From contig JAPXTJ010000001.1 of the NCBI GenBank assembly GCA_033812595.1, positions 13,306-77,305 of the forward strand: a stretch of DNA of 64,000 nt, in the 5' to 3' direction. The DNA is from Thermomicrobiales bacterium. GTDB lineage: Bacteria; Chloroflexota; Chloroflexia; Thermomicrobiales; UBA6265. How positions within the stretch are numbered: the stretch's first letter is position 1; the number at the start of each line of letters is the position of its first letter. Below, in pieces: positions 1 to 64,000 of this stretch. Under the pieces are notes generated by a model that was given only the letters and a program-made list of their open reading frames with translations, was not told where the DNA came from and searched no databases. The translations under genes and the position numbers were made by a program.

Positions 1-1411
1 CTTCATTCAGCCCGATGACTGATACAACCACCCCACGGCGGCGGAACCGCATGACCACCTTGTCGAGCGATCCGACGGCCGAAACGTCCCAGAAGTGGGC
101 GTTCGTCGCGTCAATGACAACGGTTTTCACTGGCTCGGTGAAGTCAAACGCGGATTCGAACTGCTGCGTGGAAGCGAAGAAGACCTGACCGTGGATGGCG
201 TAGAACCGCGTTCGGCCATCCTCTGACCGGGTCGATTCGATCCCGAATCGTTGGCTGATCTTCCAGGCGAAGAAGATGCCGCTGAGCAGGACACCCACCA
301 GAACACCGTAGGCCAGATTGCTCGTGGCCACCACCACCGCGACCGTCGCCAGCATCACGATGCTCGAACTCGGCGGATTCGTGCGCAGGTTCCGGATCGA
401 TGACCAGTTGAACGTGCCGATGCAAACCATGATCATGACCGCCACCAACGCGGCCATCGGCATCCGTCCCACCCAGTCGCTGAACCCGACGACCAGCACC
501 AGCAGCACCGCGCCAGCGATGAAGGTCGAGAGCCGGCCACGACCGCCGGACTTCACGTTGATCACCGACTGTCCGATCATCGCGCACCCGGCCATGCCGC
601 CCAGGAATCCGGTCGCGACATTCGCAAGTCCCTGGCCCTTGCACTCGCGGTTCTTGTCGCTCCCGGAATCGGTGAAGTCATCGACGATCGACGCGGTGAG
701 CAGAGACTCGAGGAGACCGACGATCGCCAGCGGAATCGCGTAGGGCAGGATGATGCGGAGGGTTTCAAGATTGAGCGGGATATCAGGAATCAGAAAGATG
801 GGCAGCGATGATGGCAGCTCACCCATATCGCCCACCGTTCGAAGTTCATCCAGCCCGAACGCAACCGTGACGATCGAGAGCACGATGATGGCGATGAGGG
901 GCGAGGGGACACCTTTGAACACCCGTGGCAGCAGGTAGATGATGGCCAGCGCCGCCGCTACCATCGGGTAGGTCAACCAGTTCACACCCCGCAATTCCGG
1001 AAGCTGCGCCAGAAAAATCAGGATCGCGAGCGCATTCACAAACCCGATCATGACCGACCGCGAGACGAAGCGCATCACCCGTCCCAGCTTCAGATAGCCG
1101 GCCAATATCTGCAGCGCGCCCGTCACGATCGTGGTGGCGAAGAGGTATTGAAGACCGTGATCCTTGACGAGATCGACCATCAGGAGGGCCATGGCGCCGG
1201 TGGCCGCCGAAATCATCGCCGGACGGCCACCGGCAAACGAAATCACCACCGCCATCGAAAAGGAGGCGTAGAGGCCGATCTTGGGATCGACGCCGGCGAT
1301 GATCGAGAACGCGATGGCCTCCGGAATCAACGCCAGGGCGACAAGCAGACCGGAAAGCAGATCGCCACGGACGTTTCCGAACCACTCCGACCGCAGGCGG
1401 GCAACGTACAT
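1..1411 (-). CDS. SulP-family inorganic anion permease with C-terminal STAS domain (3' end runs off the left edge)
   Basis: Not in the ORF track because it is open at the window edge. Reverse translation from ATG 1411..1409 gives [51 protein letters not shown], a SulP N-terminal signature. The last in-window residues, [40 protein letters not shown], look like a STAS domain. Confidence 0.85.
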
Positions 1412-1462
1412 CTGTGCTCCCGGGAATGTAGAAAAACAAAAGTCTGACGGCCATCACACAGC

Positions 1463-1514
1463 GCAACTCCAGGCTGGTGACAGGAAACAGGCCCGTTCAC
1501 CCGCCTGGAGTTGC
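1463..1514 (-). terminator. Stem-loop between the DUF1989 gene and the SulP gene (possible terminator or attenuator)
   Basis: 12-bp perfect arms gcaactccaggc (1463-1474) and gcctggagttgc (1503-1514). A T-rich run (cttttgtttttc on the minus strand) lies about 25 nt further downstream, not adjacent to the stem. Confidence 0.3.
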
Positions 1515-1524
1515 CGATCAGAGG

Positions 1525-2118
1525 CTATTGAAAGACGCGAACCATCACATCCGGATTCGTCGCGGCATCGCCGCCGTATTTGCCCGGCAACGCGGCAATG
1601 CCGACCACGCAATCGGTCAGAGCGAGCAGCATCACGGAATCGCCCTTTTCGGCCAGTGACTCCTGAATTTCGATCGCGCCGCGTTGCAGAATGCTGACCT
1701 TCATGAAGAGGTTGACCGGGTCGGGCAGATCGTCCGCGCTGACGCCGAATTCCGCCAGGCGCGAGACCAGCGATTTGCCGGTGTCGTCGGTCGTCCGCGC
1801 CGCCTGGGAATCAAGGGGATGGAGCAGATCGTGCCGCTGCACGGAATCCTCGATCACTTGCAACAGGGCGCTATCCCGGTTGGAATAGAGGCTCATGCCG
1901 AGTTCGAGCATGATCGAATTGTTGCGCGCCCTGGTCTGCGCCACCGAGAGGTGCTCGCGATTGTCCGGACCTGCGAACGCCACCAGACTGGCCGCCTGTT
2001 TGCCGTCGAGGGCGACGACCTGCACAACCTGGCCGGCCAGCACGTGGAACGCTGCGCCTTCGCCGGGGCGAAGTCGCTCTGCCTTGATTGCTGTCCTGCC
2101 AACGAGACCTACGCTCAC
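1525..2118 (-). CDS. DUF1989 / urea-carboxylase-associated family protein
   Basis: 197-aa ORF. The overall pattern (HVLAGQVVQVVALDGKQAASLVAF ... EKGDSVMLLALTDCVVGIAALPG) resembles the DUF1989 family. GC3-rich codons. Confidence 0.65.
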   Translation of the reverse strand: MSVGLVGRTAIKAERLRPGEGAAFHVLAGQVVQVVALDGKQAASLVAFAGPDNREHLSVAQTRARNNSIMLELGMSLYSNRDSALLQVIEDSVQRHDLLHPLDSQAARTTDDTGKSLVSRLAEFGVSADDLPDPVNLFMKVSILQRGAIEIQESLAEKGDSVMLLALTDCVVGIAALPGKYGGDAATNPDVMVRVFQ

Positions 2119-2268
2119 CTGTTGTGCTCCTTCAGCGACGACCGCGATCAGCCGCGCTGATTGTCGCAGTCAGCGCACCGCTCCGGCAAACCGCCGTGCC
2201 ATACTTCACCGGAGACTCGCTACGCGGCGCTGATCGTGCCTGGCGCGCGCGTTTGATAAGGATGATCG

Positions 2269-3540
2269 ATGGTCGACAATGAGCTTCGTTGCCCGCAGTG
2301 TGGATCCCCCGTGCTCGCCTCAGCCAATTACTGCGTCATCTGCGGCATCCGCCTGCCCGATCGGTCGCAGGTCGAGGTGATCGAGTCCGCCGGATGGGAT
2401 ACCCCGCGCCCCGCCGAGCCGATTCTGCCGGTCGAAATCCCCGAATTCGATGAGCTGACCGGCGTCGATCCCCGGTCCGATCTTCCCGTCGAATCGTCCG
2501 AAGATCAGCCTGCGGAAACCTTCGAAGCGATCCCGGCGATTGACCTCGACGAACTTGACGCCTTCATCGCGCTCGATCCAGTCGCCTCCAACGACGAATT
2601 GGACGGTGAGATCACCGAGGAAGAACTCGAAATCGACGACATGATCGAAGAGGGCGGACCGGTTTTCGAGGGAGCGCCCGAAACAATCGAGGACGAGCCT
2701 AACGAGCCGGCGACTGAAGCGATCAACATGATCGATGAAGGCGCTCCGATCGCCGATGACGAATCAACCGAAATACTCGAAGTAGTGAGGATCGAGGCGG
2801 TCATCGAAGTCGAGGAAATGGTTTCCGAAGGCGGTCCGGTCGTCGAGACCGAACCGGGCGACGACGAACCTGACGCGGGGATCGTATCGGACGAGGAAGC
2901 GATCGAAATGATCGATGAGGGTGGGCCCGCGTTCGAGGACGAAACCGCGCCTGAACCGGCCGATGATGACGATACCGAAGTCGATCAACTCGCCGCCGCC
3001 GTGCTGATGCACGAGCCGGACCCGGCGCCGATGATCTCGGCCTCCTACCCCGAAAGCGAGATTCCGGTCAACGATGCCGTCCGGCTCCGGCCCGGCGAGC
3101 AGTACTGGTGGTCAGTCGATAGCGACGATGCCTGGGGTGATTTCGCGCCCCTGCACCAGACAACCGCCCCGGTTCCCCCGGCCACTCCGGATGTCGCCGC
3201 AAAGCCGGCTGATCCGGAGGCGCTGGAACGCGTCCAGGCGTTGCTCGACGAACTCCGGGAGCTGTTGCCGCAACTCGGTCAGGTTCGCACCGAAGCGGGT
3301 CCGAACCTCTCCGAACTCCGCTCGATCGCCATCGCCGCGCGCGGTGAACGCTCATTCGACGATTGGGCGGCACTCCGCACCGTGTCGGCCATGGCCGTCG
3401 GCCGGCCAACCGATATCGACACGATTCTCCAGCTCTCGAAACGGGTCGATGACATCGCAGCGCTGATCGCCGAGCGCGATCGCCTGCAAGGCGCGTTCGC
3501 GAAGATCGTCGACTGGATCGACAAGCGTAACGGCGCGTAG
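2269..3540 (+). CDS. Zinc-ribbon protein with acidic repeat region and helical C-terminal domain (function unknown)
   Basis: N-terminal CPQCGSPV...YCVICG zinc ribbon, a highly acidic central region with four repeats, and a C-terminal region of about 150 aa that looks helical. Confidence 0.7.
   Translation: MVDNELRCPQCGSPVLASANYCVICGIRLPDRSQVEVIESAGWDTPRPAEPILPVEIPEFDELTGVDPRSDLPVESSEDQPAETFEAIPAIDLDELDAFIALDPVASNDELDGEITEEELEIDDMIEEGGPVFEGAPETIEDEPNEPATEAINMIDEGAPIADDESTEILEVVRIEAVIEVEEMVSEGGPVVETEPGDDEPDAGIVSDEEAIEMIDEGGPAFEDETAPEPADDDDTEVDQLAAAVLMHEPDPAPMISASYPESEIPVNDAVRLRPGEQYWWSVDSDDAWGDFAPLHQTTAPVPPATPDVAAKPADPEALERVQALLDELRELLPQLGQVRTEAGPNLSELRSIAIAARGERSFDDWAALRTVSAMAVGRPTDIDTILQLSKRVDDIAALIAERDRLQGAFAKIVDWIDKRNGA
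2590..2960 (+). repeat. Four in-frame tandem units of about 87-90 bp (30 aa) inside the zinc-ribbon gene
   Basis: The motif M(I/V)(E/D/S)EG(G/A)P recurs with its Met codon at 2641, 2728, 2818 and 2908: DMIEEGGPVFE, NMIDEGAPIAD, EMVSEGGPVVE, EMIDEGGPAFE. Confidence 0.75.
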
Positions 3541-3546
3541 CCGCCG

Positions 3547-5082
3547 CTAGGCCGGGGCGCCGTTGTCCGCGTGCAGCGGCGCTCCGCAATGGGCGCAGAA
3601 CGAGCCGTCCGGCGTGATTCGCTGGCACGCGGGGCAGGTGACCCGCCGGCCCGAGCGCGTCATCGAGAGCGCGTCCTGACGGAGCGCACCGCGAATGGCG
3701 GAGCGGGTCACGAACCAGAGCGCCAGCACCACGACCAGCTGCCAGACGAGTTCCGCTGCCGCGCCCGCCGGCTGGATCAAAAGATCGACGATCGAGAAGA
3801 CGATGATCCCGCCGACCCCGGCCACCACGCCGCGCGTCAGTGACGAGGCGCGCTGATCGATGGCGTATTGCCAGATCGAGGCGCACAGCACTGCCGCGAA
3901 CGCGCCGTAGATCAACGGCCGCAGCACGATCAAGCCGACGATCGTCGCCGTCCAGTCAGAAACGTCGCCGCCGGGATTCTGGCCGTGCACGATGGCGGGC
4001 CAGTAGTGAACAACGGCGGTCGCCGCCGCGTATCCGGAGCCGGTCGCCGCTCCCAGGGTGACCCCGTCCATGATCTCGTTGCGCAGCACCGGCCAGCGGC
4101 GCATGAACACCGGCGCGATGGCGCAGGCGATCACCACGATCGCCGGAATCACCACGCCACCGAGCAGAATCCAGCCGATCGGAGGTGATCCCGCCGATTC
4201 GGCGAACCGCGCACCGTAACCGGCCGCGCCGGCGTAGAACGACGCGCCTTCGATCCAGAAGGCGCCGGTGAGCCAGGCTCCGATCGTACCGAAGAGGAGC
4301 CCGATCACCGCGCCGGCACCGAGCGCACCGACGATCGCCGGCCACGGCTCCCGCTCGAAGAGATCGAGATCGGTCAGGTAGAGGAGCGTCAGCACCGGCA
4401 CCAGGAAAACGCTCAGGAGAATGGCGATACCGGCGTTGTTGAGCAGCAACGCCACCAGCACCGCCAGCGCCACGATCCCGGCCAGACGCCGGTAATCGGC
4501 CAGCGGACGGCGTCCGCGCCGTTCAAGGGCATCGTGAATCGGATCGCCCTCGGCGCCACCGATCGAGACCGCCTTCGCCAGGCTGCCGCCAATCCGGCGG
4601 GTGCGTTCGAGCGCGGGGAAGGATCGCCCCTCCTCTTCCTCCTGATAGGGCACGATCGAATCGAGCACCTCGCCGTCGACGACCTCCAGATCGCCGTCAT
4701 AGTCCGGGTCGTACCCGTCATCGGCACTATCGGCGGGCGGTTCGTCGGTCGCGGGATCGAGGTCGGGCTCGGTATCGTCGACGGCATTGGAGTCTTGCGG
4801 ATCGATCGCCGCTTCCGCGTCGTCGGCGAACTCTTCGTCGGCGATCGGCATCGGCGGGTCCGCCGGGGTTGTGGTTGCTGGACGCTTCTGCCAATCGTCA
4901 CTGACCGGCTGCCGCGCCAGGGCCCGGCCGCAGTTCGCGCAGAAGATGCCTTTGGGGGTCAATTCGCCGCAGTGCGGGCAAGTAACGATCTCCGGACCGC
5001 TCTCAGTCCTGGTGACGTCGTCGCTCATCCTGAACCCGATCGCTAGTTCATCGGCTGCGTGGTCCGCAATCGGCGATCCCAC
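3547..5082 (-). CDS. Membrane protein: N-terminal zinc ribbon, acidic linker, PrsW-like polytopic domain, C-terminal zinc ribbon
   Basis: CPHCGELTPKGIFCANCG near the N-terminus and CPACQRITPDGSFCAHCG at the C-terminus. The membrane core has PrsW-like landmarks (LFEREPWP; DGVTLGAATGSGYAAATAVVHY), but the EExxK / ENxxY / His positions are substituted. Start is uncertain: GTG 5082 or ATG 5028. Confidence 0.65.
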   Translation of the reverse strand: MGSPIADHAADELAIGFRMSDDVTRTESGPEIVTCPHCGELTPKGIFCANCGRALARQPVSDDWQKRPATTTPADPPMPIADEEFADDAEAAIDPQDSNAVDDTEPDLDPATDEPPADSADDGYDPDYDGDLEVVDGEVLDSIVPYQEEEEGRSFPALERTRRIGGSLAKAVSIGGAEGDPIHDALERRGRRPLADYRRLAGIVALAVLVALLLNNAGIAILLSVFLVPVLTLLYLTDLDLFEREPWPAIVGALGAGAVIGLLFGTIGAWLTGAFWIEGASFYAGAAGYGARFAESAGSPPIGWILLGGVVIPAIVVIACAIAPVFMRRWPVLRNEIMDGVTLGAATGSGYAAATAVVHYWPAIVHGQNPGGDVSDWTATIVGLIVLRPLIYGAFAAVLCASIWQYAIDQRASSLTRGVVAGVGGIIVFSIVDLLIQPAGAAAELVWQLVVVLALWFVTRSAIRGALRQDALSMTRSGRRVTCPACQRITPDGSFCAHCGAPLHADNGAPA

Positions 5083-5161
5083 GCGTCATTCCGACGAAGC
5101 CTACGCCGATCCGCCGCGCGCGTCGATAACCCGGCGCATAGCGATGGCGCGAATGTGGGGC

Positions 5162-7276
5162 CTATTGCACCACAACCGGCGGGATCGGCGCACCGGCCGG
5201 ACGCCGCCAGAGCAGGCGGGTGTGCCAGGTTTGCCAGTTCATCACCGGGGTGAATCCGAGCAGATCGGGCCGGGCGAGAATCAGATCCTGCGGGAAGCCA
5301 AGCCAGAGCCCGAAGAGATCGTCGTTGACCACCGCCTGAAGCTCCTGGACCGAAGTGACGAGGCTATCGAGCGAGAGCGCATTGAGCGACGCCCGGATCG
5401 CGCTGTCGGCCGTGGCATTGCTGTAGCCACCCGGGTTCCAGCCTTGGGGATTGACGCGGATATCCCAGTTCGACCCGTAAAGATCGAAATCGGTGAACCC
5501 GGGGTAGGTTTGGTAGCTGAAGGCGATCAGGTCGAAATCGTGCCCGCGAATCCAGCGCTCGTTGAACGCCTCGTCACCGAGTTCCTCCACCCGCAGCGTC
5601 ACGCCAAGTTGGGCGAAGTCATCGCTGATCATGCGCAGTGCCGACCGCATCTCGAACCGGGAGTCGATCCGCGTGATCACGCTGACCGAGAAGGGATTGC
5701 CATCCGGATCGAGCGTGGTGCCATTCGATTGCCGGCTGAATCCCGATTCGTTCAGCAATTCGCGCGCGGTGCGGCGACTGAGCGCCGGGTTGACCTGATC
5801 GGAATCGCGCAACCAGGGCTGCGGGAAGGTGCCGGCCGCCTGGTGGTCGATCAGCCCCAGGAAGACCTGCTCGGCGTAGCGGCGCCGGTCGACCATCATC
5901 GACAGGGCCTGCCGAATCCGAACGTCGTCGAACAGGAACGGGTTGCTGCGCGCCGGATTGTTTCGGTTGAACTGGGCGAACATCACGACCGGCGCGTCGG
6001 CCGCGTAGAGCAGGCCGGGTTGATCGTTCACCCACTCGAGTTCGTGAGGCCGGATCGGGAAGAGCAGGTCGACATCGCCGTTCCGCCAGGTTTCGGCCCG
6101 CGTGCGCGGATCGCTGTCCCAGGTGAATACGAGTTGCTCGAAGTGGGCCGGATCAGCGGCCCAATAATCGTCGTTGCGCTCGAAGGTCATCGAATCGCGG
6201 TCCTGCTCGGTGAAGACCCACGGACCGGTACCGACCGGCTTGTTCGCCTCCCAATCGAAGCCGGAAAGCGTCCGCTGCCCGATCGGCCGCGATTCCCAGT
6301 GCTTCTCGAGCGCACGGGCCGGGAAGATGAACTGGCTACCACCGTTCGCGATGAAATTCGCGTCCGAGGACGACATCTCAACCGAGATCGAGCGTGAGCC
6401 GACCGCCTTGACATCGCTGACATTGACGAAGAAGTTGCGCACGGCGCTGTCAACATCGTCCCGGTAGGCGAGGAGCGAGAAGACGACGTCTTCCTGGGTG
6501 AGCGGCCTGCCGTCGTGCCAGGTGATCCCTTCGCGCAGTGTGAAGATGATGCGCCGCTTTTCGTCATCGACACGCCAACTTTCGGCCAGCCAGGGCTGCG
6601 GCTCCATCGTTCGCTCATCGATCCAGACGAGCGGATCGAGGTAACTCGCCATGATCTGGAAGTCCTGGCGGAACGAAACCGGGCTGAAATCCTCGTTGCG
6701 ATTCAGCGTCAGCATGACCCGGAGCGTGTCGCTCTGGACGGGCTGTTCGGTGTACTGCGGCGATTGATTGCGAACCAGGGTCAGCGCGCCGAATGGCGAG
6801 GCGACTTCTTCCTCGGGCTCGGGAGAGGCCGGAGGTGTCTCCTCGACCACCGCCGTCGCTTCGGGGGTGGCCGGAACCGACTCGGCGGTTGCGGTCGGTG
6901 ACGATTCCTGGAAGGCGGGGGCGTTAACGCTGGTGGTCGATTCGCCGCCGCCGCCACGTTCCATGATCCGGGCCAGACCGGCGAGGGGCACCCCGGCGGC
7001 GGCCAGCCCAACGACGAAACCGCGCCGTCCGATGCGCTGGGCCGGCAGGTCGGCGTACAGCGCGGCGGGATCGAGCCGCGCCCACTCCGCCAGCACTTCC
7101 GGGGTGATCTCATCCTCATCCGCGGCGAGATCAGCCGGGTCGGCCGCGTGATGCGCGGGAACGCCATCCTCATCGATGAACTCGGCTTCCGACCCGGCGA
7201 GCTGCTTGTTCAGCAACCGCTCGTCGTCGGCTTCCGTTTCGTCATCGAATTCGTGGTCGTCTCGGTAGTTGGTCAA
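5162..7276 (-). CDS. ABC transporter substrate-binding protein, family 5 (peptide/nickel/opine type), with long acidic N-terminal extension
   Basis: 704 aa. The family-5 core includes LRVMLTLNRNEDFSPV...PWLAESWRVDDEKRRIIFTLREGITWHDG. A twin-arginine-like anchor IGRRGFVVGLAAAGVPLAGLA is preceded by about 80 acidic residues. TTG start with GAAGGGG 9 nt upstream. Confidence 0.85.
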   Translation of the reverse strand: MTNYRDDHEFDDETEADDERLLNKQLAGSEAEFIDEDGVPAHHAADPADLAADEDEITPEVLAEWARLDPAALYADLPAQRIGRRGFVVGLAAAGVPLAGLARIMERGGGGESTTSVNAPAFQESSPTATAESVPATPEATAVVEETPPASPEPEEEVASPFGALTLVRNQSPQYTEQPVQSDTLRVMLTLNRNEDFSPVSFRQDFQIMASYLDPLVWIDERTMEPQPWLAESWRVDDEKRRIIFTLREGITWHDGRPLTQEDVVFSLLAYRDDVDSAVRNFFVNVSDVKAVGSRSISVEMSSSDANFIANGGSQFIFPARALEKHWESRPIGQRTLSGFDWEANKPVGTGPWVFTEQDRDSMTFERNDDYWAADPAHFEQLVFTWDSDPRTRAETWRNGDVDLLFPIRPHELEWVNDQPGLLYAADAPVVMFAQFNRNNPARSNPFLFDDVRIRQALSMMVDRRRYAEQVFLGLIDHQAAGTFPQPWLRDSDQVNPALSRRTARELLNESGFSRQSNGTTLDPDGNPFSVSVITRIDSRFEMRSALRMISDDFAQLGVTLRVEELGDEAFNERWIRGHDFDLIAFSYQTYPGFTDFDLYGSNWDIRVNPQGWNPGGYSNATADSAIRASLNALSLDSLVTSVQELQAVVNDDLFGLWLGFPQDLILARPDLLGFTPVMNWQTWHTRLLWRRPAGAPIPPVVVQ

Positions 7277-7452
7277 GATTCGGCGCCCCTTCGGTCGGCG
7301 ACGGCCGGCGCGGCCACACTCCGGGAGGCGGCACGGCGGTCAGCAGTCGTTCTGCGCCGATTCTACTACTGTACGTACACTCTGTACAAACACTCAATTG
7401 GCAGGCAACCACAACACACCGTAGTCCAGGCAGCCAAGGACGTTGTAGGGTT

Positions 7453-7569
7453 GCGGACCTTGTGTCCGCCCGTCCCGTAGCGTGTCATGCAACTCGTGAA
7501 GCTACACTCAATTCGTCGGATTTATCGGAAGTTTCTGCTGTCAACCGGACGGGCGGACACAACGTCCGC
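7453..7569. repeat. Imperfect 26-bp inverted repeat (24/26) flanking a 65-nt AT-richer spacer
   Basis: Left arm gcggaccttgtgtccgcccgtcccgt (7453-7478). Right arm accggacgggcggacacaacgtccgc (7544-7569). An extra ggacgttgt at 7438-7446 could pair alternatively with 7559-7567. Confidence 0.7.
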
Positions 7570-7605
7570 ATCCGTACGACGACATTGCCTGCGATGTGTC
7601 GACGG

Positions 7606-8463
7606 TCAGATTCTGTCTTCGTCACGGATGGCGGCGAGGATTCGGGCGTGGGTTTCGGGATCGCGGGCCATCAGCAGCCCGCCGTGATTGCGGGCGTCCT
7701 GTTTGTTGTACGTGAAACGCCGGCCGTGGAGATCGGTGAACCCTCCGCCCGCCTCGCGCACGAAGAGATCGGGGCCGGCGAAATCCCACTCCCAGGCGAT
7801 TTCGTCCCGGTACGGCACGTAGAGGCCGATCAGGGCGTCATACCGGCCGGTCGGGAAGAACTCGCGCGGGGTCACACCCCAGCGCGACACACCGGGACCG
7901 GTGGCGCCGATCTCCGCGCACATCCTCTCAAGGCGCGACAGTGCTTCCGGCGCGCCGAAGTAGACCGAGGTGAAGAGCCGGATCAGATCGGCCGCTTGCG
8001 CATCGAAGCGGAACGGCATTGTTTCGGCGCCGACTCGCACCCAGGCGCCCGCGCCCTTGACGGCGATCAGGGTCTGATCAGCGGCCGGCTGGTTGATGGC
8101 GGTCACCACCGGTTCGCCATCGACCGCCAGCGCGATCACCACGTCGAACTCGCCGGTGCGATCGATGAACTGCTGCGTGCCGTCGATTGGATCGACGATC
8201 CAGACCCGCCGGTTGGTCAGTCGCGCGGCGTCATCGATACCCTCTTCCGTCAGGAGCGCATCATCGGGAAATGCCGCGCTGATTCGCTCCCGCACGATCC
8301 GGTCGGAGGCGAGATCGGCATCGGTGACCGGAGAGCCGTCACCCTTGATGTACGTTTCCGCTGAAACGGCGTCGTACATCGCCCGCACCGCCGCGCCCGC
8401 TTCGAGCGCGGTTTCGATCGCCACTTTCAGTTCGCGGGAATAGTTGCCTGTGTAGTCGATCAA
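7606..8463 (-). CDS. Inositol monophosphatase / CysQ-like family phosphatase (paralogue 1)
   Basis: Motifs SPVTDADLASD, WIVDPIDGTQQF and WEWDFAGPDLFVREAGG. The track ORF extends to 8742, but the homologous region starts near LIDYTGNYSRELK, so a TTG at 8463 is proposed. Confidence 0.8.
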   Translation of the reverse strand: MIDYTGNYSRELKVAIETALEAGAAVRAMYDAVSAETYIKGDGSPVTDADLASDRIVRERISAAFPDDALLTEEGIDDAARLTNRRVWIVDPIDGTQQFIDRTGEFDVVIALAVDGEPVVTAINQPAADQTLIAVKGAGAWVRVGAETMPFRFDAQAADLIRLFTSVYFGAPEALSRLERMCAEIGATGPGVSRWGVTPREFFPTGRYDALIGLYVPYRDEIAWEWDFAGPDLFVREAGGGFTDLHGRRFTYNKQDARNHGGLLMARDPETHARILAAIRDEDRI

Positions 8464-8542
8464 CGCCCGATCTCCAGATCCATACGCGCGGATTCTTCGA
8501 TCGCCTACGGTATCATGGCCTTTGCGCCAACGCCCGATTTTG

Positions 8543-11518
8543 ATGTCAGACAGGGGTACATACGTGGTCACATTCCCGGCGACCGACGCCCAGCGCGCCA
8601 TCATCGAGTTGCCGGTGGATGCGTCCGCGATCCTGATCAAGGCCGGTCCGGGGAGCGGCAAGACCAGGGTTCTCTGCGATCGGATCGTCCATCTGCTCGA
8701 GGCGGGCGTCGATCCGCGCCAGATCACCGCCGTCACCTTCACCCAGCTCGCCGCCCACGAACTGCGGCAGCGGATCCAGGCGAGGGCGGAGGTCGATGTC
8801 TGGACCGGTACCTTTCACGGCTACGCCTACCGCGTGCTGCAAGCCCACGGCGCGAACTGGGGCTTCCCGAGACCGATCCAGGTGCTCGATGAGGTCGGTC
8901 AGCTGGCCGCGCTCCGCAACGCGTTCACGACCGTGACCGGCTACCGGGGCGACGAGTACAAGGCGCGGGAGCTCGCCCAAATCATCTCGCTCCGCAAACG
9001 CCGGGGGCAGACGATCGAGGAATACGACTACAGTCAGATTGTCGCGCTCGAATTCGAGGAGCGGTTGCGCGAGATCGATTCCGTCTACCACGAGTTCCTG
9101 CGCGGGGAACCGGCTTTCGATTACGACGAACTCATCTACCAGGTCAATCTCCACCTGCGCACCGATGACGCCGCCCGCGCGGTCGTTCAGCGCGAGGCGC
9201 GGTGGCTGCTCGTGGATGAGTTCCAGGACGTTTCGGACGATCAGTACGCGCTGATCGAGGTTGTCGCCCCGGCCCGGCTCGAGGATCGCTACCTCTTCGC
9301 CGTCGGGGATGAGCGGCAATCGATCTACCGCTTTCGGGGCGCCGGCTCCGAGAAACTCTTCACCCGCCTCCGGCTCGATTACCGGGCGCGCGAGATCGGC
9401 CTGAACGAGAACTTCCGCTCGACTGAATCGATCGTGCGGGCCGCCAATCTGATTCAGCCGCCCGATGCGAACACCCGCCTGGTCTCGGTCAGCCGGGAAG
9501 CAAGCCGGCCGATTCACATCTACGCATTTGGCTCGGTCGAGGACGAGGCGAACCGGGTCCGACAGATCGTGCAGCAACGGATCGAGGCGGGAGACGATCC
9601 GGATTCGATCGCGATCCTCTACAGCACCCACCGGCGGGCGAACGCGGTCGAAAGCGCGCTGAGCGACGCCCGCCTGCCGGTTTACCGGCACGTGCGCAAC
9701 AGTATCCACACCCGTCCGGAGGCCGAACCGCTGATCGCGCTGATGCGTGATGCCGATGTGCCAATCCGGCGCGATGGGGTGCTGCGCACGATCGGTCTTC
9801 TGCCGGCGGCGCTGGTGGACGAATTCGACTGGATTCGGCAGGAACGGGCGCGCACCGACGGTGGAGAATTCGCCCCGACTCTCGGGCTGGATCACCGCCT
9901 GCGTACCCTGGGCGAATGCGTGAAGCTGGCGAAGCCGCCGAAAACGCCGAACGGGGTGGGGCGCTACGCGAACCGGTTGCTCGATTTCTACGCCCCGATC
10001 CTCGATCTGATCGATGACACGGAACGGGCGCAGTTGCTCGATCTCCTCACGTACATCGACCGGTACGTCACCGACGCGCTGCTGGCGGTGCAGGCGGCGC
10101 TCGACGCCGGGCACGAGATCGTACTCCTGACGGGAGATTCCCACGACGGCTACCTCGCCCGCGCACTGTTGCAGGACCTGCTGCCCGACGGCGATCCCCA
10201 ACTCGGCCAGTTCTACCTCTGCCTTGGCTGCGAGGTGCCGGCCGGCGTTCGCGGGTTCCGCATCGACCCGGAGTACGACCCGACCGTGATGGTGACCGTC
10301 ACGATGCAGGCGTGGCGACTCGCCCAGCGCCTCCTGCCGGGCGAACGACTCGACGGCTTCAGCTACGTGGCGATCGACCTCGAGACGACCTCGACCAACG
10401 TCGCGACCACCGACATCATCGAGCTCGGTGCGGTCCGCTTCGATCCCGCAACCGGCGAAATCCTCGATCGATTCACGTCGCTGATCCACTGCCGCAAACT
10501 GCCGGGGACGATCGCGCAACTGACCGGCATAACCGCCACCGAGCTTTACGAGGCCCCGAAAGCGGCTGACGTGCTGCAACGGTTCATTGCCTGGCTCAGG
10601 CCGGACGACATCCTGATCGGGCACAACGTCGCTGAATTCGATCTCGATGTCCTCAACCGTCACTGCATAGCGAGCAGTCTCGGCGCGATCGACCAGCCCT
10701 CCATTGATACGCTCAAGTGGAGCCGTCGGTTGCTGCCACATCTCTCCGCAAAACTGGAACACCTGATGGTCGACCTGCCGCTGACGGCCCGGCCCTCCCA
10801 CCGGGCGCTGCCTGACGCAGAATCGACCGCCGAGCTCTTCTGCCGCCTGCTCGAAGAGCGGGACCGCTTCATGCGGGTACGGGCACTCGACGGCGCGCTA
10901 CCGCTGGTGGCCGCGAGCCTGCTCGAGTACCCGAACTGGGACGCCGGCGACGGCGCGCTGCTCGTCGAACTCGGCGGACGGCGGCTGATGCTCGGCGCGG
11001 CCGGCAAATTCGTGGTCCGGGCGCGGCAGGCGCTCGGCCTGCAGTGGACTTCGCTCGGCAAGGAACTGCTCAGGCGCAAGCGCGTCACCTCCCGGCGGGA
11101 AACCACCTGGCTGGACTTCCGCAAGGCCTGGATAGAGCTGATCGAGCGTCACGCCGCCATGATGCCGACCCTGACCGCGGTTGAACTTGCGACGTCGCTC
11201 GCCCTCTCCGCCACCAACGACGCCGGCATCCTCCCGGGGAACGTGACGATGATGACCATCCACGCGGCAAAAGGCAAAGAGTGGCCGACCGTGATCATGA
11301 TCGGCGCCGAGGACGATCAGTTCCCCTCAAGAACGACCCCTGATCCCGAGGAGATCGAGGAAGGTGGACGCCTCTTCTACGTCGGCATCACGCGGGCGAA
11401 AACCCGGTTGATGATCACCTGGGCTGCGGAACGGAACGGCAACCAGAAGCGGCCGTCGCGCTACCTCGAACTGATCCCGAAGAACGATGAAGGATTGGCC
11501 ATCCGCCGCCGGTATTGA
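8543..11518 (+). CDS. UvrD/PcrA/Rep-family SF1 helicase with embedded DnaQ-like DEDDh 3'-5' exonuclease domain
   Basis: Helicase motifs: GPGSGKT (I), LLVDEFQDVS (II), GDERQSIYRFRGA (III), NFRST (IV) and YVGITRAK (VI). Exonuclease motifs between IV and V/VI: AIDLETTS (ExoI), GHNVAEFDLDVL (ExoII) and HRALPDAESTAELF (ExoIII). Start ATG 8543 (MSDRGTYVV) is preferred over TTG 8522. Confidence 0.9.
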   Translation: MSDRGTYVVTFPATDAQRAIIELPVDASAILIKAGPGSGKTRVLCDRIVHLLEAGVDPRQITAVTFTQLAAHELRQRIQARAEVDVWTGTFHGYAYRVLQAHGANWGFPRPIQVLDEVGQLAALRNAFTTVTGYRGDEYKARELAQIISLRKRRGQTIEEYDYSQIVALEFEERLREIDSVYHEFLRGEPAFDYDELIYQVNLHLRTDDAARAVVQREARWLLVDEFQDVSDDQYALIEVVAPARLEDRYLFAVGDERQSIYRFRGAGSEKLFTRLRLDYRAREIGLNENFRSTESIVRAANLIQPPDANTRLVSVSREASRPIHIYAFGSVEDEANRVRQIVQQRIEAGDDPDSIAILYSTHRRANAVESALSDARLPVYRHVRNSIHTRPEAEPLIALMRDADVPIRRDGVLRTIGLLPAALVDEFDWIRQERARTDGGEFAPTLGLDHRLRTLGECVKLAKPPKTPNGVGRYANRLLDFYAPILDLIDDTERAQLLDLLTYIDRYVTDALLAVQAALDAGHEIVLLTGDSHDGYLARALLQDLLPDGDPQLGQFYLCLGCEVPAGVRGFRIDPEYDPTVMVTVTMQAWRLAQRLLPGERLDGFSYVAIDLETTSTNVATTDIIELGAVRFDPATGEILDRFTSLIHCRKLPGTIAQLTGITATELYEAPKAADVLQRFIAWLRPDDILIGHNVAEFDLDVLNRHCIASSLGAIDQPSIDTLKWSRRLLPHLSAKLEHLMVDLPLTARPSHRALPDAESTAELFCRLLEERDRFMRVRALDGALPLVAASLLEYPNWDAGDGALLVELGGRRLMLGAAGKFVVRARQALGLQWTSLGKELLRRKRVTSRRETTWLDFRKAWIELIERHAAMMPTLTAVELATSLALSATNDAGILPGNVTMMTIHAAKGKEWPTVIMIGAEDDQFPSRTTPDPEEIEEGGRLFYVGITRAKTRLMITWAAERNGNQKRPSRYLELIPKNDEGLAIRRRY

Positions 11519-11527
11519 CCGCCGGGC

Positions 11528-12352
11528 TCAAATGCCGACGCCTTCCCGGTCATCACCGCGAATCGAGCGGACGAAAGACGCGAACGCGGTGTCACCCTTT
11601 TGCCACGCTTCGAGCAGCCGGTTCTGACCGGAATCGCTGCCGTACGCGAACCGCTTGCCATCGGCGCCAAAGAGCTCCTGCCAGAAGCGCGCCTCCGCGC
11701 CGTGCGCCGCGATCTCCTCGGTCAGCTCAACGCCGTTTGGCAGCGTGTCGCACGTCTCCTCATAGAAACAGGCTTCACCGGTGATGGCACGCTCGGCGTG
11801 CGCGGCCTCGTGCACCAGGATCGCCGCCAACGTATCGAGATTACGGCTGCGCACCGATTCGGCATCGATCACGATGTGGCTCCCGACCCAGCCGTACCAG
11901 CTCCAGCGCGTGCGCGTGTAGCCCGCGTTGTAGGGGAGCTCCTCGACCGACACCAGGACATCGTTTTCGACAAGCACATCGAACAGGCGCGCGCCTTCAT
12001 CAGTGGCGCGCAGCAGATCGAAGGCCCGCTCCAACACCCCGGTGTAGACAACGTTGACCGTATCGTCGATCGGATACCACTCCGCCGGGGCCGCCGGCTC
12101 CACGCCCGGCGTCTCGCCGATGTCATCGAGCGCGACGGTGACCACGCGGCCGACCGCTTCTTCCGGCGGCAGGTTGTCGAAGGCGGTCAGGGGTGGAACG
12201 TTGATCGCCGCCCAGATGCCGAGGATCAGCGTGACGAGCGCGAGCACGGTCGTCGCCATCGCCAAGCCGATCGCCCGGAAACAACCGGCCGTGGCATCGA
12301 GCGAGGCGTTTTCATCGATCTCCGGTTCGAACTGCGGGTACTGCTGCATCAC
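11528..12352 (-). CDS. Membrane-anchored hypothetical protein with HExxH motif (putative zinc metallopeptidase-like)
   Basis: One N-terminal TM segment (AIGLAMATTVLALVTLILGIWAAI). ILVHEAAHAERAI is followed by EEIAAHGAE. No family recognised. Confidence 0.55.
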   Translation of the reverse strand: MMQQYPQFEPEIDENASLDATAGCFRAIGLAMATTVLALVTLILGIWAAINVPPLTAFDNLPPEEAVGRVVTVALDDIGETPGVEPAAPAEWYPIDDTVNVVYTGVLERAFDLLRATDEGARLFDVLVENDVLVSVEELPYNAGYTRTRWSWYGWVGSHIVIDAESVRSRNLDTLAAILVHEAAHAERAITGEACFYEETCDTLPNGVELTEEIAAHGAEARFWQELFGADGKRFAYGSDSGQNRLLEAWQKGDTAFASFVRSIRGDDREGVGI

Positions 12353-12451
12353 TGCGAATCGATCTGTTCCGGCCTGTCCCGACCGCGCGATAGTACGATT
12401 AGTTCGTTGCGTTCATTCGGGCCGTTTGCCCTCGCCGACAAGGAGTGACCG

Positions 12452-13363
12452 ATGCGACTCGGATTGATGACCGCCGCGCTGCCCGGACTGGAGTTGCCGG
12501 GCCTGGCCACGTGGGCCGCGGAATCGGGCTATCAGATGCTCGAAATCGCCTGTTGGCCTCCGGCCAAGGCGACCCGCCGTTACGCCGGTGTGACCCACAT
12601 CGATGTCACCGACCTCGACGCCGCGAAAGCACGCGAAATCCGGTCCATCATCGCAGGTCACGGGCTCGACATCTCATCGCTCGGCTACTACCCGAATCCA
12701 CTCGATCCCGATCCCGAGGTTTCCGCCGCCGCGTTCGAGCACATCCGGCGGGTGATCGACGCCGCGGCGTTGCTCGAAGTCGAAATCGTCGGCACCTTCA
12801 TCGGCGCCGACATGACGAAAAGCAGCGCCGAGAATCTCGAAACGTTCGCGCGAGTCTGGCCTTCGACTATCAAGTACGCGGGCGAGCGCGGCATCAAGAT
12901 CGCGATCGAGAACTGCCCGATGCTCTGGCGCGATACCTGGCCGAGCGGCACGAACCTCGCCACCACGCCGGCGATCTGGAAGCGAATGTTCGAGATCATT
13001 CCAGACGACAACTTCGGGCTCAACTACGATCCGAGCCACCTCGTTTGGCAGTTCATCGATTACATTCGGCCGATCCACGAGTTCACCGACCGCATCTTCC
13101 ACGTCCACGCCAAGGACATGCGCATCGATCGCGACGCCCTCTACCAGGACGGCGTGCTCGGCTGCGGATTCAGCTGGGCGATCCCGAAACTGCCGGGCTT
13201 GGGCGAGGTCAACTGGTCGGCCTTCACCTCGGCGCTCTACGAGGTCGGCTACAACTACGTGATCAGCGTCGAGCACGAAGATCGCGCGTTCGAAGCGACC
13301 GAGGATGCCGTCAAGCGGGGCTTCTACCTGACCCGCGATGTCCTCAAACCGCTGATTCACTAA
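12452..13363 (+). CDS. Sugar phosphate isomerase/epimerase (xylose-isomerase-like TIM barrel)
   Basis: 303 aa. AAGGAG RBS 7 nt upstream. Typical pattern MRLGLMT...GYQMLEIACWP...IAIENCP...FGLNYDPSHLVWQ...HAKD...ISVEHED. Confidence 0.85.
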   Translation: MRLGLMTAALPGLELPGLATWAAESGYQMLEIACWPPAKATRRYAGVTHIDVTDLDAAKAREIRSIIAGHGLDISSLGYYPNPLDPDPEVSAAAFEHIRRVIDAAALLEVEIVGTFIGADMTKSSAENLETFARVWPSTIKYAGERGIKIAIENCPMLWRDTWPSGTNLATTPAIWKRMFEIIPDDNFGLNYDPSHLVWQFIDYIRPIHEFTDRIFHVHAKDMRIDRDALYQDGVLGCGFSWAIPKLPGLGEVNWSAFTSALYEVGYNYVISVEHEDRAFEATEDAVKRGFYLTRDVLKPLIH

Positions 13364-14211
13364 TGGAGGACGAAACGTACGATTACGGGCTCGATCCGGG
13401 CGAGAGCTTCGATCCGTTGGAGGATGAAGAGGTCGATCGATCGCAGCCGCACATCATGACCGTGCTCGGTCCGATTCACCCCGGCGCGCTCGGTCCGGTC
13501 AATCTCGCCGCTTCATTCGTTCCACGCAGTGAGCGAGAGGATATCGGCGCGATCCTGACAGAAATCCAGGAGTGCGCGGCGGTCGGGCTGAACGCGCTGG
13601 TCGATCTCCGCCCGATCCGCAGCCAGCGCGAAGCCGAGGCGGCGCTCTGGCTGGCGCAGCGTAGCGACATTCACCTGATCGTGTCGACGGGCATCGAGGG
13701 TGCTCCCGCTCAACTAATCGATCAAGCCGCGGTTGGTTTGCATGGAACCTCCGTGTTGCCGGGCCTGATCGTGGCAGATCCTGCGGATACGGCGATCGCA
13801 TCGGGACTCACCGGCAGGGAAGCGACGGGACTCCCATTGGTCATCGATGCCCGCCTCGGGGAGCCAGATTCGTTCGTTACGTCCGAACATGTGGCGACGG
13901 TGATCCGACCCTCAGGATCAGGCGTCAATCCGCCCAAGGGAGCCGGCATCCTGTTCGATCTCGCTGGTGATCCCCCGGCTCACTGGCCGATCGCCCCGGC
14001 AAAGCCCGGTATCAACGAATCACCCTGGCTGGTCGGGTACGATCCGGCCGATAAGGGCAGAGCGCTCTTTTCACGCTGGTCATGGCTGATCGAGGAATTC
14101 CCGATCTCGCTCCTGGAATCGGGATTCGAACTCGCTGATGTCCAGAATCTACTGATCGAGGCGCCAGCTGAATTCCTGACGATCGAATTGCCGGCAGCGC
14201 CGCGCTGCTAA
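13363..14211 (+). CDS. Phosphotriesterase-family (PTE/PHP-like) homologue lacking the N-terminal HxH metal ligands
   Basis: This is the 3' part of track ORF 12445..14211. ATG 13363 overlaps the upstream stop (TAATG). IMTVLGPIHPGALGPVNLAASFV aligns by eye to the PTE N-terminus, where HEH is normally found. ALVDLRPIRSQREAEAALWLAQRSDIHLIVSTGIEG is PTE-like. Confidence 0.6.
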   Translation: MEDETYDYGLDPGESFDPLEDEEVDRSQPHIMTVLGPIHPGALGPVNLAASFVPRSEREDIGAILTEIQECAAVGLNALVDLRPIRSQREAEAALWLAQRSDIHLIVSTGIEGAPAQLIDQAAVGLHGTSVLPGLIVADPADTAIASGLTGREATGLPLVIDARLGEPDSFVTSEHVATVIRPSGSGVNPPKGAGILFDLAGDPPAHWPIAPAKPGINESPWLVGYDPADKGRALFSRWSWLIEEFPISLLESGFELADVQNLLIEAPAEFLTIELPAAPRC

Positions 14212-14891
14212 TGGAGGTTCCGTTCGTGTCTTTTCCCGGAGCGTTGATCTTCGATATGGATGGCTTGCTGGTCAACAGCGAACCGATCGCGGCCGTAGCG
14301 ATGGAGCGTTTTCTCGCCCGGCGCATGCTCGATCCCGATCCCGACCTTTACCTGCAACTGCTCGGCCGTCGCTTGCCGGAGGCGATGCTGATCGTCAAGC
14401 GGTGGTACGGCCTCGAAGGTGAGCACGCCGATCTGACCGAGGAGTACGGCGGGCTGCGCCTGGCCGCGCTCAAGGAAGGGCTGCCGGTGATGCCGGGCGC
14501 GTTCGAGATCATCAGCTGGGCGCGCGAGATTGGACTGCCGCGGGCGTTGGCGACCTCCTCGATGCGCTCGCACGCCGATGTCGGCATCGCCGCTGCCGGC
14601 ATCGGCGGTCTGTTCGACGCCGAAGCGACCGGCGATGAGGTCGAAAACGGCAAACCCGCGCCAGATCTCTTCCTGCTCGCGGCCGAACGGCTTGGGGTCG
14701 ATCCGGCCGTTTGCCTCGTCTTCGAGGACGCTCCGGCCGGGGTCGCCGCCGGCAAGGCGGCGGGGATGGAAGTGGTCTGGATTCCGAACGATCACACCCG
14801 TGATGTGCCGATGCCGGTCGCGCCTGATTGGCGCGCCGAATCCCTGATCGAAGCGCGCGAGGTTTTGGAACGCCGCCGCTCCTCCACCTGA
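14211..14891 (+). CDS. HAD-superfamily hydrolase (beta-phosphoglucomutase/phosphatase-like, subfamily IA)
   Basis: DxD motif LIFDMDGLLVNSEP, then ALATSS, GKPAPD and VFEDAPAGVAAGKAAGM. ATG overlaps the upstream stop (TAATG). Confidence 0.85.
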   Translation: MEVPFVSFPGALIFDMDGLLVNSEPIAAVAMERFLARRMLDPDPDLYLQLLGRRLPEAMLIVKRWYGLEGEHADLTEEYGGLRLAALKEGLPVMPGAFEIISWAREIGLPRALATSSMRSHADVGIAAAGIGGLFDAEATGDEVENGKPAPDLFLLAAERLGVDPAVCLVFEDAPAGVAAGKAAGMEVVWIPNDHTRDVPMPVAPDWRAESLIEAREVLERRRSST

Positions 14892-14967
14892 CGGTCGGTG
14901 TCAGGTTCTTCTCCGATCATTTCTTCGGCTCCGAGCTACCGTCCGCACCACGAAGGAGACGAACCCG

Positions 14968-15468
14968 ATGGCCCATCCGCTGGTCGAGCAACTCCGATTC
15001 ACCCGGGCCGAGTTCAGGCGCGGCCTGAAAGGCGTGACCGCCGAAGAAGGCGTCAAGCGCTTCGAACCGATCAACAGCGTTTCCTGGATCATCGGTCACC
15101 TCGCGAATCAGGAGCAGCGCTATTGGCTGGAGCGCATGAATCTCGACCCCGTTGTGAAGGGTTTGCACAAACAGGTCGGGTGGGGATCGCCGCCGAATAC
15201 GCCACCCCTCGATGAGATGTGGGCGGCCTGGAACGCAATCACGGCTGCCACCGATCCCTGGCTCGACACCCTTTCCAGTACCGATCTCGAGGCGTTCCCG
15301 CCGCGCGCCAGCCGGTCAGAATCGACCGGTACGCTGATGCTCCGCGTTATCCATCACTACTGGTATCACCTTGGAGAGGCCTCGGCGATCCGTCAGATGC
15401 TCGGCCACACCAATCTCCCGCAGTTTGTCGGGGCAATTGGCGATGAGGCGCCGTACCGGCCGGAGTAG
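14968..15468 (+). CDS. DinB-family protein
   Basis: 166 aa with a GAAGGAG RBS. Contains SWIIGHLANQEQRYW and HHYWYHLGEASAIRQMLGH, a DinB-like His triad pattern. Confidence 0.75.
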   Translation: MAHPLVEQLRFTRAEFRRGLKGVTAEEGVKRFEPINSVSWIIGHLANQEQRYWLERMNLDPVVKGLHKQVGWGSPPNTPPLDEMWAAWNAITAATDPWLDTLSSTDLEAFPPRASRSESTGTLMLRVIHHYWYHLGEASAIRQMLGHTNLPQFVGAIGDEAPYRPE

Positions 15469-15506
15469 GGCTTGTCGATTTCCCCCTGCAATGCCAGAGT
15501 TTCGGC

Positions 15507-17012
15507 ATGACGACGCACGCCCACCTTTCCGACTGGATCGATTCCGAAACCGCTGCGCTGAAATCATCGGTGCCGACCAACCGGGAAGAGGCGATTCACG
15601 CGCTGCTCCATGCCCGGCGGTCGCCCGATCTCGAACAGCCTCCTACCCGTAAAACGGTGACCGGCGTGCCGGTGTCGCACCCCGGGCTGGCGCTGGCGTT
15701 GCAGCTTGTGCTCGAATCGGAATCGGCTTCGGACGATTGCGAAGCATCGGATGAATGGGCGGCATCGTTCCTCACGGACTGTAACGCCGTCGCGGAAGCC
15801 CGGATGGTGCTGGCGCACACCGAATCCGGGTTCATGAAACTCGCCGAGCCGGACGGACCGCATCTCAACGCCTGGATCGCGACAAAACGGGCGCCGGTCC
15901 GGTGGCGGGAGCTGCACGCCTGGACCCGCTGGGCCGCCTGGAACAACGGCCTTGCTGAAGTCGAACGTCCAACCGATTCGACCCTGCTCTTCTCCTACCA
16001 GTTCGGCTATCCGGCGGAATCGTCGCTCTTCGGCGCGAAAGCGAACGACTGGTTGCAGATTGTCGCCAAACTGTTCGAGCTGGCGGAATCGGCCAATGCC
16101 GACCCGGTTTCGGTCACCTTGGATGGCTTGGTCGGGTATCTCGCCGAACGGCTCAAGGTCAAGCCTGAGTTGATCGCGGCGCGGTTGCCGCTCTTTGTCC
16201 TCAACCGCGAAAACGCCGCCTGGCACGCCGCGCCGCCCGCGATCGCCGCCGCTCCGATCGTCCGGGTCGACGAGGAAAAGCTGGTCATCTCGCCGCACGG
16301 CGTCTGGATGGCGCCGCTGATCTTCCTCACCCGCGAGATGCGCCGGCGGGATGCCGCCCTCTTTCACAACGCGTCGCAGGCGCGAGAAGACCTTTTCCGG
16401 CGCGAGCTGTACGCCCTTTTCCCGGAATCACGTTTCGTCACCGCCCGCAACCGGGTGCTGCTCAGAAAACCGGAAGGGGAGGCGCGCACCGATATCGACG
16501 CCGCCATCTTCGACAAGAAGACCGGCACCCTGGCGATTTTCGAGCTGAAAGCGCTCGATCCCTTCGCCCGCTCGACGGCCGAACTCCAGCGCCAGCGTGA
16601 CAACACGCTCGAAGCGGGGCATCAGGTCAGCGCCATCCTCGACTGGATCAACAAGCACAGCGCCGACGAATTGTTGAAACGGATCGATCCCGGCACCGCC
16701 AAAAAACTCAAGGTGCAGAAAGTGCTGCCGTTCGCACTGGGTCGCTGTGTCGTCCGGTTCGACAACGGTCCGGCCCCGGAAGCCCGGGCTGGCTGGAGCG
16801 ACTGGCCCAGCTTCATGGAGCAGGTTGAAACCATCGCCAGCTCCAACGCCACCAACCCGCTGCAATCGCTCCACACCGCGTTGTTGCAGTCAACACCGGT
16901 GGAGATCGACCCCAACGCCTACCAATCCCACGAGATCCGTTTAGGGACGACCAAGCGCACGATCGAAGTCTTCCCGTCCTGGTCATCCCTGAACGACTCA
17001 CCCGAAGCCTGA
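15507..17012 (+). CDS. Hypothetical protein with PD-(D/E)XK-like nuclease motif in the C-terminal third
   Basis: 501 aa. REDLFRRELYALF ... RTDIDAAIFDKKTGTLAIFELKAL gives an E / D / ExK arrangement. No other recognisable domain. Confidence 0.55.
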   Translation: MTTHAHLSDWIDSETAALKSSVPTNREEAIHALLHARRSPDLEQPPTRKTVTGVPVSHPGLALALQLVLESESASDDCEASDEWAASFLTDCNAVAEARMVLAHTESGFMKLAEPDGPHLNAWIATKRAPVRWRELHAWTRWAAWNNGLAEVERPTDSTLLFSYQFGYPAESSLFGAKANDWLQIVAKLFELAESANADPVSVTLDGLVGYLAERLKVKPELIAARLPLFVLNRENAAWHAAPPAIAAAPIVRVDEEKLVISPHGVWMAPLIFLTREMRRRDAALFHNASQAREDLFRRELYALFPESRFVTARNRVLLRKPEGEARTDIDAAIFDKKTGTLAIFELKALDPFARSTAELQRQRDNTLEAGHQVSAILDWINKHSADELLKRIDPGTAKKLKVQKVLPFALGRCVVRFDNGPAPEARAGWSDWPSFMEQVETIASSNATNPLQSLHTALLQSTPVEIDPNAYQSHEIRLGTTKRTIEVFPSWSSLNDSPEA

Positions 17013-17100
17013 GGGCCACCAGCGTTCCGCTTAACGAGCGCCGATAGCCCGCACACCCACGGCTTTGTGACTTGCGGACGACACATGAGTAGTCGAACGG

Positions 17101-17146
17101 AGAAAACGAAATCCACCCGGCGAAGACGCGCCGGGTGGATTTCGTT
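17101..17146 (-). terminator. Rho-independent terminator of lpd (also sits after the convergent + strand gene)
   Basis: 16-18 bp perfect stem aacgaaatccacccggcg / cgccgggtggatttcgtt with a 6-nt loop. On the minus strand it is followed by TTTTCTC. Confidence 0.8.
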
Positions 17147-17166
17147 AACCTTGTATCGTTTGATGG

Positions 17167-18591
17167 CTAGATGTGGATCGCGTGGCCGAGGAGGTCGTGG
17201 GCGGCTTCGCCGATCACTTCCGACACCGTCGGGTGCGGGTGAACATTGATCGCGATCTCGTACGGCGTGCTTTCGAGCAGCCGCGCCAGCGCGCCCTCGG
17301 CGATCATCTCGGTCGCGTGCGGACCAATGATGTGCAGGCCGAGGAGATCGTTCGTTTCCGCGTCCGCGATCATCTTCGTGAAGCCGTCCGGGTGACCCTC
17401 GATGACCGCCTTCGCGTTCGGCATCATCGGGAACTTGCCGATCTTGACCGTGTGGCCGAGCTTCTCCGCCTGGCGCTGGGTCAAACCGACGCTGCCGATC
17501 TCCGGCTCGCAGTAGGTGCAGCTCGGGGAATTGGTTTCATCGAGCGGAAAGGGGTTGAGCCCGTTGATGTGCTCGACCGCGATGATGGCGTGGCGCATCG
17601 CGGTGTGGGCGAGCAGCTGCCGGCCGTTGACATCGCCGATGGCGTAGATGTTGTCGACATTGGTCCGCATCATGTCATCGACGACGATGTGATCGTCGTC
17701 GATCTTGACGCCGACTTCCTCGAGCCCGATATCCTCGATGTTCCCCTGACGACCGACCGCGACCACGAGCACATCGGCGTCCACCGTGCGCTCCTTGCCG
17801 CTCTTCTCGTCCTTCAGCCGCATCGTCACGCCATCCTTGGTGACGTCGATGTCGTCAGCGGTCGGACGCGAGCCCGGCGCGAGGTCCATCTTCGCCTTGG
17901 TGAAGGAGCGGGTGAGGTGCTCGGCGACCTCGTGATCCTCCTGCGGCACGATGTTGCCGATCAGGGTCACTTTCGAACCGTAACGGTGGTAGACCGAAGC
18001 CCACTCGACGCCGGTGGCGCCGCCGCCGCGGACGATGATCCGGCCCGGCAGGTTCTCCATGACCACGGCGTGATCGGAGTTGATCACCTTCACGCCGTCG
18101 TACGGCACGCCCTTGATCGGGCGCGGGCGCGACCCGGTGTTGATGATGATCTGCTTCGCCTTGATCGAGAAAGGCGCCGCGCCATCGTTCGGCGTCACCC
18201 CAACGGTGGTCTTGTCGAGCAGGCGGCCCCGGCCGAGGAAGACCGGAATCTTGTGCTTCTTGTCGAAGAGGTAGAGGAGGCCCTTGTACTGCTTGTCGAC
18301 CACGCTCAGCGAACGCTTCAGCGCCGTGTCGTAGTTGAAGCTGATCGAGCCATCGATATCGACGCCGAATTCACCGGCGCGCTTGATGGTGTCGAAAACA
18401 TCGGCGGACTTGAGGAACGCCTTGGTCGGAATGCAGCCGCGGTGCAGGCAGGTGCCACCGAGCTTGATTTCCTCGACCACAGCCACGGTGTACCCGAGCT
18501 GCTTGGCGCGAATGGCGGCGACGTAGCCGCCCGTCCCTCCGCCGAGAAGGACGATATCGAATTCGTGGGCTGCGGATCCCGCATCGGTCAT
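17167..18591 (-). CDS. lpdA: Dihydrolipoyl dehydrogenase (E3 component)
   Basis: FDIVLLGGGTGGYVAAIRAKQLG, redox centre GGTCLHRGCIPTK, and C-terminal HPHPTVSE. ATG 18591 (MTDAGSAAHEF) is preferred; the 80-aa upstream extension in the track is not protein-like. Confidence 0.92.
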   Translation of the reverse strand: MTDAGSAAHEFDIVLLGGGTGGYVAAIRAKQLGYTVAVVEEIKLGGTCLHRGCIPTKAFLKSADVFDTIKRAGEFGVDIDGSISFNYDTALKRSLSVVDKQYKGLLYLFDKKHKIPVFLGRGRLLDKTTVGVTPNDGAAPFSIKAKQIIINTGSRPRPIKGVPYDGVKVINSDHAVVMENLPGRIIVRGGGATGVEWASVYHRYGSKVTLIGNIVPQEDHEVAEHLTRSFTKAKMDLAPGSRPTADDIDVTKDGVTMRLKDEKSGKERTVDADVLVVAVGRQGNIEDIGLEEVGVKIDDDHIVVDDMMRTNVDNIYAIGDVNGRQLLAHTAMRHAIIAVEHINGLNPFPLDETNSPSCTYCEPEIGSVGLTQRQAEKLGHTVKIGKFPMMPNAKAVIEGHPDGFTKMIADAETNDLLGLHIIGPHATEMIAEGALARLLESTPYEIAINVHPHPTVSEVIGEAAHDLLGHAIHI

Positions 18592-18766
18592 CGGTGCGCA
18601 CACTCCAGATAATGGCCTGCCCGGCGACCCGCCGGATGCCGGCCTGCAAACTCCGGGAAGTATACCGGAGCGCCCGAGCCCCCGGCGTGAATCCGGCCGA
18701 TCGGCGCGCAAAATGGGCGGCGAAACCAGCGTTCCACCGCCCATCAAGTCAACATCGGTGCCTGAA

Positions 18767-19696
18767 TCAGGCGTCGAGAAGGCCTTCTTCGACCAGAATC
18801 TGCCGCACGCGCGCCACCCCGGCGTCATCGAGCCGGGTCATGGGGCGACCCATCACGTTGGTCTTGATGATGCCGCGCAGCATCAACGCCGTTTTGAAAC
18901 CGCCGTGCGCCGAGGCGGTCGAGCCACTCTTTGACATGTCACCCTGGCGGATGATGGCAAAGAGGCGGTTGAGCCGATCCTGTTCGGCGACGGCGGTGGC
19001 GTAATCGCCCGCCTGCACCGCGTCCCAGATCTTCACGAATCCGTGCGGATCGACATTGGCAATGCCCGGCACGCTACCAGAAGCGCCGGCCATCAGCAGG
19101 CCGTCGATGATCAGCTCCGAACCGGTGAAGATGGCGAAATCAGGGCGCGACCGCTTCTTTTCGATCAGCAGCCGGCGGAAGTTGCCCTCGTCGCCCGAAC
19201 TGTCCTTCAGGCCGATCACGGTCCCTTCATCGACCAGTTGCAGCACCGTCTCCGGCGCCAGCTTGGTCTGCACGGCCACCGGGATGTCGTACGCGACGAT
19301 CGGCAGCCCGACCTCGGCCTTGATCTGGCGGAAGTGCTCGAGGATTTCCGGTTGGCTCGGCTTGAGGTAGTAGGGCGCGGTGACGACCAGGCCGTCGATC
19401 CCCGCCGCCTTGGCGGCGAGCGCGTGTTCGATCACCCGCTCGGTGCCGGAGTCCATCGTACCGGCCAGCAGCGGCACCTTGCCCTTGGCCTTGCGCACCG
19501 CCGTCTCAAGGATCTGGACCCGCTTGGCCGAGGTCAGGGTGGCGGTTTCGCTGGTCGAGCCGAGCATGAAGAGACCGTGCACGCCGGCTCCCAGCTGGAA
19601 ATCGATCAGGTTTTCGAGCGAGGCGATATCGATCTCACCGCTTTCGGTGAAGGGGGTCGAGACGGGCGGGATGATGCCTTTGAGCGCGAGTGTCAC
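18767..19696 (-). CDS. Dihydrodipicolinate synthase/N-acetylneuraminate lyase family (DapA-like class I aldolase)
   Basis: GIIPPVSTPF...GVHGLFMLGSTSE...TAPYY...YDIP, with the Schiff-base region IGLKDSSGD. GTG 19696 with AAAGGAAC upstream is proposed; the track start 19774 would overlap the permease gene. Confidence 0.85.
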   Translation of the reverse strand: MTLALKGIIPPVSTPFTESGEIDIASLENLIDFQLGAGVHGLFMLGSTSETATLTSAKRVQILETAVRKAKGKVPLLAGTMDSGTERVIEHALAAKAAGIDGLVVTAPYYLKPSQPEILEHFRQIKAEVGLPIVAYDIPVAVQTKLAPETVLQLVDEGTVIGLKDSSGDEGNFRRLLIEKKRSRPDFAIFTGSELIIDGLLMAGASGSVPGIANVDPHGFVKIWDAVQAGDYATAVAEQDRLNRLFAIIRQGDMSKSGSTASAHGGFKTALMLRGIIKTNVMGRPMTRLDDAGVARVRQILVEEGLLDA

Positions 19697-19773
19697 CTTG
19701 GTTCCTTTCAATTGGATCGCGATATCCGGGTTGCCGGGGCAGGGGAGGATGAACGATGGGTCCCGCTTCCGCA

Positions 19774-20700
19774 CTACCTCCTGGCGCGCGGATCGAAGGC
19801 ATCGCGCAGGCCGTCACCGATGAAATTCACCGCCAGCACGGTCAGCACCACCGCCACGCCGGCCGGCATCCAGAGCCACGGATCGTTTTCGAGCACGCTC
19901 ACGTTCCGGGCGACGTTCAGCATGTTGCCCCAGCTCGGGGTCGGCGGCTGCACGCCCGCGCCGAGGAAGGAAATGCCGGCCTCGAGCAGGATAGCGCTCG
20001 CCACGCCGAGCGATGCGTAGACGATCAGCACGTCGATCGCGTTCGGCAGCAGGTGCTTGCGGATGGTCCGCGACGAATCGACGCCGAGCGCCTGCGCGGC
20101 GTGGATGAACTCCTGTTCGCGCAGCGACATGAACTTCGCCCGCACCAGCCGGCTCGGGATAGGCCAGTTCAACAGGCCGATGACGAGGATCGTTTTCCCG
20201 ACTCCTGGCCCGGCGATCGCCGCGACCGTCAGGATGATGATCACCGGCGGAAAGGTCATCATCACATCGGTCAGGCGCATCAATATGGTGTCGATCCAGC
20301 CGCCGAAGTAGCCGGCGACGGCGCCGAGCAGGGTGCCGAGCGTGATCGAGATCGTCACCGCCGCCAAACCGACGGCGAGGGATACCCGGCCGGCGTAGAC
20401 CGTGCGGGAGAAGGTATCGCGACCGGTGCGATCGGTGCCAAAGAAGTGCTCGGAACTCGGCGGCAGGTTCCGGTCGGTCAGGCTGATCGTATTCGGGTTG
20501 TGCGTCGCCACGATCGGGGCGAAGAGCGCCATGCCGCCGATGATCAGGAAGACGACGAGGCCGGTCACCGCCAGCCGGTGACGCAGGAAGAGCCGGATCG
20601 TCTTGCGCCACGGACTCTCGGTTTTCACCCGTTCGGCGACCCGCCCGGCACGAGCGAGGGCGGAATCATTGGCGGCGACCACCGCATCACCGTCACTCAT
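19774..20700 (-). CDS. ABC transporter permease (DppC/OppC-like)
   Basis: 308 aa, polytopic, with the EAA-loop region AAQALGVDSSRTIRKHLLPN. Overlaps the upstream permease by 8 nt. Confidence 0.88.
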   Translation of the reverse strand: MSDGDAVVAANDSALARAGRVAERVKTESPWRKTIRLFLRHRLAVTGLVVFLIIGGMALFAPIVATHNPNTISLTDRNLPPSSEHFFGTDRTGRDTFSRTVYAGRVSLAVGLAAVTISITLGTLLGAVAGYFGGWIDTILMRLTDVMMTFPPVIIILTVAAIAGPGVGKTILVIGLLNWPIPSRLVRAKFMSLREQEFIHAAQALGVDSSRTIRKHLLPNAIDVLIVYASLGVASAILLEAGISFLGAGVQPPTPSWGNMLNVARNVSVLENDPWLWMPAGVAVVLTVLAVNFIGDGLRDAFDPRARR

Positions 20701-21649
20701 AGCGAATCCTCGGATCGATCAGGCCGTACGCCAGGTCGGTCAGCAGATTGGCGATCATGATCACGATCGCCAGGATCAGCGTCATCGCCATGATCAGGTT
20801 GTAGTCGCGCCCATCGATCCCCTCGAGGTAGAGCCTGCCCAGGCCCGGCCAGGAGAAGATCGATTCGATGAACACCGCGCCGCCCAGCAGATTCGGCACG
20901 TAGGCGCCGATGATCGTCACCACCGGCAGCAGGGCGTTGCGCAACCCGTGCCCGACGATCACCGCGTTCTCGCGCAGGCCTTTCGCCCGGGCGGTGCGGA
21001 CGTAGTCAGTCGTCATCACCTCCAGCATCGCCGAGCGTGTGTAGCGCATCGTGGAGGCCACGTAATTGATCGAGATGATCGCCGCCGGCAGGATCAGGTG
21101 GTCCAGCCGATCGGTGAACGAAAAGGGTTCACCGGGCGTCGATAAGCCCCCGGCCGGAAACCAGCGGAAGCGCAGCGAGAAGAGATAGAGCGCCAGCAAA
21201 CCGGCCAGGTAGACCGGAAACGACACGCCAAGAAAGGCAAATACGGTCAGGATGTTATCGAGAAAAGAGTATTGCTTGATCGCGGATATGACCCCGAGCG
21301 TGACCCCGATCAGGATCCCGAAGGTCATCGCCGTGCCCATCAGCAGCATGGTGGGGCCGATGCGGTTGCCGATCGCCTCGGTAATCGGTTCGCCGGTGCG
21401 CTGCCGGTAGCCGAGGTTCCCCTGCACCGTTTCACGCAGCCAGAAGAAATACCGAACCGGCGGGGAGCGATCCAGACCAAGCTGCCTGCGCATGGCATCC
21501 TGCTGCTCCTGGGGCAGCGGATTATCCGGCGGCAGGAACGCCGTCAGCGGATCGCCCGGCGTCAATTGCAGCAGCGTGAAGATCAGCACCGTCACCATGA
21601 ACAGGATCGGGATGCTGATCAGCAACCGGCGTTGGATGTAACGTCCCAT
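20693..21649 (-). CDS. ABC transporter permease (DppB/OppB-like)
   Basis: 318 aa. MGRYIQRRLLISIPILFMVTVLIF...DYVRTARAKGLRENAVIVGHGLRNALLP. Confidence 0.88.
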   Translation of the reverse strand: MGRYIQRRLLISIPILFMVTVLIFTLLQLTPGDPLTAFLPPDNPLPQEQQDAMRRQLGLDRSPPVRYFFWLRETVQGNLGYRQRTGEPITEAIGNRIGPTMLLMGTAMTFGILIGVTLGVISAIKQYSFLDNILTVFAFLGVSFPVYLAGLLALYLFSLRFRWFPAGGLSTPGEPFSFTDRLDHLILPAAIISINYVASTMRYTRSAMLEVMTTDYVRTARAKGLRENAVIVGHGLRNALLPVVTIIGAYVPNLLGGAVFIESIFSWPGLGRLYLEGIDGRDYNLIMAMTLILAIVIMIANLLTDLAYGLIDPRIRYE

Positions 21650-21724
21650 GCAGGTTCTCCCGCTCCGGCGAACGCCGGCCGCTCCCTAGGGAACGGCCGG
21701 CGCTGCGCGAAGTCGCCGTGCTGA

Positions 21725-23323
21725 TTACTCGGCGGCCTTGAGGGTCCAGGTTTCAGATGCCTGGTAGTAGCGTCCACCGCCCGGAGCCGGTGTCCAGAAG
21801 AATTCACCTTCGCCGTTCACGCCGCCGAAGCGGGTGCTGATCCACATCGGGATCCAGTACAGCTCGGCGTTCATGACCGAACAGACCTGCTGGTAGGCGG
21901 CTTCACGCTCTTCCGCGGTGGTCGCGGTGCGGCCGGCCAGGAATCCGGCATCGATATCGGCGTTGGCGATATCGCTGCGGTTGATCACGTTCGGATTCTG
22001 CGCGGGCGATTCGAAGTGCGTGGAGAGCACGTCCGGATCGGGGCCGTTGGCAGCGCCGGCGTAGACAATGTCGTAATCGCGGGCCTGGGCGCGGTCGTTG
22101 TAGGTGGTGACGTCGATCGCGGTGAAGGTCACCGTGATGCCGGCATCAGAGAGGAACTGCTGCACCGCGGTCAGGATGTCGGTGCTGAGCTGATCCTGGT
22201 AGTAGGTGAGGATTTCCACCTCACTGCCGTCCCAGCCGCCCTCTTCGAGCAGCGCCTTGGCCTGTTCGACGTTGTAGTCGTAGGCGTTGAGGCCATCCGG
22301 CACGTATTGCGGCAGCGAGAAGAGGCACATCAACGGCTCCGCCGTTCCCTGGAAGAGCTGCTCGATGATCGTGTTCTTGTCGATCGCGTAGGCGAACGCC
22401 TGACGGATCGCCACGTTCTGGAATCGCTCCTGATTCAGGTTGAAGGCGAAGTAGTTCGGCACCATCGACGGGCCGGCGTACTGCCGGATCGTGGCGTCAT
22501 CACCGAGCGCGAGCGCTTCATCAGCGGTCAAGTAGGTGAACTGAATCTCGCCGTTGCGGAGCGCGATCACCGCCGAACCCGCTTCCGGGAAGTAGCGGTT
22601 GATCAGGCGATCGAGCTGCGGCCGGCCGCGCCAGTAATCCTCGTTCGCCACGAGTTCGACGTACTGGCCGGGCTCGTACTTGCTCCACTTGAAGGGACCG
22701 GTGCCGATCGGATTGGTCCGCCACCACTCGCCCTGAAGGAGATCAGCCGGCGCAATGTCGGCCAGCGCGTGCTGGGGAACCATGACCAGGAAGGTGAAGG
22801 CATCGAAGAGCGGCGCGTTCGGCGCCGCGAGCGTCAGGACGACGGTGAGGTCGTCCGGCGTATCGATCGCGGTCACGCCGTTGAACTTGGCGCCGATGTA
22901 GCTGGCGCTGTCCGGGTGGTTGGCGAGTTCGATCGTGAACTTCACGTCGGCCGAGGTGAACGGCTCGCCATCGTGCCACAGCACGCCCTCGCGGAGGTGC
23001 AGGGTGACGGTGAGGCCATCCTCGGAAACTTCCCACGATTCAGCCAGCTCAGGCTGAATGCCGGTGAAGTCGATATCGTAGAGCATCAGCTTCGAGTAGT
23101 ACTGTTCGAACCAGGTGAATCCGGCGCCGGCCGTGAACGGGTTGAAGCACTCGGGGCAGCCACCTGGTCCCTGATCGAACGCGCCGGTGAGCGTGCCGCC
23201 GGTCGGGGCATCCTGGGCGCGGGTCATGGTCGCAATCGGCGCCACCAGCATGGCCATCACCAGCATGGCGATCAGCACAAACCGGGGGGTGCGGCGCTGC
23301 GACGCGCGCGAAGCGTCCTGCAT
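21725..23323 (-). CDS. ABC transporter substrate-binding protein, family 5
   Basis: ATG 23323 with a GAGGAGAG RBS. Signal-like MQDASRASQRRTPRFVLIAMLVMAMLVAPIATMTRAQD. The core includes PELAESWEVSEDGLTVTLHLREGVLWHDGEPFT. Confidence 0.88.
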   Translation of the reverse strand: MQDASRASQRRTPRFVLIAMLVMAMLVAPIATMTRAQDAPTGGTLTGAFDQGPGGCPECFNPFTAGAGFTWFEQYYSKLMLYDIDFTGIQPELAESWEVSEDGLTVTLHLREGVLWHDGEPFTSADVKFTIELANHPDSASYIGAKFNGVTAIDTPDDLTVVLTLAAPNAPLFDAFTFLVMVPQHALADIAPADLLQGEWWRTNPIGTGPFKWSKYEPGQYVELVANEDYWRGRPQLDRLINRYFPEAGSAVIALRNGEIQFTYLTADEALALGDDATIRQYAGPSMVPNYFAFNLNQERFQNVAIRQAFAYAIDKNTIIEQLFQGTAEPLMCLFSLPQYVPDGLNAYDYNVEQAKALLEEGGWDGSEVEILTYYQDQLSTDILTAVQQFLSDAGITVTFTAIDVTTYNDRAQARDYDIVYAGAANGPDPDVLSTHFESPAQNPNVINRSDIANADIDAGFLAGRTATTAEEREAAYQQVCSVMNAELYWIPMWISTRFGGVNGEGEFFWTPAPGGGRYYQASETWTLKAAE

Positions 23324-23408
23324 GGTTTCTCTCCTCATGACGTTCAGCGAAGGTCGAGCATTCGATCGAGGTTCCGGATTGCTGCCCGGCAAGCTCCTTT
23401 CACCTGGC

Positions 23409-23425
23409 GCGGAGTTCAACTCCGC
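23409..23425. promoter_or_regulatory. 17-bp palindrome with GT-N3-AC core, candidate GntR-family operator upstream of the ABC/DapA-like operon
   Basis: gcggagttcaactccgc is perfectly symmetric around the central base. It lies about 85 bp upstream of the binding-protein start codon. Confidence 0.3.
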
Positions 23426-23488
23426 CTTGGTCTCCAAACGAATAAACCCATCTATCTCCCCAACATCCGGCTTGCGCCGAACGCCGGT

Positions 23489-24196
23489 TCAATCCTCCTT
23501 GATCCGGGAAAGAATCCCGTCGAAATGAACCGTCATCGCCCGCGCCGCCCGCTCCGGATCGCGCGCCGCCAGGGCGTCCACGATCTCCAGGTGTTCGGCG
23601 GCGGTGGTGGCCGGGCTGACCGGCGCGACATCGAACTCGTTGCGCGCCATCAACGAAAGCTCCCAGAAGGCTCCGACGAGCATCTCGAGCATCGCGTTCT
23701 CGACCGGCCGGTAGAGCAATACGTGAAAGCGCCGGTCCTCGTCGCGGAACTGCCTGCCTTCCGCCGCGACCTGATTCATCTCCTCAACCAGTGCATAGAG
23801 CTCGGCGACGTGCGCGTCGTTCGTCTCCACCGCCACTTGTTGCACGTAGGCCCGTTCCAGAATCATCCGGATATCGAGGAACTCGGTGACGGTGCGCCGG
23901 TGCTCGCTCGCCTCCAGACGGATGCGAAACGCCAGACCATCGACAAAGGCATCGAACGAAAAACGTCCGACGAATGTGCCGGAACCCTGCCGGACCTCGA
24001 CCACCCCGAGCGCTTCGAGCGATTTCATCGCCTCGCGCAACGACGGCATCGAAATGCCCAGCGCGCGCGCCAGTTCCTGTTGGGAGGGCAGGGCATCGCC
24101 CGGCTTGCTGCCGGTTTCGATGATGTACCGCTCGATGCGATGCTGGATCGTATCGTGCAGTGCTTCGCGTCGTGGTCGCAGTGCGGGCTGTACCAT
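23489..24196 (-). CDS. GntR-family transcriptional regulator (FadR/FCD subfamily)
   Basis: N-terminal winged helix: GDALPSQQELARALGISMPSLREAMKSLEALGVVEVRQGSGTFV. The C-terminus is an all-helical FCD-like domain. Confidence 0.88.
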   Translation of the reverse strand: MVQPALRPRREALHDTIQHRIERYIIETGSKPGDALPSQQELARALGISMPSLREAMKSLEALGVVEVRQGSGTFVGRFSFDAFVDGLAFRIRLEASEHRRTVTEFLDIRMILERAYVQQVAVETNDAHVAELYALVEEMNQVAAEGRQFRDEDRRFHVLLYRPVENAMLEMLVGAFWELSLMARNEFDVAPVSPATTAAEHLEIVDALAARDPERAARAMTVHFDGILSRIKED

Positions 24197-24251
24197 GAGC
24201 GCTCCCCACGGGCCGGAAACGAACTGGCCGACCGGAACCGTCCGGTCTTAA

Positions 24252-24264
24252 GAGGTCTGACCTC
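24252..24264. promoter_or_regulatory. Palindrome gaggtctgacctc, candidate autoregulatory GntR operator
   Basis: GT-N3-AC core typical of GntR-family operators. It lies 56-68 bp upstream of the regulator start codon. Confidence 0.35.
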
Positions 24265-24343
24265 AAAAGAATACGTGCGTTCCGCTGCCGTGTAAAGTCA
24301 TCCAACGAATCGTGACGGGAATTTACGCCATAGTATCGCGCAT

Positions 24344-25219
24344 TCAGGCGCCGGCGCGAACCGCCGCCAATGCGTCGGCCAGGAGCGATGTCATCGCCGG
24401 ATCGACCACCGCGATGATGCCGTGACTGATGGCCACCTCATCCTTGTTGTAGGTGATGGTGCGGCCGAGTTCATCGGTGAAGCGACCGCCCGCCTCGTGC
24501 AGGATCAGATCGGGCGCCGCGAGGTCCCACTCGCCACCGACCGTCGCGCCGTTCGGACCCCGCCCGATGCCGAGGAACGCCTCGTACTCGGGACCACCGG
24601 TTTCCGGATACCAGGCGCGCGGGTGAAACGGCCGCGGAGCCGCCGGCGGCACGAAGCCGACCCGATCCGCCACCGCCAACACGGTCGGCCAATCCTGCTG
24701 CAGGGTCATGTAGCGGTTGGTGCACATCCGGGGTGTCGCTTCCGCTCCGATCGCAGGCACGCGCAGCGGTTTGCGCCCCTCACCGGTGTCGATCCAGGCG
24801 CCCTGACCGGCGATGGCGCTGAGCACGGTGCCGCTCGGGGGGTGGGCCGTCGCTGCCACCACCGGCCGGCCGGCCACGATCAGCGCCAGAAAGACATCGA
24901 ACGCCCCGGTGCGATCGATGAACTGCTGGGTGCCGTCGAGCGGATCGGCCAGCCAGAGGCGCGGTGCGCCGATACGGCGGGCATCGTCCTCGACTTCCTC
25001 GGTCAGGATCGCGTCGTCCGGAAAGGCGGCCGTCAGGTGCTCGCGGAGCACGTGATCCGAGGCGAGATCAGCGTCGGTCACCGGCGAGTCATCGGATTTG
25101 GTGTAGACGTCTGCGTTCATCGCGTCGTAGTAGACGCGAATGGTTCGGGCGGCTTCCGTCACCGCCGCGACCGCCACCGTGTACTCGCGACTCCAGTCAT
25201 TCCCGCTCGCTGCGCTCAT
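24344..25219 (-). CDS. Inositol monophosphatase / CysQ-like family phosphatase (paralogue 2)
   Basis: SPVTDADLASD, WLADPLDGTQQF and GEWDLAAPDLILHEAGG. Clear paralogue of 7606..8463. ATG 25219 (MSAASGNDW). Confidence 0.82.
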   Translation of the reverse strand: MSAASGNDWSREYTVAVAAVTEAARTIRVYYDAMNADVYTKSDDSPVTDADLASDHVLREHLTAAFPDDAILTEEVEDDARRIGAPRLWLADPLDGTQQFIDRTGAFDVFLALIVAGRPVVAATAHPPSGTVLSAIAGQGAWIDTGEGRKPLRVPAIGAEATPRMCTNRYMTLQQDWPTVLAVADRVGFVPPAAPRPFHPRAWYPETGGPEYEAFLGIGRGPNGATVGGEWDLAAPDLILHEAGGRFTDELGRTITYNKDEVAISHGIIAVVDPAMTSLLADALAAVRAGA

Positions 25220-25310
25220 TCCGTCCCATCTCCGCTTCCCATACAATCAGGCCACACAATCCAGATTCGCACGCCCGCTCCCGCGGGAGCAAGACCAGGA
25301 GCTGATAACG

Positions 25311-26645
25311 ATGGCCACGGTCACCAATCGCACCGACGCCTATCGCTCGTCCGATTCGCAGGCGGCGCACCTCTATGAGCGCGCCCGCCGGGTGATGCCG
25401 GGCGGCAACACCCGCACCACGCTCTACCAGGCGCCCTTTCCACCGTACGCCGTGGAGGGGAAGGGGCAATACATCATCGATGCCGACGGCGAATCGCGCC
25501 TCGACTTCCTGAACAACTACACCTCGCTGATGCACGGCCACGCCGATCCTGACATGATCGCGGCGGTTTCGGCCCAACTCGCCCGCGGCACCGCTTTCGC
25601 CATGCCGACGCGTGAAGAGATCGAGCTGGCGGAACTGCTGGTGAGCCGGATCGCGTCGGTCGATCAGGTCCGCTTCACCAACTCCGGTTCGGAGTCGGTG
25701 ATGATGGCGATCAAGGCGGCCCGCGCGTTCACCGGCCGGCCGAAGGTGATCTCCTTCGAGGGGAGCTACCACGGGTCGTACGACGCGGCGGAGGCATCGC
25801 TGCCGCCCCACTCGAACGCGCTCGAAGCGCCGCCGCAACCGTTCGAGTACTCGGTCGGCACGCCGCGCGGCGTGCTCGATAACACGATCGTGCTGCCATT
25901 CAATGATTCAGCCGCGTTCGAGGCCGCCTTCGCCGCCAATCGGGATTCAATCGCGGCGGTGCTGATCGATCCGATGCCGCTCCGGATCGGCATGATCCGG
26001 GCGAATCAGGATTTCATCGAACTGATCCGGGAACGAACCGCCGCGGCCGGGGTGGTGCTGATCTTCGATGAGGTCGTCAACCTGCGCGTCGCCTATGGTG
26101 GCATTCAATCGCTTTACGGCGTCGAGCCCGATCTCACCACGATGGCGAAGATCATCGGCGGCGGTTTTGCCGGCGGGGCGGTCGGTGGTTCCGAGACGGT
26201 GATGTCGGTCTTCGATCCGACCCTTGGTCATCTCAAGGCGCCCCACGGCGGCACCTTCAACGCCAACCCGGTCACGATGACAGCGGGCAAGGTGGCAATG
26301 GAAAAGCTGACGCCCGAGGAGTTCGCCAGACTCGATCGGCTCGGCGAATCGATCCGCGCCGGCATCGGTGAAACGCTGGCGCGGCACGGCGTGGACGGTC
26401 AGGTGACCGGGGCCGGCTCCCTCTTCTACATCCACCTGCACGACCGGCCGCTGACCGACTATCGCAGCTCGATCACGAACAAGGCGGAACAAGCCTTCGC
26501 CACACGTTTACACCGCGCCATGATGGCCAACGGCGTTTTCATGTCCACCAGCATCTGCGGCTGCCTCAGCACGCCGATGGGGGAGGGCGACATCGACGCC
26601 TTCACGACCGCCCTGGGCCTCGCCATCGAAGAAGCCCGGGCCTAA
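25311..26645 (+). CDS. Class-III (PLP) aminotransferase, glutamate-1-semialdehyde 2,1-aminomutase-like
   Basis: ATG 25311 (MATVTNRTDAY). LYERARRVMPGGNTR, FTNSGSESVMMAIKAARAFTGR, IFDEVVNLRVAYGG and MAKIIGGGFAGGA (Lys region). Confidence 0.85.
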   Translation: MATVTNRTDAYRSSDSQAAHLYERARRVMPGGNTRTTLYQAPFPPYAVEGKGQYIIDADGESRLDFLNNYTSLMHGHADPDMIAAVSAQLARGTAFAMPTREEIELAELLVSRIASVDQVRFTNSGSESVMMAIKAARAFTGRPKVISFEGSYHGSYDAAEASLPPHSNALEAPPQPFEYSVGTPRGVLDNTIVLPFNDSAAFEAAFAANRDSIAAVLIDPMPLRIGMIRANQDFIELIRERTAAAGVVLIFDEVVNLRVAYGGIQSLYGVEPDLTTMAKIIGGGFAGGAVGGSETVMSVFDPTLGHLKAPHGGTFNANPVTMTAGKVAMEKLTPEEFARLDRLGESIRAGIGETLARHGVDGQVTGAGSLFYIHLHDRPLTDYRSSITNKAEQAFATRLHRAMMANGVFMSTSICGCLSTPMGEGDIDAFTTALGLAIEEARA

Positions 26646-26708
26646 GTCAAGTCAAAGTGCCAGAGCGGATTGTTTCGAGAGTTCAACTCTGAATATCCCT
26701 TGAGACTC

Positions 26709-27644
26709 TCACTCGGTTTGGTATTGCCCTTTGGTCTCCGCTGCGAGTTGCAGGGGTTGTTGCAGTACGCGGGGAGCAGGACCCCTGTCCCGTGACAGCG
26801 CCAGATGATCAGGCAAAATGAGCGATTCATGCAGGCCATTCGGATATTCGAAGGCGAGGGAATCTGCATCGAACCGAGCGTTTGACGCATGGATGATTCG
26901 GTGATGATTCGGACAAAGAACAACGATGTTGGAACTCACGTCAGGACCACCGTCACCAAGTCGGTGGATGTGATGGGCCTCAGCATAGTCAAGGTCGAAC
27001 ATGTCGCGAAACTCATGTCCGCACACTTGACAGCGATGTGAGTAGTAGGATTTTAAGCTTTCGCCCAGCATTGGATTTCTCTCATATCGTGTCGTTATGA
27101 CTTGATGGGGCGGCCTTGGATCTAGGAGCTCCAAGCGATCGTGATTGAAGATTGCTCCAAGCGCGCGCTCCTTCCCAAATATTTCCGCGATCATGCGGGT
27201 CGGTGTACGTTGAAGTTGTGGGTTGGGCTTCGACGCTAAAGCCCAGAGAACATGGGGAAGTATCATTTGTTCATCCACCGAGTCAATGTACCGCGGGTTA
27301 TCTTGACCACCATAGTCCCGCGAGAGCCGCAACTGTTCGAGACTGAACGGTATAGTCGGCACCGATGCCGACCCGCGCACGATCCAATCCCATTTTCTGC
27401 CTTCATTTGGCCAATAGTGTTGGCTTAGGGTGCCATCATAATCACGTTCAATCTCGTCGAACACAATCGCGTAGTTGATCCGCGCGTCTAGCAAACCTAA
27501 GCGCATGGCATCACTCTTCACCAGCTGCAATAACAGAAGTTCGCCGGGTTCAAGTGGTGGCGATTGCGGCCTATTGCGCAGCGCAAACAGCGAGCGCTGT
27601 ATGCACATATCAATCTGCGCCTCGCGTACGTTGAGCCGTCGCAT
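26709..27644 (-). CDS. Two-domain HNH endonuclease (unassigned N-terminal domain plus C-terminal HNH)
   Basis: CQVCGHEF...AEAHHIHRLGDGGPDVSSNIVVLCPNHHRIIH is a canonical HNH/McrA-type motif, preceded by RYERNPMLGESLKSYYSHR. It lies in a low-GC segment of about 1.1 kb. Confidence 0.85.
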   Translation of the reverse strand: MRRLNVREAQIDMCIQRSLFALRNRPQSPPLEPGELLLLQLVKSDAMRLGLLDARINYAIVFDEIERDYDGTLSQHYWPNEGRKWDWIVRGSASVPTIPFSLEQLRLSRDYGGQDNPRYIDSVDEQMILPHVLWALASKPNPQLQRTPTRMIAEIFGKERALGAIFNHDRLELLDPRPPHQVITTRYERNPMLGESLKSYYSHRCQVCGHEFRDMFDLDYAEAHHIHRLGDGGPDVSSNIVVLCPNHHRIIHASNARFDADSLAFEYPNGLHESLILPDHLALSRDRGPAPRVLQQPLQLAAETKGQYQTE

Positions 27645-27755
27645 GACTTCGAGACCTACCGCTTTCCGTGAAGCGCCTTCATCCCATCATACATGCTACT
27701 AAAGGCGATCCTGCAAAGCGTAAGTTCGTAGATAGTTGCTACGACAACGTCGAGC

Positions 27756-28271
27756 CTATCGCCTATCGATTGTCACCCCGACTTCCGCCAGCAACCCATC
27801 CCAGTCCAGAGCACGGGTGTACATGCCGAGGGAGCCATCGGCGTTGCGAGGCCAGTCTTCCGGGGCGCGGTCCCAGGCGAGTTCGATGCCGTTACCGTCC
27901 GGATCGGCGAGGTAGATCGCTTCGTGCGTGCCGTGATCCGACGCGCCGCCAATCGGGTACTGCAGTTCCATCAATCGCACGATGGCGCGGGCCAAATCCT
28001 TCCGTTCCGGGTAGTTGAAGGCGGTGTGGTACAGACCGGTCGAACCGCGCGGCGGCGGCGATCCGCCCTTGCTCTCCCAGGTGTTGAGCCCGATGTGATG
28101 GTGATAGCCGCCGGCCGAAAGAAAGGCCGCCTGATCGCCGTACATCGCGACCACCTCGAAGCCGAGGTAGTCGCGATAGAAGGCAACCGCGCGATCGAGA
28201 TCGGCGACCTTCAGATGAACGTGTCCGATCCGGGTGCCGGCCGGGGCAGTGAAATCCTGCGTTGACATCAT
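27756..28271 (-). CDS. VOC-family protein (glyoxalase / extradiol dioxygenase-like)
   Basis: IGHVHLKVADLDRAVAFYRDYLGFEVV ... GGYHHHIGLN ... SDHGTHEAIYLADPDGNGIEL. Confidence 0.8.
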   Translation of the reverse strand: MMSTQDFTAPAGTRIGHVHLKVADLDRAVAFYRDYLGFEVVAMYGDQAAFLSAGGYHHHIGLNTWESKGGSPPPRGSTGLYHTAFNYPERKDLARAIVRLMELQYPIGGASDHGTHEAIYLADPDGNGIELAWDRAPEDWPRNADGSLGMYTRALDWDGLLAEVGVTIDRR

Positions 28272-28366
28272 TTCTCCGCGACCGGCCATGGGAGCATCCC
28301 GTCAAGAAGCGCCGGTCGTTCCATTACCCCAGAGCTTACCAAATGTAAGCGACGTCGGCAACCCGG

Positions 28367-29539
28367 CTACACCGAGACCGGCGTTTCCCACGCTCCGCTG
28401 GCCGAGCTGCGCTCCACCGCGTCGAGCACCGCCTGACAGCGGTAGCCGTCCGCAAAACTCGGCGCCGGATTGACGCCCGTCCTGATCCCTTCGAGGAGGT
28501 CCCTGATCACGTGCGCGAAGGTGTGCTCCCAACCGATGATGTGCCCGCCCGGCCACCAGGCGCCGACGTAGGGATGCGGACCATCGGTCACGAGAATTTT
28601 GCGGAAGCCCTGAACGTCGCCCGGATCGTCGACGAAATAGACCTCGAGTTCGTTCAAACGCTCCAGGTCGAAGACGATCGTCCCCTTTGAACCGTTGATC
28701 TCGAACTGGTTGTGATTGCGCCGGCCCGGCGCCAACCGTGTCACTTCGAAAGTACCGGTCGCGCCGCCGGCGAATTTTGCCAGGAAGTGCGCGGAGTCAT
28801 CGACCGTCACCTCGCCGTACTCGGTGCCGCTGGTCGCTTCGAGACCGGCCCCGCCGCCGCTCGTCACCTCGACCGGCCGCTGCTTGATGAAGGTGCTGAG
28901 CGAGCCGGTAACGCTGACGATTTCATCGCCGAGCAGGTAGCGGCTGAGATCGACGATGTGCGCCGCGATGTCGCCGAGCGCGCCCGACCCTGCCAGCTCT
29001 TTCTTGAGCCGCCAAACGAGCGGGAAGGAGGGATCGAGAATCCAGTCCTGCAGGTAAACCGCCCGGAAATGGCGAATCTCGCCGATCCGGCCTTCCTCGA
29101 TCAGCTTCCGCGCCAGCACAACCGCCGGCACCCGCCGGTAGTTGAAGTTGATCATATTGACCACGCCCGCCACCTGGGCTGCGGTCATCATCACCCGCGC
29201 CTGTTCGAGCGAATTCGCCAGCGGCTTCTCGCAGAGCACGTGCTTACCGGCGGCGATCGCCGCCATTACCACGTCGTAGTGCGAATCGCCCGGCGTCGAA
29301 ACATCGATCAGGCCGATGTCTTTCCGTTCGATCAAACGGCGGTAATCGGTTTCGTACCCTTCCCAGCCGAGTTGCTCCGCGGCGTGGCTGACCGCGGCCT
29401 CGTTCCGGCCGGCGATCGCCACCATGCGCGGCTTCGGATCGACATCGAAAAAGTGGCTGACCTGCCGGTAGCCGTTCGAGTGGGCGCGTCCCATGAACTT
29501 GTACCCGACGAGCCCGATCCCGATCTCACCCATTGCCAA
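28367..29539 (-). CDS. Gfo/Idh/MocA-family oxidoreductase
   Basis: IGIGLVGYKFMGRAHSNGY Rossmann N-terminus and ...LCEKPLANSLEQA. 390 aa. Confidence 0.85.
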   Translation of the reverse strand: MAMGEIGIGLVGYKFMGRAHSNGYRQVSHFFDVDPKPRMVAIAGRNEAAVSHAAEQLGWEGYETDYRRLIERKDIGLIDVSTPGDSHYDVVMAAIAAGKHVLCEKPLANSLEQARVMMTAAQVAGVVNMINFNYRRVPAVVLARKLIEEGRIGEIRHFRAVYLQDWILDPSFPLVWRLKKELAGSGALGDIAAHIVDLSRYLLGDEIVSVTGSLSTFIKQRPVEVTSGGGAGLEATSGTEYGEVTVDDSAHFLAKFAGGATGTFEVTRLAPGRRNHNQFEINGSKGTIVFDLERLNELEVYFVDDPGDVQGFRKILVTDGPHPYVGAWWPGGHIIGWEHTFAHVIRDLLEGIRTGVNPAPSFADGYRCQAVLDAVERSSASGAWETPVSV

Positions 29540-29575
29540 ACTCCTTCACTGTCCGCGTTGGTTCTCCAAGTATGC

Positions 29576-29697
29576 CGTCAGGTTTCCCGCCGCCACGAAC
29601 GGAGTGATGAATTCGACGCGAAGCGGCACTGCGATTGCGAACGGTGCCCAGTTGGAAGGCCGCTCCGCGTCGGACCCTTCGCTTCACTCAGGGTGAC
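29576..29697. repeat. Dispersed palindromic intergenic repeat, copy A
   Basis: Contains the core cgacgcgaagcg (29613-29624) and its near-complement cgctccgcgtcg. Ends in ...cttcactcagggtgacg. Boundaries are approximate. Confidence 0.55.
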
Positions 29698-29713
29698 GAT
29701 GCCGGTATGGGCG

Positions 29714-30676
29714 CTATGCCCACCAGCTCTCGGTGCGGTCCTCGGTAAACACGGAATCCTTCAGGAAACTGACCGCCCGGGTGAAGCCCTCGTTGATGCT
29801 CAGGATCGAATCCTCATGCTCGATCGAGAGAGCGCCGTCGTAGCCGGCCAGCCGCAATTCGGAAATCAACGCCCGCCAGAACTCCTGACCGTGGCCATAC
29901 CCGACAGTGCGAAAGATCCAGCTTCGTTCCTTTTCGAGGTTGAGCTTCTTCGTATCGAGTACGCCGTTGCGGGCGATGTTCGGTTGGTCGAGCCACGTGT
30001 CCTTCATATGCACGTGGTAGATCATGTCGCCGAGTTCGCGAACGCAGACGAGCGGGTCCATTCCCTGCCAGAAGAGGTGGGACGGATCGAAGTTGAGGCC
30101 GACCGCCTCGCCGGCGATTTCACGCAGGCGCATGAACGACTCGGTGTGGTAAGCGAGAAAGCCGGGGTGAAGTTCGATGGCGATTCGGACCCCCTTCCCG
30201 GCGGCGTGATCGCCCATCTCGCTCCAGTACGGCGCCGCCACCTCGTTCCATTGCCATTCGAGGATTTCCTGGTAATCGGGCGGCCACGAGCAGGTCACCC
30301 AGTTCGGTTTGGTGGCGGTGGGGCCATCGCCCGGACAACCGGAGAAGTTGTTGACCGTCGACACCCCGAGCCGCGCCGCCAGCTCGATCGTTTCGCGGAA
30401 GTTCCGATCGTCGGTGGCGGCGTGTTCGGGATCGGGGTGGAGCACATTGCTGTGACATGAGAGCGCGCTGATCTCGATGTCACGATCGGCGAAGGCGCGC
30501 CGGAACGCTTCGAGCGCCGCGTCATCGGCGAGCAACGCCGCCGGATCGCAGTGCGCCTTGCCGGGATAGCGGCCGCACCCGATCTCGACCGCGTCGCACC
30601 CCGCGTTCTTGATGTAATCGAGCGCCTCATCCAGCGGTTTCTTGGCGAAGAGGACCGCAAACACACCGATCTTCAT
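29714..30676 (-). CDS. Sugar phosphate isomerase/epimerase (xylose-isomerase-like TIM barrel)
   Basis: ATG 30676 with a GGGAGGTG RBS. MKIGVFAVLFAKKPLDEALDYIKNAGCDAVEIGCG ... IAIELHPG ... FDPSHLFWQ ... HMKD ... SIEHED. The track ORF's 5' extension to 31483 is antisense to the SDR gene. Confidence 0.85.
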   Translation of the reverse strand: MKIGVFAVLFAKKPLDEALDYIKNAGCDAVEIGCGRYPGKAHCDPAALLADDAALEAFRRAFADRDIEISALSCHSNVLHPDPEHAATDDRNFRETIELAARLGVSTVNNFSGCPGDGPTATKPNWVTCSWPPDYQEILEWQWNEVAAPYWSEMGDHAAGKGVRIAIELHPGFLAYHTESFMRLREIAGEAVGLNFDPSHLFWQGMDPLVCVRELGDMIYHVHMKDTWLDQPNIARNGVLDTKKLNLEKERSWIFRTVGYGHGQEFWRALISELRLAGYDGALSIEHEDSILSINEGFTRAVSFLKDSVFTEDRTESWWA

Positions 30677-30817
30677 CCCTGCACCTCCCTGAATCGCCGT
30701 TCCGGTTGCGTTCGTATGCAAAGAGTAGCTGAGTCGTTGGCGATCAGTCGCGTGATCGGGCGAATTCGGGTACAAACGGACGCAATTCGCGATCTCGTAC
30801 CAAGGAGTTTCCCACCG

Positions 30818-31639
30818 ATGCTGCCCACGATCGATCTCACCGGACGCACCGCTGTTGTGACCGGCGCCGGCTCCGGCATCGGGCGGGCCATCGCCCACGC
30901 GCTGGCCGAAGCCGGAGCACACGTCACCGTTGCCGAACGCGATCCTGTTACCGGTGAATCCACGGCGGAATCGATCCGATCGCTCGGCGGTTCGGCCGAT
31001 TTCACAGCGTGCGATGTCACCGATATCCCCTCGATCGAGGCAGCCATTGCGAGCGCTGCGTCCCGAACCGGATCGATCGACATCCTGGTCAACAACGCCG
31101 GAATTCCCGGCGCGTCGGCCCCGATCGATGAGTTCCAGCACGACGTCTGGGACGCCGTGCTCGCGGTCGATCTGTCGGGGGTTTTTCGCGTCACCAGGGA
31201 GGCGGTGCCGCACCTGGTCAAATCGGGCCGGGGAGCTATCGTCAACATCGCTTCGACCTTCGGCATGTTCGGCGCGCCGGAGAACGCCGCCTACGCCGCC
31301 GCCAAGGCGGGCGTGATCAATCTCACCAAACAGAACGCGGTCGATCTCGGACCGCGCGGCGTGCGCGTCAACGCCGTCTGCCCCGGCTACGTTGACAACG
31401 ACATGGCGCGGCGCGGCGATCGGATGTCGCCGGAAGATGCGGCCGCCCGCTGGGCGACCCGCAACCGGCTGGCGGCGCTGCAACCGCTCGGTCGCCAGGG
31501 GCAGACCAGCGAAATCGCCAATGTCGTCCGGTTCCTGGTCAGCGATATGGCGAGTTTCATGACCGGTTCGATCGTGACGGTCGATGGCGGCTGCACCGCC
31601 ACCTTCAATCGCGGCAGTGAAGTACAGGAGGCGAGGTAG
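30818..31639 (+). CDS. SDR-family oxidoreductase
   Basis: ATG 30818. TGAGSGIGRAIA, NNAG and YAAAKAG (YxxxK). Confidence 0.88.
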   Translation: MLPTIDLTGRTAVVTGAGSGIGRAIAHALAEAGAHVTVAERDPVTGESTAESIRSLGGSADFTACDVTDIPSIEAAIASAASRTGSIDILVNNAGIPGASAPIDEFQHDVWDAVLAVDLSGVFRVTREAVPHLVKSGRGAIVNIASTFGMFGAPENAAYAAAKAGVINLTKQNAVDLGPRGVRVNAVCPGYVDNDMARRGDRMSPEDAAARWATRNRLAALQPLGRQGQTSEIANVVRFLVSDMASFMTGSIVTVDGGCTATFNRGSEVQEAR

Positions 31640-31641
31640 GG

Positions 31642-32412
31642 ATGAGAGGCGCGAGCAATCTGCCGGTGGCGATGGTCACCGGCGCGGGTCACGGCATCGG
31701 CCGCGAGATCGCCCTGCAACTGGCCAGGGACGGCTACTTCATCATCGTCACTGATGTCGACGGTGCACGCGCGGCCGACGTTGCCAAAGAGATCGGCGAG
31801 CACGCCCTCGGCGCGCAACTCGATGTCCGCATGCGCCAGCGCATCGATCTGATCGTGGAGGATGTCACCAACGGCATTGGCCCGATCGAAGTACTGGTCA
31901 ACAACGCCGGCATCTATCCCAACACGCCGTTCCTCGAACTCCCCGAGGTCGAGTGGGATGCGGTGTTCGATGTCAACCTGAAGGGGATGTACCTGGTCAG
32001 CCAGTCGGTGGCGCGCAAGATGGTTGAGCGCAAGATCAAGGGACGGATCGTGAATCTCTCGTCCGGCGCCTCGGTTTCCGGACGAGCCGGCGCGGCCCAC
32101 TACGCCACCTCCAAGGCGGCGATCAACATGCTGACCAAGGTGATGGCGATGGAACTCGGCCGGATGGGCATTACCGTCAATGCGATCGCGCCCGGGCTGA
32201 TTACGGTGCCGGATGCTCCGCTCAATCAGGAGTATTTCGAGACACTCGTTGCGGCGATTCCGATCGGCCGGGTGGGGCAGCCAAGCGACATCGCCCGGGT
32301 CGTGAGCTTCCTGGTCCAACCTGGTTCCGAATTCATCAACGGCAGCATCTACTTCGTCGATGGCGGCTCCAGCACCGGCCGCACCACCATCCCGCTCAGT
32401 CGCAAGGAGTAG
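31642..32412 (+). CDS. SDR-family oxidoreductase
   Basis: VTGAGHGIGREIA, NNAGI and YATSKAA. Starts 3 nt after the upstream stop. Confidence 0.88.
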   Translation: MRGASNLPVAMVTGAGHGIGREIALQLARDGYFIIVTDVDGARAADVAKEIGEHALGAQLDVRMRQRIDLIVEDVTNGIGPIEVLVNNAGIYPNTPFLELPEVEWDAVFDVNLKGMYLVSQSVARKMVERKIKGRIVNLSSGASVSGRAGAAHYATSKAAINMLTKVMAMELGRMGITVNAIAPGLITVPDAPLNQEYFETLVAAIPIGRVGQPSDIARVVSFLVQPGSEFINGSIYFVDGGSSTGRTTIPLSRKE

Positions 32413-32464
32413 CCGAAACCGACACTCCTCCGATCCGCCCGGCGGCTGTCAGCCGGTTCACCGG

Positions 32465-32492
32465 TTGACACCGCCGCCGGAAGGTGTAACGT
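32465..32492 (+). promoter_or_regulatory. Candidate sigma-70-type promoter for the GYD gene
   Basis: TTGACA (32465-32470), 16-nt spacer, TAACGT (32487-32492). It lies about 80 nt upstream of ATG 32574. Confidence 0.3.
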
Positions 32493-32573
32493 ATGGCCAG
32501 ACGCCATATGTAAACTCAGGTGTGCCTGAACGTCTTCTGGTGTCCATGGCGTCGCTCGGGAGGAGGATGAACG

Positions 32574-32900
32574 ATGCCCATGTACCTGACGCGTTTCAGC
32601 TACACACCCGAAGCGTGGTCCAAACTCATCGCGAACCCGGAGGACCGTCGAGCCGCCGCCGCCGAGTACATCGAATCAGTCGGGGGCAAGCTCCACGGAT
32701 TCTGGTACGCCTTCGGCGAGCACGATGGCTACAACCTATGGGAAGCGCCGGACAACGTGGCGATGTCCGCCACGGCGCTGGCGATCTGCGCCGGCGGGGC
32801 GGTGAGTTCCTTCCAGACGACCGTACTGATGACTGTAGAGGAGACGCTGGAGGCCCTGGAAACCGCCGGATCGATCGCCTATCGCCGGCCCGGTGCGTAG
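32574..32900 (+). CDS. GYD-domain protein
   Basis: 108 aa. MPMYLTRFSYTPEAWSKLIANPEDRRAAAAEYIESVGGKLHGFWYAFGEHDGYNLWEAPD is characteristic of the GYD family. GGGAGGAGG RBS. Confidence 0.8.
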   Translation: MPMYLTRFSYTPEAWSKLIANPEDRRAAAAEYIESVGGKLHGFWYAFGEHDGYNLWEAPDNVAMSATALAICAGGAVSSFQTTVLMTVEETLEALETAGSIAYRRPGA

Positions 32901-32970
32901 GAATACCCGGCCAACAAGCCCGGTTCCGCTGCACTAAAAAGCCGCCAACCGGCTCTACTCCACGCAACCT

Positions 32971-33080
32971 GTCATTCAAAGCGGAGCGATGAATCCGACG
33001 CGAAGCGGCCTGACGAAACCGCACCGTGTCCATGCGATGAGCCGCTTCGCGGAAGACTCCTCGATCCCTCGTTGAGACGG
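32971..33080. repeat. Dispersed palindromic intergenic repeat, copy B
   Basis: gtcattcaaagcggagcgatgaatccgacgcgaagcggcc ... gccgcttcgcggaagactcctcgatccctcgttgagacgg. Core cgacgcgaagcg at 32996-33007. Confidence 0.6.
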
Positions 33081-33302
33081 CGTTGGAGAACGCGCACGGT
33101 TGGCGTCTCTGTTTTCATGCGCGGTGGCGCGGCGCGCTTGATGTCAACTCGGGGTCAACTGACGGCGCGATCACCGGTTTTCCTTCGAAGAGTCGGGGCG
33201 GTTGGCGTTCTCGGCGTCCTACCGAGCCGGTCGCATTCCGTTCTCAGTACAGCGGCAGCGCCCGAGTAATCCCCAGTCCCACGGAGACCGATCAGCGGCC
33301 GG

Positions 33303-33331
33303 TTGCGAAGGTCGTCAGACGGCTATACGAT
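33303..33331 (+). promoter_or_regulatory. Candidate promoter for the VOC / oxidoreductase / amidohydrolase genes
   Basis: TTGCGA (33303-33308), 17-nt spacer, TACGAT (33326-33331). It lies about 50 nt upstream of ATG 33380. Confidence 0.3.
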
Positions 33332-33379
33332 GCCGCCCGAGTCGACGGGCCATCTACCGGCCCGAGGAGGGACAACCGG

Positions 33380-33790
33380 ATGGGATCGGTTTTCGTTCAC
33401 GTGGGCGTGCGCGCCACGAATCTCCAGGAATCGCTGCGCTTCTGGCGTGATGCGCTTGGCCTGCAAGTGGTCGCGGAGCATCCAGGCCACAGCGATCTGA
33501 CCGACGGCCACCACAATTTCCGTGTCTTCCAGCACAACCAGGCCGAGCGGGCGCCGCACGTGCGCGGCATGCTCGATTACCTCCACATCGGTGTGCGGGT
33601 GCCGGACCTCGCCGAAGCGGCCGAACGCTTCAAATCGATGGGCTTCGAGATCATCTGGGACGGCATCGACGGCGGCAAGCCGTACGATCCCGCCACGCCG
33701 CCCGCCGAATCGTTCAAGGTCGAGGATCCGGACGGAATCGCGATCGACGTTTCCGCCTCGCGGGATCAGTGGCCGGGCGTGGAACTCTAG
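33380..33790 (+). CDS. VOC-family protein (glyoxalase-like)
   Basis: ATG 33380 with a GAGGAGGG RBS. MGSVFVHVGVRATNLQESLRFWRDALGLQVV ... LHIGVRVPDL ... FKVEDPDGIAIDV. Confidence 0.8.
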   Translation: MGSVFVHVGVRATNLQESLRFWRDALGLQVVAEHPGHSDLTDGHHNFRVFQHNQAERAPHVRGMLDYLHIGVRVPDLAEAAERFKSMGFEIIWDGIDGGKPYDPATPPAESFKVEDPDGIAIDVSASRDQWPGVEL

Positions 33791-33817
33791 GCGACGTCCA
33801 AAAGGGGAGTAGCGAAC

Positions 33818-34894
33818 GTGCGCACCTACCGGCTGGCGGTGATCGGCCTCAACCACTACCACGTCACGGGCTGGGTGGAAAGCCTGGAAGCCTGGCGCGA
33901 CCGCATCGAGATCGTCGCGCTTTATGACGCCGATCCCGAACTCGGCAAACGGCTGGCGCCATCGCACCACGATCCGGTGCTGGCGAAGAAACTCCCCGAT
34001 TGGTGCGGCAACCTGCCGTTCTACGCCGATCTCGACCGGTTGATCGCCGAGGTCAAGCCCGATCTGGCGCTGATTACCCTCCAGAACATCGACATGCCAG
34101 CGGCGATCATCAAACTTGCCGGCGCCGGCGTGCATATGCTCGTCGACAAGCCGGGCGGACGCACCGCCGCCGAAGCGCGACCGGCGCTCGAAGCGATCCA
34201 GCGCAACAACGTCAAGATTAACGTCGGACTCAACCGGCGGAACGGTCACGCCTGGCAGCACACCCGCCGCATGATCGAGGAGGGTCGCATCGGCCGGCTG
34301 ATGACGACCGAGGCGATCTTCACCACCTCATCAGTCTCCGTGCGCGATCCGAAGAACCCGATCTTCGATCCGGTCACCGCCGGCGGCGGCATACTCCACT
34401 GGCTTGGCGTACACGATCTTGACCTGCTCCTCTGGCTGACGGGTGAACCGATCGTGGAGCTGCACGCTATGAGCGGCACCCTCAGCGGCGAACCGATCGA
34501 GGTCGAGGATGTCATCTCGATGTCGGTTCGCTATGGCGGCGGCGCGATCGGCTCGGTGCACTACGCCTACGCCTTCCCGCGCGCCGGGGCGAACGACGGC
34601 TACGTCGCCTTTCGGGGCACCGGCGGCTCGATCAAGATTCAGTCGAACGGCACCGTTACCTGGTTCGGACCGGGCAATCGCGACGAGCCGCACGCCACCG
34701 AGACGTACAGCTACGAACTCGGCAAGGCCCCCGGGTACGGGCCGCTTGCTTCGGCCGGGATTCGGGACTGGCTCGAAGCGATCGAGCAGGACCGGCAACC
34801 GCTCGCCAACTACGGCCAACTCGTCAACGTGCTCGAAGTCATCGACGCCGCCTACGCCTCCGCAAAATCGGGTCAGCGCGTCAAGGTCGGCTGA
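33818..34894 (+). CDS. Gfo/Idh/MocA-family oxidoreductase
   Basis: GTG start. RLAVIGLNHYHVTGW ... VHMLVDKPG. 358 aa. Confidence 0.82.
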   Translation: MRTYRLAVIGLNHYHVTGWVESLEAWRDRIEIVALYDADPELGKRLAPSHHDPVLAKKLPDWCGNLPFYADLDRLIAEVKPDLALITLQNIDMPAAIIKLAGAGVHMLVDKPGGRTAAEARPALEAIQRNNVKINVGLNRRNGHAWQHTRRMIEEGRIGRLMTTEAIFTTSSVSVRDPKNPIFDPVTAGGGILHWLGVHDLDLLLWLTGEPIVELHAMSGTLSGEPIEVEDVISMSVRYGGGAIGSVHYAYAFPRAGANDGYVAFRGTGGSIKIQSNGTVTWFGPGNRDEPHATETYSYELGKAPGYGPLASAGIRDWLEAIEQDRQPLANYGQLVNVLEVIDAAYASAKSGQRVKVG

Positions 34895-34983
34895 CCGGCG
34901 CAGCGCCGCCGGACCCCACCGGGAGGACCGTGGGCCCTCCCGTTTGCCCTGTCGTATTCCGCATCACCGGGAGTAACCAGACC

Positions 34984-36540
34984 GTGGAATTCGATCTCAT
35001 CATTCGCAACGGCACCGTGGTCGATGGCAGCGGCGCGGCGCGCAAACGGGCCGATGTCGGCATCACCGGCGACCGGATCGTCGCGATCGACGATCTCTCC
35101 GCCGCCACCGCCGGGGAGTCAATTGACGCTACCGATCGCATCGTGTCGCCCGGCTTCATCGATGTGCACATCCACTCGGAAGTCAATCTGCTCGATCCGT
35201 CCAATCCACGCCGCCACGGCGCTCTGCTGCAAGGGGTGACGACGCATCTGGCCGGACCCGACGGCTTCGGCTGGGCACGCCTGAAGCCCGATCTCGCCAG
35301 GGACCTCTATCAAGCGGAAATCTTCGCCTACGGCGAGGTGCCGCTCGATTTCGATTGGCCGACGGCAAATGACTATCTGTCGCTCTTTCCGGGCAATTCG
35401 CCCGCCAATGTCATGCCGCAGATTCCGCACTGCGCCATCCGGCTCGAAGTGATGGGCTGGGAGCACCGCCACGCCACCGACGCCGAAATCGAACAGATGA
35501 AGGTGGGTGTGCGGGACTGGCTGGACGCCGGCGCCAGCTGCCTGTGCCTCGGGCTCGACTACGCCCCGAGCGCTTCGAGCGATACCCGCGAACTGATCGA
35601 GCTTTCGAAGCTGGTCGCGGAATACGGCGGCATCTACGCCACCCACCAGCGTTATAACGACCTCGGTGGCGAAGCAGCCTGGCTCGAAACGATCGAAATC
35701 GGCCGCAAGGCGGGCATTCCGGTGCACGTCTCCCACGCCGGTGTCGATGAGATGACCGGACGGATCATGCGGGAACTGGACGACGCGGTCGATCTCACCT
35801 TCGAGTCGTACCTCTACCCTGCCGGTTGCACCGATCTCACGCTGATGCTCCCGATCTGGGCGTCGGCCGGTGGCCCGGAGTCGATCCTCGAACGCGCCAA
35901 TCAGCCGGAACTGCGCGCACAGATGGTCGATCACCTGCAGGACAAGCTGAAGACGAACAAGGGAACGGCCCGGATCGTCTTTGCTGACAACCCCGGCAAA
36001 CGCTACATCGGCGAGGAGATCGGCGATGTGGCGGAGCGGCTCGGCCTCGAACCGGGCGAGTTCGCCATGCGCATGATCGTGGACGAGTCGCCCTACTGCC
36101 TGATGGTTTACCTGCGTGGCTGGGACGACGCCACAACGGAGAAGATGATCCGCGAAACCGTGCAACACCCGCTGATGATGGTCGCAAGCGACGGTATCTA
36201 TCACGGCGCATCGAGCCACCCGCGCGGCGCCGGCTGCTTCGCCCGGGTACTGCGCCTGGCGGTGCGCGAAATGCAGGCGGTGACGTTGGAAGAAGCAGTG
36301 CGCAAGATGACCAGCTTCCCGGCCGAGCGGTTCCGGATTGGCGATCGCGGCCTGCTCAGGGCCGGGTACGGCGCCGATGTGGTGATCTTCGACGAAGCGA
36401 CCGTCGCTGACCGCTCGACCTGGACCGAGCCCTTCCTGGAGCCGGTCGGGATCGACCGGGTGATCGTGAACGGTCGGACCGTCATCCTCGATGGCACGCC
36501 CACCAGCGAAACTCCGGGCCAGATCGTCCGCCGCGCCTGA
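34984..36540 (+). CDS. N-acyl-D-amino-acid deacylase (D-aminoacylase) family amidohydrolase
   Basis: GTG 34984. FDLIIRNGTVVDGSGAARKRADVGITGDRIVAIDD ... SPGFIDVHIHSE ... C-terminal DRGLLRAGYGADVVIFD. Confidence 0.85.
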   Translation: MEFDLIIRNGTVVDGSGAARKRADVGITGDRIVAIDDLSAATAGESIDATDRIVSPGFIDVHIHSEVNLLDPSNPRRHGALLQGVTTHLAGPDGFGWARLKPDLARDLYQAEIFAYGEVPLDFDWPTANDYLSLFPGNSPANVMPQIPHCAIRLEVMGWEHRHATDAEIEQMKVGVRDWLDAGASCLCLGLDYAPSASSDTRELIELSKLVAEYGGIYATHQRYNDLGGEAAWLETIEIGRKAGIPVHVSHAGVDEMTGRIMRELDDAVDLTFESYLYPAGCTDLTLMLPIWASAGGPESILERANQPELRAQMVDHLQDKLKTNKGTARIVFADNPGKRYIGEEIGDVAERLGLEPGEFAMRMIVDESPYCLMVYLRGWDDATTEKMIRETVQHPLMMVASDGIYHGASSHPRGAGCFARVLRLAVREMQAVTLEEAVRKMTSFPAERFRIGDRGLLRAGYGADVVIFDEATVADRSTWTEPFLEPVGIDRVIVNGRTVILDGTPTSETPGQIVRRA

Positions 36541-36550
36541 TTCGGTGAAT

Positions 36551-36598
36551 AGCGAGACCGGGCGGAGAAACGTTTCTCCGCCCGGTCTCGCTGTTTTC
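36551..36598 (+). terminator. Rho-independent terminator after the D-aminoacylase gene
   Basis: 42-nt perfect palindrome agcgagaccgggcggagaaacgtttctccgcccggtctcgct followed by GTTTTC. Confidence 0.85.
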
Positions 36599-36612
36599 GG
36601 CCTGGATGGATG

Positions 36613-37293
36613 TCACTCCTCGACTTCGATGGAGCCGGACATGCCCGGGTGCGGTCCGCAAACGAAGAGGAACTCGCCCACTGCATCGAACGTCACCTCG
36701 AACGATTCACCCGGTTCGAGGATGCCGGAGTCATCGATCGCGCTGTCAGCGAACGCCACCTCGTGCTTGATCCCATCCATATTCGTGAAACGCACCGTAC
36801 TGCCGGTCGTCACGGTGGTGAGCGGCGGATCGAAGGTCCCACTGATGATGTTGACCTCAACAACAGCATCCACGTCAGAGCCTTTGCTCACCGTTTCAGC
36901 GTCCAGATCGGCCTTGTTGGTATGAACGTACACTGTCGGAAACGCAGCACCAATGCCGAAACTGGCGATATCGCCGCGAATTTTCCACCGACCTGGCGCA
37001 TCGAATGTGATCTCGGCTTGATACGTTCCCGTCTCTACGGTCGCGACGGCCTCGACCTCAATCGTCTTCGCGGATTCAGCGTGGGTTGCTGTCACCGTTA
37101 CTCCCTCGTAGTCAGCCGGCGTCAGGCCGTGCTGAAGTATCATGATGTTGAGCTCAACAACATCACCCACGATGACGTTTTCAACTGGCTCCGCCAGTTC
37201 GATCGTCGCCCAGCCGCCGGCATGGACCGGCGCGACCATCGGACCGAGAACGCAAAGTGCCGCCAGCGCCGCGATGAGCTTTCGTCTGTTCAT
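36613..37293 (-). CDS. Secreted cupredoxin-domain protein (plastocyanin/amicyanin-like C-terminal domain)
   Basis: Signal peptide MNRRKLIAALAALCVLGPMVAPVHA. C-terminal STVRFTNMDGIKHEV ... FVCGPHPGMSGSIEV gives His / Cys-x-x-His-x-x-Met type-1 copper ligands. GAGGAGG RBS. Confidence 0.8.
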   Translation of the reverse strand: MNRRKLIAALAALCVLGPMVAPVHAGGWATIELAEPVENVIVGDVVELNIMILQHGLTPADYEGVTVTATHAESAKTIEVEAVATVETGTYQAEITFDAPGRWKIRGDIASFGIGAAFPTVYVHTNKADLDAETVSKGSDVDAVVEVNIISGTFDPPLTTVTTGSTVRFTNMDGIKHEVAFADSAIDDSGILEPGESFEVTFDAVGEFLFVCGPHPGMSGSIEVEE

Positions 37294-37364
37294 GATGGAT
37301 ACCTCCTCGTTGGCTGTGCGTGATTACCGGGAGTACTCACCATTCGGTACACCGAACGATGGCA

Positions 37365-38159
37365 TCAGGTTCCCGATTCCGGCAGCGGGATCAGCGAGTC
37401 CGCAATCGCCAGGGTCCGCTCCAGCGACAGGTTCGACTCGATCCGGTAGGTGATGCCGTCTACATGCCAGCTGAGGACGTTCGCTGCCAACCGCTGGCCT
37501 TCATCGCCGCCGGTCAGCGTGATCAGCTGGTGGGTGCCCGCGATCCAGAGCGCCTCGACACCGTTGACGCGGGTGACGTGCACCGTTCCGCCACCGGCGA
37601 GGCGCTTGCCCATCCAAACGTCGTCCGGAGTTGAGGGAAGCTGGGTCAGCAGCAGCCCGACGTCACTCTCCCCGATCGCGGGCAACGCCTCATCCGCCAG
37701 ATAGATCATCGAGACGACATTGGCGCCGCCCTCATCGGAATAGTGAACCTCGTCCGGCGGGCCGGGATCAGCGGGAACCATGAGCGGGTAGGGCGCGCGC
37801 TCGGCGGCGTCAAGAAGGCCCAAAGCGATACCCAGTTGGTCGCGAAGTGCCACCAGGTTTGTGACCGTCGGCTCATGAGAGTCGTTGAGCATGCGGATGC
37901 CCGGAATCTCAAGCCAGCGCCCAACCGCGTCACGGGTGGACGAGGAAACGCCGAGAACCATGGCGAGGAACAGCACAGCCGCGACCGAGGCGAATGCGAC
38001 AGGTCGCCACGGGAACGCCGGCGCCGGCTTCGGCGCGGAGTCGATCAACCGACGAGTCGACGCCACGAGATCGGGCATTGCGGGATAGGCGATCACTTCA
38101 CCCGCTTCCCGCAGGCGCATCTCCAATCCTCGGTCAGTTTCTGCCGTTCCGTCGCTCAT
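37365..38159 (-). CDS. Anti-sigma-factor-like membrane protein with DUF4367-like extracytoplasmic domain
   Basis: ATGA overlap with the sigma gene. One TM (VAFASVAAVLFLAMVLGV). C-terminal ...VLSWHVDGITYRIESNLSLERTLAIADSL. Confidence 0.65.
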   Translation of the reverse strand: MSDGTAETDRGLEMRLREAGEVIAYPAMPDLVASTRRLIDSAPKPAPAFPWRPVAFASVAAVLFLAMVLGVSSSTRDAVGRWLEIPGIRMLNDSHEPTVTNLVALRDQLGIALGLLDAAERAPYPLMVPADPGPPDEVHYSDEGGANVVSMIYLADEALPAIGESDVGLLLTQLPSTPDDVWMGKRLAGGGTVHVTRVNGVEALWIAGTHQLITLTGGDEGQRLAANVLSWHVDGITYRIESNLSLERTLAIADSLIPLPESGT

Positions 38160-38746
38160 CGGGTATCTGCTTCCTGCCTCGGTTCGAGCGCATCGCGTAA
38201 CCGGGCGAGCGCCCGCGAAAGGCGCGATTTCACCGTGCCCCGCGCCACTCCGAGTACAATCGCCATTTCGGCCTCATTCAGGTCGAGGAAATAGCGGAGT
38301 TCCAGTGCGATGCGATCCCGTTCCGGTAATTCGGCCAACGCCGCCAACAATTCCGCCTGCGCCTCGCTTCGCTCGATCTGAATCGCCGGCACGGCCTCCG
38401 GATCGACCGCTAGTTCGAGTAATTCAGGACCGAGCGCCGATTCTGGACGCCGACGGCGCGATCGGCCGAGATTCCGGGCTTCGTTGGCGACGATCGTCAG
38501 CAACCAGGGTCGAAATGCCCCCTCACCCGTGATGGGCGCTTTCCGGCGGCTCAGCGCCTGAAGACCCCGCTGCCGATCGAAACGCCCGAGATTTCGCCAC
38601 GCTTTGACGAACGCTTCCTGCGCGACCTCTTCGGCATCGGCGGCGTTGCGGGTGATCAGCCAGGCAGTTCGGAACGCAACGGTCTGATAGCGACGCACGA
38701 GTACCTCGAACGCCGCGCTCTCGCCCAGGCGGGCAACTTCAACCAA
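38156..38746 (-). CDS. ECF-subfamily RNA polymerase sigma factor
   Basis: Region 2: AFEVLVRRYQTVAFRTAWLITRNAADAEEVAQEAFVKAW. Region 4: RIALELRYFLDLNEAEMAIVLGVARGTVKSRLSRA. The track start is TTG 38746. An in-frame CTG at 38770 sits 5 nt after GGGGGAGG and would add LDEWDDSA. Confidence 0.85.
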   Translation of the reverse strand: MVEVARLGESAAFEVLVRRYQTVAFRTAWLITRNAADAEEVAQEAFVKAWRNLGRFDRQRGLQALSRRKAPITGEGAFRPWLLTIVANEARNLGRSRRRRPESALGPELLELAVDPEAVPAIQIERSEAQAELLAALAELPERDRIALELRYFLDLNEAEMAIVLGVARGTVKSRLSRALARLRDALEPRQEADTR

Positions 38747-39063
38747 TGCCGAATCGTCCCACTCGTCCAGCGCAACCTCCCCCGGTCACCACTGATGATA
38801 GGTACACCACCAAACGCCCGCTGGTTCCCAAATATCGAATCCAGACCCACGATACTCTCGCCAAAAGCCGCTCCCGTGTACGGGAGGGTCTTATGCCCTC
38901 CCGCCGGCCGTCGGGCCGGCCGCCTCGTTGCGTTTCAGGGCGGTTCCATCGGAAACACAGATGTCGCGACAAGAGACGGACGCATGCGGGCGACCGCGGG
39001 ATGGCACAAAACACTCCCCTGCGGCCGGTTGGTTTGGGATTCGGTGGAAGTTCGAGACAGAAC

Positions 39064-40203
39064 CTACAGGCGGTGGAGGAGGGCGGCGAGGAGTTCGGAG
39101 CGGGTGATAAGGGAGTCGATTTCGATCTTCTCGTTCCGGGCGTGGGCGCCTTCGCCGAGCGCACCGAGGCCATCCAGCGTCGGCACGCCGAGGGCGCTGG
39201 TGAGATTGGCATCGCTGGCGCCGCCGACCCGGCCGTGCTTCAGCGTTTGGCCGAGTTCCTCCGCGATCGCGGTCGCCTGATCGAGCAGCGCAGCCGACGC
39301 CGGGGTGAGTTCCATCGGCGGACGGTGAAAGCTCCCCTCGATTTCAATGCTCGCTTCCGGATGTTGCGGAGAGATCGCGCGCAATGCCGATTCGACGCGG
39401 TCCGCTTCGGCGATCGTCCAGGCTCGGACATCGAGCTCACACTCGGCAAACGCCGCCACCGTGTTCCGGCTGGTGCCTCCGGAGATCAGCCCCGGGTTGA
39501 CCGTCGTTTCCAACGTCTTGTCACCAAGATCGGCGATCGCCGGCAGGTGTCGCGCCAGTTCGACGATCGCGTTCACACCCTTTTCCGGCTCGAGACCGGC
39601 GTGCGCCGCCCGCCCGTGCGCCCGGACAACGAAGCGTCCAACTCCCTTGCGGGCCGATTTCAGCGCGCCGCCCGCCAACGGCGGTTCGAGCACCAACACG
39701 TGATTGCTCGCCAGCGCTTCCGCCTCGATCGCGCGCCGCGACTCCGGACTGCCGACTTCCTCGTCCGAGGTGATCATCACCGTCACGGGTCGTTTCGGCG
39801 TCAGGCCCGTCCTTGAGAGCGCCAGCAGCGCTTCCTCGACGATCACCAGGCTCGCTTTCATGTCGTACGCGCCCGGTCCGGCCAGGTGGGTGTCATCGAC
39901 CGTTACCGGCCGCGCCGCCAGCGTGCCGACCGGCCAAACCGTGTCGTAGTGCAGGAGCACCAGCACCGGTTTCTCCGCTGGATCGGCAACTTCGGTCCAG
40001 CGCGCGGTGACGACATCGCCGAACGGGGGCAGGGGAGTGCGAGTCACCGCCGCACCGTACCCGGCCAGTCGCTCTTCCAGCAGCCCGGCGAGGGCGTTGC
40101 CGAGTTCGCGATCCCGGCTCGGCGTTTCGAGTTCGATGTAGCGCCGCAGGGCATCGACCATCCGCCCGCGCCGCGATTCCAGGTGAGCTCGCAACGATTG
40201 CAT
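39064..40203 (-). CDS. M20-family metallopeptidase/deacylase (carboxypeptidase G2-like)
   Basis: LLHYDTVWP, GAYDMKAS, TSDEEVGSP and LEP...G. 379 aa. Starts 2 nt after the racemase stop. Confidence 0.85.
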   Translation of the reverse strand: MQSLRAHLESRRGRMVDALRRYIELETPSRDRELGNALAGLLEERLAGYGAAVTRTPLPPFGDVVTARWTEVADPAEKPVLVLLHYDTVWPVGTLAARPVTVDDTHLAGPGAYDMKASLVIVEEALLALSRTGLTPKRPVTVMITSDEEVGSPESRRAIEAEALASNHVLVLEPPLAGGALKSARKGVGRFVVRAHGRAAHAGLEPEKGVNAIVELARHLPAIADLGDKTLETTVNPGLISGGTSRNTVAAFAECELDVRAWTIAEADRVESALRAISPQHPEASIEIEGSFHRPPMELTPASAALLDQATAIAEELGQTLKHGRVGGASDANLTSALGVPTLDGLGALGEGAHARNEKIEIDSLITRSELLAALLHRL

Positions 40204-40205
40204 GA

Positions 40206-41318
40206 CTATCGTTCCGCGGTCAACGCGGCGAAGCGCTCGGTCGCCGCCTCGATCCGGGCTTCGTTCGGAGTCCAGCCGAGACCCGGCGCGGTCGGCGCCG
40301 CGATCGCGCCGCTAGTCGCGCGAATCGGCGGATCGACGATGTCCTCGACGTAGTATTTGTCGGAGCCGCTGACATCGCCCGGGAATGAAAAGCCGGGCAG
40401 GGTGCAGAGGGCGACATTCGCCGCCCGGCCGACCCCCATCTCGTGCATGCCGCCGGCCCAAACCGGCACGCCCCGCTCGCGACAGACATCGTGCACCTTG
40501 ATCGCTTCGCTCAACCCGCCGACCCGGCTGACCTTGATGTTGATCACCCGGCCACTGCCGAGGTCGAGCGCCTTGCGTGCGTCCTCGGCGGTGATGATGC
40601 TCTCATCGAGGCAGATCGGCGTTTCGAGTTCTACCTGCAGGCGGGCGTGATCGATGATGTCGTCATGGGCGAGCGGTTGCTCAATCATCGTCAGGCCGAA
40701 CTGATCGAGTTCCTTCAAAACCGGAATGTCGCTCAGCCGGTAGGCGCTGTTGGCATCGGCCATCAACGCCAGATCGGGGTAGCGTTCGCGCACCTGCGCG
40801 ATTAGCGCCACGTCCTTACCCGGACCGATCTTCAGCTTCACCCGACGGTAGCCTTCACCGACGTACTGATCGATCTGATCGAACGTGCGCTGAATGTCAG
40901 CCTCGATGCCGAGGCTGACGCCGGAGAGTATCTCGTCCCGCGTCCCACCGAGCAGGGCGTGCAGTGGCTTGCCCTCCGCCTGGGCGAGCAGGTCCCACGC
41001 CACCATTTCGAGCCCAGCCTTGGCGAAGTTGTTGCGCTTCACCTTCGCATACGGCGCCTTGAACTCGGCGATCGTGGACCACTCCCGGCCGATCACCGCC
41101 GGCCCCAGAAAGCGCTCGAGCAGGTGCCAGCAGGTTTCGTACGTTTCCTCGCAGTAGAAGGGATCGGCCGGACTCGCCGCCTCACCCCAGCCGACAAGGC
41201 CATCCGCGTACGCCTTGATCAGGATGTGCGTCTGGGAGTTCTTCTGGCTCGAACTGGTCGCGAACGAGCGGATCATCGGCAGTTTTACGATGCGCAGGTC
41301 TATCCGCTCGATCTTCAC
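40206..41318 (-). CDS. Enolase-superfamily o-succinylbenzoate synthase / N-acyl(succinyl)amino acid racemase family
   Basis: KxK RRVKLKIG; metal ligands MADAN, IEQP and LDES; second base NIKVSRVGG. Confidence 0.88.
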   Translation of the reverse strand: MKIERIDLRIVKLPMIRSFATSSSQKNSQTHILIKAYADGLVGWGEAASPADPFYCEETYETCWHLLERFLGPAVIGREWSTIAEFKAPYAKVKRNNFAKAGLEMVAWDLLAQAEGKPLHALLGGTRDEILSGVSLGIEADIQRTFDQIDQYVGEGYRRVKLKIGPGKDVALIAQVRERYPDLALMADANSAYRLSDIPVLKELDQFGLTMIEQPLAHDDIIDHARLQVELETPICLDESIITAEDARKALDLGSGRVINIKVSRVGGLSEAIKVHDVCRERGVPVWAGGMHEMGVGRAANVALCTLPGFSFPGDVSGSDKYYVEDIVDPPIRATSGAIAAPTAPGLGWTPNEARIEAATERFAALTAER

Positions 41319-41336
41319 GCGTTGTCCCTCACCAGT

Positions 41337-42629
41337 TCAGGAGACCGCGGCCGGTCTCGCCCGCGTTCGTATCGCTTCGGCGGAGCGCGCCACGACATCG
41401 CCGGTCCGCTCCGCGACCAGGAAGGCCCGATCGCCAACCCGGGCCACCGAGGTGATCATATACCGATCCTCGGCGGCGCCGAGCAGCGCCAGCAGAATGC
41501 GGTCGGTCGTTTGCCGCCAGAACCAGGCCTGCTCGTAATCGAGGCTCTGGAGCGCGGTCCAGTCGTTCGGAATTTCGATCGCGCAGGCGGCGCCGTTGAG
41601 CGCGGCCGGGTCCTCGATCTGCTCAGAGCCGGCGCTGAGTCGCACGATGTCGGGACGCGCACCGAGATCGAGCAGGCGCTCCGATCGACTGCCGTTCACA
41701 ACGCGATCGCTGTCGATCAGCCAGGTCATGGAGAGCCGGGAGGCCGGCACCTGATTGAGTTCGTTCTGGAACGAGTACCAGTTCGGGTGAAATTCGAAGC
41801 AGACCGCCCCGAGCGACGCCACGTTGAGAATGGCGTTCGGCATCTGGAGGGGATCGACCGTCCAGCTGACGATATCGACATCCAGGCGTCGCGCCAGTTC
41901 CGCCTGGGCTCGTTTCAAGCGTGAGCCGACCCCCTGCCCCCGAATCTCGGGATCGGCGCCAAGCACCTGCGATTCGAGGCGAAGATCGGTCCGGAAGGCA
42001 TCGTGCCAGCCGTCAGGCAACCGGGAACCTTCGAAGCGGATGAAGCCGAACAGGAATCCGGCGACCTGTTCCTGCCAACGGGCGATCAACGAGGCGCCGG
42101 CGCCGAAACCGGTGGCGTGGATATCGCTGGGGTAGAGGAGATCGCTGCCGCTGCCCCAGATACGTCCCTGAAGTCGGCGCAATCGCTCCGCCTCAGCGAC
42201 ATTTGGCCGCCCGATTTCGACCTCACCCGGAATCATCGTGCAGCCCAGCATATCGAGCGGACCGCTCGGATCGAAAACGACGAAGTCGGCGGTTGGCATC
42301 AGCGCGCCGGCCAGAAGACCAGCGTCATGCTCACTGACAAGATCGCCGCCGGGCACCCGGTGCAGGCGCAGCGTGTAGACCTTCCGACCCGCATCGATGC
42401 CGCGTGGAAAGAGAAATCCGTAGCCGTTCACAGCCTGACCGTCGAAGTACTCGATCAGCCCGCCGCCGATTTCCGGGAAGGTCGATTTCAGGAAGTGAGG
42501 CGGGAAGAGGGCGGGGTTGTCCGGCGCGCCGAGGGCAGAGCGGATCGCATCGACCTCATCGGCCCAAAGCGTGGAATGCGTATCGTGCAATCGGGCCAGC
42601 GTCGCCATTCTCCACCCCACGGGCGGCAC
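41337..42629 (-). CDS. GNAT-superfamily acyltransferase-like protein (two-lobed, 430 aa)
   Basis: Acyl-CoA-binding-like segment LGADPEIRGQGVGSRLKRAQAELAR. First gene of the three-gene minus-strand cluster. Confidence 0.6.
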   Translation of the reverse strand: MPPVGWRMATLARLHDTHSTLWADEVDAIRSALGAPDNPALFPPHFLKSTFPEIGGGLIEYFDGQAVNGYGFLFPRGIDAGRKVYTLRLHRVPGGDLVSEHDAGLLAGALMPTADFVVFDPSGPLDMLGCTMIPGEVEIGRPNVAEAERLRRLQGRIWGSGSDLLYPSDIHATGFGAGASLIARWQEQVAGFLFGFIRFEGSRLPDGWHDAFRTDLRLESQVLGADPEIRGQGVGSRLKRAQAELARRLDVDIVSWTVDPLQMPNAILNVASLGAVCFEFHPNWYSFQNELNQVPASRLSMTWLIDSDRVVNGSRSERLLDLGARPDIVRLSAGSEQIEDPAALNGAACAIEIPNDWTALQSLDYEQAWFWRQTTDRILLALLGAAEDRYMITSVARVGDRAFLVAERTGDVVARSAEAIRTRARPAAVS

Positions 42630-42808
42630 CGGGTATGGATCGGCGCCACCAGCTGAAATCAGCGTTGGTGGCGATTATCCGGGAGGGCGATCCGGGTTTC
42701 GTGGGACGAAGGCGACCAATTTGTACTGGGAGCACAACGAATCTTGAATCGGTTCGTGGGTATACCCGAACGGACGGCGGTATCCGCCATTCCGGCGAGC
42801 GAATGCGT

Positions 42809-43189
42809 TTAACTCAAGCGGCGTTCCGCGAACGAAATGCAGTTGTTGTCCTGATCGAGGACCGAGAAATCACGCTCACCCCACGGCTGCTCGGCAAGCG
42901 GACCGTTCGGATGGACGACGCCGCTGCCCTGCATTTCAACGTAGAGGTCCTCGATATCCGAAACCACGATGCGGCACGAGGCCGAGCCAGCCAGAAAGGG
43001 TTCGGCGCCCGGTGTAAGAGGATCGTTTGCGGCCCAGAGATGGATGCGAACCTGATCGCGGATCAGGACCGCGAAGCCCGCGTCGGCGTGAACCAGCTCG
43101 AAGCCGAAACGCTTTTTGTAGAAGTCGGTCGCCGCGGCGATCTCCCGGACCGGCAACGCGGGAATAGAGCTTATGAGGGTCAAGTACAC
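42809..43189 (-). CDS. Bleomycin-resistance / glyoxalase (VOC) family protein
   Basis: IPALPVREIAAATDFYKKRFGFELVHADAGFAVLIRDQVRIHLW ... EQPWGERDFSVLDQDNNCISF. Start uncertain: GTG 43189 or TTG 43183 after GGAGGA. Confidence 0.75.
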   Translation of the reverse strand: MYLTLISSIPALPVREIAAATDFYKKRFGFELVHADAGFAVLIRDQVRIHLWAANDPLTPGAEPFLAGSASCRIVVSDIEDLYVEMQGSGVVHPNGPLAEQPWGERDFSVLDQDNNCISFAERRLS

Positions 43190-43373
43190 GATCCTCCGTG
43201 TTGGCGCTGAGCGTACAGCGCGCCGCCCAGAATCGCTTCTGTAAACACGATACACCACCCCGGCAAACCCGAATTCAGCGCCACGCTACCCTTTGGCCCC
43301 GTTCCGCGTTCCCTTTCTTAAGCGTCTCCCGGCTGGGAGGGCGCCGACGAATCACTGGGATCGGATCTCCACG

Positions 43374-45440
43374 ATGGGACATCGGGAAAAACTCGCAGGT
43401 GCAGGGGCCGCATTCGCATTGGTGATCGGCTACATCCTGGTCCGCTGTCTCGATATCGGGCTGTTCGTCACCACCGATGAACCCTTCTGGCTCGGCCGAT
43501 CCGCCAACTTTTTTCGGGCCATGCGGCAGGGCGACTACCAATACACCTTTCAGATGGCGCATCCCGGCGTCACGACCATGTGGGCCGGCGCGGCCAGTTT
43601 TCTCTGGTCGTTCCCGGAATACGCCGACCGGGTGACGCAGAACCTCACCTTCGTCTACGGCATCGACGGGGTGCTCCGCGATCTCGGGCAGGATCCGATG
43701 GAGATGCTGATCCGGGCCCGTTTCGCCAAGATCGTGGTCTCCAGCCTGGCTTTTGCCGCCTCACTCTTCTACCTGAACCGGCTCTTCGGCCGGGCCGTGA
43801 TGGTTCTGACTGGTGCCCTGATCGCGCTCGATCCGTTCGTTTCCGGGCTCGATTCGCTCCTCCATGTCGATGGGCTTTTCGCGATCTTCGCGTTCGCGGC
43901 CATTCTGGCGCTGGCGGACGCGGCGCGAGCGAATCGCCACGCGATCGCGCCCTGGATCGTTGCCGGTGTGCTGGCGTTCGCCTGGATGGCTCGCGCCACC
44001 GGACTCGTCCTCATGCTCGGAGCGGCGGTCGCTTCGATCGCGCCGCTCTTTCACCGGCGCAATCGAATCGGCCCGCTATCGCTGCGCCACCGGCTCGAAT
44101 CCCCGGCCTTTTCGCTGGTTCTCTGGTTGATCGGGGGAATCGCGGCCTCGTTCCTGCTCCTGCCGGCGCTCTGGGTCGATCCCTTCGGCACCTTCGATGC
44201 CATCTGGGATTGGAGCACCCAGGCGGCGAACGAGGGACACGAGCGGCCGATCTTCTTCCGGGGCGAGGTGATCAGCGGCGATCCGGGTTGGCTCTTCTAC
44301 CCGGTGACGCTGATCTGGCGCCTGACCCCGATCGTGCTGTTCGGCGCGCTGGCGTTACTCATCCTCGCCATTCCACGCACGACGCGCCGGCTGATTCCGG
44401 ACGCGCACCGGCGTTCGCTGCTGCTCATAGCCGGCTTCGGCGTCGCGTACCTGATGGCGATGTCATTCGGAGCGAAGAAATTCGATCGCTACATCCTGCC
44501 GGTTTACCCCATCGTTATGCTGATGGCGGGGTACGGATCAGTGCTGTTGGCACGAGCCGTAGCCTGCCGCCGACCTAATCTCCGCCGGTTTGCGCTGCCC
44601 GCGGTCACGGCGGCGGTACTGCTGGGGCAAACGGTTTCGCTCTTTGCCGCCACGCCATATCGTCTCGACTATTTCTCGCCGTTGCTCGGTGGTCTGGACC
44701 GGGCTCAATCTCACATTCAGGTCGGGTGGGGAGAGGGCGCGCAGGAGGCGGTCGACTTCATCGTGCAGGACGCGGACGGCGCGGACGTTTTGGTGCAGGT
44801 TTCGTCCGTCTGGCCGGTGTTCTCGTATCTCGCACCAACATCGATTCGTTTCGAGCGGTTCGGATTGGGCACGCCCGCCGGTTGGTACGAGACCGACTAC
44901 GTCGTGAGCGGCATTCAGGAGTGGCAGCGTGACCTCTCGCCCTCCTACCGGACCATGCGTGAAAACGGCTTCGAACCGGTTCACGTGGTGGAGGTGCACG
45001 GCGTGCCGTTCTTCATGGTCTACGCGCCCCGTCAGCTGCCACTGCCAGCCGGACTGATCGACGCAAGCAGTTGCGACGCCAGCTTCGGCGGTGGCTTGCG
45101 GCTCGTGCAAGTGATCGGGCGGGAGGGGAGTGTCGATTTCTACTTCCTGACAACGGGAGAACTACCGGAGAATCTCGAAATCTCGATCGCGCTTCAGCAG
45201 GAGGTCGATTCGACGCCGCGGTCCGCCTGGTCGGCGTGGCAGCCGGCCGGGATCGGCTACGTGTCGCGGGTCAGCGTGCCCGATCCACGGTCGGGCGAGA
45301 GCCCCGAGCTCTCGAACTACGAGTTGCTGATTCAGGTGCGGAATGTCGCCAGTGGTGAATTGCTGCCGGTCGACTCCACTACACTTGGGTCCGATGGTGT
45401 GACGGCAAGCACCAACTCCGAATGCTTCTACCAGCCATGA
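43374..45440 (+). CDS. Polytopic glycosyltransferase, family 39 / ArnT-PMT-like
   Basis: ATG 43374. TTDEPFWLGRSANFF (the DE motif in the first loop is typical of GT-C enzymes), about 12 predicted TM segments, and a C-terminal soluble domain of about 220 aa. Confidence 0.7.
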   Translation: MGHREKLAGAGAAFALVIGYILVRCLDIGLFVTTDEPFWLGRSANFFRAMRQGDYQYTFQMAHPGVTTMWAGAASFLWSFPEYADRVTQNLTFVYGIDGVLRDLGQDPMEMLIRARFAKIVVSSLAFAASLFYLNRLFGRAVMVLTGALIALDPFVSGLDSLLHVDGLFAIFAFAAILALADAARANRHAIAPWIVAGVLAFAWMARATGLVLMLGAAVASIAPLFHRRNRIGPLSLRHRLESPAFSLVLWLIGGIAASFLLLPALWVDPFGTFDAIWDWSTQAANEGHERPIFFRGEVISGDPGWLFYPVTLIWRLTPIVLFGALALLILAIPRTTRRLIPDAHRRSLLLIAGFGVAYLMAMSFGAKKFDRYILPVYPIVMLMAGYGSVLLARAVACRRPNLRRFALPAVTAAVLLGQTVSLFAATPYRLDYFSPLLGGLDRAQSHIQVGWGEGAQEAVDFIVQDADGADVLVQVSSVWPVFSYLAPTSIRFERFGLGTPAGWYETDYVVSGIQEWQRDLSPSYRTMRENGFEPVHVVEVHGVPFFMVYAPRQLPLPAGLIDASSCDASFGGGLRLVQVIGREGSVDFYFLTTGELPENLEISIALQQEVDSTPRSAWSAWQPAGIGYVSRVSVPDPRSGESPELSNYELLIQVRNVASGELLPVDSTTLGSDGVTASTNSECFYQP

Positions 45441-45477
45441 AACGGGCAGATGCCGGGAACGGCCGGCAATTTCCGGA

Positions 45478-46110
45478 GTGGGGGAGCGGCGCCCGGCGGT
45501 TCGGCCCCTTGGAGCAGCGTTGGATCGAGATTCCCGCCACGACAGGAGCGACGATGATGTCGTGCGCCGCGCGCTCCGCAACCGGGCCGATTTCGCGCCG
45601 CTCTACGAGCGACACGCCGCCGCGATCTACGGCTACTGCTACAACCACACCCGCGACCCGGAACTGGCCAACGATCTCGCGGCCCAGATCTTCCTCCGCG
45701 CCATTGAACGGTTGGGGCAGTACCAGCCACGCGCTCACGCCAGTTTCCGCAGCTGGCTCTTCGCGATTGCACGAAATATCGTCATCGATCACTGGCGGCG
45801 ATTCAGACCGACCTGGCCGATTGAACCCTGGCAAATCGCCGCGATTGCGGATGAGCCCGGTCCGGAGGAGATCACGCTCCACCGGGCGCGGATGGCGGAT
45901 CTGCTCGATGCCCTCGATCAGCTGCCTGAACGACAGCGGACGATCGTGGAATTCCGGTTAGCCGGCATGACGACCCCTGAGATCGCGAGCGCGCTCGGCC
46001 TGACCGAATCGGCGGTGAAATCGGCCCAAACCCGGGCATACCGGCACCTGCGCGAACTCCTCGGAGTTCAAAACGAGAGCGACTATGGACGACTTCCCGC
46101 GGCCGATTAA
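45478..46110 (+). CDS. ECF-subfamily RNA polymerase sigma factor
   Basis: FAPLYERHAAAIYGYCYNHTRDPELANDLAAQIFLRAIE ... QRTIVEFRLAGMTTPEIASALGLTESAVKSAQTRA. TTG 45520 (GGAG 5 nt upstream) is an alternative start. Confidence 0.85.
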   Translation: MGERRPAVRPLGAALDRDSRHDRSDDDVVRRALRNRADFAPLYERHAAAIYGYCYNHTRDPELANDLAAQIFLRAIERLGQYQPRAHASFRSWLFAIARNIVIDHWRRFRPTWPIEPWQIAAIADEPGPEEITLHRARMADLLDALDQLPERQRTIVEFRLAGMTTPEIASALGLTESAVKSAQTRAYRHLRELLGVQNESDYGRLPAAD

Positions 46111-47212
46111 CCCGAACGATCCGACGCCGGACAGCGATTTCGCCGATCGTTTCGATCGAGCGTTTCATCAAGCGGCGGCTGAAGATCCGGGCGCCGGCGC
46201 ACTCGATCCCAACCTGTGGGCGCGCATCCAGGCCGAAGCCGGCATCGATCAGACCACCTCGGCGAATGCATCAGCGGGCGCGCCAAAGGCCGGTCCGACC
46301 TCCGTCGACACCGCCGGAACGCTCCACGGTCGAGGTCGTTACACCGCACCAGCAGCGTGGTGGCGGTGGGGGTTGGCCGTAGTGCTGCTGACGGCGCTCG
46401 CCAGCACACTTGTGCTTTCCCTCGACAATGACGAACCGAACCGCAATCCGACCAGTGGGGTAGTGAGCGCCCCGCTGGTGATGTCTCCAATTGCGGAGCT
46501 GTCCGATACCTGTGATGTGGAGCCACTCACCGTCGCCGAAGTTCTGGAGATCGTCACGAGTGTTCCACCGCCAGGTGGTGAACCGTACCCTCACACGGAC
46601 ACTTGGTTGCCGGACACGAATGGCGCCGCTGAGTTTGCATCCGGCACGCGGAGCGTCGTCACGCCAGACATCACTATGTACCGGGCAATTCAACACGCCG
46701 TCGATAGGTATCTCGTCTGTCAGGAGACCGGCACCAACTTCCAGGTTTGGGCGCTTGAATCGGCGCCCGAGGTGCAGCGTCAGGTCACCCAGGTGCTGCT
46801 CTATGAAAATGGCGACGCATTCGGTCCGGAAATCGACGAAGCGATGCTCATCGCCGAAATCGAGCGACTCGGACCCCAACTGCGTCGGGAAACCTGGCAC
46901 GAGGGCATCGGCGGCACCTACCTGACCCTTGTGATCGAGGATGAAGATAAGCAGCTTCGCGCCAATCAGGTCCCCGAGGCCGCTTTCATTACGACAGACG
47001 GCAACGTGGCCGGCGACACCTACGCCTGGATCGGACTCGAGCTTCAGTCGAAGGCGGACGGAGTAGTCATCATTCGCCATGGCGCCGGCACTGAACCGCA
47101 CGAAAGCAACACACCGCGCGAGCAGGATTTGCCGGTTGTCGGCACCCTGATTCTTCGTTTTGACGACTCAGCCAACGCCTGGAAGGTGGAGTGGTTCATT
47201 CCGTCCATCTAA
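46085..47212 (+). CDS. Single-pass membrane protein, putative cognate anti-sigma factor
   Basis: Overlaps the sigma gene by 26 nt. TM WWRWGLAVVLLTALASTLVLS. Extracytoplasmic domain of about 260 aa with no recognised family. Confidence 0.55.
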   Translation: MDDFPRPINPNDPTPDSDFADRFDRAFHQAAAEDPGAGALDPNLWARIQAEAGIDQTTSANASAGAPKAGPTSVDTAGTLHGRGRYTAPAAWWRWGLAVVLLTALASTLVLSLDNDEPNRNPTSGVVSAPLVMSPIAELSDTCDVEPLTVAEVLEIVTSVPPPGGEPYPHTDTWLPDTNGAAEFASGTRSVVTPDITMYRAIQHAVDRYLVCQETGTNFQVWALESAPEVQRQVTQVLLYENGDAFGPEIDEAMLIAEIERLGPQLRRETWHEGIGGTYLTLVIEDEDKQLRANQVPEAAFITTDGNVAGDTYAWIGLELQSKADGVVIIRHGAGTEPHESNTPREQDLPVVGTLILRFDDSANAWKVEWFIPSI

Positions 47213-47394
47213 GCTAGATTCTACTCTTGACCATCGAACATAAATCTGTGCCAACGGGACTGAAGCATAGGTGTGCGCAAACGCACAGCGAACCGATGCT
47301 ACCCGACACATCGACCGGGCGAAAAGCGGCGTAGCTTCAACTTACCCCGGACGTTCCAGGGATGGAAGTCGCAACCCGAGCCAAGGAGCATGGA

Positions 47395-47961
47395 ATGACG
47401 TCGACAGAGAACACCAAGACCTGGGTTTATTCCGCGATGCCAATCACGGCGGCGGTCAACGAGGTGCAGCTGGCCCTCTCCAGACTCAAGAACGATTCTC
47501 AGATACAGAATGCCGGCATCCAATTCTCCAAAGCTGTCCTGACCTTCGTCGTCTCCAACTCGTTCGAGGCGGAGGCCGAAGTCGGCATAAAGGTCGTTAC
47601 CGCGGGTGGCTCGATCGGCCGACAGAGTACAAGCACCATCGTCGCAACACTCGAAGAACCTGGCTTGGAGGCGGTCGAGCTCACAGAACGCGAGTACACA
47701 AACGAATCGATTCAAGAGTTGGTTCGCCAACTCGCAGCCATTGTCCTGCTAGGTGGCGACAAGCCATACCCGCTGGCCTTCAGCGAAGGCAGCGTAGAGC
47801 TTGAACTCATAGTGACTGCGGAGGGCCACCTGAAAGTGGCTACCGAGGGCCTTGTTGTCACGGTGCTTCGGGCGCTCGGACTCTTCAATCTGTCCGTACA
47901 AATGTCCGTGGAATTGCTCAAGACGTCCAGCATTAAACTGCACTACACCCGGGCCACCTAG
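47395..47961 (+). CDS. Tandem trypco2-like domain protein (hypothetical)
   Basis: ATG 47395 with an AAGGAG RBS. The two halves each show a helix followed by 'x(I/L)xFxxxxxxLxFxVxxxxxxxAxxGIKVV..GG..G....T..I..TL' (AGIQFSKAVLTFVVSNSFEAEAEVGIKVVTAGGSIGRQSTSTIVATLE; PLAFSEGSVELELIVTAEGHLKV...SSIKLHY). Low-GC segment. Confidence 0.55.
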   Translation: MTSTENTKTWVYSAMPITAAVNEVQLALSRLKNDSQIQNAGIQFSKAVLTFVVSNSFEAEAEVGIKVVTAGGSIGRQSTSTIVATLEEPGLEAVELTEREYTNESIQELVRQLAAIVLLGGDKPYPLAFSEGSVELELIVTAEGHLKVATEGLVVTVLRALGLFNLSVQMSVELLKTSSIKLHYTRAT

Positions 47962-47978
47962 CACCACTCCGGAGGCCG

Positions 47979-48014
47979 GCCAAGGGCGACAGAGCTCTGG
48001 GAGTCGCCCTTGGC
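47979..48014 (+). terminator. Stem-loop after the trypco2-like gene
   Basis: 12-bp arms gccaagggcgac / gtcgcccttggc with a 12-nt loop. No clear T-tract. Confidence 0.4.
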
Positions 48015-48125
48015 TGGGCCACACTGTAGGCAAAGAACTGACGTAGTTTGGTCTTTGCGGATAAGTGCAGTTGTGCGCAAAGCGTGCAGCGGAGAACAAT
48101 GGCCTCAGTGACCCGAAAAGCCGAT

Positions 48126-48506
48126 TCAGGCCGATTCCATGCGGAATTCCGGACGACCGAACGGCGAGCCGCTCTCGGGCGGACCGTACGCGTTGACGCC
48201 GTAGACGCCGGGTGCGGTGCCAAGCCAGGCCAATAGAACGATCCAACCGAGCGGCACGAGGACGAGTAACAGCCAGAGTCCGCTGCGGCCGAGATCGTGC
48301 ATCCGTTTGACGCTCGCCGCGAACAACACCCAGAGACTGATCGGCGTGACCATGATCGCCATCAGCACGCCTTCCTGCACACCGAGTGTCACCGAGCCGA
48401 CCAGAAACGCCAGCCACGGCAACGCCACCACGTTGGCTACAAGCGCCCACCACGCGCCACGACCGATCCGCCCGGAGGCTGTAACAATATTCCAGATGCT
48501 CATCAC
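48126..48506 (-). CDS. DUF805-domain inner-membrane protein
   Basis: GRIGRGAWW ... SVKRMHDLGRSGLW ... NAYGPPE is the DUF805 signature. Confidence 0.8.
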   Translation of the reverse strand: MMSIWNIVTASGRIGRGAWWALVANVVALPWLAFLVGSVTLGVQEGVLMAIMVTPISLWVLFAASVKRMHDLGRSGLWLLLVLVPLGWIVLLAWLGTAPGVYGVNAYGPPESGSPFGRPEFRMESA

Positions 48507-48880
48507 CGTGTTACTTTCTGAACCTGTGCGAGTGCTCCTGACCTTTGGCCGAACGGTGAACCGCTTTCCGGTTCACCATATTTATTGGATCCTCGCTTGC
48601 CCGGTATCAGTCCAAACCAGATAACCGCCACGGGCGGGATTAGCCAGAAAACGATCCAGCCGCCACTCCAGCCGTGATCATGGCATCGCTTCACCGAGGT
48701 GACAATCACAATCCGTAGCAGAACCGCCACCAGGACGAGGCTCACCGCGGAGGCAACGATATTGTCCAGGTTCATCAGGCCCGCGATGCCGAACCAGGCA
48801 AGATGGGTCAACAGATTGATCTTCCACCAGGTCAGACGACCGGTCCGTCCATTTGCTGACCAAAGTCTTGCGATGTCCAT
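48503..48880 (-). CDS. DUF805-domain inner-membrane protein (tandem paralogue)
   Basis: GRTGRLTWW ... SVKRCHDHGWSGGW ... NKYGEPE. 4-nt overlap with the downstream paralogue. Confidence 0.8.
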   Translation of the reverse strand: MDIARLWSANGRTGRLTWWKINLLTHLAWFGIAGLMNLDNIVASAVSLVLVAVLLRIVIVTSVKRCHDHGWSGGWIVFWLIPPVAVIWFGLIPGKRGSNKYGEPESGSPFGQRSGALAQVQKVTR

Positions 48881-48951
48881 CCCGTCACCTGCCAGCGCCC
48901 GCTAGACTACCGGTTGAAATGGCCCGTTCGCCCACCGGATTCATCATACTC

Positions 48952-50511
48952 ATGCCCAGCCTGTCAGAACCAGAACTCGTGCAACGAATGCTCGATCCGG
49001 CAGCTTATCCGTGGCGGGTCGACTCGGTCCGTCACCTCGAAACACACATCTCGCACCTCTTCTTCGCCGGCGATCGGGTCGTGAAGCTGAAACGGCCGGT
49101 CGACTACGGATTCGCCGATCTCACCACGCTCGAATCACGCGAACAAGCCTGTCGCGACGAAGTCCGCCTCAACCGGCGATTGACCGACGACATCTACCTG
49201 GAGGCGCTGCCGATCGTCCGGCATGATGGCGGTCTCCGCCTCGGCGGCGACGGACCGCCCCTCGATTGGGCGACCGTGATGCGCCGGTTTCCGGCCGAAT
49301 CGAGTCTCGATCACGTGCTGGCGAACGAGGCCGCGCCGTCCGATCTGGCCGCCTGCCTCGCCGAACGGTTGATTCCGTTTCACGCCTCCATCGCAGGATG
49401 TCCGGGTGATCCGAATGAACAGGCGGATCAGGCCGAGCGAATTCTCCGTGAGAATCTCGAGCAAATTGCCGCCATCGACACCTACGCGATCCTCCCGCAG
49501 GAATTCGCGCTGATCCGGGATCTGATCGCCGAATTTCTCGATCGCCACCCCGATCGCATCCGCCAGCGCGCCGAATCAGGAATGATCCGGGAAGGACACG
49601 GCGATCTCAAGTGCGAGCACGTGCTGCTCGATCCGCCCGGTTCGCTCCAGATCTTCGACTGCGTTGAATTCAGCCTGGAGATTCGTTGCGCCGATATCGC
49701 CAGCGACCTCGCCTTCCTGCTCCTCGATCTGAAGCGGCTCGGCGCGACGGGGGTCGCTGATGAGCTGGTGGATCGCTACCGCGCCGCCGGCCTCGATCTT
49801 CCCGACGAGGAGCTCATCGTCTACCAGTTGCACCGAGGGCTCGTGAAGGTCAAGACCACCGCGCTCACCATCGCATCGTCCGAACAACCGCATCCCGAAC
49901 TCGCCCACGAGATCGCCACCTGGCTCCATCACACCTTCCAGGCGGGATTCGAGCTTCGGCCGGTGGTGCTGGCGATGACCGGATTCAGCGGCAGCGGCAA
50001 GTCGGCGGTCGCGCGGGCAATCGCCGCGCTCACAGGCGCCACGATCCACTCCACGGACGCGATTCGATCGAAAAACGCGACCTCATCCTCTGCGCGTTAC
50101 GCCCCGGACGCACGCCTTGCCAACTACCACGCGCTTGTCGAACGCGCCGCGGTCGATCTCGGGCAACACAGCCCGGTCATCCTCGACGGCGCGTTCCTCC
50201 GAACCGAGGAGCGAGAACTGGCCGCCGAATTCGCTGCCGCGCACTACGCACCGATCCTTTTCATCGAGGTCACCGCCAACAGGGACGTGATGGAACGTCG
50301 CATCCTCGCACGCGGTCGGGGCGAATCGCCATCATTCGCTTCGGAAGCAACGCTCGACGTGCTGGAGGCCCAGCTGTCGGCTCCCAGGGCGCCCTTCCCT
50401 GCCGCCGCGACCGTTGTCCGGATCGAGAATTCATCCGATGCCCCGGCCTCACTCGATCCGCTGATCGAAGCGCTGCACGCGGCCGGTTACCTTCGCAGCC
50501 GGCTCGACTGA
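48952..50511 (+). CDS. Bifunctional-type protein: aminoglycoside-phosphotransferase-like kinase domain plus C-terminal P-loop (AAA_33-like) kinase domain
   Basis: N-terminal HLETHISHLFFAGDRVVKLKRPV...; kinase catalytic region IREGHGDLKCEHVLL ... IFDCVEF; Walker A MTGFSGSGKSAVA. ATG 48919 is an alternative start. Confidence 0.75.
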   Translation: MPSLSEPELVQRMLDPAAYPWRVDSVRHLETHISHLFFAGDRVVKLKRPVDYGFADLTTLESREQACRDEVRLNRRLTDDIYLEALPIVRHDGGLRLGGDGPPLDWATVMRRFPAESSLDHVLANEAAPSDLAACLAERLIPFHASIAGCPGDPNEQADQAERILRENLEQIAAIDTYAILPQEFALIRDLIAEFLDRHPDRIRQRAESGMIREGHGDLKCEHVLLDPPGSLQIFDCVEFSLEIRCADIASDLAFLLLDLKRLGATGVADELVDRYRAAGLDLPDEELIVYQLHRGLVKVKTTALTIASSEQPHPELAHEIATWLHHTFQAGFELRPVVLAMTGFSGSGKSAVARAIAALTGATIHSTDAIRSKNATSSSARYAPDARLANYHALVERAAVDLGQHSPVILDGAFLRTEERELAAEFAAAHYAPILFIEVTANRDVMERRILARGRGESPSFASEATLDVLEAQLSAPRAPFPAAATVVRIENSSDAPASLDPLIEALHAAGYLRSRLD

Positions 50512-50547
50512 TCGGCGCGAACCGATGCGATACCGTACATTCCCGGT

Positions 50548-51369
50548 ATGCAATCGAACATCATTTGGAAAGCACCATCGATGCCGTTCATTTCAGACAG
50601 CCTGAACCGGATCGGCGATCGGCTCTCAAGCCTGATCGGTCCCAATTTCTGGGATTTCGTGATCTCGGTGCTGCTGATCGTCGCGATCTATTTCGCTTCC
50701 AGGATCGTCCGATCCCGCGTGCGCGAGTACGCCAAGGACCGCTTCGGCATCGACAACAGCTTCCCCGCCCTGCTCGACAATATCGTCCGGGTACTGCTGT
50801 TCGTGCTGATGGCGACGATGGTCTTCTCGGCGTTCGGCGTCGATTCCGCCTCGCTCGTCACCTTTCTCGGCTTCGCCACCGCCGCCATCGCCCTGTCGCT
50901 GCAGGACGTCCTGCGCAATATCTTCTGCGGCATCTACCTGTTGGCCGAACAGCCTTTTCAGACCGGAGATCGCATTCGCCTGCTGACCGAGGAGGGCTGG
51001 GTGGAGCGGATCGACCTGCGCGTCACCCGCATTCGGAACGACCGTCAGGAGCTGGTGCTGATCCCGAATCAAACGGTGTTCAATCAGGTCGTCAGCAACC
51101 GCTCGACCCGCCGTTCCCGCCCATTCACGGTCGAGCTGACCGGCATCAAATCATCGATCGATGACGCGGAGTCAAAAGCGCGCGCGGTGATCGATGCGGT
51201 GACCGACGGCGATAGCGATCCGACGATCCGGCTCAAGCAATCCGGTCCAGACGGGGTCAACCTCGAAATCACGTGCCGCCGCACGGCATCGGAGAACCAT
51301 CAGGAGCGCATCGCCCGCGCACTGGTCGACGCCTTCCCGGACGCCACACTGACGGTCCTGGCGCGCTAG
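50548..51369 (+). CDS. Mechanosensitive ion channel (MscS family)
   Basis: TM3/beta-domain pattern AIALSLQDVLRNIFCGIYLLAEQPFQTGDRIRL...GWVERIDLRVTRIRNDRQELVLIPN. ATG 50581 is an alternative start. Confidence 0.82.
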   Translation: MQSNIIWKAPSMPFISDSLNRIGDRLSSLIGPNFWDFVISVLLIVAIYFASRIVRSRVREYAKDRFGIDNSFPALLDNIVRVLLFVLMATMVFSAFGVDSASLVTFLGFATAAIALSLQDVLRNIFCGIYLLAEQPFQTGDRIRLLTEEGWVERIDLRVTRIRNDRQELVLIPNQTVFNQVVSNRSTRRSRPFTVELTGIKSSIDDAESKARAVIDAVTDGDSDPTIRLKQSGPDGVNLEITCRRTASENHQERIARALVDAFPDATLTVLAR

Positions 51370-52035
51370 CTAGCGTGCGTGGGCTTCGAAGATGACCAGG
51401 AGCGGGAAGCCGACGTATTTCGCTTTGGATGGCATGGCTTCGGCGAGTTCCGGTGGTCCCTCGAATTCCACTACTTCGATGCGGGCGAAACCGGCCCGCT
51501 CGAGCGCGGTGCGGTAGTCGTCAAGCTCGTGCTTGAAGGCGCCCAGGCGAAACTCGGTGGCTCCACGGATGAAGCGCGCTTCCTTGCCGGCCGCCGCCAT
51601 TGCGGGGTGATAGACAGAGAAGATGAGCCGGCCCTCATCGGCCAGCACCCGGCGCGTCTCCCGGAAAACGTGACCGAGTTCGCCGAGGTGCTCACCTACC
51701 AGCGCGCAGACAACTAGATCGAACGAGCGGGCTTCGAACGGCCAATCGCCCTGGAGATCGGCCTGGATCAGCGGGACACCCGGGTGCTTCGATTGGGCGA
51801 TCTGGAGCATCCCGGCCGAGAAATCGACCCCGGTCAACTCGGCGCCCTGATCGAGCAACCGCGCAAAGTTGCGGCCGGTACCGCAGCCCGCATCGAGCAC
51901 CCGTTCTCCTGGCGCGACGGTCAAGCGGTCGGTCAACGCCCAGGCGTCGATCCAGACGACCGGGTTCACCGTTTCATCATAGTCCTCAGCCCAGAGATCG
52001 TACCCGAGGCGCGCGTCGATCGATCGCTTTTCCAC
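51370..52035 (-). CDS. Class I SAM-dependent methyltransferase
   Basis: Motif I RVLDAGCGTGRN, then VDFSAGML and FDLVVCALVGEHL. Confidence 0.85.
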   Translation of the reverse strand: MEKRSIDARLGYDLWAEDYDETVNPVVWIDAWALTDRLTVAPGERVLDAGCGTGRNFARLLDQGAELTGVDFSAGMLQIAQSKHPGVPLIQADLQGDWPFEARSFDLVVCALVGEHLGELGHVFRETRRVLADEGRLIFSVYHPAMAAAGKEARFIRGATEFRLGAFKHELDDYRTALERAGFARIEVVEFEGPPELAEAMPSKAKYVGFPLLVIFEAHAR

Positions 52036-52158
52036 GTCCCTACTCCCACTCGAAACGATTATCAGTCATTCGGCGCACGCTTCGCGGATTCGGGGGCGGA
52101 CTGGTAGGATGCGAACCAATCAGGAACAGTGGTTAGACCATTGAAAGCGAGGACGCCG

Positions 52159-52920
52159 ATGCGTTTCGAGAATCACGCCAAACGAAAAATGCTCGCGGGA
52201 GAGCCGGCCTTCGGATTCCAGGCGAGTTACGGTTCGCCGATCATCGTCGAGGCGTTCGCCGGCAGCGGCAACGATTTCGTGATGATCGACACCCAGCACG
52301 GCTCGTGGGGACCGGACAGCCTCACGCCGGCCTTCATCGCCGCGCGGGCCGGCGGCGCCGTGCCGATCGCGCGGGTGACTCGCAACTTCTTCCCGATGAT
52401 CGGCCGGCTGCTCGATGAGGGCGTGCTCGGCATCATCATCCCGCAGGTCGATACCCCGGAAGAGGCGAAAGCTGCCGCCGATGCCTGCCGCCTGCCCCCG
52501 GTCGGCAATCGCTCCTGGGGCTGGGGCCGCGCCTTCAACTACGGGGTCGATTACCCCGAGTGGATCGATCAGGAGCTCTTCGTCGCGGTCCAGATCGAAT
52601 CGAAATCGGCCATCGAAAACGCCGAGGCGATCCTGGCGACCCCGGGTGTCGACGGCTTCTGGATGGGGCCGGCCGATCTGCAACTCTCTTACGGCCATCA
52701 CCCATTCTCCCCATCCGGCCTGGAAGTGCTGGCCGAGGCCAAGGAAATCGCACTTGCCGCCGCCCGAAACACGGGCAAGATCACCGGTTTCGCCGGCAGC
52801 AGTCCGCAGCAGGCGAAGGACCTCGCCGCCGAGGGGTTCCAGTTCCTCACCTGCGGCAGCGATGTCGGCTTCATCAACGCCGCCATCACCGCCGGCATGA
52901 AAACGCTGCGCGGCGAATGA
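52159..52920 (+). CDS. HpcH/HpaI-family aldolase (2-keto-3-deoxy-sugar-acid type)
   Basis: GEPAFGFQASYGSPIIVEAFAGSGNDFVMIDTQHG ... IARVT ... GIIIPQVDTPEEA ... VAVQIES ... GFWMGPADL. Confidence 0.82.
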   Translation: MRFENHAKRKMLAGEPAFGFQASYGSPIIVEAFAGSGNDFVMIDTQHGSWGPDSLTPAFIAARAGGAVPIARVTRNFFPMIGRLLDEGVLGIIIPQVDTPEEAKAAADACRLPPVGNRSWGWGRAFNYGVDYPEWIDQELFVAVQIESKSAIENAEAILATPGVDGFWMGPADLQLSYGHHPFSPSGLEVLAEAKEIALAAARNTGKITGFAGSSPQQAKDLAAEGFQFLTCGSDVGFINAAITAGMKTLRGE

Positions 52921-52934
52921 AACAAGGGAGCGGT

Positions 52935-53381
52935 ATGAGCAGTCCATTCGCCGGCATAGACCACGTCGGCTACGTCGTTTCCGATCTCGATCAGGCGATC
53001 CGTTTCGCGATCGAGGTGCTCGGGTTCGAACTGGTGCCGGAGCGAGCCGGCACGCTCGGCGCTGCCGATGGCGACACCATGAGCCGTCGCTTCGGAGTGC
53101 CCGATCGCGCCACCGCCAGCTTCCGGTTCGTCCGCGCCGGCAATGCGCCGGTCGAGTTCCTCGCCTGGGAGGCGCCCGATCGCTCGACCACCCCGGCGCG
53201 CAATTGCGACGCCGGCGGCCGCCACCTCGCGGTCAAGGTCACCGACATGCCGGCCGCGCTCGAACGAATCGGCGCCTTCCCCGGTGTGGAAATCCGCGAA
53301 CCGAACGAACGGGGGTACATCTACGTGAAAACGCCGTTTGGACTCGAAGTCCAGTTGATTCCCGCGACAGGAGCAGCGTAA
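52935..53381 (+). CDS. VOC-family protein
   Basis: ATG 52935 (the 3' part of track ORF 52560..53381). FAGIDHVGYVVSDLDQAIRFAIEVLGFELV ... GRHLAVKV. Confidence 0.78.
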   Translation: MSSPFAGIDHVGYVVSDLDQAIRFAIEVLGFELVPERAGTLGAADGDTMSRRFGVPDRATASFRFVRAGNAPVEFLAWEAPDRSTTPARNCDAGGRHLAVKVTDMPAALERIGAFPGVEIREPNERGYIYVKTPFGLEVQLIPATGAA

Positions 53382-53383
53382 GC

Positions 53384-54373
53384 ATGGGCGCGACGGTTAC
53401 CGAAGTTGAACTCAAACGCGGGGTGTTCGGACTCGTGATCGAGAACGAGCACCTGGCCGTGACGGTGCTGCCCGACAAGGGCGCCGACATCATCTCGATC
53501 GTGCACAAGGCGAGCGGTTTCGATCCGATGTGGAAATCGCCGTGGGGTTTGCGTCGGCCCGGCCTGATCGCCACCGCGCCCAACTCGTCCGTCGCCTGGC
53601 ACGAAGCCTATCCGGGTGGCTGGCAGGAACTCTTCCCGAACGGCGGCACCGCCAGCGAAATCAACGGGGTGAGCCTGCCGTACCACGGCGAAGCCTCGGT
53701 TTCGGGCTGGGACTGGGAGATTCTGCCCGATGGCGTCCGGCTCTACGTTCGCCTGGTGCGCAGCCCCTTCGTTCTGGAGCGCACGATGCGCCTCAGCGAC
53801 GACAAACCGGAGCTGACCGTCGAGGGCCGGGCCGAGAACAAGGGTCGTGTCCCCCTCCCCTACATGTGGGTGCATCACCCGGCCTTCGGACCGCCCTTCC
53901 TCGATGGCACCTGCGTCATCGAAACCAACGCCACGAAGGTGCTGGTCGATCCGGACTCCAAGGACGACACCATTGAACCAGGCTCCACCCATGATTGGCC
54001 GATCATCCAAACGAAAAACGGCCCGCTCGATGCCTCCGTCATCCCTGGCGAAGATACGCCGCACGGGCTGATGGTCTTCATCGGCGAGTTCGCCGATCAG
54101 CGCGCCTGGTACGCCATCCACAACCAGGGCGATGGATCGCGGGTCGAATTCTCGTGGGATCGGGCCGGTTTCCCCTACGCCTGGTTGTGGGAGGAATTGC
54201 ACGCCCACACCTACGGCATGATGTACGGCGAGGTCTACACGATGGCGATCGAGCCGGCGACCTCCTGGCCGGGCGGCCTGAATCACATCATGGAAACCAC
54301 TGGCACCCACCGCGTCATCGAACCGGGCGAGGTGATCACCAACAAACTGACGGTCGCCCTTTCGAAGGGCTGA
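53384..54373 (+). CDS. Aldose-1-epimerase-like (galactose mutarotase fold / DUF4432-like) protein
   Basis: ATG 53384. LAVTVLPDKGADIISIVHKASGFDPMW ... YHGEAS ... MWVHHPAFGPPFL. Confidence 0.65.
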   Translation: MGATVTEVELKRGVFGLVIENEHLAVTVLPDKGADIISIVHKASGFDPMWKSPWGLRRPGLIATAPNSSVAWHEAYPGGWQELFPNGGTASEINGVSLPYHGEASVSGWDWEILPDGVRLYVRLVRSPFVLERTMRLSDDKPELTVEGRAENKGRVPLPYMWVHHPAFGPPFLDGTCVIETNATKVLVDPDSKDDTIEPGSTHDWPIIQTKNGPLDASVIPGEDTPHGLMVFIGEFADQRAWYAIHNQGDGSRVEFSWDRAGFPYAWLWEELHAHTYGMMYGEVYTMAIEPATSWPGGLNHIMETTGTHRVIEPGEVITNKLTVALSKG

Positions 54374-54608
54374 AATCTCGAACCACCCGATCCCCTGTGG
54401 TTGAGAACCACAGGCCAAGGACGAACTTGGCTCCGCCACTCAGGGTGCGACACCAGCCACCCAGAGGCGGAGCCCCTTCCGTTGTCAGCATTGGGCTTCG
54501 AGCCCAATGGGTCGGCGCCAGAACCAAAAACCGTCAATGCACATGACCAGGGCCGGGGCGGAAATCCACCCCGGCCCTGGCTCGGTTCAGTCAGGTTCGA
54601 TGCGGAAC

Positions 54609-56252
54609 CTACGGGAACGCGATCGAGTTCATAAGCGGGGTGAGCGCGTCGAGCAGGTCGTCCTCGGCGTCGATCGGCGCTTCAGCGACGATCTGCACCA
54701 GGTATTCCCCTTCCGGATCCTCGTGGCAGGCGACCACGATCGACCACTCCTCGGCATCATCGTCCTCGTAAACGCCGAGCACGGCGAACATTTCGCCCCC
54801 GTCGTTCTCATCATCAACCTGGATCTCGAAATCGAAGTCCGCGACGAAGTCCTCGACGCACGACTGCGCATCGGCGCGGCGCGGCATTTCGAACGAGCTC
54901 ACGTCGACGAAGAGGTCGCCCTCACCTTCGAGCTGCAGGGTGTCGACATCGTTGCGGGAACGATCGCGCACGATTTCCCAGACGCTCTCGTCGACTTCGA
55001 GTTCGAAGCCCCAGGTCGGGCTCTCGTAGACGGTGCCGCTGACCGGATCGGTGTCTTCATCGTCCGGCTCCGGGGTGACATCCTCGTCCGGCTCGTCGAC
55101 GACATCTTCATCATCCGTGTCCACGTCGAGCGGCTCGCCGCCCTGGATGTTGACGGTCGTGAGCACGTCCTGCGTTGCCGCGAACGCATCCTCGAAGTCG
55201 TCCAGGCCCGTCACCAGCGTGGCGACGAAGACGCCGGCGCCTTGCGGCAGCGCGCGGCACTCCACGTAGGTCGCGCTTTCTTCGCCGCGGCTGTTCTCAA
55301 AGGTGTAGGCCGCCCAGGCAACGCCGCGTGAGGTTCCGGCCAGTTCATCGCCATTGGCGTCTTCCAACGGCGCGGGATCCGCATCGTCCGGAATCGCTTC
55401 GTCGACGGCCGATTCGATGCAATCAGAAGCCCGGGTGATGGTGCTGTACGACTCGAGCCAGAGGCGCCCCGCCGGCTCGATGAGATCGAGGATGAGAACG
55501 TCTCGACCCTCATCGTCTTCGGCTTCCTGCTCGTCGTTGACCTCCCAGACATCTTCATCGAACGCCAGCGCGACGCCGAAGTTCGGGGAGGAGTAGACAT
55601 TGCCTTCCAGACCGTCGCCGGTTCGAACCGGGCCATCATCATCGTCCGGATCCGGGGTCGGAGCGGGATCATCATCACCGGTGTCTTCGCCGAAGACCGC
55701 CGGGAAGATCGGATCGCCGTCGATCGTGATCATCGTGCCGACCAGGCCAGCCGCGATCAACGAGCGATCGGGCGCCGACTTGACCGACGTGACGATGAAC
55801 GCGCCGTCGATCGGGCGGAACTCGGTCAATTCCTCGAGCGGCGTCCCGTCATCCCCAAACTCGTAGTTGAAGATCACAACGCCGGCTTCGGGAAGCGACG
55901 ATTCCATTGGCGTGGCTTCCACGTTCGAGTAGGTGCTTGAATCGTTCAGCAGCCCTTCGTACGCGGTCATCATCGACTCGGCGCTTCGATTCGTGTCGAA
56001 GCCCCAGATATCAACCCAAATGCCGAGCTCGTCGTGCACGATGCGCAGCTGATCGGATGTCTCGAGTGAGTTTGTGAATCCGTCGACTACCGACCAGTCA
56101 TCGGTCCATTCCACTTCGTAACCGTAGAGGGGGCTTTCGTACGTTGTCGCACTGGTGACCCCCGCCTGGGCGGCAGCCAGAACCGGCCCCGCCGCGAAGA
56201 GCACCATCAGCGCCGCCACGAGCGCACCGGTCATCCTGAAGATTCGTTGCAT
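54609..56252 (-). CDS. Secreted three-module acidic protein of unknown function
   Basis: Signal peptide MQRIFRMTGALVAALMVLFAAGPVLAAAQA. Three modules of about 150 aa each begin Y(E/S)SPxxG(Y/F/V)x(V/L)x(W/F/V)(T/D)(D/E)xW and are separated by D/E/P-rich linkers. Confidence 0.75.
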   Translation of the reverse strand: MQRIFRMTGALVAALMVLFAAGPVLAAAQAGVTSATTYESPLYGYEVEWTDDWSVVDGFTNSLETSDQLRIVHDELGIWVDIWGFDTNRSAESMMTAYEGLLNDSSTYSNVEATPMESSLPEAGVVIFNYEFGDDGTPLEELTEFRPIDGAFIVTSVKSAPDRSLIAAGLVGTMITIDGDPIFPAVFGEDTGDDDPAPTPDPDDDDGPVRTGDGLEGNVYSSPNFGVALAFDEDVWEVNDEQEAEDDEGRDVLILDLIEPAGRLWLESYSTITRASDCIESAVDEAIPDDADPAPLEDANGDELAGTSRGVAWAAYTFENSRGEESATYVECRALPQGAGVFVATLVTGLDDFEDAFAATQDVLTTVNIQGGEPLDVDTDDEDVVDEPDEDVTPEPDDEDTDPVSGTVYESPTWGFELEVDESVWEIVRDRSRNDVDTLQLEGEGDLFVDVSSFEMPRRADAQSCVEDFVADFDFEIQVDDENDGGEMFAVLGVYEDDDAEEWSIVVACHEDPEGEYLVQIVAEAPIDAEDDLLDALTPLMNSIAFP

Positions 56253-56569
56253 GTCCGTCTTTCCTCCTCCATCACCGCCTGCATTGCCGGTGAGCCTTCA
56301 TTTGGGTCGACGAAACCACTCCCTCGTCGTCCACTCCGGATCGCGCCGTCGCATACCGCGCCATCCCCGAATCAGCCCCGGTGACCGGACGTTTCGGGAG
56401 ATCCTCGACCGTTACCAGTCTCGCGGATTTCGCCGGAAACGCAAGTCCTTTTACCCCCGGGAAACGGGCATTTATCGCGTCGCCCGCCGATTTGGGTGGG
56501 AACACCCACTCTTCGCATCGAGGTATCGCACCTCCTGACCGCAGCTCCCGGGCCACGACCCGGGGACCA

Positions 56570-57847
56570 CTATCCAAGTCGAATCGATCCGATCATCGGC
56601 TGGATGGCTTCGTACGCATCATCGAACGAATCGATGACGGCGATCATGGAAAAAACGAGTACGCCCTTGGCGCCGGGAAGCGCCCGGCACTCCACATACC
56701 CGCCTACTTCAGTGGGGTCCTCATCCTCGAGCTCGAGCGTATACGCGTACGCCGCCCAGACGCGCCCTTGCGTCGATCCCGAAATCGGTTTGCCATCGGC
56801 GTCAGTCAGGAGTTCATCGCTTCCGGGCGAAATGCTCGCTTCGGAGAGGGCGACATCGATGCAGGCGCCGGCGCGGCCGTTGAAGCCATCGAAGACTTCC
56901 ACCACCACATAAGCCGACAAGTCGTTGTGGAACAGGATGATGCCGTCACGGCCGAAGTTGTCTTCCGCCACCAGCTCCGATTCAACCCGCCAGTCGGAGC
57001 GGTCGTACCTGAACCCTGCGCCGGGGAACTGCGTGGAGTCCCAGTTTCGCTGGTCGAAGGAATCGCCGCGGCTGTCCTGCGGCACGGGTGTGGGCGTGGG
57101 TCGCGGTTCGTTGCCGGACGACTGGAACACCTCGACGCAGGTCGCGGCCGGCGAGGCATCCGTGGTGTCAGTGTCTGTCTTGTCAGTTTTGTTCGACGAA
57201 CTCGACGCTTCGGTCTTGTCGCCCGGTTTCGAGGTGGTGGAGCCGCCCGATGAGCCGGTCTCCTCCTCCCCGCAAATAGGCAACGGCACGAGCAGCGGCA
57301 CATCGTTCACGGTGATGTCGTCGTTCGCGCGCGTCTTGACCGCTTCAAGGTCGTCGAGCAGGCCGAGCACCACCACCACCATCGTGGCGCCGGCGATCGG
57401 TTGGGATTGCACATAGCCGGCCGCCTCGATGTCCGTGCCCGAGAGCTGGAACGTGAAAACGAGGGAGGGAGGCGATTGATCAGTCGCGTCCTCGATAACC
57501 GTGTATTCGGGCAGGCGGGAATAAGTTTGCAGCGCCGCCTGGATGTACTCCTCACCCGTCCGGAAGCTGCGTTGCGATTGCATCTCGATCAGCACCGCGT
57601 CGTCGCCATTGGCGGAAATCAGCCCGAGCACATCGCGCCGGACCTCGATCGAGGAGTTCTCCCGATCGACCTGCCAGTCGTCGGTCCACTCGATCTGCGT
57701 CTTGTACTTCGGGCTAGTGAACTCCGTCTCACCGATCGGAGACTCCTGCGCGATGGCGATCGCCGGCAGCGTCAGGACCACGAGGAGCAACGCGATCACC
57801 AGTCGCGCCAGCCGAATCACCCCACCCGATCGATCGATCCGAATCAC
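56570..57847 (-). CDS. Secreted/anchored two-module paralogue of 54609..56252
   Basis: N-terminal hydrophobic segment LARLVIALLLVVLTLPAIAIAQ. Modules start FTSPKYKTQIEWTDDWQV and FRYDRSDWRV. Shares VWAAYAYT...YVECRALPGAKGV with its neighbour (VAWAAYTF...YVECRALPQGAGV). Confidence 0.75.
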   Translation of the reverse strand: MIRIDRSGGVIRLARLVIALLLVVLTLPAIAIAQESPIGETEFTSPKYKTQIEWTDDWQVDRENSSIEVRRDVLGLISANGDDAVLIEMQSQRSFRTGEEYIQAALQTYSRLPEYTVIEDATDQSPPSLVFTFQLSGTDIEAAGYVQSQPIAGATMVVVVLGLLDDLEAVKTRANDDITVNDVPLLVPLPICGEEETGSSGGSTTSKPGDKTEASSSSNKTDKTDTDTTDASPAATCVEVFQSSGNEPRPTPTPVPQDSRGDSFDQRNWDSTQFPGAGFRYDRSDWRVESELVAEDNFGRDGIILFHNDLSAYVVVEVFDGFNGRAGACIDVALSEASISPGSDELLTDADGKPISGSTQGRVWAAYAYTLELEDEDPTEVGGYVECRALPGAKGVLVFSMIAVIDSFDDAYEAIQPMIGSIRLG

Positions 57848-57947
57848 CTGTTCATCCCCTGGCAGACCGGCCAGGAGCGTCTGTCCGGCCGGATTGATCT
57901 GAAAGCGGTTCGTGTTTCATCCGATAATAGCCCACCGCATCGCGCTA

Positions 57948-58907
57948 TTACTTGTCAGAACGTGGACCAAACGCTCTTGGTTCCGAAGTAATTGGGGCCG
58001 GGCCGAGCAGCCTGAGCCAAAGCGCCCGGGCGGCCCAGGCCCGTGCAGGCCGCCACGCTTCCGCGAGCGAATCGAGGGTTTTCAGTGTTAACTCGGGGCG
58101 ATCGTACTCTCTTCTGGCCGCGCGTAGCAGCGCGACATCACCGCTGACGTGGGCGTCATCACTGCCAATTCCCCAAAGCAGCGCCGCCGCCGCACTCCAC
58201 GGCCCGATCATCGGCAAGGCGATCAATCGCCTGGCCACCCCCTCCGGATCGGCGTGGGCCGCCTGGTCGTCGGGCACATCGCCATCAGCCACGTGACGTG
58301 CGACCTTCACGATCCCTTCGGCTCGCCGCCAGGTCAGCCCGGTCGCGCGCAATCGCTCGACCGGTGTCTCCGCCAGTTGCTCCGCGCTCGGGAACGGGAG
58401 AAAGCGCCGGCCGCCGAACTCAAGTCCGGTGGAGTGAATCTCGGCGACCCGCCGCTCCATGACGGCGCCGGCCTGCACGGTGACCCCTTGGCCGATGATC
58501 ACGGTCAGCAATCCCTGATGCAGCGATCCGTGGGCGTACGGGCGCAAACCCGGAAAGGCACGCATCGCTTCGGCGACCACCGGATCGTCGATTACGGGCG
58601 GCGTCCGTCGCCAGCCGAGCGAGCGCGTCATCCAGTCGGCCGCCTCTTCCGGTTCCGCAAACCCGGAAACCACCAGCGTGGCCTGATCGGGCTGAAGCGT
58701 CCGAATCAGGCCGAGCTCACCGCTCTCGCCGAGCCGCCGCACCTGGACGAACTCGCCGCCGATCCAATCAACCGACGGCCAACGCCCCTGGCCCCAGGCG
58801 ACCGGCGCGACCGTGGTCGCCAGATCCAGCCCGTTCGCGGGGAACTCGAAAACAACGTCCGCAATGGGCGGCTGATTCATCCCGGCGTCGCGCAAGGCAT
58901 TCTCCAA
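57948..58907 (-). CDS. DNA-3-methyladenine glycosylase II (AlkA-like, HhH-GPD superfamily)
   Basis: HhH-GPD region LIALPMIGPWSAAAALLWGIGSDDAHVSGDVALLRAA, with the catalytic Asp in GDVAL. ATG 58880 is an alternative start. Confidence 0.78.
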   Translation of the reverse strand: MENALRDAGMNQPPIADVVFEFPANGLDLATTVAPVAWGQGRWPSVDWIGGEFVQVRRLGESGELGLIRTLQPDQATLVVSGFAEPEEAADWMTRSLGWRRTPPVIDDPVVAEAMRAFPGLRPYAHGSLHQGLLTVIIGQGVTVQAGAVMERRVAEIHSTGLEFGGRRFLPFPSAEQLAETPVERLRATGLTWRRAEGIVKVARHVADGDVPDDQAAHADPEGVARRLIALPMIGPWSAAAALLWGIGSDDAHVSGDVALLRAARREYDRPELTLKTLDSLAEAWRPARAWAARALWLRLLGPAPITSEPRAFGPRSDK

Positions 58908-59154
58908 TCATGGTGCGGTTTATCGCGCCCACGGTTCCGGCGGTGGCGCTTGAAGGGTCTTCCAATGACACCCGGGAGGTCAACTCCCGCTCCAGGGTGG
59001 CCCGGGTCCGACGAAACAGCGTGACGACCGTCATGACTGGTCGGATTGTCAGACATTTGGTATGAAACAGGTTAAGAATCACAAGCCCGGACTTCCCGGC
59101 GCCGCCACGTTTCTAACGTCAGCGAACGGTCTTGTCATCAGGGAGAAGAAGCGT

Positions 59155-60402
59155 ATGTCCGGTGTGTGGAAACGGCTCCAGGTTTTCTGTCTGGCGTTCA
59201 TGCTCGTTGTGCTCGGTAGCGCGGGGGTGTTCGCGCAGGATAGCGCCCCGAACACCGATCTCGAAGGCGAACTCCTGCTCTGGCACGGCTGGACCGGCGC
59301 TGAAGCAGACACGCTGACCAATGACATTCTGCCCGCGTGGCAAGCGGCCAACCCTAACGTCACGATCGAGGTACTCGCCGTGCCGTTCGATCAACTCAAG
59401 AACAAGTATTCGCAGGAAGTCGCGACAGGCGGCGGTCCCGATCTGTTGATCGGCCCGGCCGACTGGGTCGGCGAACTCGCTACCGGCGAATTGATCCGCC
59501 CGCTCGATGACCTCGTCGATGAGGCGACCCTCGGCAATTACCTGTCGTCGACCGTGGATGCCTTGCGGTACGACGGCAATCTCTACGGATTGCCGGAGAG
59601 CTTCGAAGCGGTCGCGATGTACTACAATAAGCAACTCATGCCCGAACCCGCCGCCACGACGGCCGATCTCGATGCGGCTGCCGCCGAGATCAATGCCGGC
59701 GCCGCCGACACCTACGGGCTCGCCCTCCTCGCCAACTTCTACCACCCGGCCGGCTATTTCTTCGGGTTCGGAAGTCAACTCTTCGATGAGAACAACCAAA
59801 GCACGGTCAATTCGCCGGAAACCGTTGCGTTCCTGAACTGGATGAACGGCCTGCAATCGAAGCCGGGCTACTTCCTCCAGAACGATGACAACGCTATCTC
59901 TTCGCTCTTCAAGGAGGGCAAGGCGGCGGCGGTCTTCAACGGCCCGTGGGCGCTCGGTGACTATGTGCAGGCGCTTGGCGCGGAGAACGTCGGCGTCGCC
60001 CCGATGCCGGTCATTTCCGAAGCCGGCGACGCGGCGACCCGCCCCTTCCTGGGCGTCAAGCACATCATGATGAACGCGGATCTCGATGACGATCAGGCGG
60101 CGCTCGCGGCCGAATTCATGAAGTGGTTCACCGGTCCTGAATCCGCCGGCTTGCTGGTCGAAAAGGCCGGTCACCTGCCCGCTCACGTCGGGGTCGATGT
60201 CTCTGGCAACGAGATCGCCCAGGCGTTCGTCACGCAGGCGGAGACCGCCACACCGATGCCGATCATTCCCGAGATGGGCCAGGTTTGGGAGCCGGTCGGC
60301 AACATGATCACCGCGGTGCTCTCCGGCGCGTCAACCGCGGAGGACGCCGCCGCCACGGCCCAGGATCAGATCAACGAGGGCATACAGAATATGGGCTCCT
60401 GA
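59155..60402 (+). CDS. Sugar ABC transporter substrate-binding protein (family 1, maltose/oligosaccharide-like)
   Basis: ATG 59155 with a GGGAGAAG RBS. Signal peptide MSGVWKRLQVFCLAFMLVVLGSAGVFAQD. LLLWHGWTGAEADTL ... FDQLKNKY ... GPWALGDY. Confidence 0.85.
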   Translation: MSGVWKRLQVFCLAFMLVVLGSAGVFAQDSAPNTDLEGELLLWHGWTGAEADTLTNDILPAWQAANPNVTIEVLAVPFDQLKNKYSQEVATGGGPDLLIGPADWVGELATGELIRPLDDLVDEATLGNYLSSTVDALRYDGNLYGLPESFEAVAMYYNKQLMPEPAATTADLDAAAAEINAGAADTYGLALLANFYHPAGYFFGFGSQLFDENNQSTVNSPETVAFLNWMNGLQSKPGYFLQNDDNAISSLFKEGKAAAVFNGPWALGDYVQALGAENVGVAPMPVISEAGDAATRPFLGVKHIMMNADLDDDQAALAAEFMKWFTGPESAGLLVEKAGHLPAHVGVDVSGNEIAQAFVTQAETATPMPIIPEMGQVWEPVGNMITAVLSGASTAEDAAATAQDQINEGIQNMGS

Positions 60403-60417
60403 CCGAGCCCGCACGAA

Positions 60418-60453
60418 GGAATCGCCGGGCGGCAGTGGCCGCCCGGCGATTCC
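60418..60453 (+). terminator. Stem-loop after the binding-protein gene (intra-operon attenuating hairpin)
   Basis: 16-bp arms ggaatcgccgggcggc / gccgcccggcgattcc with a 4-nt loop. No T-tract. Confidence 0.5.
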
Positions 60454-60543
60454 GGCCGCATTCTCTCAGAGAGTTCTTACGAACCGCGCCTCACCACCGC
60501 GGATGAACGATGAGCGCTCACCCTTCCCTGGCACCGTACCCAG

Positions 60544-60653
60544 TCACTCCGAGGCAGCGAGGAGTCCGACGCGAAGCGCCTTTCCGCGTGGACACGCTTC
60601 GGATTCGCAAGGCCGCTGCGCGTCGGATTCTTCGCCTGCGGGCTCTGAATGAC
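60544..60653. repeat. Dispersed palindromic intergenic repeat, copy C
   Basis: gtcactccgaggcagcgaggagtccgacgcgaagcgcc ... ccgctgcgcgtcggattcttcgcctgcgggctctgaatgac. Core at 60567-60578. Confidence 0.6.
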
Positions 60654-60727
60654 GGGTTGCTTTTCGGGGGTGAGTTGGTGGTTCTTTCAGAGCAGCTCCG
60701 TGTCAACGTCAGGCGAGGTGATCGCTG

Positions 60728-61741
60728 ATGGCAGCCGACCAACTCAGTGCCCAAAAGAAACTTCCGACCGGCGGCACCTTCGATATACCGACTGGCGGTA
60801 AATCGTGGTGGCAGAAGTACCGGCTCCCGTTTTTCTACATTCTGCCGGCGTTCATCGTTCTGGCGGTAGTTACGTTCTATCCAATCGGGTACCAACTCTG
60901 GCTGAGCATGACCGATTTCAATATCCGCAGCTTTCGCCGCGGGTACGATTTCGTCGGCCTCGATAATTACATCCGCATCATCAAAGGCGAATTGCCGATC
61001 CCGAACTTCAACTTCTGGCGGGTGCTCGGATTCAATTTCGTCTGGACCGCGGTCAACGTGGTGTTTCATCTCATCATCGGCGTATCGGTCGCCATTCTCC
61101 TCAATCGCAAGCGCATCATCGGCCGGCGGGTTTTTCGCGCCCTGTATGTGATCCCGTGGGCCATGCCGCCGCTCGTCGTCTCGTTGATCTGGAACAAGAT
61201 GTTCAATTCCCAGTTCGGCGCGATCAATCTTTCGCTCAAGGCCCTCGGGCTGCCGCACGATATCCGCTGGCTGGAATCGATCGACGCGCCGATTCCGTTC
61301 CTCCCCTTCCTGCCGCTCGCCTTCTACGCGGTGGCGATCGCCAATATCTGGCTCGGATGGCCGTTCATGATGGTGATCGCCACCGGGGCGCTGCAATCGA
61401 TTCCGTCCGATCTCTACGAAGCGGCTCGCGTTGATGGCGCTCCGCGGTGGGCGCAATTCCGCGATATCACCGTTCCGCTCATCCGGCCCGCCATGGTTCC
61501 GGCGATCATGTACGGCACCATCCTCACCTTCAACCAGTTCAACATCATCTACTTCATCACCGCCGGCGGCCCGCTCGGCAAGACCGAAATCCTCGTCACC
61601 CAAGCGTTCAAACTCGTCAATCCAAATCAGCTCTACGGCGTTGCCGCGGCCTTCAGCGTGATGATCTTCATGATTCTGCTGGTGATCACCATGGCCCAGA
61701 ATCGCGTCGCCCGGGGACTGGAGGGGTGGTCCGATGACTGA
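60728..61741 (+). CDS. Sugar ABC transporter permease (MalF-like)
   Basis: EAA loop DLYEAARVDGAPRWAQFRDITVPLIRP. 337 aa, polytopic. Confidence 0.88.
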   Translation: MAADQLSAQKKLPTGGTFDIPTGGKSWWQKYRLPFFYILPAFIVLAVVTFYPIGYQLWLSMTDFNIRSFRRGYDFVGLDNYIRIIKGELPIPNFNFWRVLGFNFVWTAVNVVFHLIIGVSVAILLNRKRIIGRRVFRALYVIPWAMPPLVVSLIWNKMFNSQFGAINLSLKALGLPHDIRWLESIDAPIPFLPFLPLAFYAVAIANIWLGWPFMMVIATGALQSIPSDLYEAARVDGAPRWAQFRDITVPLIRPAMVPAIMYGTILTFNQFNIIYFITAGGPLGKTEILVTQAFKLVNPNQLYGVAAAFSVMIFMILLVITMAQNRVARGLEGWSDD

Positions 61742-62675
61742 TGCCCAAAACGCAGCGCGACCGGTCCAACCCGACGCGCTCCAAACCTACACGCGCAAGA
61801 AGTCGTACTGGCCGCTGATCGAGGACATCCTCGTTCACCTGCTGTTGGTTGTCATTACCTTCATTGTGCTGTTTCCGATCATCTGGATCGTCTCGCTGTC
61901 GCTCGACCCGCGGAACATCACCACACCCACAACCTTGACGTTGATCCCGGATGGCGCCAGCTTCGACTCCTTCAGGCACGTGCTCACCCAGGAACTTACC
62001 AACGGCATCCGCTTCTGGACCCTGGCCAGAAACAGCCTGATCATTTCGCTTGGCACCAGCGCCCTGGTCACGATATTCGCGGTCTCGGCCGCCTACGCGT
62101 TCGCGCGTTTCCGCTTCCCGGGCCGAAAGTGGGGCCTCTTCGCCTTCATCGCAGTATTGATGCTGCCGCAGGTCGCCACCCTGGCGCCCCTGTTCGTGCT
62201 GCTCAGCCGCGTCGACCTGCCGTGGAGCGACGAATCGATCCGCACCACCCTCTCCGGGATCGGCATCGCCTACATCAGCGGCGCGCTCCCCTTCGCGATC
62301 TGGAATTTGCGGGGATATATCGACACCATCCCGCGCGATCTCGAAGAAGCCGCCATGACCGAGGGAGCCGGGCCGAACCGGGCTTTCATTGACGTCATCC
62401 TCCCCCTGGTCATGCCCGCAATCGCGATCACTATCCTGTTCGGCTTCATGGCCGCCTGGACGGAATACGTGCTGGCGTGGACCTTCCTGACCGATCCGAA
62501 CCGGTTCACGCTGGCGATGGGCCTGTACGCCATGGCGGGTTCGCAATACAACCAGACCCCCTGGTCCCAGTTTGCGGCGATGTCGATCCTGATCACGATT
62601 CCGGTGGTCGTGCTCTTCTTCATCCTGCAGCGCTGGATTGTCTCTGGACTCGCGGTTGGCTCGGTGAAGGGCTGA
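61734..62675 (+). CDS. Sugar ABC transporter permease (MalG-like)
   Basis: DLEEAAMTEGAGPNRAFIDVILPLVMP. Overlaps the upstream permease by 8 nt. Confidence 0.88.
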   Translation: MTDAQNAARPVQPDALQTYTRKKSYWPLIEDILVHLLLVVITFIVLFPIIWIVSLSLDPRNITTPTTLTLIPDGASFDSFRHVLTQELTNGIRFWTLARNSLIISLGTSALVTIFAVSAAYAFARFRFPGRKWGLFAFIAVLMLPQVATLAPLFVLLSRVDLPWSDESIRTTLSGIGIAYISGALPFAIWNLRGYIDTIPRDLEEAAMTEGAGPNRAFIDVILPLVMPAIAITILFGFMAAWTEYVLAWTFLTDPNRFTLAMGLYAMAGSQYNQTPWSQFAAMSILITIPVVVLFFILQRWIVSGLAVGSVKG

Positions 62676-62708
62676 TGGATCGACGAAGCCGGGCTACAAT
62701 CACCGGCG

Positions 62709-63515
62709 ATGGATAACGCGCCCGGATTGGACCAGTTTCGAACATCTCCACTCTTCGTCGCCGGCGCGCCGTCGGTCCAGGCGGCGTTCACCAACCTGTT
62801 CGAACTAGACGCCGCCTGCGCCACCTGCATCTCGAGCGTTTCGCCCGGACTCGCCACGCGCCACCCCGATCACCCGGCGATCGCGATCCTGGCGCCAAAG
62901 CTCGGTAATCTCGGGCGGGACGCGCGAGTGCTCACGCCCCCGTCGAAACTGCGCCTGCTCGTTCCACGACCGGGTGACCTGATATTCGTCAATATCAGCG
63001 GACGCGGCGCGCGCCTCGGCAAGGTCGGGTACGCCAGGCGGCTGTTCGAATCGGAGACCCTCTACGCCTTTACCGATCTGGACGCGCTGCGCGGTCCCGA
63101 TCCGGAAGTGGCGATCGGCCTCTGGCGTTCGTATGTCTCGAATCTGGCCCGGCTCGGACGCCACCTTGGCGAAGAGGGCGCCGAACTGACCGTCGAGCTC
63201 GCCCTCGGCATCACCTGCCGCCGGTACTTCCTCGGCGCGACGATCGACGGCCTGGCTATCGCCGTATCGACGTGGGATCCGATCCTCGCCGAACTCGCCG
63301 GACGCGCCATCCTGCAGTTGAAATCGGGCGCCCTCGGCGACCTGACGCGCGGGCCGTGGGAAGCGCCGATCGTCCAGCGCGCCGGTGAATTCAAGCTCGG
63401 CGTTCGCACGCCCGATCAGATCGAGGTCACTCACCGCTGGAGCGGCGGCGCCAACGAAGCCCGCTTCGCGTCGTTCCTCGAACGATTCGCCGATCGACTC
63501 TCGATTACACTTTGA
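62709..63515 (+). CDS. Hypothetical protein (weak DUF362-like pattern)
   Basis: 268 aa with GC3-rich codons. Only a loose resemblance (AIAILAPKL ... GLAIAVSTWDPILAELAGRAIL). No catalytic motif recognised. Confidence 0.45.
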   Translation: MDNAPGLDQFRTSPLFVAGAPSVQAAFTNLFELDAACATCISSVSPGLATRHPDHPAIAILAPKLGNLGRDARVLTPPSKLRLLVPRPGDLIFVNISGRGARLGKVGYARRLFESETLYAFTDLDALRGPDPEVAIGLWRSYVSNLARLGRHLGEEGAELTVELALGITCRRYFLGATIDGLAIAVSTWDPILAELAGRAILQLKSGALGDLTRGPWEAPIVQRAGEFKLGVRTPDQIEVTHRWSGGANEARFASFLERFADRLSITL

Positions 63516-63554
63516 GTCGAACGTTTGTACGCCAGCTGATCAGGCAATGACGCC

Positions 63555-64000
63555 ATGAACTCCGAGCCCCGCCCCGATTTCTCAAAACGCCTCTCTGCCC
63601 TGCCGACCGAGCCGGGCGTTTACCTGATGAAGAATGTCGACGGCAAGGTGATCTACGTCGGCAAGGCGATCGCGCTGCGCAATCGGGTGCGCTCCTACTT
63701 CCAGTCGACCCGCGGCCACACCCCGAAAACGCGCGAACTGGTCGCGAACATTACCGACTGGGAAGTGATCCGGACCGATACGCCGGCGGAAGCGCTCATC
63801 CTCGAAAACGAGCTGATCAAGCGCTACCTGCCGAAGTACAACGTCATGCTGAAAGACAGCAAGACGTATCCCTACCTCAAGATCACCGAGGAGGAGTGGC
63901 CCCGGATCATCTCGACCCGCCGGGTGGTCCCGGATGGCGGCCGCTATTTCGGGCCGTACACCTCGGCCGGCAATGCCTACCGCACCCTGAATCTGCTCAA
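63555..64000 (+). CDS. uvrC: Excinuclease ABC subunit C, N-terminal GIY-YIG part (runs off the right edge)
   Basis: Not in the track because it is open at the edge. ATG 63555 gives MNSEPRPDFSKRLSALPTEPGVYLMKNVDGKVIYVGKAIALRNRVRSYF...EALILENELIKRYLPKYNVMLKDSKTYPYLKIT. Confidence 0.9.
   Translation, partial: MNSEPRPDFSKRLSALPTEPGVYLMKNVDGKVIYVGKAIALRNRVRSYFQSTRGHTPKTRELVANITDWEVIRTDTPAEALILENELIKRYLPKYNVMLKDSKTYPYLKITEEEWPRIISTRRVVPDGGRYFGPYTSAGNAYRTLNLL

Follow-up and report, generated by a model that had tools for sequence, protein, structure and literature searches.

Phages that disguise their DNA face a front-line defence in modification-dependent nucleases, which also serve as practical reagents for mapping epigenetic marks. 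The repertoire of sensors known so far is small (SRA, EVE, YTH, winged helix, SBD and DUF3427); a role of the ASCH domain as a reader of DNA modifications has long been predicted and is yet to be demonstrated (PMC11037411). For enzymes combining a PUA-superfamily domain with a nuclease, an arrangement of N-terminal sensor and C-terminal nuclease was described by Lutz et al. 2019 (PMC6765204), who took the missing adjacent methyltransferase as support for modification dependence.

The window (the whole 64-kb stretch of DNA analyzed here) contains a low-GC islet whose only gene encodes a protein resembling the PUA-superfamily-HNH enzymes of that study (TspA15I/VcaM4I, EVE-HNH; ScoA3IV, SRA-HNH; ScoA3V, PUA-like-HNH): an N-terminal barrel and a C-terminal HNH domain lie in one polypeptide of ~300 aa, and the gene is solitary with no adjacent DNA methyltransferase. 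In contrast to the EVE and SRA readers described there, this sensor does not resemble EVE, SRA or YTH domains in sequence, and its predicted structure is nearest to ASCH; the match to VcaM4I (6yex) runs through the HNH domain only. As in YenY4I, relatives of the sensor are also paired with a DUF3883 PD-(D/E)xK nuclease. Our preferred reading, to which we assign a probability of about 0.6, is that the islet encodes a horizontally acquired, stand-alone type IV modification-dependent restriction endonuclease (MDRE) with an ASCH-like sensor. A first-pass annotation of this DNA had suggested that the protein belongs to the PUA-superfamily-HNH restriction class; the computations support this placement, and we infer that cleavage would depend on modification.

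The closest HNH domains, both by sequence and by structure, are those of the 5mC/5hmC-dependent enzymes TagI (6ghs) and EcoKMcrA (6ghc), which have in common with the islet protein a pre-HNH helix, a CxxC...CxxH/C zinc site, a length of ~290-310 aa and a C-terminal nuclease. The reader of EcoKMcrA is a distinct N-terminal domain. Neither this domain nor the SRA reader of TagI is matched by the N-terminal domain of the islet protein in sequence, and both are absent from its best 50 Foldseek matches, as are the reader domain of VcaM4I and YTH structures. The HNH similarity extends to ScoMcrA and the SBD-HNH enzymes (5zmm, 3.4e-4; NF045808, 35.6 bits over aa 182-254); unlike these, the islet protein has no sulfur-binding domain, and a phosphorothioate-dependent SBD-HNH identity was rejected since the NF045808 score, far below the 180-bit cut-off, comes from the HNH domain only. 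Kinship with IscB/Cas9 was likewise discarded, the similarity being weak and confined to the HNH.

The islet (26646..27775, ~1.13 kb) was delimited by its composition and by synteny with empty sites. The segment 26646-27755 has the lowest GC content of all same-length windows in the 64 kb (0.526 against a mean of 0.636, z = -4.9) and ranks first of 629 windows in tetranucleotide distance (z = 5.9). In 300-nt sliding windows the GC content is 0.51-0.56 over ~26600-27800 and 0.60-0.70 on either side, and the GC3 of ORF 26709-27644 is 0.558 compared with 0.77-0.84 in four neighbor genes. The first-pass annotation had counted GC by hand; its values (45-57% inside the segment, ~72% outside) were roughly right, the flank being nearer 65-67%.

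Empty sites were located through a protein database and contig look-ups; in addition, metagenome contigs were scanned with the aminotransferase, the best match being 56% identical and on a short contig. Two orthologous loci keep the gene order and lack the nuclease gene, which shows a true single-gene insertion; in one of them (L090) synteny with the window ends at 26644 and restarts at 27815. The islet reaches from the stop codon of the aminotransferase gene to the final few codons of a glyoxalase/VOC gene, whose protein is native through ...LLAEVG, the last 5-6 codons alone differing from those of its orthologues. The insertion therefore replaced these codons, and the right junction lies at ~27757-27775 rather than exactly at 27755, where it had been drawn at first. 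The compositional anomaly, initially read from hand counts as a sign of horizontal acquisition, is confirmed by the sliding windows, and insertion is proven by the empty-site loci; the islet is foreign DNA, probably gained by horizontal transfer. A relative (L092) has a different small gene at precisely this junction.

The genes flanking the islet in the window are metabolic or regulatory (SBP_bac_5, GntR/FCD, inositol monophosphatase, class-III aminotransferase, glyoxalase/VOC, GFO/IDH/MocA, xylose-isomerase-like TIM barrel and SDR), with zero methyltransferase, integrase, transposase or phage genes among them, in agreement with the first-pass annotation, which had seen no methyltransferase, integrase or phage gene next to the ORF. 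A tRNA search and a search for significant direct or inverted repeats at the islet borders returned nothing. The locus offers a clean example of a single proposed defence gene inserted between metabolic genes in convergent orientation, and relatives preserve the empty site. Inside the inserted segment, a 63-nt 3' spacer (26646..26708, minus strand) separates the HNH stop from the convergent aminotransferase stop, and a 111-nt upstream spacer (27645..27755, minus strand) separates the glyoxalase stop from the start of the HNH gene. A consensus scan on either side of the gene found no sigma-70 promoter and no intrinsic terminator, a result that is uninformative given a consensus uncalibrated for Chloroflexota. 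The upstream spacer may presumably supply expression signals for the gene or permit read-through from the glyoxalase gene, although the scan found no sigma-70 consensus there.

The sole gene of the islet (26709..27644, stop included, minus strand) is supported by the ORF list, its homologues and the AF2 model; the ORF reported earlier is real and every motif quoted from it is present. It encodes a two-domain sensor-HNH endonuclease of 311 aa starting with ATG, for which 215 homologues were found. Because the N-terminus MRRLNVR.AQIDECI is conserved among them, the ATG at 27644 is the true start, and the truncated 265-aa product of the NCBI annotation reflects a start-codon error. The AF2 model of the whole protein has a pLDDT of 83.6.

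The sensor domain (aa 1-~145; 27210..27644, minus strand) was modeled by AF2 with pLDDT 89-97, and with a pTM of 0.84 when modeled alone. With high confidence, the model predicts a PUA-superfamily barrel, orphan in sequence, whose fold is nearest to ASCH. The best Foldseek matches were to ZmASCH (5guq/5y6b; prob 1.0, E 8e-4 to 2.6e-3, TMt 0.58-0.60, rmsd 3.8-4.9), followed by further matches to the dsDNA-bound ASCH domain of TRIP4 and to EOLA1, CXorf40A, YqfB, MJECL36, PH1033 and the N-domain of ATP sulfurylase; the best 34 PDB matches are all ASCH or PUA-like except for DrmA (7s9w_A), and viral ASCH/DUF3850 proteins likewise match by structure. Over ~145-157 aligned columns, the domain resembles ASCH domains (ZmASCH 5guq, TRIP4/ASC-1 8yew/8yfi, EOLA1 5y7d and YqfB 9kyh) with prob 0.9-1.0 and TMt 0.46-0.60, and it has their barrel order beta1-alpha1-beta2... 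An N-terminal reader had been conjectured before, and the modeled fold, which would be of a nucleic-acid-binding type and not an unrelated one, agrees with it; among the candidates then named (SRA, EVE, ASCH and YTH), ASCH holds as the nearest fold, although sequence membership in any of the four does not. To our knowledge, the ASCH proteins characterized so far either stand alone or are linked to RNA, and we know of no nuclease fusions among characterized enzymes.

Unlike the fold, the sequence does not lead to ASCH. The Pfam ASCH profile (PF04266) does not match the domain, was absent even at E<=10 when 23 diverse family members were scanned, and the identity to ASCH structures is 9-14%. Neither as a single sequence (Pfam E<=1), nor in any of the 23 members, nor in profile searches does the domain match Pfam, NCBIfam, PADLOC or PDB sequences; no ASCH chain was returned by the family profile against PDB sequences, and a profile of the N-domain only returned, from a set of 5.8 billion proteins, just family members without Pfam domains. 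Pfam gives no EVE, SRA or YTH match on the domain either, VcaM4I and TagI being matched via the HNH only. As judged by these searches, the domain is placed outside the ASCH, SRA, EVE and YTH sequence families. Family-wide invariants are D68, W78, P99, F100 and Y111, and near-invariants are A21, L38, L39, R55, S74 and D124. Residues D68/W78/F100/Y111 together with R55/S74/D124, as read from the alignment, would give the aromatic-plus-acidic make-up typical of flipped-base pockets.

A helical linker and pre-HNH helix (aa ~146-204; 27033..27209, minus strand), including RYERNPMLGESLKSYY, follow the sensor, with AF2 helices at 149-156, 158-174 and 191-200; aa 175-204 can be aligned with the corresponding stretch of TagI and EcoKMcrA. 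The nuclease core, of the HNH beta-beta-alpha-metal type with a CxxC...CxxH zinc site (aa 205-253; 26886..27032, minus strand), matches Pfam HNH PF01844 with E=6.6e-8, past the gathering cut-off. Against PDB sequences, phmmer returned TagI 6ghs (2.9e-10, aa 175-263), EcoKMcrA 6ghc (3.1e-7) and ScoMcrA 5zmm (3.4e-4); Foldseek gave 6ghc (1.4e-4) and 6ghs (3.5e-4), and the PADLOC model mREase_IV matches the protein with E=1.1e-7. The HNH/McrA-type motif first noticed by eye at the C-terminus is thus confirmed by profile, and the nuclease half, its pre-HNH helix included, is assigned by these similarities to the McrA/TagI-type HNH subfamily. Across 37 homologues, C205, C208, H224, H225, N239, C244, N246, H247, H248 and H252 do not vary, and all catalytic and zinc residues are intact. 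The C-terminal extension (aa 254-311; 26712..26885, minus strand), defined by the homologue alignment and AF2, has conserved YPNGL.E strands, with F258, P268, N269, G270, E273 and H280 invariant in the same 37 homologues, and then a low-confidence tail (aa 299-311, pLDDT <50).

The orphan N-domain family is small, comprising 72 clusters among 1.84 billion representatives. Its partners are HNH PF01844, HNH_2 PF13391 (P0191, 4.7e-12) and NOV_C/DUF3883 PD-(D/E)xK (P0140, 7.8e-14; P0143, 5.7e-13), and these modules match PADLOC defence-nuclease models; the 300-aa C-terminal region of one member (P0141) has no Pfam, PADLOC or PDB match. The sensor is always N-terminal to the nuclease, also in the HNH_2 and NOV_C members, and its fusion to three unrelated nuclease modules is as expected of a sensor module. 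Full-length loci number ~25 among 185,579 species genomes and are patchily spread across several phyla; in 24 of 28 loci the gene is poorer in GC than the DNA on either side. An origin of the homologues mainly in phage or homing contexts, raised earlier as an outcome that would speak against restriction, is not what we found: neither the 50,697 phage records nor the 72,556 plasmids searched contain a full-length match, and the homologues are chromosomal and solitary.

Under the MDRE reading, the ASCH-like barrel would scan DNA and flip a modified base into a pocket, thereby bringing the C-terminal McrA/TagI-type HNH into place, or licensing it, for a cut close by. DNA of foreign (phage) origin that bears the modification would be destroyed, whereas the host genome, lacking it, would be spared, so that neither a methyltransferase nor an antitoxin would be needed. 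This reading gains from the fact that the closest HNH relatives by sequence are three biochemically proven modification-dependent enzymes. Much more tentatively, and with rather less than even odds, the N-domain may found an unrecognized ASCH-like clade of DNA-modification readers with a target beyond 5mC/5hmC, e.g. 6mA, 4mC/N4-acyl-cytosine or a phage hypermodified base. If so, this would be the first case in which a restriction nuclease is shown to be driven by an ASCH-type sensor, and the sensor would be a portable module plugged into HNH, HNH_2 and DUF3883. The compact 311-aa ASCH-like-HNH enzyme would allow a direct and cheap test of the ASCH-reader prediction, and may also yield a reagent of new specificity.

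The solitary, partner-free context would suit a ligand-activated nuclease equally well, that is, an abortive-infection enzyme whose ASCH-like domain would recognize, instead of modified DNA, a free modified nucleotide or other small ligand arising from infection, and would thereby allosterically activate an HNH that degrades DNA indiscriminately. In 2026, a PUA domain was reported that recognizes free m6-dAMP and switches on an effector (PMC12871103); moreover, ligand-activated Cap5 HNH nucleases are found among the structural neighbors of the HNH half by Foldseek, and YqfB-type ASCH proteins are nucleoside binders. We nevertheless hold ligand gating to be unlikely, because TagI, EcoKMcrA and ScoMcrA, the closest HNH relatives by sequence, read DNA modifications and are not ligand-gated, because an N-terminal sensor with interchangeable HNH or PD-(D/E)xK is the documented MDRE pattern, and because the ASCH domain of TRIP4, to which the sensor is structurally well matched, is a binder of duplex DNA. 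PUA/ASCH domains are generally tied to RNA metabolism (PMC7641849), and ZmASCH, the best single structural match, is a ssRNA ribonuclease; with about half of the homologue loci among housekeeping genes, this would fit an RNA-directed or housekeeping enzyme, e.g. for processing or repair at modified RNA or a damaged base, with no defence role. Such a function seems improbable for a gene that is missing from close relatives, rare, patchy and compositionally foreign, and similar McrA-type HNH domains act on DNA.

A selfish, homing-type free-standing HNH gene, which would cut empty intergenic sites and be copied into them with the N-domain as a sequence-specific DNA binder, would account for a precise one-gene insertion without integrase, transposase, tRNA or flanking repeats, for the different small gene that L092 has at this very junction, and for a gene compositionally foreign in most hosts. 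Still, almost every homologue locus has flanking genes of its own, which leaves no common target site; there is no intron, intein or phage context and no full-length homologue in phage records, a PUA-type barrel is no known homing-endonuclease DNA-binding module, and the HNH falls in the McrA/TagI group, all of which makes homing similarly improbable. Least probable to us is a decaying or inactive remnant of a horizontally acquired gene: the 311-codon ORF is uninterrupted and keeps all family-invariant residues in both domains, and what might hint at decay, the lack of a recognizable promoter or terminator and the 265-aa NCBI product, is countered by the uncalibrated promoter consensus and the start-codon error, respectively.

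The surroundings of the homologues were also compared. No neighbor is conserved across 27 loci, the commonest neighbor family, a generic ABC ATPase, occurring in 4 of them, and neither the window nor 7 annotated homologue loci hold an adjacent DNA methyltransferase. About half of the loci have housekeeping surroundings, and several homologues adjoin ResIII helicases, a DUF559 nuclease, RES/MazE/YoeB toxin-antitoxin genes or IS elements. Apart from small-molecule-type methyltransferases (Methyltransf_11/23/25) 1-5 kb away in two homologue loci, no methyltransferase lies nearby. Homologues exist in culturable Ktedonobacteria, among them Ktedonobacteria bacterium brp13 (AP024096.1) and Ktedonobacter sp. 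SOSP1-85.

GC content falls to 0.51-0.56 across ~26600-27800, versus 0.60-0.70 on both sides (300-nt windows), and the segment 26646-27755 is the absolute GC minimum of the 64-kb window (0.526, where segments of that length average 0.636 across all 64 kb; z = −4.9), its tetranucleotide profile being the most deviant among 629 windows (z = 5.9). The compositional anomaly claimed in the first-pass annotation was thus upheld by sliding-window GC and tetranucleotide analysis alike. The ORF reported at 26709-27644 (minus strand, ATG start, 311 aa) is present with every motif quoted for it, and its third-codon-position GC is 0.558 versus 0.77-0.84 in four neighbouring genes.

The islet is flanked by genes for an ABC substrate-binding protein, a GntR/FCD regulator, an inositol monophosphatase and a class-III aminotransferase and, further on, for a glyoxalase/VOC protein, a GFO/IDH/MocA oxidoreductase, a xylose-isomerase-like TIM barrel and an SDR. 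As had been stated from the sequence, no methyltransferase, integrase or phage gene was found among them; neither a tRNA nor meaningful bordering repeats were found at the islet. For an empty-site test, close aminotransferase orthologues (77-85% identity) were traced to their own contigs. Two of these, L090 (aminotransferase 84% identical) and L093 (78%), have the same order as the window, GntR-IMPase-aminotransferase-glyoxalase-GFO (-AP_endonuc_2), with aminotransferase and glyoxalase directly adjoining (4-nt overlap in L090, 132-nt gap in L093) and the HNH gene absent from their junction. By nucleotide alignment L090 is collinear with the window to 26644 and again from 27815, so that ~1.17 kb of the window stands in place of 53 nt of L090. 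Protein comparison with orthologues showed that the window glyoxalase (27756-28289, minus) is native through …LLAEVG and differs only in its last 5-6 codons, the insertion having replaced its tail and stop (VTIDRR versus ASLAR in orthologues; window 27756-27775, minus). Both comparisons together define a single-gene insert at ~26646-27775; the left border proposed earlier, 26646, therefore stands, and the right one is moved from 27755 to ~27775. The islet is a true single-gene insertion, and its suspected horizontal acquisition is borne out by the empty sites and the anomalous composition.

In a third contig, L092 (aminotransferase 82% identical), another small gene, DUF805 (L092:3413-3847, 144 aa, GC 0.56 versus 0.62), occupies the identical junction; insertions may land repeatedly at this convergent aminotransferase/glyoxalase boundary.

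The 311-aa protein has 215 homologues among 5.8 billion proteins searched. The identical NCBI sequence, P0001 ("HNH endonuclease [Thermomicrobiales bacterium]"), has only 265 aa, its start lying 46 residues late (first 46 codons, window 27507-27644, minus), which strips the N-terminus MRRLNVR.AQIDECI and, with it, beta1-beta3 of the sensor barrel. Conservation of this N-terminus across 37 aligned full-length homologues identifies the ATG at 27644 as the true start and the NCBI entry as truncated.

The HNH/McrA-type motif noticed in the C-terminal part of the ORF was confirmed by Pfam HNH (PF01844, aa 205-253, E=6.6e-8, above the curated cut-off) and by the top PDB sequence matches, TagI (2.9e-10, aa 175-263), EcoKMcrA (3.1e-7) and ScoMcrA (3.4e-4), all three modification-dependent enzymes; this likeness takes in the pre-HNH helix RYERNPMLGESLKSYY. 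The PADLOC type IV model mREase_IV matches over the same stretch (1.1e-7). Neither the zinc ligands nor the catalytic residues vary within the family (C205, C208, H224, H225, N239, C244, H247, H248 and H252). The NCBIfam phosphorothioate-restriction model was discarded, reaching only 35.6 bits for a cut-off of 180.

The N-domain (aa 1 to ~145) had no match in Pfam, NCBIfam, PADLOC or PDB sequences when the protein itself was the query, nor for any of 23 diverse family members, each scanned on its own at E≤10, nor with a family profile against PDB sequences. AlphaFold2 models it with pLDDT 92-97 in the full-length protein and, alone, with mean pLDDT 89.3 and pTM 0.84, in the order β1(2–6)–α1(8–17)–β2–β3–α2–β4–α3–β5. 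Foldseek of the isolated domain against PDB matched ZmASCH 5y6b/5guq (E 8e-4 and 2.6e-3, probability 1.0, TM 0.58-0.60) and TRIP4 ASCH, including its dsDNA complexes, followed by a DISARM DrmA region, MJECL36, EOLA1/CXorf40A, ATP-sulfurylase N-domains, PH1033 and YqfB; setting aside the DrmA region, no non-PUA fold was among the top 34 hits. With the full-length model as query the hits formed the same two sets, one for each domain, and a BFVD search returned small viral ASCH/DUF3850-type proteins. The SRA of TagI, the EVE of VcaM4I and YTH domains were absent from the structural hits. The predicted N-terminal reader is thus upheld as a PUA-superfamily fold with ASCH nearest, and by sequence it belongs to none of SRA, EVE, ASCH and YTH; judging from the models, the most fitting description is an orphan, ASCH-like domain of the superfamily. 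The DrmA match (7s9w_A, ~136 residues, prob 0.99, rmsd 3.4) hints at a PUA/ASCH-like module within this DISARM defence helicase.

The family is small: exhaustive HMMER of residues 1-183 against 1.84 billion cluster representatives yielded just 72 clusters (E≤0.001). The main partner is the McrA-type HNH (PF01844); others are HNH_2 (PF13391; protein P0191, 4.7e-12) and NOV_C/DUF3883 (PF13020; P0140, 7.8e-14, and P0143, 5.7e-13), treated as a PD-(D/E)XK catalytic domain by Lutz et al. 2019 (PMC6765204). In P0141 a 300-aa region with no match follows the N-domain, P0174 and P0189 carry a ~110-aa unmatched extension ahead of it and no nuclease, and stand-alone forms (~135 aa) also occur. The nuclease partners match PADLOC defence-protein modules (TmtA C-terminus, PDC-S36, PD-T4-1 and restriction HNH models); with partners swapped in this way, the N-domain acts like a portable sensor. 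D68, W78, P99, F100 and Y111 are invariant family-wide and A21, L38, L39, R55, S74 and D124 nearly so, an aromatic-plus-acidic set such as a putative base-binding pocket would need. In P0158 the N-domain is fused to a periplasmic-binding domain of LacI type, which may reflect a chimeric gene call.

Full-length homologues occur in ~25 of 185,579 species-representative genomes, from Chloroflexota (Chloroflexia, Ktedonobacteria, Herpetosiphonaceae, Thermomicrobiales, Dehalococcoidales) to Acidobacteriota, Desulfobacterota (Syntrophaceae, Smithellaceae), Ratteibacteria and Myxococcales; none was found in 50,697 phage records or 72,556 plasmids, where matches were confined to the HNH core (~25-45% identity). 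Clustering of all neighbouring ORFs (±7 kb, 27 loci) gave no conserved partner gene, the most widespread family being a generic ABC ATPase (4/27), and no DNA methyltransferase was adjacent in the 7 loci with precomputed Pfam annotation. Some neighbourhoods contain ResIII helicases, a DUF559/MTES_1575 nuclease, a RES toxin, MazE/YoeB-Phd modules, a MazG-like gene, DUF3987 or IS elements; others are purely housekeeping. The homologue gene is lower in GC than its flanks in 24/28 loci (by >5 points in 16), indicating that it is habitually a recent arrival. These contexts, for which a phage or homing-endonuclease setting had been considered, proved not to be phage and had no common target site. In two genomes a small MazG-like (PF12643) ORF lies directly upstream of the HNH homologue, at 69-155 nt, and in a third such an ORF is 3.5 kb off (L001/L006:9600-9932; L014:3138-3554; L022:6138-6485); these could encode an occasional accessory nucleotide pyrophosphohydrolase.

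As Lutz et al. 2019 (PMC6765204) established, PUA-superfamily-nuclease fusions have an N-terminal sensor and a C-terminal HNH or PD-(D/E)XK domain, with a methyltransferase rarely nearby, and they read this rarity as strongly favouring modification dependence; the islet protein shares this pattern. Moreover, a nuclease that stands alone, lacking an immunity partner, has to spare its host, most simply by needing a modification that the host lacks. On these grounds we propose, with a probability of about 0.6, an ASCH-like barrel that reads modified DNA and guides HNH cleavage, presumably in defence: the barrel would bind DNA and recognise a modified base, probably flipped into a pocket of invariant residues, as in all PUA-superfamily readers studied so far (PMC11037411), and the HNH domain would thereby be brought to cut close by, whichever modification is read.

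An abortive-infection nuclease gated by a free nucleotide bound to the PUA-type domain seems unlikely, even with a precedent for such sensing in the 2026 PUA-Cal-HAD report (PMC12871103) and Cap5-type HNH enzymes among the Foldseek neighbours of the HNH half in the full-length model. ASCH proteins are usually RNA-linked, but the gene is rare, patchy and missing from empty sites in relatives, which makes an RNA-directed or housekeeping role quite improbable. We are slightly more doubtful still of a homing-type selfish HNH gene, given that the precise, recombinase-free insertion it would explain is accompanied by neither a common target site nor a phage context. That an acquired gene persists here as an inactive remnant is the hardest to credit, the ORF being uninterrupted with every invariant residue kept.

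The preferred reading, a modified-base reader joined to HNH, is unsurprising in principle, type IV enzymes with a PUA-superfamily sensor and HNH being well known (TagI, VcaM4I, ScoA3IV, ScoA3V). What is new is the sensor, an uncatalogued family of predicted ASCH-like fold that no characterised restriction enzyme uses, the ScoA3V sensor lying outside this comparison. ASCH domains had been predicted to read DNA modifications, not demonstrated as of 2024 (PMC11037411); the islet enzyme, whose homologues include some from culturable Ktedonobacteria, is a clean candidate in which to test for a new reader specificity.

Two milder GC dips were seen in the window. The stretch 46085-48453 (minimum 0.569, 1110-nt windows) may be another acquired segment and holds long ORFs, none with a Pfam match (46085-47212, 47271-47804 and 47362-47961, plus; 47749-48453, minus). 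The dip at 60500-62700 (0.578) covers two BPD_transp_1 ABC-transporter permease genes after an SBP_bac_1/8 gene and is an ordinary membrane-protein composition effect.

Follow-up and report, generated by a model that had tools for sequence, protein, structure and literature searches.

A rare stand-alone gene with a Pepco-like domain beside a dif-like motif in a Thermomicrobiales bacterium

Kaur et al. 2020 (PMC7159879) defined Trypco1 and Trypco2 by their occurrence beside trypsin-bearing proteins, and Trypco2 (PF19631), which also goes by the name Pepco, comprises small effectors of protease-linked antiviral systems (PMC7159879; 10.1101/2025.11.14.688446). Pepco is a pre-assembled 9-10-mer beta-barrel that gives rise to a membrane pore once a protease has removed its C-terminal tail (10.1101/2025.11.14.688446). 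The tail that is cleaved off comes after a conserved Ile and is both charge-rich and Pro-rich (Evans et al. 2025, bioRxiv 10.1101/2025.11.14.688446). Pepco effectors are encoded beside a trypsin- or caspase-like peptidase, in most cases one that forms a fusion with a sensor such as VMAP or STAND/Avs. The second system with which this locus can be compared is Xer recombination. A chromosome carries one dif site, at the replication terminus where the skew switches, and the site is bound and recombined by XerC/XerD or by a single Xer recombinase. In its core, two 11-bp arms flank a 6-8-bp centre and show partial dyad symmetry (PMC5357621), and the elements that exploit Xer include the IMEX (CTX-phi, TLC-phi, and the gonococcal island) and the pdif modules of Acinetobacter (PMC5357621, PMC7399989). 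In the dif survey of Kono et al. 2011 (PMC3025954), the only Chloroflexi were three Dehalococcoides.

Here we analysed a locus in a stretch of 64,000 nucleotides of Thermomicrobiales DNA (hereafter, the window), where a small gene lies between a palindrome on its left and a dif-like motif on its right (Table 1). The good AAGGAG ribosome-binding site that a preliminary description had ascribed to this single gene is indeed present, and the start codon of the closest homologue, at locus L001, is likewise preceded by AAGGAG. The L001 homologue is 63% identical to the 188-aa protein and the family member at L015 is 30% identical, while NCBI holds a protein identical to it as hypothetical protein IT334_12265 of a Thermomicrobiales MAG. 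An HMMER search of 1.84 billion representatives returned 10 hits at E≤1e-3. Nine of them are real, with lengths of 171-199 aa and matches that are essentially full-length; the tenth, a 629-aa repeat ORF, was rejected as spurious. Judged from these comparisons, the reading frame is a real, separately translated gene, and its product is one of a very small family of proteins of this size with a patchy distribution. Sequence searches of PADLOC, PHROGs, NCBIfam, and PDB gave no convincing match for the family, the NCBIfam match of one member (P0004) being at chance level and far under its cut-off, and nothing convincing came from tblastn against plasmids and phages or from scans of viral contigs. 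AlphaFold2 monomer models were poor, with a pLDDT of 34.9 from a 2-sequence alignment and of 43.5 from an 11-sequence alignment.

Table 1 Features of the locus, with positions counted from the first nucleotide of the window
Feature	Position	Strand	Remarks
Half-site or chance match GTGTGCGCAAA	47271..47281	+	10/11 bases as in the dif-like right arm, same orientation
Palindrome TGTGC-N6-GCACA, left bracket (47272-47290)	47272..47287	+	6-bp hairpin; may be an operator
Ribosome-binding site AAGGAG	47383..47388	+	6 nt 5' of the ATG at 47395
Protein-coding gene, 188 aa	47395..47961	+	Member of a small two-domain family
Trypco2/Pepco-like domain, ~residues 17-88	47443..47658	+	PF19631; amphipathic helix then beta strands
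Interdomain linker, residues 86-104, LEEPGLEAVELTEREYTNE	47650..47706	+	Conserved Leu then Pro, charge-rich
C-terminal family-specific domain, residues 104-188	47704..47958	+	Amphipathic helix then strands
Strong stem-loop, probably a terminator without U-tract	47974..48020	+	13 nt past the stop codon
Conserved 25-nt motif CTTTGCGGATAAG-N4-GTTGTGCG	48053-48077	+	Downstream of the gene
Dif-like 28-bp site TTTGCGGATAA / GTGCAG / TTGTGCGCAAA	48054..48081	+	11-6-11 architecture
Right bracket of the preliminary description	48072..48091	+	Overlaps the dif-like right arm and its 3' flank

The relationship of this family to Trypco2 lies in its N-terminal half. All 11 family members match PF19631, each time in that half and over ~75 residues. 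The window protein itself scores 19.5 bits (E=0.0012), under the gathering threshold of 24.2 bits, and covers positions 7-69 of the 78 in the profile. The 10 scanned homologues score 18.5-31.5 bits, or 18.5-23.9 bits apart from P0011, which at 31.5 bits is the only member above the cut-off, the other 10 of the 11 being below it. Coverage of the profile is nonetheless broad, at positions 1-78, 2-76, or 5-78 in nine of the ten homologues and 28-74 in the least complete one, and P0004 additionally matches Pepco PF24393. The helix at residues 17-33 has a hydrophobic moment of 0.41, compared with 0.20 +/- 0.11 for random segments. Across the family, the moment of the N-terminal helix ranges from 0.29 to 0.61, and the helix is amphipathic in all members but P0005, whose value of 0.29 is inside the random range. 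Based on profile matches and predicted helices, we place the N-terminal ~75 residues in the Trypco2/Pepco domain family as a remote member. Homology to Trypco2 is credible for the family, the window protein taken alone being under the Pfam cut-off.

The preliminary description had seen a Trypco2-like domain in each half of the protein. This stands for the N-terminal half, as a sub-threshold match, and falls for the C-terminal half, which matches nothing. When each half was checked against Pfam, none of 10 C-halves matched PF19631, even at E≤10, and none had a convincing match to any family. A profile search with the C-terminal domain against 5.8 billion proteins retrieved family members only. 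We thus describe it as an ~85-residue domain that is, as far as profile comparison reaches, conserved in the family and without detectable relatives. The two Trypco2-like halves were part of a larger reading, in which a tandem Trypco2 duplication is carried on an insertion of ~0.8 kb whose ends are similar hairpin-forming 19-20-mers, and which we consider decidedly improbable. Both halves are collinear in secondary structure, with an amphipathic helix and then strands, and hhalign pairs their last strands, STxTLxITL and TSSITLNF, with P=0.008. However, the hhalign score of the N-half against the C-half is 18.4, about that of the reversed controls (16.3 and 15.9), with a probability of 4.9%, and this argues against a duplication, as does the failure of every C-half to match PF19631.

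Between the two domains lies a linker of the Leu-x-x-Pro type, in which L86 is nearly invariant and is followed by a Pro 1-6 residues later, a distance of three residues or fewer in 10 of the 11 members, and charged residues make up 18-45% of the linker across the family. In other features, too, the proteins resemble Pepco: the family likewise has an amphipathic N-terminal helix, which in Pepco is required for toxicity, followed by beta strands, and its last strand ends in a conserved hydrophobic residue and then a Pro/charge-rich segment, similar to the cleavage site and tail of Pepco. On the other hand, the proteins are ~190 aa long, compared with about 80-120 aa for single-domain Pepco, and they carry the conserved ~85-residue C-terminal domain where Pepco has a disordered tail of ~2 kDa.

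The family also differs from Pepco in its genomic context. At the eight family loci examined (the window, L001-L003, and L013-L016), no protease or NTPase partner was found beside the gene, be it a trypsin or caspase, STAND/Avs, or vWA-MoxR, which bears out the earlier view of a domain that stands alone, with neither a protease nor a STAND NTPase as partner. Similarly, no trypsin-like or caspase protease, STAND, or vWA-MoxR was found in the part of the window from 35 to 60 kb. The sole hint is a 127-aa ORF beside P0006 with a sub-threshold Peptidase_C4 match (17.1 bits, for a cut-off of 27). In the window, the neighbouring genes encode an ECF sigma factor, a putative anti-sigma factor, two DUF805 proteins, an AAA_33 kinase, and MscS. 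The seven other family loci have unrelated neighbour genes; one family member lies beside a phage integrase with prophage-like genes, and one is near GmrSD/HIT genes. A genome scan with the adjoining kinase gave 43 loci, the best of them 43% identical, with no other window neighbours in common.

It is possible, but in our view unlikely, that we are dealing with an ordinary lineage-specific gene, the last of the ECF sigma/anti-sigma operon (45478-47212), which would encode, for example, an envelope-stress protein, the flanking motifs then being regulatory or terminator elements with no role in mobility or as part of a toxin system. The gene follows the sigma and putative anti-sigma genes on the same strand at a distance of 182 nt, with only a weak hairpin in the interval; no sigma-70-type promoter was found 5' of it; and every contig shown for the species has the same arrangement. 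However, the L001 and L015 homologues have no sigma or anti-sigma neighbour, the former comes after a strong terminator, and the latter has its own TTGACA-N17-TAAGCT promoter. The extreme rarity of the family and its scattered contexts also disfavour a housekeeping role. On the downstream side, the stem-loop that follows the stop codon consists of an inverted repeat (47976-47990 / 48003-48017) that is 93% complementary and folds with -37 kcal/mol (z -3.1). A consensus scan of 47000-48300 found no promoter and no terminator, and did not call this stem-loop.

The base composition of the locus was also examined. The interval 47213-48125 has 56.8% GC for a window mean of 63.6%, and 1.5% of all 913-nt segments of the window (sd 2.4%) are equally low. 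Three 60-nt lines, put at about 45-48% and about 57% GC in the preliminary description, measure 48.3%, 45.0%, and 55.0%, so the dip itself is confirmed. The adjoining genes had been placed above 65% GC, whereas they measure about 56-65%: 61.7% for the gene at 46085-47212, 63.8% and 55.8% for the two DUF805 genes, and 64-65% for the remaining ones. Because the adjoining genes do not exceed 65% GC, the dip is modest and its edges are not sharp, and the lowish GC of the adjoining anti-sigma and DUF805b genes would also suit an ordinary gene of the sigma factor operon. The GC3 of the gene is 0.69, compared with 0.75-0.85 for most window genes. Taken together with the patchy, very rare family and the unrelated neighbours in each genome, the low GC and GC3 make the gene look acquired.

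To the left of the gene, the palindrome is the sole match to its pattern in the window, where 0.06 are expected. The preliminary description had noted a 6-bp hairpin in this flank, and the flank does fold, with -10.5 kcal/mol; the palindrome of L001 (2446-2461) folds with -21.5 kcal/mol (z -5.2). The distance from the palindrome to the ATG is 123 nt in the window and 127 nt in L001, and because the distance to the start codon is kept in the closest homologue, the left palindrome looks regulatory. The two flanks that had been proposed to bracket an insertion are both located as described and have TGTGCGCAAA in common. Taken alone, this 10-mer is at chance frequency, with 2 matches at ≤1 mismatch in the window for 3.1 expected, and this speaks against an insertion. 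GTGTGCGCAAA is the only other TGTGCGCAAA match at ≤1 mismatch in the 64 kb. A rough estimate gives p ~0.03 for its falling within 800 nt on the same strand, and at the opposite-arm position beside it 3 of 11 bases match. Other chance repeats, of 12-13 nt, occur as well, several of them within the same 1.7 kb. An insertion would be in keeping with the extent of the segment common to the window and L001, which runs roughly from bracket to bracket, and with the likeness of the flanks within each genome, the window having two copies of TGTGCGCAAA and L001 two of TGTGCGA. However, every contig spans the left bracket unbroken, and the two elements are of different kinds: the left bracket is palindromic, whereas the right bracket is not and is part of a larger, independently conserved dif-like motif that is also found without the gene. 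As a pair of insertion boundaries, the flanks are thus not supported.

The conserved 25-nt motif on the right lies 92 nt past the stop codon in the window, 155 nt in L001, and 52 nt in L015. These three loci share the order of gene and then motif, and their neighbour genes are mutually unrelated; at five other family loci the motif was not found. We found 10 exact matches to it in other JGI/ENA metagenome contigs, for a rough chance estimate of <1, and among the copies the central 4 nt are variable and the arms fixed. The 13-bp arms, CTTTGCGGATAAG and CTTTGCGCACAAC (reverse complement), match at 10 of 13 bases and thus have partial dyad symmetry. The motif is intergenic, between convergent housekeeping genes, and appears to be single-copy, as it occurs once in the 64 kb and was absent from ~700 kb of other loci, the chromosome being represented in part (a MAG fragment). 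Several other identities were considered for the motif and rejected. As an RNA hairpin, it would depend on a CTTTGCG/CGCAAAG pairing that is present in the window and lost in other copies. As a promoter, it gave no consistent fit to sigma-70, sigma-28, sigma-54, or ECF-type spacing, judged by eye. As the 3' end of a reading frame, it would suit L062, where it is in frame, and not the window. In viral contigs, the sole match of a relaxed motif scan, inside a phage portal gene, and two further motif matches were all attributed to chance.

We infer that the motif is a recombination site of the Xer type. It would be the chromosomal dif of this Chloroflexota lineage or else an attachment site that resembles dif. 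Its 28-bp core is like that of chromosomal dif, with two 11-bp arms around a 6-bp centre that varies between lineages, and like chromosomal dif it is intergenic, between convergent genes, at a shift in GC skew, and apparently single-copy in the sequence covered. The left arm TTTGCGGATAA is nearly identical to actinobacterial XerC arms, 10 of its 11 bases matching the XerC arm of M. leprae dif (TTTGCCGATAA). In contrast, the right arm TTGTGCGCAAA departs strongly from TTATGTCAAGT, the canonical XerD arm, with which it shares only 5-6 of 11 bases (rank 5426 in the window), and the inner palindrome is ATAA...TTGT instead of the ATAA...TTAT of dif. The GC-skew change point falls at 45.5-48.5 kb (permutation p=0.005), with negative values on both sides (-0.019 and -0.069), and the left skew is greater than the right skew in 5/5 loci. 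Unlike at dif, neither a sign change of the skew nor a flip of gene strand was found at 48 kb within the window.

An independent weight matrix was also built from 31 published dif sites (actinobacterial) and used to scan 771 kb. The top position was L017:16443, followed by the motif versions of L001 (17.5 bits) and L063 (16.4 bits), and the window copy scored -11.7 bits. L017:16443 lies near a kinase homologue of another Thermomicrobiales. Contigs from 5 samples end at 48077-48089, which amounts to a cluster of contig ends at the motif. These breaks were not put down to strains diverging on the right of the site, as the right-hand contigs that these samples yielded match the window at 100% identity. 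The breaks suggest that in several samples the segment 48054-48089 has a second sequence context, which was itself not recovered.

It is conceivable, although we hold it to be the less probable outcome, that the likeness to dif is coincidental and that the motif either is bound by some other conserved protein or is a short repeat, and lies near the gene because the two are regulated together. Such a coincidence would explain why the window site fails the published-dif matrix and has a non-canonical right arm, why its left-arm match is only the third best in the window, and why skew sign and gene orientation stay constant; in addition, several copies are followed by TTGA(C/T), similar to a -35 box. 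It would leave unexplained the partial dyad symmetry around a variable central spacer, the apparently single-copy occurrence and the position between convergent housekeeping genes, the rank of the L001, L063, and L017 versions as top dif-matrix matches, and the clustering of contig breaks at the site. Rfam, searched with the window region and 11 motif loci, gave no match.

If the motif is a Xer-type site, the locus resembles known Xer-exploiting elements in several respects. As with IMEX, a small cargo gene lies directly beside a dif-like site, and as with difGGI and the TLC attP, the XerD-side arm is the divergent one. As with IMEX and pdif modules, the same cargo and the same site recur in unrelated gene neighbourhoods, and the assembly breaks at the site are as expected if the junction varies within populations. 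It also differs from IMEX and pdif modules. There is one full site here, the left one being a single arm with 10/11 bases and no partner arm; no excised form, empty site, replication functions, or phage functions were seen; and the unit is only ~0.8 kb, with five family members not beside such a site. We regard it as distinctly unlikely that the locus is a minimal mobile module dependent on Xer, an IMEX of one gene or a chromosomal 'dif module' of the Chloroflexota carrying a self-contained Pepco-type pore-forming toxin. In such a module, to be doubted to the same degree, the fused C-terminal domain would take the place of the short inhibitory tail and also of a dedicated protease next to the gene, and the whole would serve in addiction or abortive infection from its position at the site of chromosome dimer resolution.

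The explanation that we favour, with middling confidence, is that of a horizontally acquired, stand-alone, Pepco-type latent pore-former beside a Xer-type site. By homology with Pepco, the protein would be a latent membrane-permeabilising toxin in which the C-terminal domain stands in for the short inhibitory tail. Its activation could occur by cleavage at the conserved linker, through a host protease from another locus or a protease of an invader; because the adjacent protease that defines Pepco is absent here, this step is pure inference. The gene would have arrived by horizontal transfer, possibly through Xer-dependent integration beside the dif-like site, which is the only full site of this kind that flanks it.

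If none of these proposals is true, the locus comes down to a rare hypothetical gene with a slightly low GC content. If the motif is dif, it provides a candidate sequence for Thermomicrobiales-type Chloroflexota, which are outside the survey of Kono et al. 2011 (PMC3025954), and, should the association with the gene be genuine, this would hint that Xer sites gather small cargo genes in the Chloroflexota, as they do in Vibrio, Neisseria, and Acinetobacter. From the perspective of immunity, experiments have very recently established Pepco/Trypco2 proteins as pore-forming immune effectors that a protease licenses, and it is the pairing with a protease that defines them. The present family has kept the effector core and has a new C-terminal domain, with no linked protease. 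If the protein is toxic, such effectors may be licensed in trans by proteases of the host or the invader, or may be restrained by a built-in domain.

The segment 47213-48125 contains a single gene, encoding 188 aa, and the AAGGAG ribosome-binding site proposed in the preliminary description is indeed present 6 nt 5′ of its ATG. An alternative in-frame ATG is possible at 47362; the deposited protein and the homologues begin at the equivalent of 47395 instead. Contigs of several metagenomes carry an identical copy, and the product is on deposit for a Thermomicrobiales MAG as a hypothetical protein, present on about 10 contigs. Among 5.8 billion clustered proteins, only the protein itself and a second one at 63% identity matched. 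HMMER, run exhaustively over 1.84 billion representatives, gave 10 matches at E<=1e-3; nine are 171-199 aa long and align over practically their whole length, and the remaining one (P0009) was set aside as a spurious repetitive ORF. A profile search added one further member (P0012). The two parts thus form a conserved architecture, and the family is extremely rare. The family had no match in PADLOC, PHROGs or a PDB sequence search, and its sole NCBIfam match, to member P0004, was at chance level, far under the cut-off. Both AlphaFold2 monomer models were unreliable (pLDDT 34.9 and 43.5).

The segment has 56.8% GC versus a window mean of 63.6%, and just 1.5% of 913-nt windows are equally low. 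The earlier GC counts for three lines within it were right (48.3%, 45.0% and 55.0%), but the neighbouring genes, placed then above 65%, measured 55.8-64.9%; the gene itself has a low GC3 (0.69), yet one close to that of both adjacent genes (0.70 and 0.62). The low-GC islet thus exists, as a shallow dip without sharp boundaries. A deeper islet (55.2% GC between positions 27 and 28 kb) coincides with a gene whose product has an HNH endonuclease domain; this gene has the lowest GC3 in the window (0.56) and is probably mobile or acquired.

The protein had been described as two trypco2-like repeats, and only the N-terminal half bears this out. Against the Trypco2 profile (Pfam PF19631) the protein scored 19.5 bits (E=0.0012), under the 24.2-bit cut-off, and all ten homologues scanned matched the profile too (18.5-31.5 bits), each time in the N-terminal half and across most, if not all, of its 78 positions. 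Only one homologue, P0011, scored above the cut-off, and one family member also touched the Pepco profile PF24393. We take the N-terminal ~75 residues to be a genuine but remote Trypco2/Pepco-type domain, judging from these profile matches. In the C-terminal halves, none of ten matched Trypco2 even at E<=10, and a C-half profile searched against 5.8 billion proteins recovered family members only. Aligning N-halves with C-halves in hhalign gave a probability of 4.9% across 23 columns, and a separate run scored 18.4 versus 16.3 and 15.9 for reversed-sequence controls. An ancient duplication could still lie behind the two halves, since an amphipathic helix followed by strands occurs in the same collinear order in both.

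Trypco1 and Trypco2, named by Kaur et al. 2020, co-occur with genes for trypsin-bearing vWA-MoxR-associated proteins (PMC7159879), and a 2025 preprint groups them as ‘Pepco’ (10.1101/2025.11.14.688446). In that work, a Streptomyces Pepco of 117 aa constitutively forms SDS-resistant 9-10-mer beta-barrels, and its toxicity requires an amphipathic N-terminal helix. The trypsin domain of the neighbouring Avs4 removes a charged, Pro-rich C-terminal tail of 2 kDa by cutting just after a conserved Ile, and Pepco is lethal to E. coli when truncated to end precisely at this Ile (10.1101/2025.11.14.688446). In the window protein, an amphipathic helix spans residues 17-33 (with a hydrophobic moment of 0.41 versus 0.20 +/- 0.11 at random), and a nearly invariant Leu, L86, closes the last strand of the N-domain. 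A Pro lies at most 3 residues past L86 in 10 of 11 members (6 in P0011), and the linker that follows contains 18-45% charged residues. Because of this helix, Leu, Pro and charged linker, the family appears to have a Pepco core and a tail-like segment; unlike in Pepco, this segment runs on into an additional conserved domain of ~85 residues.

The gene had also been said to stand alone, and this applies to the whole family. Between 35 and 60 kb of the window we found no trypsin or caspase protease, STAND or MoxR/vWA gene, and no protease or NTPase gene adjoins the family gene at seven other loci, whose neighbours are mutually unrelated (Table). The sole protease hint near any member is a 127-aa ORF directly downstream of P0006, which weakly matches the chymotrypsin-fold cysteine protease Peptidase_C4 (17.1 bits, cut-off 27; E=0.0033), and is too short for a complete protease. 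At another locus, a phage-integrase gene is 2.7 kb away from P0004, and a block of small HTH genes is nearby along with a PhageMetallopep gene, which suggests a prophage or integrative-element setting. In the window, two ECF sigma factor genes lie within 10 kb, and the 375-aa ORF beside one of them may encode an anti-sigma factor of undescribed type. The DUF805 pair is 36% identical, with overlapping stop and start codons, and its 3′ coding ends carry a 32-nt direct repeat that is 75% identical. Homologues of the kinase at 33-43% identity occur without common neighbours at 43 loci in MAGs of Thermomicrobiales, Rubrobacter, Binatia, ‘Deltaproteobacteria’ and Planctomycetota.

Table. Features of the window and of other loci carrying family genes or related sites
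Feature	Location	Strand	Remarks
HNH endonuclease gene	26709-27644	-	310 aa; PF01844, E=6.6e-8
Glycosyltransferase-like membrane protein; MscS, methyltransferase, aldolase, M20 peptidase, solute-binding protein	35-60 kb		
Second ECF sigma factor	38156-38746	-	then 263-aa ORF without match (both genes together 37365-38746)
ECF sigma factor	45478-46110		
375-aa protein			overlaps end of sigma gene by 26 nt (both genes together 45478-47212); no Pfam, NCBIfam or PHROGs match; one predicted membrane segment
Left bracket	47272-47290		
AAGGAG	47383-47388		
Family gene	47395-47961	+	
Strong stem-loop after stop codon	47976-47990 with 48003-48017		-37 kcal/mol, z -3.1
Downstream motif	48053-48077		
Right bracket	48072-48091		
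Tandem DUF805 membrane-protein genes	48126-48506, 48503-48880	-	opposite to family gene
Direct repeat in DUF805 pair	48157-48188, 48549-48580		
AAA_33 kinase	48853-50511	+	552 aa; C-terminal kinase domain, long N-terminal region
Three consecutive ORFs	54609-58907	-	546, 424 and 318 aa; GC3 0.76-0.79 (coding-like); no Pfam at E<=1e-4
L001 neighbours			SulP transporter, membrane proteins
L002 neighbours			peroxidase, DUF6603, GmrSD_N/HIT protein
L002, ORF downstream of P0006	10818-11204	-	
L003 neighbours			DUF2165, DUF6582
L014 (P0004) neighbours	138-1304, 9000-14574		phage integrase, nuclease, prophage-like genes
L015 (P0005) neighbours			PopD-like protein, sulfatase fragment
L015, promoter	515-555		
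L015, motif variant	1258-1285		
L017, dif-like site	16443-16470	-	Thermomicrobiales MAG JTS-RE29
L045, dif-like site	12935-12962	-	Syntrophobacteraceae MAG

Two similar sequences bracketing the gene had been proposed as insertion boundaries. The 10-mer they share, TGTGCGCAAA, gave 2 matches in the window at <=1 mismatch versus 3.1 expected, and the same 1.7 kb holds several chance repeats of like length; what does exceed chance is the right flank, which lies in a demonstrably non-random motif. The left bracket forms a palindrome of the pattern TGTGC-N6-GCACA, which has one match in the window versus 0.06 expected. The same pattern lies 127 nt from the ATG of the 63%-identical gene (locus L001), past a separate strong terminator of the preceding gene, versus 123 nt in the window. 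The left bracket resembles a conserved cis element of the gene (operator or 5′ hairpin) more than it does a scar of insertion. Before P0005 there is a clean promoter of sigma-70 type, TTGACA-N17-TAAGCT; the region upstream of the window gene showed none comparable.

The right bracket overlaps the motif CTTTGCGGATAAG-N4-GTTGTGCG, which recurs in L001, 155 nt past the stop codon, and as a close variant (motif-matrix score 31.8 bits) 52 nt past the stop of the 30%-identical P0005. The gene is linked to a conserved dif-like motif at 3 of 8 family loci, and these three gene-and-motif units have mutually unrelated flanking genes. No second copy was found in the window, and none in the other loci fetched (about 700 kb). 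Scanning JGI/ENA metagenomes for the exact pattern gave 10 further motif contigs, versus a roughly estimated chance expectation of <1; none carries the family gene, and their contexts all differ, mostly housekeeping (FtsH, PanB, peptidase E, spermidine-synthase-like and others).

The motif can be written as 11-6-11, TTTGCGGATAA-GTGCAG-TTGTGCGCAAA. Its 13-bp arms are imperfect inverted repeats (10/13) and are fixed, and the central 4 nt differ from locus to locus (TGCA, CTAC, CAAG, CATG, CAGC, ATTG, CGGT). This is the architecture of the Xer/dif core site (PMC5357621), and the left arm matches actinobacterial XerC arms at 10/11 positions, e.g. M. leprae TTTGCCGATAA-GCAACA-TTATGTCAAGT (Kono et al. 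2011, supplement). A weight matrix built from 31 published dif sites (Kono et al. 2011) and run over all 771 kb of fetched loci ranked first TTTGCGGATAA-TGTTCA-TTATCTGCACT at L017:16443 (19.0 bits), followed by the motifs of L001 (17.5) and L063 (16.4) and a Syntrophobacteraceae site (14.6); the next unrelated match scored 7.2 bits. The L017 site, 5 kb from a homologue of the window's kinase, is a candidate for the dif of the Thermomicrobiales order. The Syntrophobacteraceae site, GTAGTTTATAAGCTACATAATGTCAAGA, is probably the dif of that genome, near its kinase copy by happenstance. Also in favour of a dif, GC skew in the window changes at 45.5-48.5 kb (-0.019 left, -0.069 right; t=4.5, permutation p=0.005) and is higher left of the motif in all five loci with sequence on both sides; in four loci (window, L001, L015 and L063) the site lies between convergent genes. 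Against a dif, the published-dif matrix gives the site of the window itself -11.7 bits, and no more than 5-6 of 11 positions in this site's right arm agree with the canonical XerD arm. Neither a sign change of the skew nor a flip of gene orientation occurs at the motif in the window (+ fraction 0.41 left, 0.63 right). On balance, we lean slightly towards a Xer-type recombination site.

Assemblies also break at this place. Five Logan contigs from five independent runs, 100% identical to the window, have left ends scattered over 41905-44861 and all end at 48077-48089, three exactly at 48089; contigs from the right begin at 48054, 48022, 48145 and 48381 (contigs concerned: L005-L009, L011, L012). 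Strain divergence was ruled out as the cause, since the contigs on both sides are 100% identical. An assembly-graph branch around 48054-48089 would explain the breaks, and suggests that a ~36-nt core occurs in more than one sequence context in those samples. In eight of 12 other motif contigs, the distance between motif and contig end is 36-314 nt (Fisher combined p=0.006; 0.016 at one contig per lineage). Such breaks are as expected with recombination or variable insertions at the site.

The gene is real and rare, and has no partner protease; its product combines an N-domain like that of Trypco2/Pepco with a linker resembling the Pepco tail and a novel C-domain. Given the homology to Pepco, the protein could be a latent membrane-permeabilising toxin, in which the C-domain would act as an enlarged inhibitory appendage and cleavage of the linker by a protease encoded elsewhere would bring activation. 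The gene was plausibly gained horizontally, and the downstream site, as a putative Xer target, may have served in its delivery or retention. The case for a complete integrative mobile element exploiting Xer is weak, because there is one full site and a lone left arm (GTGTGCGCAAA, 10/11 bases; would-be partner arm 3/11), and five family members lie elsewhere, with no dif-like site beside the gene, one of them adjoining a phage integrase and prophage-like genes. The recurrent position of the gene beside a candidate dif-like site was unexpected, and reading that site as one of recombination is suggestive and unproven. What is new is a stand-alone, two-domain relative of Pepco/Trypco2 which, going by homology, may act through a toxin mechanism.
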